Below are positions 1 to 64,000 of a stretch of DNA of 64,000 nt, one piece after another (positions within the stretch are counted from its first letter, which is position 1; each line of letters opens with the position of its first letter). This stretch comes from Phoronis australis (Eukaryota; Animalia; Phoronida). The notes under the pieces were generated by a model. The model was not told the origin of the DNA. It did not search any database and saw only the letters and a list, made by a program, of their open reading frames with translations. A program made the translations under genes and the position numbers. The DNA is taken from the NCBI GenBank assembly GCA_002633005.1, contig NMRA01000019.1, positions 235,555 through 299,554 of the forward strand. The letters run 5' to 3'.

Positions 1-868
1 CCCATTGCATTGATCACCTGGAACCATTTTTATGCCTTATAATCATCAAGTGCAGGCTGTGATAAGACAGTTATCGACGTAAGCCATTGTACTCCTGACA
101 AGCAAAGAATAACAGACACAATGTTTCTTAGGTTCATACAGAAATCTGAAGTACAATAGAAAATTCCAAAAATTATTTGACTTCAATTTCAAATACTAGA
201 CCCCGGGTCCTAGGTTCTCACAACAATGTAAGACCTTGAAAATCTGAGTGAGTGAGATTTTACCATAGTCATATCGAGAGTTGTTTCTGTGGGTGAAAAT
301 AGTTAACTTAGAGAAAACAAGATTGAAGCAGTTTTAAACTAAAAAACAAAAACGTATGAACTCCATCACAACCTCAGTAGAATGATAGAAAACCAAAAGT
401 GTCACCTTTCCATAATTCACTTGATTTTTGTAAAGCTTCATCAAATTAAACCAAAACATTTGACACTCGCCAATGTGTGGCATGGGATGCCCCAAGGTAA
501 TAGTCGTGTTACCTGAACTGTTCCCAATGCACCTCTAACCAGGAAGACATTAAGGTTGTCTTCCTGTTGTGACGAATAATTTTACATAGTATGGTAAAAA
601 TTGTTCAGTTTGGAACACAGTATGGCAGACAGGTGAAATTTGATTTTGTCCTCAATGAAACTAACTTTTCAAGAAAATTTACTTTGCTTTTAACATGGTT
701 TTTATGGCGTAGCTATTACCAGACATTTGGTAACATTTTGAGCATTTGCCGTAATGTAGTAAGCTTCTGAAAATTAGAAATACGGCAATTTTAGCAATTA
801 TTTTGTCCCAAATTGAAGAATTTTTAGCGTAGCATTGATACTGTGTATTGGAGAGTTGTTGTACTGAC

Positions 869-973
869 CGGTTAACATGTCTTTTTTGTTCCTCTTTTTC
901 TTCTGTTTCACTACAACAGTAGTCTGAGGCTGAGCTGTAGCATAGCCTGGCTGTTGCTGATAGTGCGGATTAC
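869..973 (-). CDS. PLEKHB-like coding exon 7
   Basis: TTGTAG acceptor, GTCAGT donor; GNPHYQQQPGYATAQPQTTVVVKQKKKRNKKDMLT. Confidence 0.8.
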
Positions 974-3900
974 CTACAAGACACGGCCAACTGTAAAAAT
1001 GGCTCTATGACGAGATTACAGAATTACAAGTTATGCCTCTAAGTCAAAAAATGCTTTTAAGCTTAAACAAGAGCAACCCAGAGAAGATTCATTAAAACTT
1101 GTTGGATATTGTGATGGGCACAAAAAGAAAATAGCCACAAAGGGTGCCACAGTAGTCAGACCTGTCCAAAATCAATGGCACCAAAGATCTCAATCCGATT
1201 TCATAAGTTCAAATCTCATAATTTAAAGATCCATCTATGTCTCATTAGCAATCTATTTGGCAAATTTCTTAAAAACACACCAAAGAGTTTGGTTTATGCA
1301 ATAGCAACTAAAATTGCCACTAAGGGGAACAATAGTTGGAACTGACAATTGTCAACTACACATCTCATGAAGATCCCGATAAGGTTTAGGAGATACAGCA
1401 GCAGATGATGGATACCAGAGTTGAATGCAATATGTGGGCGCATGAAAATTCAAATAATGTGTCTTATTACAGTAACAGTGCCTCTCTTAAATTAATCTAC
1501 AGTGCCAAAATCAGATCAATTCAGCAGAGTACACTGTGTTATTTCTTCACAACTGACTGAAATGATTAACTTGAATGTATTTTGCACTGTGTGTGTACTG
1601 TTCTGAATAATGCAATCACAAACTAGAATCAAGTATTTCTTAATGACAACTTCTAATGCCATAAGTGCTCCTATGGCAACTTCTAAACATACTCCATCAA
1701 TGAAAGTCAACACAGAAAAGAGCTCAAACTGGAGTTGCACCATAGCGACCATAGTCATGTGAGCAATGAATAAACAAGTTGCCGCTTTTGTATAAGAATC
1801 TCCAGCACAGCAGATCACTTGAAGGCTGTAATTCAATTTCACTGGCCACTTAAAACACTATGTCATGAAGCTGCTGACGTTTAAGTAGACACTCAGGTGT
1901 TCTACAGGTGATTATTACGAAAGGTCATCGACAGAAGCAGTTTACTGAGCATGCGCAACAACTCAGCTAGCCTGCCCATTGAACATCACTGTTTGTGAAC
2001 AGTTAACACATTTCATACATCATCTGTTTGACAAAAACATCAACCTTAAAAGCCACAAGAAAGTAACAAGTTATGTACTGACACAATAATTTAAGAATTT
2101 TGTCATTTCGCTTCTTCAAGCAAATGATAAACAATTACAGAGTATAATACCACACTCCCTCAGGTTCATGCTCATACGTAAGCTTAGCACCCGCCCATAA
2201 AATATGTAAATTTTCATGCTAAAACACTTGTGCTCAACTCAACACTCACTCCCAATTTACATGATCGAGGCTTCCTTGAAAACACTCATGTCTTTTACAA
2301 ATGCCCATCTCAAGCGAATTTTAGCTCCCACAGCGTATGAAACTGACAAGGACAGAATTTCAAGGGCACCTTCCCTTATTCAAGCTTTTTACTCCTGCAC
2401 GCAGGAACGACACGTTTATCTCAATTGACAATTCGAGAAAACGTCCACACCCAGCTTTTCAAAAATTGTTTTTAAACAACCATAACGCCTACCTCGGTTT
2501 TCAAGTTCCCCAATTTCAGGAGCCTGGGCATTAATCTGAACTAGTACGGAGATGTAAATTCAGTAATTACCAGTTTGAACCCACTGCTGCGTAGCATATT
2601 GGTTGTAAGGCTGTTGAGGATATGCCATTGGCTGTTGCTGGGGGTAGGCAGGTTGTTGGGGATATGCCATAGGTGGTTGTTGGGGGTACGCAGGTTGTTG
2701 AGGATATCCTACAGGGCGAACTTGCTGGGGGTAGGCAGGGTACGCTGCCGGCTGGGTGGGATAGGCCCCAGGGGCAGGAGGATGCTGAGGGTAGGGTTGA
2801 TGTTGAAGGTTGCTAGTTGGCACTGCCGTGGGGTAGGGCTGAGATGATCCTGGTCCTGAAATGCAGAAACAAGAAATGAAAAAGTATAATTTTAGAACAG
2901 TCGTGTAAATCATGGTCATGGTCTACTAAACTTGTAACTACTAAATGGTGTGATTCTATTTCCAGCATAAAAAAATTTCAGACCATTACTACAACTGTAA
3001 ACACTTTTCATGAGCACAAAGAAAAGATTAATGTGAAGCAGTAGCAGTAATGAATACTGGATGATGCAAGGTGGTTAGTCACTGGTTTTCCTCTGCTTCA
3101 AGGTAGAATAAAGTTTTCAAGAAACAAACTTGCCTCTCTCAAAACCCAGCAGCATTTCATATCCAGATTCTCTTATGAAGTCAATGTTCCTTAACTTACT
3201 TCTTATCAAAGCTGATTATCAGTGCATGCTTTACTTTTCATCAACTCTCAGCAATATTGTGTCTATTTTCACCACATGAAATTCTTCCACAATTTCAATC
3301 TAACTGCAATGAAGAGATTTGGTCATATTCTTGATAGAACTCACCTGTGTTGAATCCTATATTAGGTGCACCCGAAGGCGCAGGCGGCATGGCAGAGTAT
3401 GGAGGTGGGGCTCCCGGTGGGGGAGGAGCAGAGGGGCCAGCGGGGGGCTGTTGTGGAGGAGGAGGAAGCTGAAAGAATACTCAAAATTTAACTTTAATAT
3501 TAAAGGGCACAATACCCAACTTTCCATAATATTAAGGGGCACAATACCCAACTTTACATAATATTAAGGGTAACAATACCCAACTTTACAAAATATTAAG
3601 GGACACAATACCCAACTTTACATAATATCAAGGGGCACAATACCCAACTTTACATAATACACAACACCAAAATCGATCAGACAAACGTTATGTCTCATCG
3701 TAACTGCTAATGCTGCATTCAGCTGACATTATGAGTTATAACCAGTCACAGTGTCAATATTCAAACTACAGAAGAGCAATAAAATTGTCAACTTTTTGGT
3801 CAATTTCCCTTTACTTCAGTTCATATCAGACAGCAACTACGATCCTGGTGTTTTGTTCAATTTTTTGAATTGGAGGTCCCCATATTTACACTCATGTTTA

Positions 3901-6900
3901 TTACTATTTCAGTAATCCATCAGCTGCAGTAGACTCTGTAGTATTTAGTCCACACTAGAAAACAATGTCCACAAGTCCTGGACACTTGGAATTAAAGGTG
4001 GATTAGTAAAACACAACAGCTTTGATTTACTTTAGACATAAAACAAACACTTAAATTCAATACTTACAACAGTCTTAATGGCTGCCACCCAGTTACTGAA
4101 AGATACAATTTTTATAAAGTAATGAGGTTTCAACAAACATGTCTCCCATGAACAACAGATGCAATCTCAAATAAAATGAGACTTCTCCAGAGTCTCAAAA
4201 TGTTATTAGCCAATTCAGAGAAATGTGAGTGCAACATATATATTTTGTAATCATGATGATTTCATTTCAGTATAGAGGATGCTAAAATCATACTTCAAGT
4301 TGCTGTAATTAGCTCGCAAAAAACCATGTCCCGTGAGACAAAGAGCACTTCTCCCATGAAACATTGCATTCTTCCATGGGATGCTTGAGTTTCCCATGGG
4401 ATGCTTGAATTTTCCATGGGATGCTTGAGTTTCCCCTGGGATGCTTGAGTTTCCCATGGGATGCTTGAGTTTCCCATGGGATGCTTGAGTTTCCCATGGG
4501 GTGCTTGAGTTTCCCATGGGATGCTTGAGTTTCCCATGAGGTGCTTGAATTTCCCATGGGATGCTTCTTCTCGTGCCCCATGTAGCAATACAAATGATAT
4601 GCTATAAACAAGTATGTTTGTGAGATGGGTTTTTCAAACCGACTGGGTTGTGCATTTCTCAAGAACTTTGAGCAATTAGATCATATGAATGACAAGTTGT
4701 GAATTTAACAAGCATGATACATCCCTCACTTGACATTTCGTTATTTTTTGAAAAAAAATTCAAATAATCGATGTCATGAAAACTATTTAGTCTTAAAGTG
4801 TGGTGGGTATTATGATTACATAATAATGAAATTGACACAACATGTAATAATAACCATAAATTTGCATTTTATGACACGTTGTACTGATAACGTCTGCTTG
4901 CAATACTATTTCCAATTTACAATTTGCATGTAATGAGTCGTAGAAATTCCGTAATAGTCCGATATAATGTGCCAGCATTTGAGAACCAGTTTTCTCCACT
5001 TATCAGCATAAAAATAGTAAGCGACAGTAAAAATATATATATAAAACACATGAGTTTAATTTGTACGCTGAACTATTTTAAGTGATAACCAAACACTCAT
5101 TTTTTATACGAGTCATGGTGTGGTTATACTTGTCTGACAGTTGTCTAATTTCCCATGGGAAAGTCTAAGAAATCATTTCATGAAACATTAGAACAAAGAT
5201 CATACAAAATGCTCCATTGTCAGCACAGTTGCCTATAGATGTCTCCACAGTCAGTATCATGCTCTTAATTAATAACTTTTTATGAATTTAGGTGAGTTTA
5301 GCACAACAGAACAATTTTTCAAATCCCATAATGTGACAACGTTTTTGTCTTGTACTGGCTACAAAACAAACTGCGCTCTATTGTAACAAGTAAAATATGC
5401 ACATCAATTCAAAGTTACACTGTACATAGTACAAGGGAAATGTTGGCGTATGTACGTAATGTCCGAGACTTGAGTTGGTAACAGGAAAGGAATCTGATCA
5501 CAGAAACGAATGAAAACAATTTTATGACATTAATGGGTCTATGTGATTATTCGATTTTCTATTATAAAGCCAGCCAACCAATGAGAAACGCAGCTTTAAT
5601 TTATTAGAGAGGACAGGTTAAATTATTTAGATTGCCTGCAACAGTTGCCATTTTGTCATTTTCAGCACATGAGAAGAGCTGGGTTCAAAATTTCTAATCC
5701 TTTAGAACATCAAGTAAAAGAATGTTTCTTACTTCATGTCAGTGTCATCATTAGCACAGAACCAGTTAACATTAGCATCCTTGCTTGGAGAGTCAGGGAC
5801 GGCCATCAGTGTGTTCATACTGCCCCCTGGTGGAGGTTTAGGCTGGCCTGGCACCACACGCGTATAGTTGCCAATAGCCAGAAAGTTACACACATTCTGT
5901 GAAATGACAAAGAGAGCTTAGTAAGGTCAACACAAAAAAAATGAGGAGGCAGTGTGGCCTGGTTGATAAGTGCCCGCTTTCTTTACTCGAGGTCGTGGGT
6001 TCAAGTTCCACCAGGTCACACTGCTAAACCCTTGAGCCAGGTTTCTAGCTCCCCAGCTCGGTTTTAACCATATATCAATAAAGCATAAAAATATTTCCAA
6101 GTGATCAGTGCAATGGGCCCACATGCGAGGCCTGCGCACGTCTGATACAACGTGTATCAGACCGCCTGCAATTATTTTTTAACAAAAAAAAAATATTTAA
6201 TAGTACCCTACCCCTTTACTGATACAGCACAATACACATCCTATGTGAAATGAAATTGGAATACTTTTTTAAATTGATTTCCCATTAACCAATAGACACT
6301 ATTTACACTATGGACAATTTAGAATATCAGATTTTCCCTTGTTGGATCAATCATAAAACACATAAAGCAACCTATGGAATTTTTGGATGTAAAGAAGGAA
6401 GGTTCAAGGTTCAGGGACCACCCCCGATTTAGGAATTTTTTTGCTCTGCAAATTCCTCATTTGTCAACCCCTCTTCCAAAACGAAGAAGTTTGTTGACAC
6501 ACGTCGGTGACATACCTTGATATTCACACTGCCTTTGGGTGACGACTCAGACTGGTGTTTGTACCAGAACAAGTTACCGTCCTGGTACAGAACCAGGTAC
6601 ACCGGCTTCCACTCATCCCCTAAAAATTTACCTGCGAAAAATGCTAAACATTATCATCACATTACATTCAAGACAGTAATTCTGATTCACTATTCTAATC
6701 ATGCTCCACGAAAAATCTGCATGGAGTACATGAATTTCCAAGGCTTGCTACTTGATAATTCTAAGGCAAGTAGACAGCACGGCAACTTAATAGTAAGATG
6801 ACCACAAACAATTTAAAAATCTGAGCATTGCAAAATGTTGAAATTTGCCCAGGAATGCATTGCAAATGGTATGTAGTATCGTAAAAATGACCACTAGGTG

Positions 6901-8246
6901 GCACAGACTATTATGTCAAGCCTGTGAGAAAATGGCCGGCCATTGTTGTCTCCCTAATAGACACCTATTTGACTGTATAATTTCATGAAAATCTCTGGAA
7001 ACAGAAACTTTAGGCAAATGTAAAAAAATTAAATAGTGAAGAGGAGGTAAACCAGTAGTTTAATGCAACTGCGCAAAATTATCACATGTTGTCATGTTCA
7101 TAGGAATACATTTTGGCAAAATTTTACTTAGATCTTACAAGGGGTTTAGGAGATGCAGCTGTGGATTGCCATTAGGGCACACCACAGTACTCGAACCCAT
7201 TTGAAAATCAATGATAGTCTTGACCTTTTCAACTAAAAGTCATACGTCAATTTTCGTAACTGAGAGAGACGTAACTGATAAGAACAGCTACTCAGTAGTA
7301 CAGAATGCATCAAAGATGTCAGGAAATGGAAACGGTTGTTATCTTCTAAACAGCAACCTATTTGCCAGTATTCATGAAAATCTGTCTCAAAACTCCAAAG
7401 ACACAAAAATCTAAAATAACTCAAAGGGGTACAGTGGTAACCAGATCTGTTCAAAAGTCATGCTGTGGATTTACTATAAACTATCACCAGTGCAGTACAC
7501 ACAAACAGTATGTCAATGTAAATGTGTTGCCATGACCACAAGTGGATATCAACATGGAACTAAAAGCTGAAAACAACAAGTGTGGAAAGGAGACCTGACA
7601 AGCGTTCCTTGATAAAATACTTAAGGTCATTCCTATGATCAATCATAAGCCACAATAGATTGGAGCCATCTAGTCTCTGTGTAAGTAATAAGTCAAGGCA
7701 CATATCTTCCAATTCTAATAAAGATCCGTCAAGCGGTTCGGTAGAGAAAGAGGCAGATGCCAGAAAAAACAACCTGTCTATTGAATAACAAAAATGACCC
7801 CTAGGTGGCGCAGAATACATCAAACCCATCCAAAACTCAAAGGCACCTTCCATCTCCTTATCAGAAACCTATACGACAAATTTCATGAAAATGGCATTCT
7901 GAATAAAGACTGAGGCAAACAGAGTTTGAAAATACAGTAGCAGACAGCAGACACAGAAGGCCACTACATGCAAAAAATGTAAAATCTAATTAACTTAAAA
8001 TTTTCACCTTCCTCCCACACGAATATCTCCGATTTTTACAACTGAAAACTATATCACTACCTACTGGCATCAGGATAACTTCTATTATAGTGAGTGCTGT
8101 TTAGAAATAGCCATGAACATCATAAACTAGAGGCTTCCTATATCAACATAAAGATGTCACGGAACTCTTTTAAGTTTGTCAGTTGTAGACATTCAATACT
8201 TACGACTCAACTTTCGTAGATTCCCCGACTTTATTACTGTTGACAT
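869..8246 (-). CDS. PLEKHB2: PH-domain protein, PLEKHB/evectin-like (multi-exon, 3' partial)
   Basis: Exons 8246-8204, 6631-6516, 5896-5733, 4095-4068, 3468-3345, 2855-2571, 973-869 have GT-AG boundaries and compatible phases. Splicing gives MSTVIKSGNLRKLSRKFLGDEWKPVYLVLYQDGNLFWYKHQSESSPKGSVNIKNVCNFLAIG...VNWFCANDDTDMNNWVAAIKTV (PH domain), then a PPPY motif, YPQQP repeats and TTVVVKQKKKRNKKDMLTG. This matches evectin-2 architecture; the C-terminal TM exon was not found in the window. The symbol is a family-level assignment. Confidence 0.85.
2571..2855 (-). CDS. PLEKHB-like coding exon 6 (YPQQP repeats)
   Basis: Lies within ORF 2560-2919; TTTCAG acceptor; the GTAATT donor was chosen by phase compatibility. 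Confidence 0.8.
3345..3468 (-). CDS. PLEKHB-like coding exon 5 (Pro-rich, PPPY)
   Basis: TTTCAG acceptor, GTGAGT donor; LPPPPQQPPAGPSAPPPPGAPPPYSAM... Confidence 0.85.
3496..3659. repeat. Minisatellite, 32-bp unit, about 5 copies
   Basis: Unit AATATTAAGGGGCACAATACCCAACTTTACAT repeated with few substitutions. Confidence 0.95.
4068..4095 (-). CDS. PLEKHB-like coding exon 4 (28-nt microexon, PH C-terminal helix NWVAAIKTV)
   Basis: TTTCAG acceptor, GTAAGT donor; supplies the conserved PH-domain Trp and restores phase 0. Confidence 0.8.
4372..4566. repeat. Minisatellite, 20-bp unit, about 9.5 copies
   Basis: Unit ATGCTTGAGTTTCCCATGGG; it explains the three overlapping repetitive ORFs at 4251-4662. 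Confidence 0.97.
5733..5896 (-). CDS. PLEKHB-like coding exon 3 (PH domain)
   Basis: CAG acceptor, GTAAG donor, 164 nt open frame NVCNFLAIG...WFCANDDTDM. Confidence 0.85.
5945..6065 (+). mobile_element. Degenerate tRNA-derived SINE head
   Basis: A-box-like TGGCCTGGTTG and B-box-like GGTTCAAGTTCC, followed by CCCTTGAGCCAGG; no valid cloverleaf. Confidence 0.55.
6516..6631 (-). CDS. PLEKHB-like coding exon 2 (PH domain, WKPVYLVLYQDGNLFWYK)
   Basis: CAG acceptor, GTATG donor, 116 nt, typical PH beta2-beta4 strands. Confidence 0.88.
8204..8246 (-). CDS. PLEKHB-like coding exon 1 (MSTVIKSGNLRKLS)
   Basis: ATG at 8246 lies 1 nt after a TTTTTTGTAG acceptor; GTAAGT donor; phase 1. Confidence 0.8.
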
Positions 8247-9368
8247 TCTACAAAAAATTCAAGTAAATGTTACACAAGGTCAACTGCGCCAGTTGTGTGT
8301 ATTGTCAAACTTTTCACTAGACATCAAATAACAACAATTTCCAAATCAGAAACACTGTACTTTACCAATGTTACCAATGCGTGTCAGAAAACAACGGTAG
8401 CTATACTTAAACAGTGTTTTCCAAGCTCAGCAGGACTTAAACTTGTCTAATGCGTGAACATTTTTGAAAGTCCACATCAATGCAACGAAGGGTTTCCGTT
8501 AAAGTATTGATATCAGTACAGTACTGTCACTGAATTGCTGCCATACCTGCAATATCCCGTGCCAGTTCATGGTTTTCCAAATATAAGACAGTAAGAGCTA
8601 AACTGGTCATGGAGAAAACCAAACTTGTAACTCCATAAGTCAAATTGGTTTAGAGCAGAACACTATAGTACAGCTAATACATAAAATACTGACAGCATCT
8701 GCAGCAGCTCTAAATTCAGATGACATGAAGCCTGTCTAATAAAGTAACAACAAGGCGATTTTCAACTTGATGCGCAACACAATGTGAAAATTGGCATGCC
8801 CTGAAGTGCATACTATGAAAAGCACCACGGGTTTGTAAAAGTATTCTCACAAAATAATTGTGGTGAATTGCACATCACATTAACTTTTTCACTTACAGGC
8901 GCGCCTGGGGAGTAAGCCACTCACCGTCAAACGCACCAACTGCAAGTTGGGAACTTGCCCATTCTTGACCAAGTTAATCCTAAATTCCATTGGAGATGAC
9001 TCCAGCTTAATGACATAATTTAGTAGACGACAATTTTAACAAATCCTGAGCAAAAACCAGGTTTTTCGCTATTTGTCCGTTATAGATAAAATTTTGATTG
9101 CTTACTTATCTAACTGCAAATGGCCTCTAAACTGCCTCAAGACTTAATTGGCATTGTGAAAAGAGTTTAGGGTAACATTCATGCGTGCAGAGTACTTTCA
9201 TTTTCAATTTGATAGAAGTACTGACCAATGAAAGTTCAGTCAAAATATTTTATCAACATGAAAAAACAATAGTAATGGCTTTGCCACACTCAACACTCTG
9301 ACATACTTCAAAACGGCCATGATAGGATTGAAGAACTTCATTGTTATTATTGTTACAAACTTTAATGA

Positions 9369-9906
9369 TGTAGTAATAGCCGAGATTACCCGACCCAGGG
9401 ATCGAACCCGCGATCCCCATAAAACCGGCAAGCGTGCTAACCATTCAGCTAATAGGCAATTGCCCGTTAGCAAGTAGCTAACAGAGGCTCATATAATTCA
9501 CCGGAAGCACATCTACAACATTCCCCCCTTTCCTACGGAACGGGCATGCGACAGGAAGGTGAACACCAGGATGTCTCGCATACAGGTCATCAACGTCCCT
9601 TGGTACCTTTACCACCACAACACAGGTGAACACAAGGTCGTCTCTCATACAGGTCCTTGACTCCTGGAACCTTCCACGCACGCTGTCCCGAGGTCCGTGG
9701 GTACTAGTTGGCAGTGTTTCATCGGTAGATCATCCGTTTGCCGACTACGCCATTTGTAGTAATAGCCGAGATTACCCGACCCGGGGATCGAACCCGCGAT
9801 CCCCATAAAACCGGCAAGCGTGCTAACCATTCAGCTAATAGGCAATTGCCCGTTAGCGAGTAGCTAACAGAGGCTCATAAAATTCACCGGAAGCACATCT
9901 ACAACA
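9369..9906 (-). mobile_element. Complete non-autonomous LTR retrotransposon (TRIM) with tRNA-like sequence in both LTRs (Helenus-like)
   Basis: Two 152-bp direct repeats (9369-9520, 9755-9906; 3 mismatches) bounded by TGT...ACA. TSD ATGA at 9365-9368 and 9907-9910. PBS TGGCGTAGTCGGCA (9752-9739) lies 2 nt inside the 5' LTR; PPT AGGAAAGGGGGAA (9533-9521) abuts the 3' LTR. No gag or pol. Confidence 0.93.
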
Positions 9907-10506
9907 ATGAGTAGGCGAGTCAATCAACAGAGGGGAATGTGAAAATAAACATTTTGATTAGTTAGTCTAAGTCCCCTCTTGCCTTATCGCCATCACCTTA
10001 ATGAAAAAATGATTTCCGTTTTTAAAATAGTGTCCCAAGAGAGAAATTCAATGGTGACTTCTGAAAATTTAATGTACTTGTCTAAGTCATGAAATTTGTA
10101 ATTGTAGTGGCCGGTTATTTCAGTTCCGATTATTTGATTATTTTTCACGGGTCAAATTTGTGAAGCAAAAGCGGGAAAGGAAATTGGCCCAACCTAAAGG
10201 CTAAGTCTGGATTGTTATGCATGGCTAGGTCAGGACTCATTACACAGACCTTTATTATTAGTCAAATGTCCGAGCTTTGCACTGTACTGTAGGCTAGCGT
10301 AGATCATTTTTCTTAAACACAACCGTTGGCTTGAATCTCCACCTTAAGAAGTTGGAATTCCAAGGTCACCTGGGTAATCCAAGTTCATCCACTGTAGATA
10401 CTCCAACCAAATCGTTCGACCGCGATCAGTGATTACCAAGCATAACCCNCCCCCCCCCCCTTCCAGATTCCGAAGCAAGATGAATCTCTTCCTGGGAGAC
10501 ACTCAC

Positions 10507-10926
10507 GTACATATTGCGTATTAATTAGAATTAGATTCTACGTCTAGATAACCCGAGGTATCAAAAACTCACTAAATAGAACGTCTGCTTTAAGCCGTAA
10601 CCCTCATAACTACAGTACCTGTCTCAAACTCCACTCCTAAAGCGTAAATGACAGTAGAATTGTTGCGAAATATGTAATGTTTACTAAAAATTATTCGACA
10701 TTTTTGCATAATGATTCCTCAGCGGTTTTTAATATTTTGCTATTACTTCACATTTTTATGATTAAAATGTTAATTTGTGACAAATTCACTTGACATATAT
10801 ATTCAAAGTTCTTTTTAATAATATATAAATAGTTAACTTACACACAATAATACAATTATAGAAATATATAATATTTTAATCATGCTATATCGATCCCAAG
10901 TTCAAGGTCGTTCTCGTCGCTGTGAC
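10507..10926. promoter_or_regulatory. Probable bidirectional promoter / 5' region shared by the PLEKHB-like gene (-) and PRADC1 (+)
   Basis: Minus-strand GTGAGT donor at 10506-10501 (candidate non-coding first exon) and PRADC1 ATG at 10927, with a very AT-rich core at about 10720-10890. Confidence 0.45.
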
Positions 10927-11002
10927 ATGGCAATTTGCAATACGTGGAAAACTCTCAACAGGCTGTTACTCATATTATCTTCTGTGTGTTTCACGTCTAA
11001 TT
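10927..11002 (+). CDS. PRADC1: PRADC1 exon 1 (signal peptide)
   Basis: MAICNTWKTLNRLLLILSSVCFTSN; GTAAGC donor, phase 1 matches exon 2. Confidence 0.75.
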
Positions 11003-14000
11003 GTAAGCTTGGTCACTGACTATACTTGTTGGATATTTGAACTTCTGTTCAGTTCTGGTTGATGTTGTGGTACTTTATTAACGTTTTGAGAATCAGCTAA
11101 ACTTCCAACCCGTCCTGGTGTCACCAGCGGGTCACCGTCATACTCATACTAGTCATGATATTGATGGTCATTACTAGGACATTACACTACAGCCATACAG
11201 GATCACGTAACCTGACTGTAAACAGGGTAAATAACTATTTACAGGCACGTAGAACACAAGCTGTGATCGAGCCCGTTTTTCAGTAGTTGCCGTTGGCCTC
11301 TCCAAAGCACTAACTCACAACGAACAATAGGCAATGACCATCGCCTCTGTTGGCCCGAAGCAGAGGCGATGCAGAGGCTATAGGCGTTCTGTACGCCGGA
11401 AGCTTTTCGGCGAATTATGCCTCGCACCGACTAAACCATCAAAGTCACGTTGTTATAAATACCTTTTGCGCATAGTCATAGAGGAACACCTTAGGAGGTT
11501 GTCGATGTGTTTAAGTCCTTCCAACTCGAACAAATACTCCCGTTATGAAACTTTTTCTTCGATCAGTCCCTATTTCAGTTCCCAAAATCGTGAAATCAAA
11601 ATTTTCATTTTTTTTAACCAGGCCGAAGGTCAGAAGTTGCGATCCTACCGGCGAACTTTGAAAGCTGAAGTTCCTGCCCTTTGCGTACGTGCTGCCGGGA
11701 ACCAGCCGTGCATTTTCCGTGTTGTTAAACATTAAAATGTCAAATATGTGCACAAAGACTATATTAAATGTCATATCAACACCATTTATTTTTTATCAAA
11801 TACAAACAATAATTCATTGAAATACAAACAGTTTCAAGTAACGCCAATTAAAGACAAGTATAAGTGGTGGCATTTTGGAAACGAACATTTGACTGACAAG
11901 ACCGCAATGGCTCACCTTTGGCCTATTTAAAAATTATTGAGGTTATGAAGTCACATCACCTAGCGAGCGGTAAAAATTGGAGCGTGCGCAGTACAAAAAT
12001 TTTGATTTCACGATTTTGGGAACTGAAATAGGGACTGATCGAAGAAAAAGTTTCATAACGGGAATATTTGTTCGAGTTGGAAGGACTTAAACACATCGAC
12101 AACCTTCTAAGGTGTTCCTCTATGCGCAAAAGGTATTTATAACAACGTGACTTTGATGGTTTTGTCGGTGCGAGGCATAATTCGCCGAAAAGTTTCCGGC
12201 GTACAGAGCGCCTATAGCCTCTGCTTCGGGCCAACAGAGGCGATGGTCATTGCCTAAACGAACAAGTGAGCAGGGGCTGACCTATTATTGCATGTTGGCG
12301 TATGGGCCACTATAGTGGAGTGTTTGCCAATATGACCTATCGCCAGGATTTTGAGTGACAGCTGAACTGACCAATCAGAGCATAGCATTCTTGACACCTT
12401 CCTTTCCCAGCCGCCATTTTACCCGACAAACAACACGTAGGGTAATACTTACTGTTTGTTTGTCGAAATTTTGCAAGGGGGCGGAGCGTGCGATAGGTCA
12501 ATTACCATCAAATGTAACAAGAATCTGGAATTACTAATGAAGTACTTGTTAAACAGCTCGATATTAACTCAATAATAGCCCAGCTACCAGTGTTTCAGAT
12601 AACACATTTTTAGGAGATGGTTATACTGTTTTTCAATCTAGTTTTGTTCTTCTCGGCGTGTAAGAGACACATTCTAGAGACAGAAAATCATTGTTTCAAT
12701 TATGATTTCTTCCCATTTCAGATGTGTTCTCATTGGACAAAGCTGTGCATACTACTACCTTGCCTGTGACTCTGGAATCAGATTTATTTTTTGAAGTTGT
12801 CAATCCTGAATATTTACGATATACCTACAAAATCAGAGCAGCGAAAGATTTTGGAGGGCACTTTGTGAGTATTGTGCTGTTCATTATTTAACCAGTATTG
12901 AGCCTGGAGTAATGTGGTAGCGTTTAGCTTTCCAGAATATTCCATGTCACGATTACACATGCTTTCTAGTGTGTATTAAGTTTTAGAATTGAAGTGACAA
13001 TAAACCTTCCGTAACAGAAAAGAATTTTTGATTTAGACTGTCACCACTTGCTTTTAATTTGTGAAATTCAAAATAGTGATCTGTGGCTTTGAAAAGCAGT
13101 TCACTACTGCTTGGTACCTGGCTATACAAGTGGACTTGTCATGGCGTGTCATTTTATTTGCGGAGCTTTGTCTAAAGGAATAAGGAATACTCAGCTCTTT
13201 ACAAGTCCAAATATCACTTCTTATCTGATAAAGGAAAATGTCATTTTCAGGCCAATTTTAAGCCAGTAAATGGTTTTAAATCAACATTTTGATGGTACGT
13301 CTGAAAGTACTTTTACTGACTCGCATCTAGTGAGCTTAACATTCACTAATTGGTCTTACAGAACCAGAGTCTACAGAATGCTCACCTTGTTCCTGCAGTA
13401 CCTCAACACGCATGCAGTGATATACAGAACAGGCTGTTGATCGAAAGCAATGTGGTGCTTATTGAGAGAGGGTGAGTCTGGCCTGGTGAAAGGTTCACTG
13501 CAACAAAGCAGTTATCACTCTGGCTGCATGTATTCTGACTTACAAGTATCTAATGCCTTATTGTGTTCGCTCCAAAATGTTGAAAAATGTCAGGGGGCAT
13601 TTCTGGGGCATAGCCAGACTTGTTCATGAGACCCAAACCTCGAAGACAGGTAGTTTTATAAGACTTGATGTCTGTCAGTCTTTACTATCATTCCATCACC
13701 TCATCTGCTGTTTTTCCTTCTATTGAGAATTAAATAAGTACATGCAATTTCACAAATTATTATCAAAAATTAAAACAAGATTCTGCATGCTTTCATGGCT
13801 AAAAATCTGCAACTTCCAACTCAAACAAGTTTTGAGATAGTTTTTACGTGTCCATTCCGGACATAGTGCAAAACAAGTCAATACATGCGTGTCCCCCAAT
13901 AACGGTCACAGTACTTTTGACCCTAGAATGTGTGTTGTGTGATTTTTCTTGAAGACATCTTTCTTGTATTAAAAATGACGCAGTAATTTCTAGACAATCA

Positions 14001-15099
14001 GAAAATAAAAATGTTTGGTATCTTCAAGTATCATTTTGTTGCTGTAGTAACCATCCCATGTTAGCCGCTACATGTTGTATTGTTTCCTGTTGTAGAGGCT
14101 GTTCATTCCTGACTAAGGCAATCAATGCTGAGCAGGCTGGTGCCAGTGCTGTCATCATCATGGATAACAAGGAAAACAATATAGATCAGTATATAGACAT
14201 GGTCGATGATGGGACAGGACGCAAAACTTTCATTCCAGTTTTCTTTCTACTGGGAAAAAATGGGTGAGGATTTGTTGCACAGTGTATTTTTGGTAGATGG
14301 TGAAGCAATTTAGTTTGTGTTTAAAATTTCTGACATCTAATCACATACACTGTAAAAGGATATTGTCACGGAGGCAAAATGTTCCTCTATGCGAGCCGTT
14401 GTGAAAAAGAAATTATACTGCCTGGTGCAGCCAGGTGGTGCTTAGAGTCAACAGTTCCATGTGATCAGCCTCCATTGCTTTCAGGATGTCTCCCATTGTG
14501 TCACCTCACAAATCCTGCGTTAATCAGTGTGTAGACTTTTAATATTGAAATTTTTATAAACAATTGGTAAATTTTACATTTATTGTATGGTTTTTGGAAA
14601 ATGTACTATGTGGTTTGTGGTCAATAGATATCGCTGAAGAGTTGATCAATGACAACCGAAGACAGTTTTACATGTTTGTTTATTTACCAAATTCACTCAA
14701 AATTATTTTACAGACCTTCGTTCACCCTTCTATCTAGACCGTGGTGATAGTGCATTGACAGAATTATTGCTCTACTTATTTCTATTTGTGTGTTTCACCT
14801 AGTTTATGACTTTGAACATTTTCGGCTTTATATTTTTCTCTGCTTTCATTGATCTTTGTTTCTAGTTGTTTTACATACTTGTCTTCCTCTGCATCAATAC
14901 TTCCTAAAAGCTCTGCATTTGAATTGAGCATTTTTGTTTGTGACCTAGAGATCAAATATCGTAACAATTATTTTACAGGTATATGATTCGTAACACACTT
15001 CAAGAACTCCATCTACAAAGTGCTATCATAAACATTCCTGTCAATGTGACAGGCATTCCTGTACATCAGATTCGTCAGCCGCCGTGGTCGCTATGGTAA
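10927..15099 (+). CDS. PRADC1: Protease-associated domain-containing protein 1 (5 exons, 205 aa)
   Basis: Exons 10927-11002, 12722-12864, 13362-13471, 14096-14263, 14979-15099 (GT-AG, 618 nt). Signal peptide, then LFFEVVNPEYLRYTYKIRAAKDFGGHF, ERGGCSFLTK, FLLGKNGYMIR and the C-terminal IPVNVTGIP...QPPWSLW*, matching the hallmark PRADC1 motifs. Confidence 0.95.
11328..12256. mobile_element. Non-autonomous Mutator-like (MULE) foldback element in PRADC1 intron 1
   Basis: About 260-280-bp near-identical terminal inverted repeats (11328-11605 and 11996-12256, starting TAGGCAATGACC), flanked by a perfect 9-bp TSD AACGAACAA (11319-11327, 12257-12265). Confidence 0.88.
12722..12864 (+). CDS. PRADC1: PRADC1 exon 2
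   Basis: TTTCAG acceptor, GTGAGT donor; AKDFGG motif. Confidence 0.92.
13362..13471 (+). CDS. PRADC1: PRADC1 exon 3
   Basis: HLVPAVPQHAC...LIERG; GTGAGT donor. Confidence 0.92.
14096..14263 (+). CDS. PRADC1: PRADC1 exon 4 (PA domain core)
   Basis: GCSFLTKAINAEQAGASAVIIMDN...FFLLGKNG. Confidence 0.95.
14979..15099 (+). CDS. PRADC1: PRADC1 exon 5
   Basis: YMIRNTL...QPPWSLW followed by TAA. Confidence 0.93.
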
Positions 15100-15286
15100 C
15101 AGTAAAAAGGGGAGGGGTCGCTGCTGGTTGCTGGTCAATTACTGCTGAGTTTTCAACTGATGTTGTCAAAGCTTAACTGTGATCATCATAGCGTGCACTG
15201 GATTGAGTAGTTTTAAAAATGCATTCTCCAAATTAAGTTGTTATTAATTACATGATTGTTCATTTGCTTCTTATCTCTTCACATTC

Positions 15287-15292
15287 AATAAA
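15287..15292 (+). terminator. Candidate polyadenylation signal of PRADC1
   Basis: AATAAA about 190 nt after the stop codon. Confidence 0.5.
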
Positions 15293-18200
15293 TACCAGCT
15301 ATTATCTGTTATGCGTTTAACGTTCACCCGGTTGTGAACTGGTTACATATAAACTTACCTTGCTTTCCTTAAAGATGTATTTGCATGCTCCTAACTATGC
15401 TAATATATAGCAGGAACTAAACGACAATGCTATTTGAACATCATCTATGCTAAACAAAGTGCAGTTGTATTCATTGACGATTTGGAATTGTGAAAACAAA
15501 AAATTCTGCCAATAGGTGGCCTTTGCACTAATGATGTACCTGTGGGGTTCACATAGCCGGCGTCATGAAGTGTTATTTCCCAACAGCACGTCGGGATAAT
15601 TACTGGCAGATCATTCTCGACACAAAACTCGTTCTTAAAAAACATTTGGCAGTTTTCAATCTACTTCATATTCACACCGGTGCTGTATGTTGTGTTTCTA
15701 AATAATTTGACCAAGCAATCACAGAGATAGTGAATTAGCCGGCAAGTTCCTCTTTAAAGATTTTACAGTTACTCAAAAAGGTAATGTCATTTTATTGAAA
15801 ACTACTACACAGTAAAATCTCATTACCAAAAGGCATTGTATGAATGCCCACAAGTGCTCAGAGTCTTTGACTGATGGTAGCTATTGTAAAGATCTTTAAA
15901 AACGGTACAACATTGATTTGGTGCTACATGTATGAAAAAAAGAAAATTTCACTTGCCTGACTCATTGTGCCCTAAATTCATGAGATTTTACTGTTACAGT
16001 CTGTAGTTCATTAGTGTTTTAAGTTCTGATTTTTCTAGATCTTTAAAAAGTGTTTAGTTGACATGAATTCCAGTTTGTGTGATCAACCTATTTGTGTTTG
16101 TTTCTCTTAATTTCGGCAAAACGCGTGTCTGAGAAGAAAAAAAATTGTTAGACATTAAGCTGAGTATGCTTATAGAGAGACAGGATAATTTAAAACATAT
16201 TCAGTTCAGTTTGCAAATGTATCTTTGTCTGTGCCGGGTGTAAGCCGTGCACAACGGTCATTTTGACTGCCGACTGTATTTTCACTCCAGGACCATTTTG
16301 TCTTGTGTTCCGACATGTGTTTCTCCATTGTCTTCACATTATCTTATGTGGAGATGAATTTGGTAACAATTTAAAATTAGTTGTGTGTTCATAAACCTCG
16401 ACTTAACTTCAAACAAGAAATTTGTCAATTAGAAAAATTTTGCTCTGTTTCACTCCATCTCAGTTTCTAGTATTTCATCCCCTTTGCTTTCTTTGCTCTC
16501 ATTGTCTGTTCAAGATATTGTTAACTTTTGTTTTCATCAAAGTACTTGGACAATTTCTTCCACGTTGTCCTCAGATTTTCATCAAACATTTTCATCACAG
16601 CTTTGCTAAAACTCAGCACATTTGACACTCTTTTGCCAGTAGTCTTGAAAACTACTTTTTGAATGCCAACTTTTAAGGGGTTCGTTGTCTTGAGGTCAAT
16701 ACCACTACTTGTGTCAACATTGTTTTGTTCAACAGAGGGCATTTGTGTTGAACTGACTGTTTTGTTGGTCTACACTATGCAGGTGATGGGTACACTTACT
16801 AGTAATGAATGAGATTACTGGAAATATGCAAAAATTCATTTATTTTAGTAGACACCACTAGGGTGCAGCACAGACTGAGAAGATATTTATTGTATTTATT
16901 GACCTTGTTGTTCAGACTTGCTATAAGAGATATGTGATACATCCATCTATGGGTGAAAATCTAAATGAGCTTACAGGAGTTGACTGTTTAACAATAGAGG
17001 TCTCTACTGTACTGTACTCCGCTGCCTCTATTTGGTTTTGATTTTGCTACTCAGGTTTTAACTCAATATGGAGGCCATTTCCAGATCTGTTATTGTTTCA
17101 AAATTGTTAGGACTTGGAACTGCAGTTGTAACATCCTTCTGTTTTTACCAGAAGGTCAACCTCATGTGTTGCATTGGTTGTGTTTGAATGCTTAATTATC
17201 GTTGGCCTTGTCTCATTCGCAATAAGTGTTGGAATTCTGTTTTGACTGGAATGTTTAAAACAGTGTTATGATGCCAAGTTGTTAATGGTATTTTATGTAT
17301 TTTTATAATTGTTAAATTTGAAATAAATTGTTTGCCAGTTCCAGTATGAATCATTGTGTAGTAAGTTGACTGTAGTATTTTCATATAAAAAACGTGAAAG
17401 TGAATTTTCCTGGAAACAATTTTGAAGTAAGCTGGAGCATACCCCTTCTCAGCCTGACACTAAGGACTAAACTGTGTTCACACTGGGCTACATGTAAGTT
17501 TTGTGAAAGTTTTCATAGTTGCTGGTTAGGTCATGCCAGCAAGCAAGAACTTAAAGCCCCAGAGTTTTGATGATGGTGTAATGTTCGAGAAACTCAGCTG
17601 AACATACCACTAGAACCCGTAGCCGGGATTCTTCGATGGAATCCAGGGGCAGATCCAGGATTTTGAGTTTGGGAGCAAGGCAGAGTATTAGCCAGAAGTG
17701 CCAAATGGAGTATGGGAGAATCCGCCACATGAATTCTCTTAAAAACAAAACTAGCGTCCATGCAGGGGAAAGGTCTGCGCACAATTTTATTTCTACCTGC
17801 ACACATACGTACTATTCGCAGAGGTCCGGCATGTGCACGCGCTTACAATGATATAACCCGTAGTTTCCTTCCAAGCATCGCCAGTATACAGTGAATACCT
17901 GTATAGAACTGTATGGAAATATATTCTAAATGAAAATATTCTCTGGTGGTGCATCAAACATTTTCTGATTCGAATGAAACGGTCAGGTTAACACGTCATG
18001 TCAACTACTTGTCAAACGACTAGTAACTCGATAACAATTGAATACACTTTGAGATATCATCATCGGTATCTTGTGTCATTTAGGCACTGCTTTCACGCAC
18101 CAGATACGTAAATAAATCAATAATTTGTAATACGCTGAGGGGTATCGAAAAGAAATGAAGTGTTGTCGAATATCATCGGAAATTATTACTCGTACAAGTT

Positions 18201-21200
18201 GCTATTATCAAATGTCATCGGAAATTATTACACGGGTAGGTTGTTTTTTACAAAGCTTAACTGATCGAGACATATGATTTCCCCTCACAAACCATATAAA
18301 CGTCATTGGTGGCCTAGAAAAGCCAAGTGTCAAACGTACTATATATGTAACTATAACATGTTTACTACGACTTAAGTTCACGAACACTCGTATACCGTGG
18401 TATTTTAGAAGATCACTGACATTTCACGAAAATGACTTGCTGATTGCTACTTTTATCACTCCTCCAACGAGGCGAAACGAAAAACCAGAGGTAGTAGCAA
18501 TCAGTTTAGAATTATGAATCAATCAAAGTTACAGGACAACATAGACGGAATTCCACGTTTTTGTTAAAAAAATCACTTTATGGCGTGAACCGTGCGGTTT
18601 CCCTTGTGTCAGCAGTCTCAGTGTTTAATTTTTTTTTGTAAAATACATTTAATTTACGTTTTACATGTAAATAAATTGCATTGTATTTTATTTCATTGTA
18701 CATGTACATTTTCTGTTGTTATCTATATTGTTCTTCTTAACTGTTAGTAGCTATTTAGATTATTTTTTCTCACAAGTCAGCTGTTAGCGCCCCGTGCTTT
18801 TGATGGCCACCCACTCATATAACAATATACGTTTTTAGATTATTTAAGAAATATAAGTTTCTCTCTCTCAAACCGCGATTTGGAGGCACCCAACGTGGAA
18901 CTATTACAAGTCGTTTGTCAAAGTTAAGATTGGAGTTCCACCATTTTATTTTCTGAACCATTGTCAGTTCTTTGTTTGGAACGCAAACGTATTTCATTGC
19001 GTTAGTGTCCGATTTGGGATTGATAAATAAATTATTAAACTTTAACTCAAATTGTACATTCAGTGCTAGCTCAGTGGGAACTTTCAACTCAAGTTCCTTA
19101 GAAAAACACCAGCAAATTACTTCTGGTAGGTTGTTGCTGTTATTGAAACAGCAATTCTAGTCTTCAGCGAACTAATGGGTAGTGATTTATCAGCATTTTT
19201 ACTGTTACAGTTAAAAGTTGGCTTACGGAGGCCTCTTAGAGCGGTACTCGGCCTTTGAGCCTAAAGTTTTTAAGCCCTCTATAGTACACCAATTTTCTTT
19301 TGTGGTCATTCGAAATTTGGTTAGCAATTTCGGAAAATGGGTCTTTATGTAACTGAAATAAGAAAGAATAAACCTTGAAATTCATACGCGTGTAAAATTT
19401 TAATTCTTATATTTTATTGTTGTACCATAGCCTGTCATTTTATCGTCAGAACCCATTGACGCAAGAAGATTTTTACTGAATTCAGTAAATTAAAATCATT
19501 TACGGAAAACGAAGTTTTGATGAGTGGTACTTTTAAAAAGACGGTGTCTTTGGAAGGCATGCTAAAACTATTAGAGAAGTGAAGTAAACGCGACAATACA
19601 CGCATCGACATGTTCAACTGGGTGATGATCATCCAAATTCTATAATTGAAGAGTGCGCACCGCATTTCAAAGCGTAAAACCTTGAAATAGCAAAGGAGAG
19701 CGCCCAGTAATTTACCGTAACTATATAACATCTTCATTAGATGTCTCAAGAAAATGTCGAATGTCTAGAATTTTGACATAATCTGGTCTACCAGCGTGAG
19801 AGTTTCTCGCTAATTGCGTTTTAAAAGGAGGCTTGTAATTATTTCACCATCCCCTGTAATCATTACAAATCTTCGACGTCTTACTCGTCGCTGTCGCCTT
19901 AGCCCGATTTGGGCTGCTTTAATTATGTGAAAAATTAAGTATTTTCCCTTTTATGTTTTGTGCTTATAGTAGTGAATTTATACCATAATACGGACGGTAT
20001 TTAATTTTAGTTGACGTTAATTTTTCTTTTGAATTGATTTGAATTGAAGTTCGGATAGAACTTCAGCCTGTTTAGTTATATCGGGCGCCGCATGCGTGGT
20101 TTGTCGAAGGAAGTGGTACTCTCGAAAAGCATTACAAACAGTAGCTGAAGCCCCTGTGCCATGTAATGAGGTGAACAAAACACCAACGGCAATATTTGTA
20201 GGTTCGTACAAATCGTCCATTTTCACCAAAGAAGTAGCAGATCGACAATTCACTACGCCTCACAAATGAGTCCAGATAGAGTTATATATTCAATAAAACA
20301 TTGCTCTCTTGGTTCTTCAGTTACAGCTGTTGATACCATTTTTGAATTGACGATAATTCCATAACATCATGACCCAGTCTTATCTACAATTTCTGGAACT
20401 TGTAACAATACCTTCTGACTAGTCTTTGTTTTGAACGGGAAGTGAACTTCTGTCCTGGAAAGTCGCCAAATTAGTTGTAGATCATTGAGAGCGTATTCGG
20501 CAGGAAACGAAAATTCAAGGACATGTTGTTCTGAGAACACTCTTCGCTCAAGTGTCCCGAGCGTTGTGCTGGACTCAAATCACTAATTGTTGTGTAACAA
20601 ATTCTACTTCACTTCACGCAGTACATTTTTTGAAGAAAGAGGTGAGTTATCGATGGATCAGCTACGTGATCTTGTTTGGACAACACCAATACGAAATCAC
20701 GCAATTGTTTGTAATCGTTATCCCATTATTTTAGCCTGGAAACAGAGCTTAAAAAAATCAGCGGATGCTCTTAAAAGAGCATTAAGTATTTATGCAGCAG
20801 TTAAGAGCTCCAAAGACTAATTATCTTTTCCGGTGTCTGGTCTGGTAGGCTTACTTGTCTATTCTTCAAAGTGTTTATAAGATCTCGCGAGACTAAGATC
20901 ACACAAATCTTTGCGAGATATCACCACTCTACAAGCTAAGCACGTGGTCACACTAGCTTTTCTCGCGAGTGTCTCGGCTCTATAAAACGCAACCTAGGTT
21001 TCTCCCTATATAGGTCTAAGTGTCTAGCTGAGATTTCCTTCTGGGACTTCCTGTCTTGAGTGCATGTTCCACGGCAATTATTCACCGTTATGTTTGAGTG
21101 GCGCAACTGCAAATCGATCGCTACCATCTTTCCACTGGGTATTGTTTACTTGAAATGTTGATAAACCACGGCCAAACGTGGTACAAGTTATACTCTTTCC

Positions 21201-22954
21201 TAATAGGCGTAAGGAGCGAGGTAGAGGGGCGAGAGGCGATCGCCCCCAATCTGAAAACTTGGGGTGCAGATAGGTTTCCTTTACCTATTTTTTGGGTTAA
21301 TATTACTTGCAAAAAGTTTCCCAATGATGTTTTATTAATAATTTGAGTCCTTCAACAGTTGTTTTAAAATTAAGAGTGAAGAGTTCTTTTGGGAAAGAGT
21401 TAGATATTGTGAGGCATGTTGTTAATAAATGGTCTTGAAATTCAACATTTATCACACTGTTACTTCGAGCCATAGCTAGTATGAACGTTTCAACTCACTT
21501 CGCAGTTCACATTGACGCTCCACCAGTACTCACGGTTCATAGGTCATGTCAACCTCGGATCATCACAAAAGGGGTTTAACCTCATGAGAAATAGCTAAAT
21601 CGGTGGCACTTAAGGCGTCTTAAATAGATCACTATTTAACAGAGCTGTCTAAAACCTTCATCATTCAATTCCATAAGTTACAGGACAATGAAAGCGAAGG
21701 AATACGAGCACCCCACCTTTCCCTCCCCCTCCCCCACACACAAAAACACAAGACACTCGCGAGCTAGAAAAGGTAACGTGATCAGATGTTTCGACTGTAG
21801 ACTTGCAAGATCTCGATATCGCAAGAAAAGTGCTACGGAACGCAGCCCATTTCCTTTGAGAAGCGCCCTTAAAGGTTTGCATTGTGAATGATCTCGCAAT
21901 GGATCACCATGACTACTTGAGTGAGTCTGTTTGTATCTTACCAAGCTATTCCAAACAAACATCGACAGCGTGCTTTCATTCGTCCTGAATGTCACATACT
22001 TTTGCATGAATCGGAAAATGTAGGCTGGGACTATTTTCAGTATACATAGGCCTCAAAGTGGGCATATACCGTTTGCGATGGTAAGGCACCTATACTGACT
22101 ATTTTAGAACAATTTGTCTATTTGCTTTGAGTTGTATACTTCAGTATCAAGGCACCGTAGTAGTCAAATCCAACAACAGTGAGTAGTAAAGTATATAGTA
22201 ACTTTTTCATTATAACGGGGCAGTACAAGTTATTTTTTTCCGGCTGAAAATGCCCTCATTAAAGAAGTTTGGTCTAGAGAGTGCACTCCAGAATTCGGTA
22301 AGGGAATCTTTATAGATCAAACATTCAGAAACATAGCCGATTTACTTAGTCCGTTCCCTTATCGCGAATAGAAGTGAGTTTTCTGCGATGTTAAAAATAA
22401 TAGAATATTTATTGAAAAGGTGGTTGAAAGGACACCCTTCGTGGTTGCTCTAAAACTGGATATCCATAGATTAAATATTCCGAGGTATAATTGAATCTAT
22501 GGTTTACCGACGCCGATTTTTTGTCAAGCACAGAAGGGACCCCTTTGCCCACTGTAGCAGTGTGAGCGCATGAGCGCAGAGGGCATTTTGCCTCGGGCGC
22601 CAACGGAGAAGGGGCGCCGGTACCCGGCTCCAAAATTTAAGAAGTGGACACAAGCATAAAATCTTTTTAGTGCTGAAAGGGCAAAGAAAAATGTCTGTGT
22701 ACCCCTCGACAGCAATTTTGCTATTCCTTCGACATAGATTTCGTACCTTCTATAAACCCGAGACCCCAACTCCGTCCCATACTACCCCTCATGAAACGTT
22801 ATCCGCTCCCTTCCCTAATCATGGAATTTTCCTACGCCTATGACTTTCGAACATTCTGTATTTGTGATGCAATTTATTTGGTAAAATGTATGAAAGTTTC
22901 TGCATCAACAAATTCATCGATTTCATTCACTGTTTAACTTCCACAGTAGACCTG

Positions 22955-23201
22955 GGGCCTGTTCCAAGAAACTGACTTAAGTTCATTTTTGTCTTAAGTT
23001 TAAGATTTGTCTTAAACTCCAACTTTGAAACTTCCACATTCTGTTAGTTAGTGAAATTTAAGACAAAACTTACGTCACACAGTTAATTCAAACTTAATAT
23101 CTCTTTCTTGAATTGGTTTTGAGACAAATTTAACTTTTATTTTAAAATTTACTAAAATTTAGGATTTGTCTTAGCTAAGTCAGTTTTGTTGGAACGGACC
23201 C
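22955..23201 (+). mobile_element. Harbinger/PIF-like MITE, copy 1
   Basis: TIRs GGGCCTGTTCCAA...TTGGAACGGACCC, 3-bp TSD CTG, AT-rich CTTAAG-rich body; two more copies in the window. Confidence 0.8.
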
Positions 23202-24275
23202 CTGCGTCATATAGTCTACAAAACGAACAAGGCGCAAGGATGACATTAAAAAATATGGCGTATTTACTTTCGACGCTTTAAAATCGGAATCTAAAGGGCT
23301 TATGTATTGAACACAAAACTGTACTCAACGAAGTCGATGGAAACACGACCTGCTCTACGCTTGTAAGATTTGGCCGTTAGCGGTCCAGGGGCCCGCGTTA
23401 CTCACGTGTCGTCTATTAGCTAAAGACCCATTAGATGTACAACGTTGAAAAAGTTTGTAATAACAGATTAACTTATGTCAGTTCTTGTAAAGCAGAGATG
23501 AGAGGCAAGTGTTCGTTTTTGCTGCCTAGTTCTGATCGTAAGGTACATTTCAAGCATTTCATAATGTGCAACGGTAAGAAACATCTTTAAAATTAATTAC
23601 ATTAGCTTGATTTGATAACTATATGGATCAAATCTCCAGCGAACTGTAAACGAGTAGGTCTGGAACTTATAATTCTTCTTCCAATTTTTTTCTCGGAACC
23701 TTTTCCGTAAAAATTGTTACTCAAGTGAACACAGATATGAATTTCTGTTCATGTGATAAATTTTCAAGACTCAGAAAAAAAATTCTACAAAAACACCCTA
23801 TTACAATTTGTTGAATTTGTAAAGGATATTCAAGAACGCCACGAGTAAAAGTATTCAGTTCTTCACGGTTTTGTCGCGCCGGCATTTAGAAAGCAAAACC
23901 TGAACAAAACTTTCAACCGTAACGCGAAACGACGAGCAAGAGGACAATTTAATTAAAGTGATTGAACCTTTGTTTTCCCTAATCAGATTACACTGCACAG
24001 CAATTTCAAGACGTTACAAGATTAACTCACGCTACTGGATGTTGCCTATCGACAGTGCAACTATAGCATTGAAATCAAAGTAAATGCGTAGTAGCTTGTA
24101 GACACCTTTTTCACGCAATCGTCATATTGCAAAGAGCCTCCATTTGGATTTTGAAAGACAATGAATTCCTCGCCTAATCACACTGCATAACGCAATTTTC
24201 CACGTGCCTCGTTATATTAATGTCTCAAATGCTTGTTGTTGAAACCAAAACGAGGCTTTTTTAAAATGTGATCAA

Positions 24276-24517
24276 GGGCCCGTACCAACAAAACTGACTT
24301 AGCTAAGACAAACCTTAAATTTTAAGAGAAGACTTATTAAAATTTGTCTAGATACCGTTTCATGAAAGAGATCTTAAGTTTGAATTAAGTTTTTGATAAA
24401 AGTTTTGTCTTAATTTTATCTATCTTACCGGATGTGGAAGTTTCAATGTATGGAAGTTAAGGCAAATCTTAGACTTAAGTCAAAAATGAACTTAAGTCAG
24501 TTTCTTGGAACGTGCCC
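24276..24517 (-). mobile_element. Harbinger/PIF-like MITE, copy 2 (inverted)
   Basis: GGGCCCGTACCAACAAAACTGACTTAGCTAAG...CTTAAGTCAGTTTCTTGGAACGTGCCC; reverse-complement homolog of copy 1. Confidence 0.8.
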
Positions 24518-24559
24518 AAGGTCTATAGTGTTCTATATAATGCAAGGTGATACTTGGTT

Positions 24560-25150
24560 CAACACTGTTTCAGTCTATCCTGAGATCCACAGGACTTTGA
24601 ATGACTATTGACAAAACAGAGGAAAATTTTCCAATTCCAAATGATGTATAGTTCCACAAATAAATAGGCTTGTGCGATAGAAACATTTTTTGTGTTGTAA
24701 ACTTTAACTGAAATAAACGTTTTTGCTGATAAAAAGAGACCAAATAGAAGAAGTTGGAAATCGCATGAGAGGAAATCGAAAATGATACATAGGAAAATTC
24801 CAAGACCTGAATCCATGTACAAACAGCAATGGTAAAAACTGCAAGCATATATTTCTAAATCATGACTTTATTTAAATTATGAAATCATAATATCTCCATT
24901 TCAATTTTATTTACAAGACACTAAACAACTTATTTTGATTCTGGACACAAGGCCTAATTGGACATTCTGCATTTTTACCAGTACACCAATCATCGTAATT
25001 ATGAAGACAATCTCGCAAACAATTAAACAGATTATTAAAATGTCCATATTTAAGACACCTAATGTTATAATTCGGATGGCTTTGCGTGTCTTTTGTGTTT
25101 GACGCATTGAACAACAAGAATTCAGAGTAATTCAACCAAAGCACTGGTTA
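24560..25150 (-). mobile_element. Degraded 3' fragment of a CR1-group LINE
   Basis: Frameshifted peptide QKTRKAIRIIT...HFNNLF...IWN resembles the C-terminal QK(K/R)AIRII...LF motif of CR1/Crack-type ORF2. Confidence 0.45.
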
Positions 25151-25505
25151 CTGATTAAACTAAAAGACATTTTCAATCATAAAACTTTTCCGAGCTCTCT
25201 ATACAGCGATGTATATACAAATGTACATTTAAAGCAAGTGAAAAATTTATACCTTATTGCACTATCCATGTTGTGTACAATAAGTTTTCTACATCCGTTC
25301 AAAAACAGGAACATCTCAGTGACAGTTCACCATTACCGACACGATTGCCATATTTACACATGTGAAAATTGTATAATCTCCGTGTTAAATAGGCGTGTAA
25401 CGTACACACGTTTCCGCACTTCTACACAGGTTCAACAGGCCGCTATACACTAGAGACAATCACTGCAGGCTGCGCAGGTGAAACCTGCATCTCCTTTACT
25501 GTTCA

Positions 25506-25659
25506 TAGTCGGATCCAGGGGGTCAAGGCGGCCCGGACCCCCCCTTTCCCCTTGATTGTAGTGATAGAAAATATAGAGTTTTAAGATTGTTGACTTAACC
25601 CCCTTTTTAAAAAAATCCTTAATCTAACCCCCCTTTTAAAAATCCCGGATCCGCCTCTG
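25506..25659. mobile_element. Short MITE-like element with GGATCC-containing termini
   Basis: CGGATCCAGGGGG...CCCGGATCCGCCTCTG inverted ends; related ends at about 17644 and 49650. Confidence 0.5.
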
Positions 25660-26544
25660 CTGTTACCGTTGAAAAGGGAAATCAAGATATTAGCTAATTA
25701 AAATTAACTGAGAGTTTAAAAATGAGATAACCGTATCAATACATTTGCAAGGCTAAATTTTAGAAGGACTGATCACTAAGTCTTCTGATTTTGTCATATC
25801 ATTGAAAGGGAATTTTTGAGAGCGATCTCATAACTAGGGTAAATGTCTAGTTTAATTTTTCGGACTTGACAGTAGGAAATGCATTTTCATGGCAGTGACG
25901 TAAACACTATAAACGAGCAATTTTACAAAAACAGATCACAGTTCGATAGGAAATCTGGCACGAGTTCCTTTGGTCTCACGGATTTTGGGAACCTGAGTTG
26001 CGTTCTGTAGAACTCAAGAGACTGGCAAGCAAAGCTAGACTGGTGGCGATATATTGCGAAAACTTGCGTGGTCTTGCGTTTTCGTGATTTTTTTGCGAGA
26101 ACGGAAAGCAGCTTTCTTTGATCTCTGTTATTTAATAGAGGAAATTGGTACTCAAAATTCGGGACCCCTATAAGCGGCTCTGTCCGGAAATTTCATCATC
26201 CTGGCGCACGTTCCTTGGACGCGATAACCTCTCGAAAACGCAAGACTTCGCGAGATATCGCCATGCATTACAAACGAAGCACATTATCACTCTAGCTTCC
26301 TTAGTATCGTTTCTAGTAAACGCATTTCCAACATCACATTCATCCATCGATCCACCAGCTCAGCATTCTTCTGCAGGTTATCGCAAGGTGATTATCTCAC
26401 TCCTTTTGTACGAAGACACAATGAACACGTGTTCAAATGTATTCACTTAAGATCCAAACAATGCTTAGAACATTGTAACATCTTTGTTCAATTTTACGAA
26501 TTTTTGAATCTCGCATGGATGCAACATCATCTGAAGTAAGAAAT

Positions 26545-28104
26545 CTATGCGTTTCTTATTGGACTTCCTTTTAAGTCTAAAAAGTCCATTTCATCCAAAT
26601 TTGTCATGTAGAGATTGTTTGGTTTTGGCTTGTGATAACTGCCTCCATTGAACGTTCTTGAGCTCGAGCGAGACGCTTGGAATCGCGTCTTGCGTTTATG
26701 AATCAATTGCATAGCAACGATAGTAATTATTAGCGTCCCCAAAAATGTTCCAGCTATGGCGCCTATGAATTGGGTTAAGGTAAAGTAAGTCGAGTCAAAA
26801 ATGGAGGATGACATCTCCGAGCGGTTACTTGTTTGAACCATGCCGTCTAAGCGTTCGTCGCCGTTAACGCGCGGAGATGTGGCGTCAGCCTTTCCGCGGC
26901 GGGTTGACGTCGAAAACAACGTGGAGGACGACTGAACAGGTGAGCTCGTGTCACGTGCCGGCCACGTAGTTTGAGATGGACCCCGTTTAGGCCAAACAAA
27001 GTTCATATTCAGTGTCACTTCGCCAGCACTGTTGCTTGCCAAACACTTGTACGTGCCCGTTCTGGCGTCAGAATCCAAATTTAAAATTGCTACATTTTTC
27101 ACACTTTCACCCTCCTTGCTGGCGGGTGGTGGATTGAACCTAACCTTCTGCCCACCGGGATTAACCCAAGTGATGACGGGTGGCGGGTCACTTGCAGCCC
27201 CGCATTTGAGATAACCTCTATCACTTTCAATCTGTACGTCTATTTCGTCAAACTTCGGAAGTTCACATTTAAGTTCGTATTGTTGGATTCTGTCAAACGT
27301 TCTGTCTCGAAATTTAGAAGGCGAAGCGCACTTGGGTTGCAACTGATCTTCGAAGATCCTTCGGTGGCTGTCGTAAAATATCTTAATCCAATTTGTATCG
27401 CAGCTACAATGCAGCGGATTACCACCGAGGCGGAGAACTTTAAGATTTTTAAAAAAGTCCTCGATTCGTGGTTCGAACCGTTCGATTCTATTATCATCTA
27501 ACCACAATCGCCTGAGACTTGTGTTCAGGGGTCTCAAAACGTCTGCTGGCAGTACATCCAACGTACATGAGTTTAAATACAATCCGTTGGTCGACAGGCC
27601 TCCAAAGGCATTTCTATCCAGTTCTAATCCTCCGTTGCCATTTAGGAAAAGATCCGTCAGGCTTAGACCTGCAAAGGTATTAGCCTCGATCAAACGGATT
27701 TTGTTGTCACTCAGATCTAGTAGTTCTAATTCTACCAAATCACTGAATGTTCCCGGACTAATAACTTCTATTCCACAGTGATTCAAGTACAACTTCTTCA
27801 GAGATCGAAGTCTTGTAAAATTGGACCGCTGCAGAAGCGTGTTTCTGAAATTATTTTTTAGCAGATACAACGTTTCTGTGTTGGATGGAATACCGTCGGG
27901 AATTCGGTCTAAGTTTTTATCGTTACATCGAACTACATGAACGCTACAAAGACACGCGCTGGGACACGCGTCTGTTGCCGTGGCAATGTAGAGAAGCAGG
28001 AAAAGTAAAAACGACGCAATTCGAGATGGTTGCGACGAAGTTATGGAACAGTAGTGCATCGACGTGAGGGGCCCGTGAGGCTGCAAGACATCAGATAACG
28101 TCAT
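26545..28104 (-). CDS. Single-exon LRR + Ig-domain type I membrane protein (LIG family; LRRC4/LRRN/Kekkon-like), up to 519 aa
   Basis: Hydrophobic signal peptide ending ATATDA; LRRNT CPSACLC...VRC; about 6 LxxLxLxxN repeats; LRRCT NPLHCSC...PKCASP; Ig domain LKCGA...ITW...GTYKCLASN; Ser/Thr stalk; TM FIGAIAGTFLGTLIITIVAM; basic stop-transfer sequence and short tail. Confidence 0.95.
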   Translation of the reverse strand: MTLSDVLQPHGPLTSMHYCSITSSQPSRIASFLLFLLLYIATATDACPSACLCSVHVVRCNDKNLDRIPDGIPSNTETLYLLKNNFRNTLLQRSNFTRLRSLKKLYLNHCGIEVISPGTFSDLVELELLDLSDNKIRLIEANTFAGLSLTDLFLNGNGGLELDRNAFGGLSTNGLYLNSCTLDVLPADVLRPLNTSLRRLWLDDNRIERFEPRIEDFFKNLKVLRLGGNPLHCSCDTNWIKIFYDSHRRIFEDQLQPKCASPSKFRDRTFDRIQQYELKCELPKFDEIDVQIESDRGYLKCGAASDPPPVITWVNPGGQKVRFNPPPASKEGESVKNVAILNLDSDARTGTYKCLASNSAGEVTLNMNFVWPKRGPSQTTWPARDTSSPVQSSSTLFSTSTRRGKADATSPRVNGDERLDGMVQTSNRSEMSSSIFDSTYFTLTQFIGAIAGTFLGTLIITIVAMQLIHKRKTRFQASRSSSRTFNGGSYHKPKPNNLYMTNLDEMDFLDLKGSPIRNA

Positions 28105-31100
28105 CCTCTTGAAATCAGTGCGTACTCTCTGTCGTTCACTTACCTATTCATTATAACATCAAAGTTTTCCGTCAAATTGCCCAGACAGTTTGCCAATAAA
28201 TAGTTATGGAATACCTTTAAGACTTCAAGTTGGCAAGAAATTTAATTCCCTTGTTTCCTTTTCACTTAACTCTCCAAATTATGATGCAGCAATTAATACT
28301 GGCAGAGGCGACACCGATCCAGGGTATCAAGAGTCTTGTAATTAAAACCCAATTGTCTCCGCCGATGTTTTCCAGCTGACAGTATGTTAAATCTGTGTTG
28401 TCTGGTCGGTGCAGTATGCATGTACATATTCATCAGATTAATACCGATATTAAAATGACTTGGTTGATAACTCTGAAAACACGTGCAGTAGCAAGGAGCA
28501 ACATCAAGAATGTTTTAACAACTCGATGTGTATTTCGTTGATAAGACAGTCTTCCAATGTTCCGATGTGTCCTCGCACTGATGTAAACAGAACACAAATC
28601 CTTCAACAAGGCTATTAGCCGAAATAACTGTTTATACACTGATGCCACCAAACGCAAACTGTGAAATCATTCGGTATCCAAGGCGGTTTCACAGCAGCCG
28701 ACAGCAAGCGACAAACTATGCATCCAGCCACGATTTATACACAACCTCTCGCTCATCCAAACACTCTATGAATGACGTATTTCTTCACTTACAGGAACTT
28801 GGTATCTTTTAATCTCCCCAAAAGTTGCGGTAGACTCAAAATGAATGACTTCACTGGTTTGAGAAAAGCCAGAAACCAGCAAGATTCCAACTATCTTACT
28901 CAATATTCTCTGAATGCTTGTTGTGGTGTTCTGTTAGACTGGCATTATGACCATTTGGCGGCTGTATCCGGCACCAACCAAATGGCTTATCGGCGAGATT
29001 CAATAAACTGCGGCCGAGTGTCTCCAACTACGAGTTGGAAAACGCATTTATTAAGAAGAGTGGGCACTTAGATGCGTCACATATGATCCTCAGTCAGATA
29101 AAAAGGCACGCCTGTCATTGCATACGCGTGTTTTGTCCCTAAATATATCGCTCCGCTTATCGGGTTAAAATTTTGTCGTCTCTGGTCACACCGCGCTGCG
29201 TTGCAATGGCCGTCTTGTCAAAACGTTGTCACGCTATGAATGTGGGATTGACAAAGGTAGTCGATCAGATTACTATCTTCCACGGAGGGCGTCCCGTCAT
29301 CACACTACGACAAAACAGATGGCTTACTCAGTATGATTGGACGACAACATCCCGAGTAGACAACATCACACTTGACGAACTTATTTCCTTCTTATTAACA
29401 GTTTTGAGTACTGCATGCGGTTGATACTTTCAGTTCTAATTTTACCTTAGAAGTCCGGAATTTCCTGAAAATAGAATAAAATTCAATAAAATATAATGAA
29501 CTTTGAAATTCAGAAAAAAATATACAAAGGGATCATTCAAGATCGTGTTTTGTTGGATGCGTTCTTTTCCGAGAAGAATTTGGCAGAGTCTAGTGGCATC
29601 TACATACGTCTGCCGCAAAACAGAATAATGCATTGCACATACCACGTTAACTTAACAGATAAGCATAAGTACTACATGCTATATCGTAAAGAACATTTTC
29701 CACGTTTATCTAAAAACGGGTCAGATTGCTTCATTAATTAATGGCTAACAAACCACTGGGCACTTTTCCCTCCTGGGAGTATTTCGATTTTGACCTCTGT
29801 CCCCCGGAATGTTATTACGAATAGCAACCAACACGCATCCAACATAACCTGCTTGCTTGATGAATCAAGGCTGTAATGAAATTTCTACAGATCAGAGGGA
29901 GGTGTCTTCCGCGAAAACAAAGTTAAGCCTATAGATACGTTCGATCCAACATATGAGTGAAAACCATAGCAGATCTTAGCCTTCTGCACTGGTCGTCGAT
30001 GGATTTTAGTTGGCTTGAGTGAAGTGACTGGTAAAATAATTCAATTGGAACTCGTCACAGTTAATTAAAACAAAAAATAACGAGATCATCTTTAGGAGCA
30101 TTGAGAGTTCACAATCGGTTCTTGTAAAAGTTGAATTGATTTAACCAAGTCCTTGGTGGAAAGTGGATTCCCGATGTGTAAATCTAATCACAGAATTAGC
30201 CCAGTGATAGCTTATCACGGATTGTACACGTTCGCATCAAGGGGGCGCATGTATAGTAAGGCACAGCAGAATCTTAAGAGGGTGAACACCTCGTAATACA
30301 AATGCTACAGTTATAGTCTGAAATGTGAGAATTAATAAGAACAATGCGTTCCTGGTAGACCTATGCCCTTATGGCTAATATTTCATGGTTTATTCGGAAA
30401 TTGGACAATTAGTGTAGACTCGCAAGTCTAAGCACTCGGCGTCAGTTTTAGAAGACATTTAGCTATATTGCCAGATTTTCTCATCTGGCAACACTTTTTT
30501 ATAATAACTTTATATCCACGAGTAACTTAAAAGCACCGAGAACACAGCCACCATAATGTTTATACAAATGAGCCACAATAAAAATTGCATTAAAATCCCA
30601 CGTATCTAGATCATGAAAAGACTCCATTAATTACAACATTTCCATACACAGTTAGTACTCCATCGACAGGCCGTTAAGACGGCGTTTTTCATTTGCCTAT
30701 TGTTACTGCCCTGGGGTTGACCAACTCCACAAGTAGCCTACCAAACGAATCCTGGGTAAAATTCGAATTGTAATCGACTGTTCCAACTGTCTTGTTCCAC
30801 TGTAGAGGAATGGACCTGATTGGCAACAATTACACAGCACGCTGGAAGATGGATGAATTCTAAATGTTGAGTCAGGGTATCATCCTTCCGTTATCTAAGT
30901 ACTGAAGTAGACGTTCTTGCCGTTTGACACCCCTGATATTAGGACTTGTAACTGATAAGTTGAAGTTAGAACAAGTTATCTCTAATCGAGAGATACAAAG
31001 TCAAGAATCCAGGTACATTGGAAGCGCCACGACCAGTCGTGATACAGGTGAAGTGAAGGGTCTTAAAATCAAATTAATCACCAAACGAAAATCGATTTGT

Positions 31101-34100
31101 AAGCGCCGAGGGAGTCTCGAACCTCATTCTTAAATCAACATTGGATTTCTTGTACAAAAAGGGAGATTAGCGTGGCACACCTCACGGTGCCGACCCGTGT
31201 TATTTTAGTAGGGATATACAAGAATGCTCACATTTGCTTACACGTTTGTTTACAAGAAAGTTCAGGCTTTGACACTTTAATTATGATATAGGAGTAAAAA
31301 TCGATATAACATGCTCCAGCTTTTATCATAAAGTGGTTTAATTGACCACAAAGGTCTTTGTTAATTTTCAATTTGTTTGCGTTCCAGTGCTACGAACAAG
31401 GACCGGTTGACGTATTTTTATATCTACTATTTGCGTACCACAGGGCTACCATGTTTTACAAAAACAATCGATTTGTATTTTGACCAGAACATCCAAAATA
31501 TATTTTCTACGAATTCCTGACATACACGACATCCACTAACAACACCACGTTGTTGAATAATTCTGTCACCGTTACTATAGTAATTAAACGTAACGTGAAT
31601 GACCACTTATCTTTGATGGAAAGCAAATAATGACAACGTAGAATGTTGTCTTCAGTAATCGCCGACGTATATATCACTCAGTCAGTTACCTTCACAAACT
31701 GAGCGCCAACGAGTGGCATTTATAAATCACAACTTCAAAAGGTATAAACAAAATTTCGAACAGGTAATGGTGTAATAAGGAAAACTAAAAATAACTCAGA
31801 GATTACACGCTTCCTTTACAAGAGCGCGCAGATCTAAGAAGGACAAAATAAGATACACATATTGAGACAATTGTGAATACAATACACACTACAGCTTCCG
31901 CAGACGAAAGATCCAAATTGTATCCGTAAGCTGCGACCACATCCTACCAGGTGGTGAGCACGAGGACAGAGCTCAGAGAAGGCAATACACTACATTATTA
32001 ATAGAAAAAAATGCCAAAATAAAACCCGAATGAGGGGCTTGGAGAAAGAATTGAATGTAGATTACGAAAAAATTGAAAAAAAAGAAAAATGTGAAAACCA
32101 ATGTGAAATTCGTTAATAGTACTAAAATTAGTCATAGAGTTAGTTAAAATCAAGACTGATCCATTATTGCAATGCATTTCGGTCGAAAAATCATCTTTCT
32201 TCTTCTATGAATACGTTGATGTATAAACACATTGGTTACTAACATTTGGGTGTCTTGGTCTTACCTGAAACGGTCAACAAAATTCCCACGCTGTGAAGTT
32301 ATCAACGGACTTCAAGAGAATTCAGACAAATTGCCACCCAGGCACCACCAGACCACAGTAGGATTAGCAAAATGCAATGACCAAGTCAACATACATGTAG
32401 AATGACAGTCATCAATGCTCGCCGGACCAGCTACTGTCTGCTTTTAGTTTATGTATTCACTTTACGCCGTCTGGGTAATATTGCTAATAGTTCAGTGATA
32501 AGGAGCCTGGACGATTCACGCTGCGCAGAGACATTGCTCACAGTTGAGCGAAGGTAGAATTAATTTCAACAAACATCTAAGTGGTGGTTAATAGCGCGTA
32601 ATGATACATAATCCTGGCATATTCTTAATCTAATAATTCGATAGTCCTGGAGGAAGCCGCGTCTCTATACGCCACGGCGTCCCCGTCATACGAGTCTCAC
32701 AAAGATGTATGCATTTTTGTTATTACGCATTGCTATGTTACACAACATAAGGAATGTGACTCTATATTTAATATCGAATTAGTACAGATTATCCAAGAAT
32801 ACAATGAGTCGATTTTTCCGCAATTTAAGTAATTAGATTGGCATACAGACTTTGTGTCGACAATATTAATGCTGTCACCGAGTTTTGTTATTCACCTCCG
32901 TTCCTCCATGTTGGAGTCAGTGGTCTTAGAAGAAACTAAAATACACTGCGTCCACATAGTCTGATAACTGGTCGACGGCATTTTCTTACAAATTACTGGA
33001 CGCTCTTACACAACATTAAAAAATATCAGTTTTACGCCGCATGAAGTTGTCAATACAAAACCATGCCGGTTTAATTGGCAAACCGTAAAGATGGTGTATA
33101 ATTTGGGACGATTTAAAGCACCAAGCATATTTGTACTGATAAGAGAGAGGGGGAGGAGGAGGAATATTCTTCAACAATCCTGTAGCATATGGATGATGCT
33201 GACATGCAAGAATGAGACGAACCGATAGCCTGTTTTCTCAAAGCAACATCATTCCACCAGTTTCTAAATCTGAGGTAGAGTAAATTCGTTTTAGCAATTT
33301 TCACTTCGGGCAATAATTAAACTAACTCATTTTAATCCCTGTCTCTTCACTGAGTGTTTATAATTAAACCTCCTAAAGTATTTCAACCTCTTAAATATTT
33401 AAATATGGTCGAGCAAACGCAAGGTTTCTAGACCTTAGGGAATAACAGCCATGTGTTTGACGTTATGTCAATTACGTCACAGGTTCTAGCTAGTAATGGT
33501 TATATTGTGCTAATAAGTTAAGCATGCTGCGACGGGGCTAATACTGTAATAATCAATTTTAACATGTCAGGTAATGTACTAAACTACAATACCCAAAAGC
33601 TGGATTGAATAAGTTAAGTTTAAAAACTGCTTGTCCTCTGAACGCAATCGAAGACTACAAACTGTTGTGACTGGAGAGCATTGTGTTTGAAGAGTTCTGT
33701 CGATGAAGGAGAATCGCAACTCATCAGTGTCTAGAGAACAACAGCATTGGTAATTGCAGGTACATTCAAATATGAAGTCGCCGATTTAAATAAAAATTAT
33801 GGATGTGCTTAAAATTTTTTACCCAAAAGAAACACACACATTCCAACATTTCCAAAAAATATTTTCACGAACACGAACTAAAATTTCAATAAATACAATC
33901 ATTGGTACACGTTTAAATAATACCACTGCGAGGGTAACTTTAATTCGCTCATGGGGGTCTCATTTGGTTCAAAACGTGTTAGGGATCCGCACAGCTGTTT
34001 CTTATATAGTTTAATTCGTAATCAGCCAACAAAACAGTATGGTAAACCACGTCGCTACTTATAGTCTAAGTAGTCAAAATTTAACAATAACACTGAACTT

Positions 34101-37100
34101 ACGTCGTTTGGCTAGCCTGAAACGGTCTTGCTGAAGACACGCACGCAGTCAGTAATTTTTATAAGTAGCTGCATGACTGCGGCTTCCGCTGTACAAAATG
34201 GTTACGACATTGTACGTCGAGTGTACACAGCGCACTGGCTAAAGTCTTAAGCTAATAGAATAAATAGGTTGAAGTAAAAGTAATGATTGAATAGTTATAT
34301 TGAAAGATCGTTCCTTGTATGGTCTCTCCGCCATTATAAACAATCACAGCTACTCACCAAAATAGACTCCGGTCCCCAGATGTCTCGTAACCCGCAGCAA
34401 GGCGTTAACTACTACTGCGGTCATCGTTACAAGCTCTAAACAGCTATCGCGAATAATACGCAATACGGCCACAAGAAAAACTATTAAGGTATCAAATGGA
34501 AGCGCGCCCACCTCACAATAGACAGTGTTTTCCCTTCGACGGTGAAGTCTTTGACACTCTATTGTAAATTACGCGAATAGATCCGAGCGTGTAGATTTTG
34601 TGTTAGCAAGAAACGGGAAGAGATGTCCAGCTTGTGTTCAATGTTTGTTTGAACACACTGACGTTATCAATTAGGAATCACAACTTACAGCCAGGTTGTG
34701 TTTAGTGTGTTTGCGCAATGATTGAATACACAATCGCAGGTACCGAGGTCCGTTACAGACTGTCTATTAGTCATGTATTCCGGGTCAGAGCGAACACGCA
34801 AAAACTGTCGAACTCAGCTGCGTAAGCTAAAATAACAGAAGACTACCGTTCACGTGTGCAGTTAGTTTGAATGAACACGTGGATTTAACAAATGTGAGAA
34901 AACAGCCAAAACGTGTGATTGTGTCTCCTTTGATCCGTCGCGATGTATTTTTCTACACAAGACATCAATTATTCATCCTCTTACACATTTTAATACTTTT
35001 AATGTTTGGCCTCAGAGTCGTTTTGAGCACTACCAGACGATTAACTACCAAAATTTATGAATTCCTGTAAATGGATAAACGATGTTTGCTATTATTGAAT
35101 TCTGATGAGAAAAAATCCCAGAAAAATCGGGCCTGTATGAGGATCATGGTTAATTCAGGCCATTAGCTTTTACTCAAATTTACCCTTCGCATTAACTTCT
35201 TATAATAAGCTTAATTGGAGAGCTTTCAACTCTGTGCTAGAAAAACATACGGCGCACATGTTCATATGTTACCGTTCTCATGACGGGCGCTCGAACTGTT
35301 TGAATTCTTCGAGTGGAAATTCGTGTAGAGTAACATTGTCATAATTCACATTAAAAACATGTCGAGACGGTGCTTTCAGCTTTTGAACTTCATAGAAGGA
35401 CTTAGGCGATAAGTACTCGACCGAAAGGTGAATGCATGCAATGCCATTCAGTAACATTGGTCTTTTCTTAATGACCAGAGGGTGGTTGGATTTCAACCGC
35501 GGGGTGTCGCTAATACACATTGTGAAAGATAATCCTCCATTTTGGACATGTTTCACTGCATCTCCTTTGGTCATTTCTCTCTCTCAGTAAGGTGACCTAT
35601 TCGTGTAACAAGGAGACGGACTGCTTTGCTTTACATCTCCATTATAATTGAAACTGTTTACTATTATTCCAACAATCACGTCGGTTAAATGTATCCATTT
35701 CATTCATTAACTGAAGAGAAATATACACTTTTGGATTTAATTATTATATTTTAGAAAATAAAAGAAACAACAGTTAATCTCTTGGAGTACGCTGGTGGAC
35801 TCAAAATAAATTAAAAGTGTGCAATCTAATTTTGTCGCAATCATGGTCATTATTTACTTGTGTAAAATTCATGCTCAGACAATAATATTTTAATTTAAAA
35901 CTAATACAAAGGGGCCTTGCGCTACAGTGTTACCAAACGCGACTTCTTCACCTTATATTTAGTGTCAGAACAATCTTCTTATACCGTTGAAATTGAAATT
36001 AGCCAGAAGCAGTTTCTAATTAGTTGGCAACAAACCCAAGACCATTCTAAATACGTTCTAATGGGGTTTCACTACGATAAAAGAATGGGGCTGTATGAAC
36101 TCTGCGATGAGACAACTATGATCTAATCGCCGCCGACGACAGTAATGCAGCTCCGCTTTTGTTACCTTTTGAACTGATTACCAGAGATTTGCCAGAAGCG
36201 AAATTCAGTCTTAATGCACTCCTTATTTTGTGACAGATTTATCTTACGGTTTATGGTGACGATACGATGTTTTGACTAAGTGATAAAGCATCAATGGGTA
36301 CAACAGTTTGTCAACATGAGACGCTGGAGTTCAGGTTTGTTGCGAAATGTATGACTCGTCGTTGGTTAATGTAGGCGGATGGCAAGACTTACAATAAGCG
36401 CTACTAAGTATGAAGATAATATTTAAAGAATATTGTGCGTCCGATTTTTGTACTTTTCCTATGACGTTCCAATGAACCAACATTCACATTGACCATCTGA
36501 CACTTTTCGCTGTGAAACCATTAAATGAATGTGTACAAGTCATTCCTACAAGTAGCTTTATCGATCACAATTTTATTACATGTGTAGAAACACAGTTTTA
36601 TAGAATTTACCCGAGTTATGACTTTTTGAACACGGAAGCAGGTTATTATGACGCCAAATGGTTTCGATGCATTCGTTCTTTGCATAAAACGTCTTAATGA
36701 TCTATCGCGATAACGGAAGACAATTATATGCAAAATGACTTCCTAGATGAAAGGAACATTTAACAAGCGGCACTCTACAAATTTCACATTTAAAATCCAT
36801 AGCATAATATTTAAACTTTTCGCAGTTCTCGACTATTTACCTTTGGACAGCTCTCTGCTCTCAAACCGTTAATACCTGGCAGACAAAACGCACGTGGTTT
36901 CACTGGAGTTTGTAAAACACCGCAGTAACGACTAAATGCAGTTATGAAAATCAAGTCTCCCCACCACATCCTTCCATTTGACTTTATGTATCTGCCTAAC
37001 TTCGTTAATTTTGACATTTGCTGCGTAGTCGGCCAACTCGTCTGCCCAACATTTGTCGTATTCTTTCCGTTTTATCTGAAACAGCCAGTGGTAATCTATT

Positions 37101-40100
37101 ACACAGTTTTGACTTCAAGGTACGTAGCGTTAATGGCTACTGTCCGCTGGGATCTTTGACGACAGTTGTTTTTAATCAGAACTATTAAGACATCTTCATT
37201 AAAACAGGGTTTCGATAGAACGACCAGATTGGTGATATTTATCAGGTGTGGTAAATTCAGTGATTAAAATGCATACGGTTATGGTTTAATCAATTGCAAA
37301 ATATTAAAAAATCGCCACGGTATCAAAGGCGTTTCACAAAATCTATCCAATATTTTAAAGTGATCTTTTCCTACAACAATTGTCCAGTGTACTAATTATG
37401 AATGCCACTTGCTTGTTTTACATATCATCAAACAACGAATTAAAACATAAACACAACTGAAGTGGAGTTGAATGACGTCACGTGCCCTATGGGACATTGT
37501 AGGGCCAGTCAAGTGCACGCTGTTTTGGGTTTCGATAAGACTCACTTCATCAACTGATAATCGCTAACCAAGGGCGTCTTCTTCACAACGAACGTGTGGT
37601 CCGTTCAGAAACGTCGGACAAATTACCAGTAAGAGATTCTCACTACGTGTACATCTGTTTCACAAACTGACGGCATTATTTCCGAGTTATATATATATTT
37701 TAATCTCAGAGTGACCGAATTTAAAAAAAATGTACAATAAACCCGCGCCTTCAGTCACAAAATAACCTTTGACTTAGGTCACTATTTTAAAATCGGTCTC
37801 ATCCTGGTCACGGCTCACATTAGAAATGTCTAAGCTCTAAATTAACTGGTAGGACGTTTTTCTCTTTAGACTTGGCACCGCGGGCCCAATGAGTTTATTG
37901 TCAAATAAGCGTGTTAGTTTCAGTCGGCAACTATGAGAAATTATGGCCGTCAGGGATACTCAAGGCGATTGTAACCAACTTAGACTCAAAAGAAAGGCAA
38001 CGAACACGATTATGACGTTGCTTTGCAAGAACGAACACGCATGTGAAGAAAGTCACCGGAAAAGTAATTGAATTTCATAACTTGTCGTGTAATGTTTTTA
38101 AGTATTTTTTTAAAGGGCGATATGTTATTGTTACAACATTATTACATTACAGATAACAATATCAAAACCAGATGTATTTGATAACGACGTCTGTTACTTT
38201 TTTGGCACACGAGACAATAACCAGCTTACTGACACATTCAAACACAGACAACATGGCCGTACTTCCTGTTATGTGTCATCAATGGGTAAGAAAGAGGACG
38301 ACGTCAAAATTCGATAGCGTGAAACACAACAGCGCATTGATTAGGACGTCCTTGCTCATTTCACAGAGTTTGATTTGGCATTTGAATAAGGGTTAACTTC
38401 TTGATCGTATCATCCAGAGATAAACCCCATACAGTGGGCTGAAAGACTACGAAAGGTCACCGCATTCGGCTCAATGTCACAGCGATTTCTGTCTTACCAT
38501 GTTTTATACAACCGATCAAACGTCATCCACCAAACCAGAGAATTTTAGAATGTGAGACTACCAGAATAAACTAAAATTTTATATCAAATTCTGTTCACTT
38601 TACACGTTTGCTCCATCTGATCTCAAGGACACTCACCCGCAGTTGATGCCGTTCAATGACAATAATTCCGCCTCAGCCCATTTAACGCAGGCGCAGCTGT
38701 GGTGGTGCACATGCGCTATGCTCGTAATGTGCACGACACATCCATTATTGTTGAGAAATGTCCAGCTAAACTACCTTGGAAAAATGATGGCTCTTTAAAT
38801 TTCACTAAATGTCTGTGTCAGGTGATGCCAAGTGTTGCTTGCGGAGTGGAAAAACGGGACATCTAGTTGAGTGTGCGGTTAAAGACATAAACACAGGTTA
38901 GAAAACGAATAGTTTTCAGTCTAAATTCACAACATATATTACAAGGGATTGTTTACCTTTTATCAGAGTGAGATTCGACTATAGACACACACTTACATAT
39001 ATACAGCCATGTTTACGTAGTCTTTCGTACGTACACACGTGCAATACTATGTACAATGTCCAAAATTTCTTTGCATAACGGCATTTTCATAGTTAACGAA
39101 ATACACCTCTTCATATGAACAATCAATTTGAACAGATCAAAGTGGCGTTGTCGTATATACATTTTACTAATCACGTTTTCGAGCCGCCGGTGCTTTTTCA
39201 AGCTCATCCCTGGAGACTACATCTTAGTCTCCTAGAGTAATTTTTCAAGTTTCATTTGTGAAATGCGGTTTTCAAACTTGAACGAACTAGATTTCATTTT
39301 GGATTCTGCCCACCTTTATTCCGATTCTAGAGGAAAGTCCTGAGGGGATTTGCACTTAACATCTGTCCACAGTTTCACGAGCATAATGCACCGATTGACA
39401 AGCTGCCTAGTCAATGTTGAATTTAATTGAACCGGACGTGTAATTTGGTTAATTGTATTCCAAAAACTGCACGATCTTTCGCTTTTAGCACCAACTTCCG
39501 GAATCCCGGAGAGCAACAACCCGATATTACAATGTTGGAAAGTCTTTTTGTTTCACTCGGGTGCCGATGTTGTTGATCACCACGCTCAGCTTTATTCTGC
39601 TGTTTTCATTAGCAGTGTTCGTGTTACGCTCACGTCGTCTTGTCAACTGTCTTCATTATTTCGGTTAGTGGTAGCAAAATAAACTTTTTCAGAATCTCTT
39701 GGAAGCGCATTGAAGCATTTCAGTTTGTTTACTCTGTCAAAGGATTGGCCGCGTGTGTGTAAATTATAGAACGTTATTAATATGCTGCAACGACTTAGTA
39801 TCAGAAAGTTGGTAAACCGAGAAAATTGGCCTAAAGTCTGTAGATAAACTAAAGCAAGTCCTAAAACTGTGTTATTGTGTGAAATCTGATATCTCTAGTC
39901 TGTGCAAGGGCGCTGTAGTGATGTGCGGGATATGACAGCTAAAAGGAAAAGGTCTTCTTCACGAAAGTGACTTTAAACTAAGACAGAAATTTGGTGTTTC
40001 GCTCCCACTTTAGAATTGCTGAACAAACATTTAGCCAAGTACTTTGAATTATGAGCGCATCTGGGCCCATGCAGAAATAATTTATAGAAATTATCTATAG

Positions 40101-41523
40101 TTACCATATTTACTAGAAATTATCTCAGTAACTAGTAGCTATGTGATATTCTCAGAAACTTCGGACTTTTGCACAAGCGAGATTTAATAATTTTTCAGAA
40201 ATGGATGTGTGGAGTGTAAGACTAACCTTCAGACTATTCTTTTCACGAAATAGGTCACACGGCGAGTTCGCGGTGGTGCGTCATTAACATGGATATATTA
40301 TGCCCCACTTGCGTTCGTTTGTGGGGCTTTTTAAATGAAGTTCGAGGCGTTGGCTCACATTGGTTCGGGGCATGCATTTTTTTCTTTAAGTAGGGAGGCG
40401 CAGGTTTCACAGTGAATCAAAGCACGGATCAAAACTAAGTGTACTTCTAGGCCAAAAGACAAAGTTTACAAGAAACATGAAACTTGATAGCTTTTGAATT
40501 TAAGAAGCTTTCAAATTATTTTTGTTAGCACCACTAACTAGGCCCTTCATCGAAAATTGAGGAAATTCATGATAATGATCTTAAAATTCGCTAATTTTGA
40601 AGGAATCAAGCGCAGTTAAGAGGTTTGACCAAATCTAGAGTACATGTGACGTAACCACTAACAACACCTGTTTACGTTTTTACAGGTTGTATAGTTGATA
40701 TGCATCGTTGGTTGCTAGAAGAAGACCAAAATTACATAATACATTGAGTATCAGTCTTACCTTAGCAACAATAACACCACCCAGTGTCCACAAAATAACC
40801 AGGGTAGTTTTGAAGACATTTCCAAGATTTAACGATTCTCAGCATCAGGACACAAGAAAATTCAACATGGTGTGTCTTCGGGTCGGAACGTTTAAAGCTC
40901 ACTTGCTCAAAACAACGGCTCAATTAAACACGAAACTGCAGTGAGTCTAGTCCTCTGTACCATACAGTGTGTTTCAATCATCTTAGTATGAGGCGCTGTT
41001 GCGGCCAAAGCAGTGCAACGGAAACACACTGACGGTTAGAAATCGACAATATTACCATGCCTTGCCACCAACATTATATGATGCACAACCAGCGTAAACC
41101 CAGCTCTATTTATGAGCGTTACAACAGATAAACTGTCTCCTAGGGGTAACGAGAGGTTGTCACACGTAGTTGAGTGGAATGTGACCTGAGAGACGGGCTC
41201 AAAATTGTCAATTCCCTTTCAGATAACCTTTGGCTATGTACATTTGATCGCACAGTTTTACATGACAAGCCGGAGATAGATTTCAAGGCGATAAACCAAA
41301 AACGCTTTTATTCGCGAAAGGTTACGCATTAGCGTCTCAGTATACATTAGATCTAGAATTTCGAGCTGAGAAATTAGGATGCTATTGTTATTCTTGAAAT
41401 AGCAATGTTGACAAATACCAAAAGAATAGTAGAACTGGTTGAAACATTAGCTTCTACTGTCGTGATGAAATGCGTTCTTAATGAAGTCAACATCACCGTG
41501 ATTCATCAACTTGAGTAACATTA

Positions 41524-41821
41524 CACAAAATTTAACCGGTTATTGTATAGACAAGACCAATATCCAGTAGCGACTATATGTTACCTCGCTTTAAAATCTC
41601 CATCTGATCAAGATATGCATCCACATCTTTACACGCGGTTAGCCTGTCTTCATAAAACCGTCAAATCTTCAATTTTGCACAAAATTTAACCGGTAACTGT
41701 ATAGACAAGACCAACATCCAATAGCGACTGTATGTTACCCTCGGTTTAAAATCTCCATCTGATCAAGAGATGCATCCACATCTTTACACGCGGCTAGCCT
41801 GTCTTCAGAAGCCGTCAAATC
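41524..41821. repeat. Tandem duplication of a ~145-bp unit (2 copies)
   Basis: 41524-41667 and 41678-41821 both read CACAAAATTTAACCGG...CCGTCAAATC with scattered substitutions. Confidence 0.92.
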
Positions 41822-43164
41822 CCACAAGCCTTTCACGCAGCTCAATATATTATCCCCATCCGGAATTCTCACACCTCATTCTTGCCGTAGATCTTTGTTA
41901 TTCACAAATACTACTTAGCCTGCTGGCGGGCGCTTTCGTAACCTTTTAACTAGCACTTGAGAATATTTTTGAACGGTAGGAGGCCCACTCAACAATTTAC
42001 GATGATTAGACATTAGCACAAGGTAAGATTCCCAACCATTCGAAAGAAGCGCTGCGCTAATGACCAGGTTCGAGGGAGGACCGTCCCTTTAACCTGTTAA
42101 AGTGATCAGATTTTGACGTGCCATTGTACACCCAGTTATGCGACGGTCGTAAACCGTGTTGTCCGATGATAAACTTGACAAATTGAGCTAATGAAATAAC
42201 CAACGTAAAACCGGTAATTATTTGCTAACCTAAATATAGCATTGATGCTTGAGGTAGCATTTATAAGTTCTAAAGTATATGGAAGGTTCAATACGGGAGA
42301 TGTCCAAGATCATAAATTGTCCGCGACAATGTAAAAAAGAAAGGGAGTACTTAACCTTGTTTATGACAGGTGTGCTTGTCATTCGAATGATGCAGTATCG
42401 ACTAGTAAGCAAATAACTGTACATTGCCGTGTTGAATTCGGTTCAATCAATTTCTGAGTAAATGAGAACTCAGTTGCGTACAGTGACGAAACAGTAGGCC
42501 CCAAAACATCTGATTTAGTAGATGTCTTGATTAAGCTATAATTATATAACAGGGCTTCTCTTTATCAGAAGGAGGCGCTCGGTTTCCAGCGTGGGCGAAT
42601 GAAAAAATAGCGCGTAATTTTTATGCTGAAACAATGGTAAATGGACCTTGCGTACTGGATGTGTACCGAAGCTTACTTTCACTTTGAACTCGTTCTTGTT
42701 GGGTTTTGCATTGCCTCCTTAGTAAACGTTAGTCGTCAGATGTGAAGTTGGGATCTCTGAAAATTTACCTTTTGTTCATAAAGCACCCTTTCTAGTTGTG
42801 CAAGTGCCAAAATAAGTCATGCATCAGTTGGCCAGATTGAAGCGTAGTCTTTGTAAGGCCTCTCCGAAGCATCCATGCCTTCTATACCGAGACCTCACTT
42901 TTCTCACAGGCAGTAAGAATCTGAAAACGATTCTTTTTCAAGAATGCAAAAGCTTTACTCATATACTATTCAACTGTAGACCTTATGAAGGGCAACAGAA
43001 CGCACTGATAAATCTTTCATGACATCAAGCAGCTATTCATCGAACCCGTTCTGAAATTCTTATGTTTGACGCATCCATGCTAATAGGAGTCAGTGCCACC
43101 TAGCGACATAAGAGCCCACTTCCTTTACTCAAGACCGTATGTTTCGTCGAGTCCCACTCTTGAG

Positions 43165-43361
43165 TCCAAGAAATTGACTTAAGTTCATTTTTGACTTAAG
43201 TCTAAGATTTGTCAAAATTAAGGCAAAACTTAGGTCATACACTTAATTCAAACTTAAGATCTATTTCTTGATTTGGTTTTCAGACAAATTTAACTTATAC
43301 TTTAAAATTTACTAAGATTTAAGATTTGTCTTAGCTAAGTCAGTTTTATTGGAACGGGTCC
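43165..43361 (+). mobile_element. Harbinger/PIF-like MITE, copy 3 (5' truncated, internal deletion)
   Basis: TCCAAGAAATTGACTTAAGTTCATTTTTG...CAGTTTTATTGGAACGGGTCC aligns with copy 1. Confidence 0.8.
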
Positions 43362-46300
43362 CTGGTCCCTGGCTCCTTAGCTCGATTTTTACTGTATATT
43401 AACAAAGTATAAAAAAATAATTTCCGGTAGTCAGTGCAATGGGCTCACTTAAACGGCTTGCGCACGTCTGTATTACTTTTACACGTTACAGAGTGTGGAA
43501 GTCCTCAGCGCGCCATTCCGCCATATATTGTGATGTTGGGATTCGCATACAGTAATGACCAAGAGAAATTTGGCCGCACACTTTCGTCACCAGGACTAAA
43601 AATTGACAGAGGTACCGGTGCCTAATTATGGTTGGAACTTAAATTCCGTTGTGAAGGTGTAGCCCGTTGTAAGAGTTTATTCCTCCGCTTAGTGTTACAC
43701 AAGACATTGGTTTACTTGCATGTTATTCTTCATTGTGAATTTGTGTCATGTACATCTCGCGGGCAATACCAGCCACGCCATTCTCAGACTTCTCGCCACG
43801 GCTGGTAGACCCTCTGTTCTACTTCTCGCGTTTTCATTCACGTTACTACATCTGTGCTAATTGATTATGCATAAACGTGAAAGCACCATTATTTTATTGT
43901 GATCAATTATTTATCAATGAATTAAGGGGGTCCTTAAAAGCCAATTGCAGGTAAACAGTGCCGGCGAACGCAGCTGTCTCGTTGTCTGTGTGAACAGACA
44001 CGATGGAGCAGTTGACCACATTGTGTTTGATGGATGCTTTCGATTTCTTCGTGCCTTTTTTCACCAAGTTAACTAAGTTAAATAGGTCGATGAATCAATT
44101 GAGGTAGAACTCAGGCCAAGTGTCAGCGTTTCGTCCGATCTATACGCATATTCACCGAGGCTAAACTGGCCAGCAGACTCGAATAGTTTGCACCTTGCAT
44201 GGAAAAGTTTACTGGGTTGGGCAAAAGTATGGTATCGACATACATACACATGTAGCACTCTGTGAATTTTGATTGGCATCAGAGTTGGAGGTAAATTAGG
44301 TGAACTTTTTTCTTGCTGAGTTAACGCGTGTGTAATTCGTGTGTACATGCATGTCTTGTCGTTGTGTACCTTTCCGCCACCGTATGGTATAGTGAGTCCT
44401 ACTCATTTTCTACAAAGGAGTTACACTGGTTTTGAAAACGTCATACTAGGATTGCAGTGCCCAGTTGAATAGAAGTTACAAGCTATAACATGGTCGTCAA
44501 CTATCAAAAACAGTCAAAAATTCAGCGTATAAAACGAATAATTATACAGTCCAATCCATCTCTTAACGCCAAACGGTTGCTATGTGATTGCTGCTTTAAG
44601 TTTGTGCACTGGTAACACCACCGGGACCACGAGACCTATCACGTTGTCATAATGCCACAACACGCAATACTGCTCCTTCAATTCGTCATTGGCTATGTCA
44701 AAAATTATTGCAAGTTGTACCCAGTGACCTAAAGTGCTTCAGTACAGAAATATTCTATACATACACTTCATCACTTGTGTTTACAAAACACACTAAGATA
44801 CAGCTCTTTGCAGGCATTGAAAAAACATAACTGTTCAAACAATGGACCTTGTAACATCCTACGAATACACATGTAACTCGATACTTCCGCTGTACACGCA
44901 TGTTGGGCAATAGAAAATTAAAAACCACATTCGCTTACCCCATGATATAATGAACTTAATTAACTGGTATATGTGAAAACATATGCCGTGGATCACGGGG
45001 ATGTGGCAGAATTGTTTCCAAAACAACCACGCTGAAGGAGTCGATATTTTTCTAGTTATAGTTTGATAAAATTCATTCATCATTTTTTTTCACACCAGGA
45101 AGGATTACGTGTTCATGTACCAAAAACCTTTGTCATGCAAATTAGATGAATACGCGAAGACTTGTAAATTAATAGTTCAGACAGTTACAGAGTTGTATTT
45201 TGATTTTTTTATCCCGTAAGTTCTTGCTCATTGAATTCTCAGTTTTCAACAGCCGGTTGCTATGGAGATGGATAGATTGCCCTGCGCATGCGGACACGTG
45301 GGAGTATTCCCTCGAGTGAACACTACCTTGGGAATTCTCAATTAACATATATTTATCAGGTAAACATGGTGCTCACAGTGGTTAAATTTGCTTATAGAAT
45401 ATTCTATGTTGCTACAGGCACTTATAAACTTTGCCGCAGCTTGACACTCAAGAGCTATGTAGTACCTTATCCACAAGTCTTTGTATTCAAACAAATGTGC
45501 ACAACATTATAGATTTTAATTCGCCAAAGTGTTTATTTATTATTTTCTGAAATCAAACTTGATATCAATAATTGGGTCACGTGACCATGTGTTTTTTAGT
45601 GAAAATTAGCAAAAAAGAAAGTTCACAGAATACCAACAACATCTTGATAACATGACCAAATTTTATTTGATAAAATCTCAAAAAGCACAGTTTTTTAAAT
45701 GATTATTTCATTTTCGTTTTATGTATCTGTCCAGTCTTTAAATAACCAATCTCTAAGTCCTATTTTTGACAGTTCATTATGCAAAAGCGGAAAATTAGCA
45801 AAAAAACAATTCTTGACTGGAAAACAGCACATCAGGCATACGGCGTCTAAAAGCCATCTCTGAGATACATGTATGTTTTATCGAAGTAATTAGAAAAATT
45901 TGGAATTTTTCAAGACTTTTTGCATAGCCTGATTTTCTGTATTGCTAGAAAAGTTTTCTGAATTCAGTACTAGTCTTTTCTGAGTATCAAAATCCATCAC
46001 CATGGAACCCTCAAACACGCTGAAGAAATCAAATTCCAAACACACGGGTAATTGTAGGCTAGGAAACACCAGTAGCATTAAAACAACTTTAGAAAAACAA
46101 TGGCCAGTATGTTTGTATAATCTTGTTAGTTGAGACGGGGTTAGCTAAGGATAATTTAGCGCGACTAGGGGAAGCCAGGCGCGTTCTGTTATTCTAACAA
46201 ACGAAACAAGTGGTCCAATAATCATTACCGTCCGGCGCCCTGTGGAGTACTGTGTCGAAGCAATCGCCCAAACTGGCGGGCTCTCTGAAAACCCGCGATG

Positions 46301-48775
46301 CCAGCATATTAAAATAACATTTTGCTTGGACATACACCCTCAATCTTAATACCAAAGAATATTTTTTCCACTATCATATTTCCTCAGAGCAAAGCACAAT
46401 TTTTCAAAATTCCCTGTCACCAAAGAACACATTTTTGAAGACCAGAGAAAAGTAACTGCTTTACTTGAGCTGCCAAAACCAAACTCAAAACCCGCCATAA
46501 ATCTAAAGTATATGTTTCATTTCTCGTACAGTTGGTCCGTGTATGCTGTAGTTAATCTCATCTTCAAGCTGTCCGGGTTTTGTTAATGGAGTCAGTGAAT
46601 CGCAGCAAACATTTTATTTTGAGTGAGGGCTAAGGCGTAAACCTGAAATCCATATTGAAAAGCAAAGTTGAATGAGAGTTCATGGAGCTGTTTCAGGGCT
46701 TTTCCTTAGAGATAATACCTGTGTACATCTAATCCACGGACGAATTGATTTAATCTTCAAGGACAAACACTTGTAACATTAAAGTATTATTGCATTTGCA
46801 CCCCATTTGTGCACTAGCGCAAACGTGCTTCAAAGCTTCTCCTAAAGTGCTTTTACCTCAAATCTAAGATTATTGTCGCACTACCTCAAATTCATGTATT
46901 GTGGTATTCAGCGTAATTGGGATAAGAAGATTGATTCTTGCAATAAAGTGACTGCGTGCAGTTGAAGTGAGTTACGTCAGATTCTTCTCGAGCATGTATG
47001 TTTACGTGAACATTGCTTAAAAAAGCAAGTTTTCAAATCAAACTATTCCCGTTACAAGATCAGCTTTTAAATTGTCAGAAACGTTCACACTTTCAACCGT
47101 TCAGTGCACGGGTTAAAGGGTGATCGTGAATGTTTTTAAATACAACCATTTTGCAACTGCCCATAAGTCTGCAAGGTCGTACATGTAGCAGTCACTAGCG
47201 GATAGTTGCATTAGCGAGCAAAAGCTGCTTCTGCGGTAAGGGAGAATTCACATATTACGTCATCACTCGAAGGGGTAGGGAGTTTGGAAAGATCTGACAA
47301 TTTATGACAGGGGGTGGGGAGGTTAGACTCACGACGGCGCCATCGTGTGCTTTATTAGAAAATCTCTATCACATTACATATCGGTGGGAACTGGTCCACC
47401 TTTTAGGGGATAGACTAATTTCAACACTGGGACCCACCGTTTCACTCTTCCAAGACTTGATCATAATATTTCACTGGGCTTACCTTATACACATGTACAC
47501 AGACCAACGACAGACCTACTCCATCACTGCCTATATAAAATTGCTTATGTTAACAGATCAAGCCAAGGAGTTGAACTCAGTTTACATGTAATATAAGTTA
47601 TGATTATTTTAGAGAATGTAATGTCTCTTGTGTACTTCATGAGACTGTTTTATTTTCCTGGGCTTCGGAACAGTATACATGTATTTTAAGTCACACTAGC
47701 TGGGGTAACTGTGAAACAGTAGCCTCGACGCCTCTGGGCACGCGCCGATATCGTCTCATATTTTTATAGAGTGTTCGACAATAAATAAATAGGAAATTTC
47801 AACTTAGGCGGCGCCTAGACAATGATGTATGCTTCCGTACTGTAAAATATCAAATTAAGGAGCTACTATAAATGGTTCGTCTTGTCGGTGAACAATAGGC
47901 ATGCCGCTACTGTCCCGACGTTATTCTGCAATGAAGGATGCTATTTCAAGTTACTGTATGGAACCATAGACGTAGATACTGTATCTTACAGTTTGGAAGG
48001 CCAAGCTGATGGGACAGACTTTTCATGGATAATGGTAATTTGCTGCAACTGATCAAGTATGATTATATCTTTGTTACCGTGGTGCTTTGTAGATCATTAA
48101 ACTGCGAATGTGAAATTAGCTTCCTTACTCTTACTGATAACTAAAACTGCAAGCATTCTCACAGCTGACAATTTGTGCAGCATCACGCCTGCGACGGAGT
48201 CATATTCGTACGATTTTCTCCCTAAAAATTTTCCGGTCAACGGGAACATTTAGAGCCCGGGAGTGACGCGTCCAGTTTTTGACACAACTGAAGTTAAAAA
48301 TAATTAATATTCAAGTGTAAAAACGATTCGAATATTTACCCCACTTCACTGATTTGCAGGCGCCCCGCACTTAAACATGATACATATGCGGTAACAGACA
48401 AACAACTGGCAATAAGTCTCCAAAATATAAATGTACTTACCAGTGGCAACTAAACTCAATTTCCCTGGCTGGATTTCCCTTTATCGCAACAGTCGGTGCT
48501 CAAATTCACTGGACTGTATATGGCGTCAAAGTTTGAGAAGATATTTTCCACCCTTCTCTTGCCTCAACAAGACGGAACAAATCGAGCTCGCGACCGTCTT
48601 TAACAGCTTTTATATAAGAGTGGTGTGTTTTTTCAATGTACACAAAAGACATTCATTGATGTAGTTTGGGCACAGCACTTTGTATCCTTTTGATTGGAAA
48701 CAGCGCTGAGCCAATCACAGCTCTCAATATTTCACCAACTCTGCGCGCATGTCTGTTTTTATTTTAGAATTTCAC

Positions 48776-48830
48776 NNNNNNNNNNNNNNNNNNNNNNNNN
48801 NNNNNNNNNNNNNNNNNNNNNNNNNNNNNN
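48776..48830. other. Assembly gap (55 N)
   Basis: Run of N characters. Confidence 0.99.
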
Positions 48831-51084
48831 GGCACTTTACAATGAACAAGGGGGCGGGAGGCAACCCAAAATGAAATGAGTTTCGATCGGGGAAGCTCTT
48901 CTTTGCAATGAACACCGTCCCATGGGTCCGTTATGCCCTAGTGGTTATGCAAGTGATCATAACACACTTTTCTCGTGGGATCTTGTGTTTCTTTTAAATA
49001 TTTGCATGTTGGTGTTTGAATTTTTAAGAAATTCCAGCCAAATGAAAAGGTTCTATGTGTAATTATTTGTTCAGTCAAAACTCCACATACAAACCTCGCG
49101 TGAATGATCTTTATCCTTCACACCGTACCAAACAATTTGCCTGTACAGAATAATACGTTCATTGAATGCACGAAATTGTGTAGAGCTGGACTTTTTAGAT
49201 CGTTTACGCGATTGTCACACTTCAATTCGCAGTGCGGTTTATTCATGCAAGCTTTTCATACAAACATGTCTGTTTACGTTTCACGTGAGCGCTCACTGAG
49301 AAGAAAGGATGATGTTTGAGAACTACACACTCAGTGTCAATGAATGACAAACATGCTGGGTTGAAAGGATTATAAACAAACAAATTCTTTAACCAATCCT
49401 GTATGAAATTTCTACCTGTGAAAACGTCGGTAGCGAAAGTCATGGGACAGCATTAGACTCTTTGGTAAAAGCGGTTACGTGCATCAAAAGCACCGACTCG
49501 TTTCTAAAAATGCATACTTTTTCTTTAGATATGTCGGATCATTTCGATTCGTGAAGGGATGTGAGGGGTGAAGGGGGTGATGGGGAGTGCTTTTAGTAAG
49601 CGTTGATAACAAAGCTACTTGAAACCAGAGTTGCCCTCTCATAAGATCCTGGCCGCCTCTGTGTCAGTAGGGGAATTGTTTCGGAAGGACGTTACCGATG
49701 AGTGTTTTGGTTGAAACAACAAAACGTTTCACTTGCGGATATACCAAAAATGCTCCCACAACTAGGAACGCATTCACATTATACTTGGGAGTTCCTCGAC
49801 GTACCTAAGTATTTTTCTGAAATGCGCCTTGTATTGGTAAACTTTTCAGACATCAGATGCCCGACCTTCGTGGAGGGTGATTCTATCAACACTGCAGTGA
49901 GGTTTATGCGGTGTGCTTTAGGGTGACATTTTTTGGCAGATTAAATATGTCACGTATTTCCATAAGACAGTAACTGTTAATTAAATCATGTACACCGCGA
50001 AAATACATTGTGCTCTGCATTTTGCTCTCTGTTTGCAGCAAATGATATATAGCTACACATTGTGTGCCAGTACACAGTAGCCTAGTTGTCAAAACGGTGA
50101 GACCATAAACTACGGAACAGAGTCAGTGGCTTAGTTTTCACAATGATGCCAAAATAAACTTCAAATGAAAGGTGAACTCTTTTGTGGCAAATTCGAGCAA
50201 CAGAAGTATAGGCGAAACAAAGCGTTTTTGAAGCAACAAACAACCAGGTACTGTTCAAAAATGACCCGTTGTAGTTATAACAACAGCTCTCACAATGAAA
50301 ACGACGACTATTCTTGAAGGGCTCTATTTTGTATAAAATAACACGCGCTGTGATTGTTTCATGAACATACCACAGCGTCGAGTTTGAATAAAATAACCAC
50401 TTGTCTGTCATAATTAACGTACAGACTATGCTCAGGATATTTGAATCACAGTGGTAGCACGATGAACAAGAGAGTTTGTGCGGATTTCCTGTCAAGAGCA
50501 AATAATTAATACAATAATTATTCCAATTCAGCACAGGCACGGTTCAATATATGCATATGTTTATTGCCATGGTATAAAAGGCCAGCGTCCGGCTGCATGA
50601 AACAGTCCCAAATAGTCAACTGAGTTCCCTAAATCTTTTTCGTATGTGTTTCGTTCCTTAGGCACAGACGTAATATATTTATCATTTTATCTTTATCATA
50701 AGCTCTTCTTTGACTAATTGCATGAAACGATCCCTACTTATTTTCAATGATAATGACAATTCAATGTAGAGTTCGCTCTCGATTTTTATCAAAGCTAAAC
50801 ATTGACTTAGTAACGAGACTTAAACGGCATAAGACAGGACAATCGGTGTTTCCGCAGGCCCATAAATACGCAGTAAATTTAAGGAAATTAGTTGAGTCCC
50901 TTATTTGGGACATGCAACCGAGCACAGATGCCCACAGTACCATAATAGCGTTCAAGTTCATGGAACTTTTAAGTTCTATGAGTTTGAACGCTATTAGATG
51001 CTAGATGCTTAAAAGCATCCAGCATTTCTCGGCATAACCTCTCTCGTCTTTCCAAAGCGTAAACATGTTTTTAAGAATGCAACT

Positions 51085-51340
51085 TTACAATCTACCATCA
51101 GATAAATGAAATTTATCAAGGTTGTAAATCGCCAAAACACAAGACATCCTCCTCAGATCATCGAATGCAGCACAAACAAGAATAGAATGTAATTCATCTT
51201 CAACACAGTTTCTCGTATACTGTTCAGTAGGCTCTACGCAACTGCTTACTTCCGAACCTGTTCGATTTGTCTCCCGCGTATGTTTCTCACCTGCCAGTGA
51301 GTTACCACTCATCACCACCGCACTGAGCAGAAAATACCTC
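51085..51340 (-). mobile_element. Relic 3' end of a non-LTR retrotransposon ORF2 (zinc-knuckle region)
   Basis: Peptide CVEDELHSILVCAAFDDLRR matches the LINE C-terminal E-D-E-x-H-x-L-x-x-C-x-x-(Y/F)-x-x-L-R pattern. Confidence 0.6.
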
Positions 51341-53417
51341 GTTCGTGGGATTTCAGCTGGCGACTTTCCCCAAATAATGATAATGAAAAATCTCGTTCAA
51401 AAGAACTACTTGTATACATTCTAGATACTAGACAAGCAGGCTTAGGCCTACATCAGTCACCTGAGAGGGTGTTTGGGCCAGGTGTGATGTGTAAAAAGAT
51501 GCAACGTCAAAGTGAATCATACATAATATAAATAACAATCAAGAAACCAGTAAAAACTGGAAACATCAGCTTAAGCAGTAAGAGATTATATTGGTTCCTA
51601 GCATCAGCCAAGTTAGCATATCTTGCGGGCGGCAGCGCAGCGCCGGGCACCGACTTGTTACCTTACTACCGATCAAGGCCGATAGATGGCACACGTGTAC
51701 TGCGCGGTCCTGGTTTGTGGTTGTGACTGTATCTATATTGTAGGTAGGACGGGTCTAGTCAATAGCTGTGCAAGTCAACTGAATGGAAAATCATGCATGG
51801 TTCTGGGCCGTGTTTAATGATTTGAGAATATGATATAGCAATGTGGCAGTTTTTAGTTGTGAGTCCTACAAAACGGATGACTTTGAGCTTACCTTAGATA
51901 CGCTTGTGTACCTTATAGTCGTTAAAAGTGATGCGAACCGACGCTTTGTTTTATTTTTAACACTCAGTGACTCGTAGGCCGGGTGAGGCGCAGGCAATGA
52001 CCTACATGTATTAGGCTATATTCTCTCAGTGGCTGGACTAAATTATTTTTAGTCAGGTTCTATTTTATGGACTTCCTCCTTGAGTCACCGTGACGGTGGT
52101 CTTAGTTAAAATTAGCCTGCAGACAAAATTCTTTAGTCACGAACGATGTTAAAACATCTTATTTCACCTCGTAACAACCTCCGAAACACCAGTAATGAGT
52201 ACTTAATACAACACTTTCGAAAGGGCCCCGACCGCTCAATGCAGACACATTTTACTTCATAAGCCACTTACTCAGATACCCGGTCAAAGTTCACTCCAAA
52301 GTTGCAGTCGAAAAAAGCATAATGACATTTATCTTTGGCCAGTATGCCCTATCCGTCTGTGGGACACCAAAAAAAAAAAAAAACTCGCAATGGTCATGCG
52401 ACCAATTCTGTTAATAACAAGGTTTCGTTTTTCCAGTTTCCCGGCCCGACTCGTAAATTGTCTCTTTGTCGCCGAACTATATATATTTGACCGGTCTCGC
52501 GAAATGTCGATTTCTAGTTATTGACAGTAGTTTATGAACCCGGCCCTCGGACTGACCGACTCGCGGGCGCAACTCAGAAGGTACACTGCGGTTAATTTAT
52601 GGACGAGTCGGTTTCACCACCTGGTGCCTGTGAATTCAGGCGTGTTTCCGTGATGTGTGCCTCCTCCGTCGGCCGGAGTGCAGGTGCGTCAATCGCGTCG
52701 TTGATGAAAACACTGAGGCACTACTCAGTGAGAATTCTATGGAGGGAGGTTTCACATGGACATTTCACATAAGCGGAGGAAGTACAGTCATAAAAAATAA
52801 GCATAAACCATGAAGTTGGCGGGAAAATCTAAATACATTCTACAAATTTGCACAAAAATTTTAGATCGGGTACTTAGGCCTAGCCTTTATACCTATAGTG
52901 ACATCAAAGACGCTCTCTACGGTCTCTGGTGACATTACATATAGGCCGGCGTGCCATTGTACAAGTAACAAAGGTTACATTTTGTCCACGAGAGGGCGAA
53001 ATACATAGTTTGTGCTCTTTAGTGGAAAAAGTACGTTAATCCGAACGTATTTTGCTTGTAAACTAAACCATGTAAGGCTGAAACTTGCTTTTTTGAACTT
53101 TCAAATCTGTCTCGGTAAATTATTGATGCGGACTGTTTGTGTAATTGATTCCTATGTGGTACCATGACGCTGAATGGGAAAAGTATACCTGATTTGCAAT
53201 ACAAAACAGACATTCATTCAGATTATACGCCGTGGCCGTCAGCTGGCCAGCCTGTCACTGTCACTGTCACTGTCAGTGTCAGTGACTGAGTCGAGAAGAC
53301 TTCTTCCTTTGTCAATTTGATATCATAGCGTCAGGCAGATCAACTACAAGACAAGAGGAGCAAAGATATTTCTGTCTGAAAATGCAAACTGGTGCTGCTG
53401 TAAGTCCGTGTGAATGA

Positions 53418-53513
53418 ATGTCTGTAACCTGTGTAACCATGGGCATGGAAGAGGAATTTGACAGGAGTCTTGTAGACTTTTCTGTAGTCATGCTGTGTGG
53501 AACAACATTTAGT
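53418..53513 (+). CDS. PNKP-like exon 1 (to GTTFS of Walker A)
   Basis: First in-frame ATG at 53418 follows a TGA; a stronger Kozak context ACCATGG is at 53439; GTAAGT donor. Confidence 0.78.
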
Positions 53514-56500
53514 GTAAGTAGCATTCAATGGAAATTATTTCCTGACTCAATTATTGTGTTCTGCTCGTTACGTCGTGAAAGTTGTATCAACATTTAGAGC
53601 GAACAGCCAGCGGTGATGCATGCAAAATATGGGAGTCAACCGACACTCACCTTGTTCGTTGCTGCTGTTTAATTGAAAGACAAGGTAATAAAATCATTTT
53701 CTCGAATAATGCTCCACATTTTTGTAACAAAGAAAAGATTATATTCATCATTTTAAAAACAGTACACTCATGTCACGCGCATTTCCTAATTTTTTGCACC
53801 AAGGCCATTATGAGGAGAGCTCAAGCTGAGCGATTTGGGAATATTCATGAATATTCATGACGAGGTTTGAACCTTTGCCCTTTGGGGGCACCTGATGATA
53901 AAAAGTGTGCTTTTTTTCTAAAAGTTGTGCCCAGCAGACTTAGTATAATTAAAGTGGTAACATATGAAACAGAAACCCCAATTAGGGCAATCGAAATAAG
54001 AACAGAGTCATGTTTTACCCAAGTGGCTGTAAGTTGACTAGAGCGTTACATTTTTGAAAGAGTGTTGTGGTTTTAAAAGATGCGCCCTGGGGGTGCAGTG
54101 CTGCAATGTACTGGTGCCTTTTTTATGTGCTGATGGCACAAAGGCACAGTCCAGGAATATCCTTGCAATTGTTAATAGTTGATGATTCATCGTCATAACT
54201 CACTGATTCAGGTCCAATCCCCAGTTTGAGAATTTATTTGACCCATCAACCACTCCATATAAAGTGCGTTTAAGATACTCGAAGTTTGGACAAATGCATG
54301 CAAGGCAACTTCTCTGTTGTGTTTTAGGGCAAGACTGCCATCTACAGAAAGCATTTCTCTGCCACTCATGAGCGCTTTTCAGCCACTGAACTGTTCAGTA
54401 AAATGCCCGAGTGTGGCCTCCATTATGCTGCTGGGTGTGTCGTTCAGTTGTTACAAAAGGCAAGTTCAAGGTCATGTGGAACCTTATTGATGAAACTGTG
54501 CGTTTAGCCAAATATCTACAAACCCTGGAAATGTAAATTCTGTGAAACTCGCATAAGAGAGATTTATCCAAATGAGGCAAAATTTGACTCTTTTGAAAGA
54601 TTGAGTACAGAGACTGGAACAACCAAACTGCGGAACTTACTTTAAGCAAAAATCTGACTTATGCCTGTCTGAATTCTGCAAATTTCGATGTTCATTCTGA
54701 AGGTAAAAATCCTATTGAATTTGATTTTTTAAATTTGTACTAATCTACCATTATTTCTTAACAAGACCATGCTTTAAAGGCACTTTCGTTTTTTTTTCAA
54801 TAAGTGATAGCTACTCGTGCCAAAGCAAAATATTCGTTTAAAAGTTCCTCACTGTTACGGAGAACAGAGCTTCATTTGAATTCGATTTGCCGTTTCTCAG
54901 ATCAGAATTAAATCCTTCAAAGATTGGTTATGAATTTAACAAAAAGCATTTCAGTTTACATTTGGAGTCTCAGTAATAGTCACTCAGAGGGGTCCATTAG
55001 TAACTTACAGGGGTCTATTAGTAACTTACAGGGGTCTTGCATTGTGAAAACCAATTTTCTCCACTGAATAACCGGCATCAAACTGGTTGTCATAATGCGT
55101 GACCCTGTGTCTTTTGCCAAACTCTCTCCCCATTCTTTTATCTGCACGCCATTGTCCCCAAAGTAAATTCTAGAGTTTGTGAAATTCACAAGAATCATCA
55201 TTTGTATTTCTATGACTTTTCATTGGGAATGGCAAGGTTTTACTTCCAGAATAAAAAGGTTGTCATCGACGATGATAATCTAAGTCGCCAAGTGCGTGAA
55301 GGTTACATCTTACAGATACAAAGTAAAGTGAGTATTTAGGTAAACCATTAAGCCCTGTCTACACCTGTAATAGTTCTGTAGCATTTCTGCAAAAAAACAC
55401 GCAACATGTTTTGGCCTGTCCAAACTTTTTCACAACTTCTAAGAACGTGTATTCAAATGTAACAGAAATAATGCAAGAAATTTGGAATCAGAAATAGTGA
55501 ATGAAAAATGGACTGCAGGCACAGAAACCTCTGCATTGTTATTGGTGCAGGTGTTATAGTAGGAGCATTAATTAATTGAAAGAGAAAAAGAGGGAAAAAT
55601 TCAGTAACCTCTTCTTTGTGAGTCTGTCTTAAGTTTGTACTCTTTTGTTGTTGTGTACAAGCTGGGACATTGCTCCCACATACAGTACCTGTGAGCTGTT
55701 CTGATGTTTTTTGTCCAATTGAAAATCTGACAGCTCTATGGGGGCTACCATTCCACATTTGTCTCAACGGTCACATGACACAAAGTTTACTTCTGATAGG
55801 TCCAATCCTAAAATATGTTTCAGGATGTTTCCAAAATATTGCTGCATATCACGCCACACAAAAGCATGCTGCAACAAGTTCATTTTCTAGTACTGGTGTC
55901 TTTACAACTGTTTCATAAAAGTTGCCCTGTGTAGACAGGCGTTTTTGACTTTGTTGAAACTTTCAAGTTAAACGAAGAAAATAATCAATGACCATCTAAA
56001 TACTGTTATCTCTTGTCTAGCTAGAATTTTTAAATTGTCTGTATACCCGGTTTTCGTTACATTTTTGTTTAGATCACAAACCGTTACGAAGTTGATTCAA
56101 AATTGTTTATTAGAGATTTTTGGTTTTACAAAACACTCACAGTTCATCACTGATTCATCAAGCATGTCATCAGGAATTAATATAAGACACTGTCAGTGTT
56201 TTGCAAGTCCAAAAATGACTTCTCTTCAGAGTAAAAAACAAGTTGAGAACAATTTATAGTTGTTATGGTCTAATAAAAGCAAGATTTAGTTTCTACGACA
56301 GATTGGGTTTATTGCCTCTTTAAACTTTTTGATTTTAAAACCATGGTTATATATAGTTTTTGTCACTTATTATCAAATGCAAAGTGTCGAAAAGGTCGTA
56401 TATTTATTCTTTGTCAAATATTTTTATTTTGAAATTACCCAATTGCTATTGATACATTCATGTAGGTTCCTCACATCCAGATAGCCTGCTTAAAGGTCAC

Positions 56501-59500
56501 GCCCCATTTGGGCGAGTCACAGATTCATTGGTCAGCACAGACCAGATTAGCTGAGAAGGTTCTTCGAGGCGAAGACAAAGCAACCACTGTTCACAGGAAG
56601 TGGTGGAATGCATCATTTGGTAATTCAGCCATGTTACGTGAACAGAACCCTCCCCTAGTTAACAATAAGAATTCACATATCTGTAGACACTTGGAAAATA
56701 ATGCTGCTTATAGAGAGACAGCTGGGCAACACAGCGTTACGATTATTGACAATGATACTAATCGTGTATGTTTTACCACCGAAACATGTCCCTACATTTT
56801 ATAAAAATTGTTGTCGTTATTCAAACTTTTCTCGTGTTCGTCAGTGCGAGACCTTTTGATACTAATCGCTATTGCTTGAAACTGCATGAAGCCATTCACA
56901 TTCAATACGCCCCTATGTTGAAAATATTCCATAAATACATTCAGTCGTGAGCAATATGTAGTTAGTGTCCATTCCTGTTACAAGCTATTAGTTGTTGCTT
57001 AGTGTAATGAATGTTCTGAATGGTTACTGACAGTTCACTTTTTCAAAATTTCGTTGCAGAATGTTCGCTAGCGAAAGTTTCATTACGTCAAAGGGCCACT
57101 CACCAAAGACCCACTGTAATTCATAGTATATGTATTTTTGGTTAGGAGTAAAGAGGATTTGAGTGAAGTTTTAAAATAGTTCATCCAATTAGTTGTTATT
57201 GTATTGGAGGCTAGAGTGCATGTGCTACTGAACAATTGTTAGAAGTATGAACGCCTCAAACACAGTGTGTGGAAAACATTGTGTTATACAGTACTTGTGT
57301 ACACAGTGGAGGAGAAAGCCCTACGATAAAGTCACGCGATTTTCAGATGGCCCGCCATTTTGGGACATGAATAAATATTTCCGAAATAAATTTTTCATAG
57401 TCCACGAAATTCGTACAAGGTCCAAAAACTGTTTTTCAATGATCCTCGAATTTCGGTATAATATTTTGACTCACTTTCTTGGTGTATGTCTGAGGGTATA
57501 AGTTTCAGAAGTATGTTTGTCTGGTGAAGCCAATTTGTCTTCTCATTCTGTAGAGGAGCCTGATTCTGGTGATGGATTTGACAAAGTGTCTTCAGTTACC
57601 ACCAGTTTGGAGTATTCGACACCTTATAAGGTATTTTGGAAAATTTTTCCTGTTTTCAATGCTTTTAAATACTCATATCAGTGCTCGGTGCTTAGCTTAA
57701 TGCCAACTTGCCAAATTTGTCTTCCCGAAAATCCCAGGTCCCCAAATGAAATCTAAGGTTGCCAAAACTGACGTTGGAAGTCACCGACCAAAGAAAAGCT
57801 GTGCCGTTCTCAGCGTTATAAACAAATTACACAAATTAAATCTTCTTCCATATCAAGTTTTCAAGTTGTCTTCCATACTTAGGACGTATGCACCGTTCAA
57901 ACTCCTGCCAATGGAGAATGTGGACGATTGAATACATTGGAGGCACGTGTTTCATGGTCCGACCTTGCCTGATTTTTGTTTCCGTCTATTTACTTCCTAT
58001 TGTAATTTAAGCGCATTCGATTTGTGCTTATATCTGAGGGTAGCAGATTCCCCTATTTTCATGAAATAAATGGAACAATTGTGAACCACTGCTTATGTTA
58101 GCTTAGATTGGTTTGAAACACTTGTTTTGTGACTAAAATCGCTGAGTATCATTTTACATTTGGTTGTCTTGCACCATGCATTTCATATTTGCTAATGTTT
58201 TAAGTCACTGGTTTAGAGTCAGGAGGCTAGTATTTTCTGATTGTCTGCCAGCTCCTTAGGAAGGAAGGCTGTTATAGAGAAATTCTTATAAGCATCTTGG
58301 TAACATAGGATCGAGCTGTGTTGAATTAAAAGTGCTTGTGCCCTGCTGTAATGGAATGAACTCTTCATAATGAATTTTTTATACTGAATGAAACCCACAT
58401 GTGTTTTCTCCCTGTACACATTTGGAAAGATTTTGTAAGAATGATCCCCTGACTTGTTTTTCCTTTCCACAGTCTGAGTTGTGAACCAGCCAACTTTACC
58501 CACAACGCTGCATGAACTATGAAATTGAAATTTTAATTCAGGGCCTAAGAATGTTTACTGTGTGAGGTGTGCAGTTTGGCAAAGCTGTTAATTAATCGGC
58601 GCGGAAAGTGGTTACATCACCCCTAGCAACTATTCCAAATATTGGAGACGAACAATACAGTGGTAGCCTGTTCACTGGCACACATTTGTTCAAACTGACA
58701 AAATTCAACAAAGCTAAGTTATTAAAATCTGAAGCTCATGCCACATCCTCTGTTAAACCATGTAACTTAGCATATTGACTTTTTTAACAATGAATAACTG
58801 GTGATTTTCCTGTTATAACATTTGCCCCAATGTAATTTCCTGCAGAGGTGTGGCAAGATGGTGTAATCAGGACTGCCTCAAGACAGTGGCACTTTCCCCC
58901 CTATTGCTGGGACCTTTTCAAATGCGCGTTCGTTAGTATACTGTCCTTTGTCCTCTGTGTTTGCTGCTAAGTTTTGGCGTAAATCAATAATTTGCTGTGA
59001 TTAGTGTCAAAAAGAGTATTTAATCACCAAAAAATCGATCAAGATGCCTTTAACATGTTTCTTGTGTACAACTGTCTCTTGTACAGTTTGAGGTGCCGTG
59101 TCTGTTTATGGAGTTTGCTGCCCTGCTTAATGAGGAAGGTCATCTGGCTACTGGTATTGTGGAGGCTCTCAGAACGTGGACCACTACATACCCCTATGGA
59201 AGGTTGTGTGTCATGCAGAAAGGTCAGTTTTGATGTAACTTGGAAAAGTGTGTGAGCATTACTAGTTGCTGACAAAGCTTTGTGAAGCAAGGAGTAGTTT
59301 TAGTAATTAAAAATTTACTGTCAAGGAGAGCAAATAGTGTCATAATTGTGTACTTCGTGTCAAATTTTGTTTTTAATTTTTAACATTAAAATGATTTGTT
59401 CGAAAAGATAGCTTGTCACACAAATAACACATCCAAAGATGCATGGATTAATCAAGCTTTTGTGGAAGTTATGGTGAAAATTTATTGTGAAGTGTTCACA

Positions 59501-62500
59501 AACAGCTTGCTCCTCTAAAACATAACTTTAAGTATATTTTGTTCCTCTAAAACATAGTATACTTTGTTCCTCTAAAACATAACTTTAAGTATATTTTGTT
59601 CCTCTAAAACATAGTATACTTTGTTCCTCTAAAACATAACTTTAAGTATATTTATTTCTCTAAAACATAACTTTATGTGTACTTTGTTCTTCTAAAACAT
59701 TAAGTGTATTTGATTTGTAACACCAAGTTCAGACTGTTGTGGATCACATTCATTAGGGGCTGTTTACTAGTGTGCTTGGTTGCTGGCTAAATCGTGAAAC
59801 CCAAGATAAACCTTTTCTCTCACTTATCTATCTAGTGAATTGTCTTGCGTGTTCTCGTTGAACTCTCAAGGTAGAAGCCGTCTTTAACGCGCTAATGGTC
59901 TGTTTTTCAGTTGATGATGGTCTCAGTGAGGACCAGGTGGTGGCGCTTGTGAACCGTCTATCGACCCAAGTCCCTTCTACCCCGTTCTATCTTCTGCTGT
60001 CTAATCACGACAGGTGTCGTACGAACATAGACCCATTAATGGCCGACATGATGCTTCTGCACAGACTCCACTTGTGTGACTTTCAGCATAAAGTGAGTAG
60101 AATAAAGATTTTTGTTTTCTAGCAGTCACATTTCAACATTGTTGTTAAAAAGTGTTATTATTATTTAGGTATGAGCAGACTTGTTTAAACATTCTCATTG
60201 AAAACTATTGCGTGCAAGCATTCATGTTTCAATGTTCTCATTAAATACAAACAAAAAGAAAACAAAAAAAATGACCCATTATTCCGCGTCATGATGGCTG
60301 GGCGCAATTGGGATTTCATGCAATAGAGGTTGCATAAAAATTGAATTGAGTGTCATAGTAGTCATCTGTCAAGACGGCTCATTTAACAGAAAGCTAACAA
60401 TAAAAATGTAAAAGCTCTTCGCTCTTCCTATAGTTTGGACGTAATCATGAACAAACTTGATATTTTTAAACTGATGCACCGCACGATAAACATAGATGAC
60501 CATTACACTATAACTCGATCATCTGTTGCAAAATAACTACACGTGAATTAATCGTTTAGTAAGAGTGGTCGTGCTTGCAAAATGCACAACCACATTAAAG
60601 TGTTCGTGAGGACAATCCAGACCTCTACAGACATGTGTTGATCCTACGCATGTCCTTTTTGAATTGGTTGCCAGGATTGTGCGAGATTGTTCGAGATAAT
60701 GATTTTGCGATGACAGAGTTGTAGATTCAGGCATTGTTTATATACTGTGGTTGAACATTTGCTAAGAGCTGTCTACAAACACAAAACTTTAAGTGATCGA
60801 AAGGTATTGCAGTAAAATGTTCACGGCTGTCACTGCGGCATCAAAAATCTTTAGTACTATGGCAATACACAGTTATGAATGATGATTATAATCATATTGT
60901 TTACATCATGTCGCTAATTGCGCTGTACACGTGAACATTGGAAATTAGGTCAACGTTCTTGGTTAGTCTTTCACAATGTGCGGACCATTGTGTGTTAAGA
61001 GATTACGGCTGTTATGATGCATCATTTCAGCGAAATTAAGTGGAAAAAATTTACAAGTGGAATTGACTGTCATGACAAGGAAACAATAGTCTGGTCAGCA
61101 CACCATCTGTTGGCCACGTCATGTGACTTAATGAATTTAAGTCTATGGCAGAAATCTTAACGTATTCGTTAGGTCGCGTGATGTGGCCAACAGCTGCCGT
61201 GCTGACCAGACTTAAAAATGTTTGCAATACGGTTTGTGTTGACTTATTATACTTTGCTGTACTCTTTGTATTGGTTAAGACTTCACCTAGTGTCAGTGGA
61301 GACTTAGCGGAAATTCCGTCAGGAACTTGACAACGGCACCTCCTCATAACGTGGAGTTGACCTCATGACCCCACAGATCTGAATGTTTGTTTAACCACAA
61401 AAGCCACTGACCACTTTTTGTGACCATTTGGTGAACTGAAAATTCTGTTAAGCTTCATAATTCGATCTGTTCTTATCTAGCGGTAAACATGCTTATGCTT
61501 TCGTTTTTTTCAGGGTTCGCTGTATTGTGGTACACTTACAGACAGTAATCATGTTCTGAAGTCCTGTGCATTAAAATGTCTCAAAGCAAAATTGTTGCTC
61601 AAGGATCCCACTGTGGTAAGATTTCGTCATCCAAACTGATTTTCCTTGATTTGAAACTTTGCTCTCAACATACAGACAGTATGTTGCCTGGACTGTGTAG
61701 AATAGACCCACAACTCTTGCAAAACATTTGCTGCTCGAGATCTTTGCTTATGGAAGGAAAACAGTGAATCCTATCCCATAAGTCAACATTGCAACCTAAC
61801 CATCTATTCACTTCTTCTGTGGCCACCATTTTGCAAGGGTACGCTACTAAGCTCCCAATTATACTCACGAAGCACTTGCCTTTCATTTGCGTGATTTTGC
61901 GTTGTCTTACTTTTTCACAAGGCTCTCGGCTCTGCACAATGCAGTCCTGGTAATAGCACCCCTTTGAGCCTGATTAAATGTACTTTTGCCCTTTTTCTTC
62001 GAAAATGGAATGCTCCCATCCACTCTTCTTAGTCAGCATTCTGTCCCCCTTTTGACTAGAAGTGCTTGGACAGGGAAAGGGCACAGGCAGATTTTTAGAT
62101 CAAATTAGTGCATCTTTACCTCAAAACCTGCTGGAGTATTAACAAAAGGTACATGGATATGGTTTAACAAGATGGCTGCTTGATATGGATTTTCTGCTCC
62201 AACTTCTATTGTGATAGAAGCTATGTAATCTCTGCTTTAACCTTGGTGCATTTCTCGTCGTGTCCACCATGACATTTCAATAAGTCTTGGACGCAAGTGA
62301 ATGGTAAACATGAAGAATGTGCTTTAGAAAGTGCAATCTGCCAGACGGTAAGTCTGTTGGCCATTTATGGACATTCATACACCTTGCTGATTCACCCAAG
62401 TGAATCTGCCTATCATTTATTTTACAAATATTTTGCACAATCTGTGATTTCACTTAGTTTATTTTATGATTACTGTACTTTCAGATCACCAGCATTGGTC

Positions 62501-64000
62501 AGCCCTGTGATGTGACACTGCCCGACGTTTTAAGATATGTTGTATTTACAAGTGGAGATGATGATCTATTACCCACAATTCCGTTCTTCTCTCGTGTAAC
62601 TCCCTGCAATCTTGTCTTCCAATGCACTGTTGATCAGTACCGTCGGATCTTCTTGATATGCTCATCTTATCAGAGTCTTGAAAGGTATTCTGTGCCTTAA
62701 ATGTTTTGTTTCATTTTGTAGGATACTGTCCTGCTATGTTTTAGAACTTTGCACTCAAATAGTTGCACTCCATGAAACATTCTCTGCTAAAAATATGTAG
62801 CACGGTAAAGATGTGTCTATATCTGGAGTGTGTATAGTGAACCTTAGCAGTTCATTCTTGGTCAAGGCCATACTCTACACAGTAGCTTACCATTCAGGTC
62901 AAGCCAGCGTATTGAGCCTGGTCTTGAACAATAACTGACTGCCAGTATGGATCATAGACAACAGATTCGCAACTCCGATATTTTCTTGCGAAATATGCTA
63001 GAGAAGGCCCCACCCTCTATACACAGCAAACACGCCTTCTGGTTGGTGTATTGTGACGGCAAATACTTGCTTCTATTTTACTGTCCAGTACAACAAAAAA
63101 AAAATTTCGGTATTGAAATGCTGTTCAAAGTCTTCCAATAGTAGAACTCTTGATATAGTGAATACTTTTGGCAATGCTACCAGACCACCAGACGTACTTG
63201 GCGGAAGTGAAATGTGCTATGCATGCCAGGTGTTGCTAGAGAATAGTGATGTCATGGCTTAGGTGCAAGATCACAGATTTCGTCCTTTGAAAATATACCG
63301 AGTTGGCAGTCCATGTACTATATTCTTTGGTGTCAGCTCTTTCCAAGTTGAGCCCAGTTTCATTACTGTGTATAAGGGTTCTCAATCAAAAGTCATTTCT
63401 GACAGAATGTCAGTCCATGGCAGTTTTCAACTCACAGAGGAAGGTTTTGTAAACCTACAGTCGCTGTCCATGAAGCAGTGGCTGCTAAAACATCTTGTAT
63501 CAGTTGTGTTTATATTTGAAGACCGTGTTGTGTCGTGCATTTTTAACAATTCCTTTCGAAATTGCTGTTGGTGACCTGAGTAAAGACCCTGCATGGAGTT
63601 TTAAATGTTTTCATGTTTATATACTCAATGAAATGTTGTTGTATCAGAAGTATCTTCTAATAGGCATTACATTTGTCTGGTAAATAAAGTTGTTGTATTG
63701 TTTCTGTATTTTAGGTATAATGCTCTGTACGCGTCCAGCTGCAGTAAACATAATGAACCCAGCAAGTTTGCGCAGACATGTGGAGCCATGCGAACAACAT
63801 TACCTGCCTCTAGAAATGCTGGTGCTAGAAAGCGTCTTCCAACTTGGATGTTACCTGTTAGTGAAAGACCAGAGCATCAGGAAAATAGTAAAAAAACAAG
63901 AGCCAAAAACCAAGAATCAAGTCGAACGAGCAGTGACAGTGATCTTAAGAGGAAAGAAGAGACTGCAAAACGTTCTAAGACTGGTGCTAAATATGAAGGT
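53418..64000 (+). CDS. Uncharacterised PNKP-like protein: P-loop polynucleotide-kinase-like domain + degenerate HAD domain + Ku-binding-like motif (at least 10 exons, at least 481 aa, 3' partial)
   Basis: Exons 53418-53513, 54328-54459, 55250-55327, 56466-56619, 57554-57630, 59087-59222, 59911-60092, 61514-61615, 62485-62684, 63715-64000+ splice into one uninterrupted frame. Motifs: VVMLCGTTFSGKT (Walker A), KVVIDDDN, FEEPDSGDGF, CLFMEFAALLNEEG, SLYCG, RKRLPTWML. Confidence 0.85.
54328..54459 (+). CDS. PNKP-like exon 2 (GKTAIYRKHF...), GC donor
   Basis: TTTTAG acceptor; ends AAG|GCAAGT. Confidence 0.8.
55250..55327 (+). CDS. PNKP-like exon 3 (NKKVVIDDDNLSRQVREGY)
   Basis: TTCCAG acceptor, GTGAGT donor; aligns to PNKP GKRVAIDNTN...R..Y. 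Confidence 0.85.
55352..55941. mobile_element. Probable MITE in PNKP-like intron 3
   Basis: Terminal inverted repeats GCCCTGTCTACAC / GTGTAGACAGGC. Confidence 0.45.
56466..56619 (+). CDS. PNKP-like exon 4
   Basis: TGTAG acceptor, GTAATT donor; VPHIQIACLKVTP...WWNASF. Confidence 0.78.
57554..57630 (+). CDS. PNKP-like exon 5 (FEEPDSGDGF)
   Basis: CTGTAG acceptor, GTATTT donor; matches the PNK kinase C-terminal FExPxxxEGF motif. Confidence 0.8.
59087..59222 (+). CDS. PNKP-like exon 6 (start of HAD-like domain)
   Basis: TACAG acceptor, GTCAGT donor; FEVPCLFMEFAALLNEEGHLATGIVEALRTW. Confidence 0.82.
59511..59710. repeat. Minisatellite with alternating 32-bp and 25-bp units
   Basis: TCCTCTAAAACATAACTTTAAGTATATTTTGT and TCCTCTAAAACATAGTATACTTTGT arranged ABAB, then degenerate A copies. 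Confidence 0.93.
59911..60092 (+). CDS. PNKP-like exon 7
   Basis: TTTTCAG acceptor, GTGAGT donor; lies within ORF 59895-60122. Confidence 0.85.
61088..61212. repeat. ~49-bp-arm inverted repeat (hairpin or small MITE) in PNKP-like intron 7
   Basis: AGTCTGGTCAGCAC...CTGTTGGCCAC...TAATGAAT pairs with ATTCGTTA...GTGGCCAACAG...GTGCTGACCAGACT. Confidence 0.85.
61514..61615 (+). CDS. PNKP-like exon 8 (GSLYCG)
   Basis: TTTTTTTCAG acceptor, GTAAG donor, 34 codons. Confidence 0.8.
62485..62684 (+). CDS. PNKP-like exon 9
   Basis: TTTCAG acceptor, GTATTC donor; same frame as ORF 62512-62700. Confidence 0.78.
63715..64000 (+). CDS. PNKP-like exon 10 (disordered region with KBM-like motif; runs off the window)
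   Basis: TTTTAG acceptor, phase 2, 95 open codons to the window end. Confidence 0.82.

Follow-up and report, generated by a model that had tools for sequence, protein, structure and literature searches.

In eukaryotic PNKP the phosphatase precedes the kinase, and in animals an FHA domain stands at the N-terminus; in all the routes that we know of, PNKP reaches breaks via this FHA domain. The reverse order, kinase then HAD, is that of T4 Pnkp and Pnkp1 (PDB 1ltq, 4xrp), which are active RNA-repair enzymes. It is also the order of a little-studied module, on which no paper was found, that joins an AAA_33 kinase to a PNK3P/HAD-IIIA domain within ∼300 aa in myxobacteria, some Promethearchaeota, large phages, and giant viruses. 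Both halves of this module match mouse PNKP (E 2.6e-40), its members keep all their catalytic residues (R-D in 213/213, D-x-D in 208/213), and two of the 120 long homologues listed carry it as a fusion with an NAD-dependent DNA ligase. A further precedent is hnRNPUL1, described in PMC13066744 as a PNK that is dead and yet binds NTP and nucleic acid.

The gene described here lies at the end of the window, i.e., the whole 64,000-nucleotide stretch of DNA that was analysed. Ten phase-compatible exons join into 481 stop-free codons, and the frame is still open at 64000 (Table 1). An earlier note had proposed this ten-exon gene from the letters alone, with a Walker A split by intron 1 and with VVIDDDN, FEEPDSGDGF, and RKRLPTWML along the frame; all of these are where it had placed them, and RNA reads are found at all nine junctions.

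Table 1. Features of the gene in the window and the evidence for each
Feature	Position	Strand	Content	Evidence
Upstream ORF	53382..53417	+	11 codons, in frame; TGA immediately 5' of first ATG	sequence only
Exon 1	53418..53513	+	aa 1-32; ends with first half of Walker A (53499-53513)	joint 53513>54328, 7 reads
Exon 2	54328..54459	+	aa 33-76; GKT of Walker A, Ala51-Thr52, GC donor	joint, 7 reads
Exon 3	55250..55327	+	aa 77-102; Asp83 (Walker B), D-D-D, Arg92	joint, 10 reads
Exon 4	56466..56619	+	aa 103-153; kinase strand and lid, Arg129 kept	joint to exon 5, 2+2 reads
Exon 5	57554..57630	+	aa 154-179; kinase end (EEP...DGF) and linker	joint, 13 reads
Exon 6	59087..59222	+	aa 180-224; likely HAD-IIIA first strand	pairwise/profile alignments extend in; joint, 10 reads
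Exon 7	59911..60092	+	aa 225-285; mid-part of likely pseudo-phosphatase	weak collinear alignment; joint, 7 reads
Exon 8	61514..61615	+	aa 286-319; likely pseudo-phosphatase end	alignment; joint, 14 reads
Exon 9	62485..62684	+	aa 320-385; hydrophobic segment with Cys	joint, 8 reads
Exon 10	63715..64000	+	aa 386-481+, open at window end; charged, hydrophobic-poor tail	
Candidate APLF/WRN-type Ku-binding motif	63827..63853	+	RKRLPTWML, aa 424-432	transcribed; compared with published motifs

The RNA support comes from three runs of the same species, ∼18-19% of each being read. Eight of the nine junctions are well covered in the joint table (7 to 14 reads each, first mates all on the minus strand), the ninth, between exons 4 and 5, is seen in 2+2 = 4 reads that all carry one synonymous difference, and 13 RNA reads extend beyond 64000. 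Intron 2 is GC-AG and the remaining eight introns are GT-AG, while the start context is stronger at the second ATG (53439, in exon 1) than at the first. The gene is real, spliced, and expressed, and its host is likely an animal.

Residues 22-168 of this frame are a PNKP-type kinase. The profile scores 44.7 bits, the best of 1000 shuffles reaching 10.0, and without its selecting motif it still scores 31.1 bits (best shuffle 11.0); PNKP-type profiles give 17-45 bits on this protein, most of them 31-45. The fold named in the earlier note is thus borne out, as is the absence of an FHA domain, the kinase beginning at residue 22 of the RNA-supported frame. With a PNKP-like kinase at its front, this is not an ordinary PNKP, again as had been claimed. 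The parallel drawn with T4 Pnkp stands for the likely domain order and falls for sequence, the T4-type profile scoring 8.0 bits, which 1/1000 shuffles matched. Judged by the profiles, the kinase-first PNKP-type module is the better model.

The best matches retrieved belong to that module, from myxobacteria, some archaea, large phages, and giant viruses, the last being among the best pairwise matches. Spacing, length, and likely domain order agree with this protein, and no other system aligns with it so well from end to end; yet the best kinase identity is only 24%, and the module members have no tail with a Ku motif. In a quick-search tree of 75 rows, which sample the family, the protein could not be placed, and its branch measures 4.55 changes per site. 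An Asgard origin is unsupported, the full module being found only in the seed genome, 1/121 of that Asgard phylum.

Does the kinase still work? The earlier note took it as intact, and on this point it has to be corrected: the catalytic Arg-Asp pair, invariant among the kinase-first relatives, reads Ala51-Thr52 (54382-54387) in both the HMMER and the HHalign alignments. The pair, a general-base Asp with its adjoining Arg, corresponds to the catalytic R396/D397 of human PNKP (PMC13640680), and PMC13066744 reports that D396N alone abolishes PNKP activity. In addition, D-N-T reads D-D-D here, so that the position of the substrate-binding Thr is Asp85. Because the general-base Asp and adjacent Arg are gone and D-N-T has become D-D-D, 5'-OH kinase activity is improbable and the kinase is probably dead; that Thr being now Asp85 speaks against the protein having kept the same grip on DNA.

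Other parts of the site are kept, i.e., the Walker A G..GK, the Walker B Asp83, Arg92, Arg129, and E-P..GF, and conserved columns are retained more often in the kinase (10/21) than in the HAD half (7/34). These residues speak for an active kinase or NTPase of changed specificity, with the ATP site kept, Glu53 or one of the new Asp as base, and a substrate other than a polynucleotide 5'-OH, or, as the earlier note proposed, still DNA ends. We consider this unlikely: Arg-Asp and D-N-T are both lost, the D396N result shows what one such change does, and Glu53 aligns with the Glu that stands beside the Asp in the relatives rather than replacing it.

Another question concerns what follows the kinase. 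An HHalign alignment with the kinase-first module runs through residues 20-316 from one end to the other (probability 97.5-97.7), and the pairwise matches span the kinase-HAD boundary. The HAD-IIIA-like fold proposed earlier fares differently according to how it is sought: HAD profiles alone are not significant (as high in 21/300, 23/200, and 598/1000 shuffles), while anchoring to the kinase lends it weak support, 6/167 shuffles being as high. In the aligned HAD region the D-x-D position in exon 6 (59111-59119) reads E-F-A and the G-D...D position in exon 8 reads G-T...S; overall, the aligned D-x-D, T-N-Q, Lys, and G-D positions read E188/A190, T262, T292, and S296, and a search after the kinase for these HAD-IIIA catalytic motifs found none.

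The single-sequence folds are of low confidence both for exon 7 (pLDDT 59) and for exon 9 (beta-rich, pLDDT 50). For exon 9, the fold search gave a best Z of only 3.6 and the Atlas no relevant match (top score 0.76), and neither a second kinase remnant nor a HAD was detected in aa 310-420. The Cys-bearing segment of this exon sits after the PNKP-like part, where a SWIM finger was sought: there is no C-x-C...C-x-H, no Pfam SWIM match with single exons, and no match to an 11-sequence bacterial SWIM profile.

No eukaryotic orthologue of this protein, and no paper on it, was found. The searches used single or pooled exons and were, by simulation, insensitive below ∼45% identity, so that these blanks are weak evidence. 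Single exons had no relevant match in Pfam, NCBIfam, PHROGs, or PDB sequences. The orthologue search with exon 9 yielded 6 candidates, none scoring; exon 7 against 1.84 billion representatives yielded 2 matches, both repeat artefacts; and pooled exons 2-6 yielded 971 candidates, none at E<=10. Metagenome scans (exon 4 and the FEEP...DGF pattern) and a viral scan (FEEP...DGF) revealed no homologue among 133 loci. The kinase-first profile matched 226 proteins of 614-2000 aa, and among the 120 listed, mostly aldo/keto-reductase fusions, none came nearer to this protein than 10.5 bits. A scaffold-plus-exon alignment was dropped, as it misplaced most exons.

Searches that find no homologue, together with the long branch, would suit a lineage-restricted, fast-evolving gene that arose by rearranged duplication or by viral capture: only its kinase fold would derive from PNKP, and the domain after it would be something other than a HAD. 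The HAD result without anchoring and the giant-virus proteins among the best pairwise matches lean the same way. We nevertheless find this quite improbable, for a gene with nine introns and an intact frame that is expressed in three runs looks old and maintained; the weakly supported end-to-end collinearity and the limited sensitivity of the searches also count against it.

The tail brings in the link to Ku. The residues of the tail are 14% hydrophobic and 35% charged, and aa 424-432 combine a basic patch with the conserved Pro and Trp in a likely flexible region. APLF, WRN, and MRI/CYREN likewise have a basic run followed by L-P-x-W-hydrophobic in a likely disordered region (PMC4831024, PMC5207133), and the KRRLPVWF of WRN resembles RKRLPTWML. 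The published Ku-binding consensus is the strict R-x-x-P-x-W (PMC4831024, PMC5207133), which occurs nowhere in this protein: the core here is K-R-L-P-T-W, with Lys at -3 where the APLF-type motif has Arg, and the candidate is one residue shorter than that of APLF. The claim of a Ku-binding motif therefore survives as a plausible motif in the tail, one Lys off the strict consensus.

How much can such a motif tell? The strict pattern is present in >600 human proteins; the looser [RK]xxPxW arose in 529/20000 shuffles and [RK]{2}.?LP.W in 8/20000, the tighter patterns having been chosen after the motif was seen. Loose matches being common and the strict consensus missed, one may think instead of a Ku-independent, dead-PNK regulator that binds nucleotide or RNA like hnRNPU/UL1, the basic motif being a nuclear localisation signal or chance; dead PNK domains do bind RNA and NTP in the published account (PMC13066744). 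This seems to us rather unlikely. The L-P-x-W-hydrophobic run after three basic residues, close to WRN-cA and MRI, is unneeded for import, and the domain pair stems from an end-healing module.

The reading that we favour, to which we give slightly less than an even chance, is that this back-to-front, probably doubly dead PNKP-like protein is a non-catalytic end-binding adaptor brought to breaks by Ku80. As the kinase and the likely phosphatase are without catalytic residues, the protein probably holds broken ends rather than repairs them. The kinase would still bind ATP, since it has kept Walker A, the Asp of Walker B, and two Arg, and would be unable to deprotonate the 5'-OH; residues 183-316 would be a dead HAD-IIIA fold, and the two-domain module would retain the PNKP grip on strand ends. 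The motif would dock in the Ku80 vWA pocket, replacing the missing FHA route, so that the protein might shield, hold, or present ends, or have more domains beyond the window.

The kinase profile, the Arg-Asp loss, the precedent of dead hnRNPUL1, the end-to-end module alignment, and the tail motif suggest such an adaptor. The HAD result without anchoring, the missed consensus, Asp85, the want of an orthologue, the long branch, and a SWIM finger sought and not detected suggest otherwise, as does the surrounding of the prokaryotic and viral module, whose 31 neighbour genes display no common repair context. A broader and more tentative version would see an ancient eukaryotic end-joining factor, from amoebae to invertebrates: a doubly dead, circularly permuted PNKP, derived from the kinase-first module that is active in myxobacteria, archaea, and giant viruses, recruited by Ku80, and capping or sorting damaged ends. 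Such an accessory factor may have gone unrecognised until now.

If the adaptor reading is true, non-homologous end joining would gain a new type of factor that protects or sorts ends, namely a dead, reversed PNKP tethered directly to Ku80, and an animal gene would be linked to the unstudied kinase-first module that microbes and giant viruses carry. Should the motif be non-functional, the gene would still be a new pseudo-enzyme. Compared with mammalian PNKP (PDB 1yj5, 3zvl; TIGR01663), the protein has a kinase of the same subtype (Walker A, I-D motif, FE.P...GF end) and likely the same HAD-IIIA partner fold, whereas it has no FHA, the domain order is reversed, the catalytic R-D is lost together with, if the alignment holds, the HAD aspartates, and a candidate Ku-binding motif is carried in the tail. 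It resembles hnRNPUL1 (PMC13066744) in its PNKP-like kinase, which has lost the catalytic Asp and kept the NTP site; hnRNPUL1 differs from it in having a SPRY partner and SAP and RGG regions, and no HAD.

The gene for the PNKP-like protein is real. Its 10 exons, which the earlier note had placed in one frame, join into 481 codons with no stop; of the introns, intron 2 is GC-AG and the other eight are GT-AG. In three raw RNA runs labelled with the same species name (∼18–19% of each run was read), 8 of the 9 proposed junctions are supported, by 7, 7, 10, 13, 10, 7, 14, and 8 reads, and the exon 4-5 junction is crossed by 2 + 2 reads carrying one synonymous difference. The first mate of the reads at those 8 junctions always maps to the minus strand, as for plus-strand mRNA in most stranded libraries. 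A fourth run, searched as contigs, contained no joint of this gene. RNA depth over exon 10 is 2–15 in two runs, and because 13 reads cross base 64000, the gene extends beyond the window. As for the start, the context favours the ATG at 53439 over that at 53418. An LRR-Ig gene and a PA-domain exon elsewhere in the window point to a probable animal origin.

Features of the PNKP-like gene and other observations in the window
Feature	Position	Strand	Remark
Coding exons 1-5	53418-53513, 54328-54459, 55250-55327, 56466-56619, 57554-57630	+	phase-compatible splicing
Coding exons 6-10	59087-59222, 59911-60092, 61514-61615, 62485-62684, 63715-64000	+	phase-compatible splicing
RKRLPTWML, candidate Ku-binding motif (aa 424-432)	63827-63853	+	within charged tail
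GC donor of intron 2	54460		7 RNA reads in support
Upstream ORF	53382-53417		11 codons, in frame, ends directly at first ATG
Donor-like GTAAGT	53400		within upstream ORF, unused
12-base insertion allele	53357		in one RNA run
G>A (Glu468Lys)	63959		in all RNA reads; allele or assembly difference
Short intronic dispersed repeats	55039-55096, 61160-61225, 62950-63330		RNA coverage deep, divergent, many loose ends
Tandem repeats	59505-59700		intron 6
Tandem repeats	4251-4680		near 4.3-4.7 kb
Intronless LRR + Ig protein	26545-28143	-	signal-like and transmembrane-like stretches
PA-domain exon	13953-14267	+	
Repetitive frame	2560-2922	-	Pro/Gln/Tyr-rich

Since single exons matched nothing in the libraries, PNKP-type kinases were collected by a motif scan, and a profile was built from the 40 of 58 viral loci with Walker A at the right distance. 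It aligns with residues 22–168 at 44.7 bits, versus 10.0 for the best of 1000 shuffles (31.1 versus 11.0 once the selecting motif is removed), and the PNKP-like kinase fold proposed earlier is thereby confirmed. Sub-profiles scored 36.0 (kinase-first), 31.4 (stand-alone), 16.7 (phosphatase-first), and 8.0 (T4-type, equalled by 1 of 1000 shuffles), a ranking that is indicative only, given depths of 213, 22, 9, and 20 rows, respectively.

The same scan revealed proteins of ∼300–340 aa in which a PNKP-type kinase precedes a HAD-IIIA phosphatase. Large phages and giant viruses carry them (80 of 83 loci kept, plus Atlas clusters), as do myxobacteria, Promethearchaeota, and others (39 loci), and each of the two halves matches mouse PNKP (E 2.6e-40). 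The distribution is patchy: in the tested archaeal phylum, one of 121 genomes has the module, and that one is the seed. Family members in myxobacteria, some Promethearchaeota, large phages, and giant viruses (loci L081–L199) are ∼310 aa long with intact catalytic sites; a full-text search found no paper on this kinase-first AAA_33 + HAD-IIIA family, and 31 neighbour genes scanned gave no common neighbourhood. The 120 longer forms listed are mostly aldo/keto-reductase fusions. Two of them, P0003 and P0004, combine an intact module with an NAD-dependent DNA ligase and BRCT repeats; possibly, these are single-chain heal-and-seal DNA repair enzymes. On a viral contig (L108:2495-4853), a kinase-first PNKP-type gene lies near a second kinase-HAD gene with a T4-type phosphatase domain.

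The top pairwise matches of the PNKP-like protein are kinase-first members, over residues 70–200 and across the domain boundary, at 24% identity at best; a quick tree leaves it unplaced on a branch of 4.55. By HHalign, residues 20–316 fit the module end to end (probability 97.5 and 97.7, kinase-driven). As for the HAD-like fold of the earlier note, shuffling only residues 180–320 lowers the score from 63.2 to 51.6 ± 5.8, and 6 of 167 shuffles reach the original value, but the region by itself is not significant (21/300 and 10/60 shuffles as high; 23/200 and 598/1000 with a broader 71-sequence HAD profile). A lineage-restricted gene with the kinase fold only is one rival reading. In the HAD alignment, both motif I aspartates, S-N-Q, Lys, and G-D...D are lost, and 7 of 34 columns conserved in the 213 modules are retained; the second domain is therefore probably a pseudo-phosphatase. 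Residues 320–400 are hydrophobic with several Cys and received no fold assignment, and no SWIM finger was found in the protein.

The kinase motifs, likened earlier to those of PNKP, are conserved only in part. Walker A Gly/Gly/Lys, Walker B Asp83, Arg92, Arg129, and E-P..GF are kept, 10 of the 21 columns conserved at ≥85% across the 213 modules, but D-N-T has become D-D-D, and the Arg-Asp found in 213 of 213 modules is Ala51-Thr52. In human PNKP, according to a preprint (PMC13640680), D397 deprotonates the 5'-OH and R396 positions it; contact with the end is made by T424. D396N abolishes activity (PMC13066744). We infer that the protein is dead as a polynucleotide kinase; a rival reading is an active kinase with altered specificity.

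As for the tail, PMC4831024 gives the Ku-binding core as R-X-X-P-X-W, carried by >600 human proteins, with WRN KRRLPVWF and MRI TRVLPSWL among the validated motifs. RKRLPTWML fails this strict test: Lys occupies position −3, and the motif is shorter by one residue than that of APLF, for which PMC5207133 names R182-K183-R184 and W189 as binding residues. Among 20000 shuffled versions of the protein, [RK]xxPxW turned up 529 times, [RK]{2}.?LP.W 8 times, and [RK]{3}LP.W[MFL] never, the latter two patterns being picked after the fact. The motif lies in a charged tail, as noted earlier, and is slightly more likely than not to be a working Ku-binding motif.

What could such a protein do? Most likely it is a pseudo-enzyme that serves as an adaptor: its tail motif would be the docking site for Ku80, and its dead kinase-HAD pair would bind ATP as well as strand ends, which it might shield or present, every functional step here being deduced. 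A full-text search covering few subscription papers found no paper on such a protein, nor do the available parts of PMC6264785, PMC8073936, and PMC5852040 describe one. The other rival is an RNA- or nucleotide-binding regulator with no connection to Ku. In hnRNPUL1, according to PMC13066744, Asn replaces the catalytic Asp, and the kinase is dead while NTP and RNA binding are retained.
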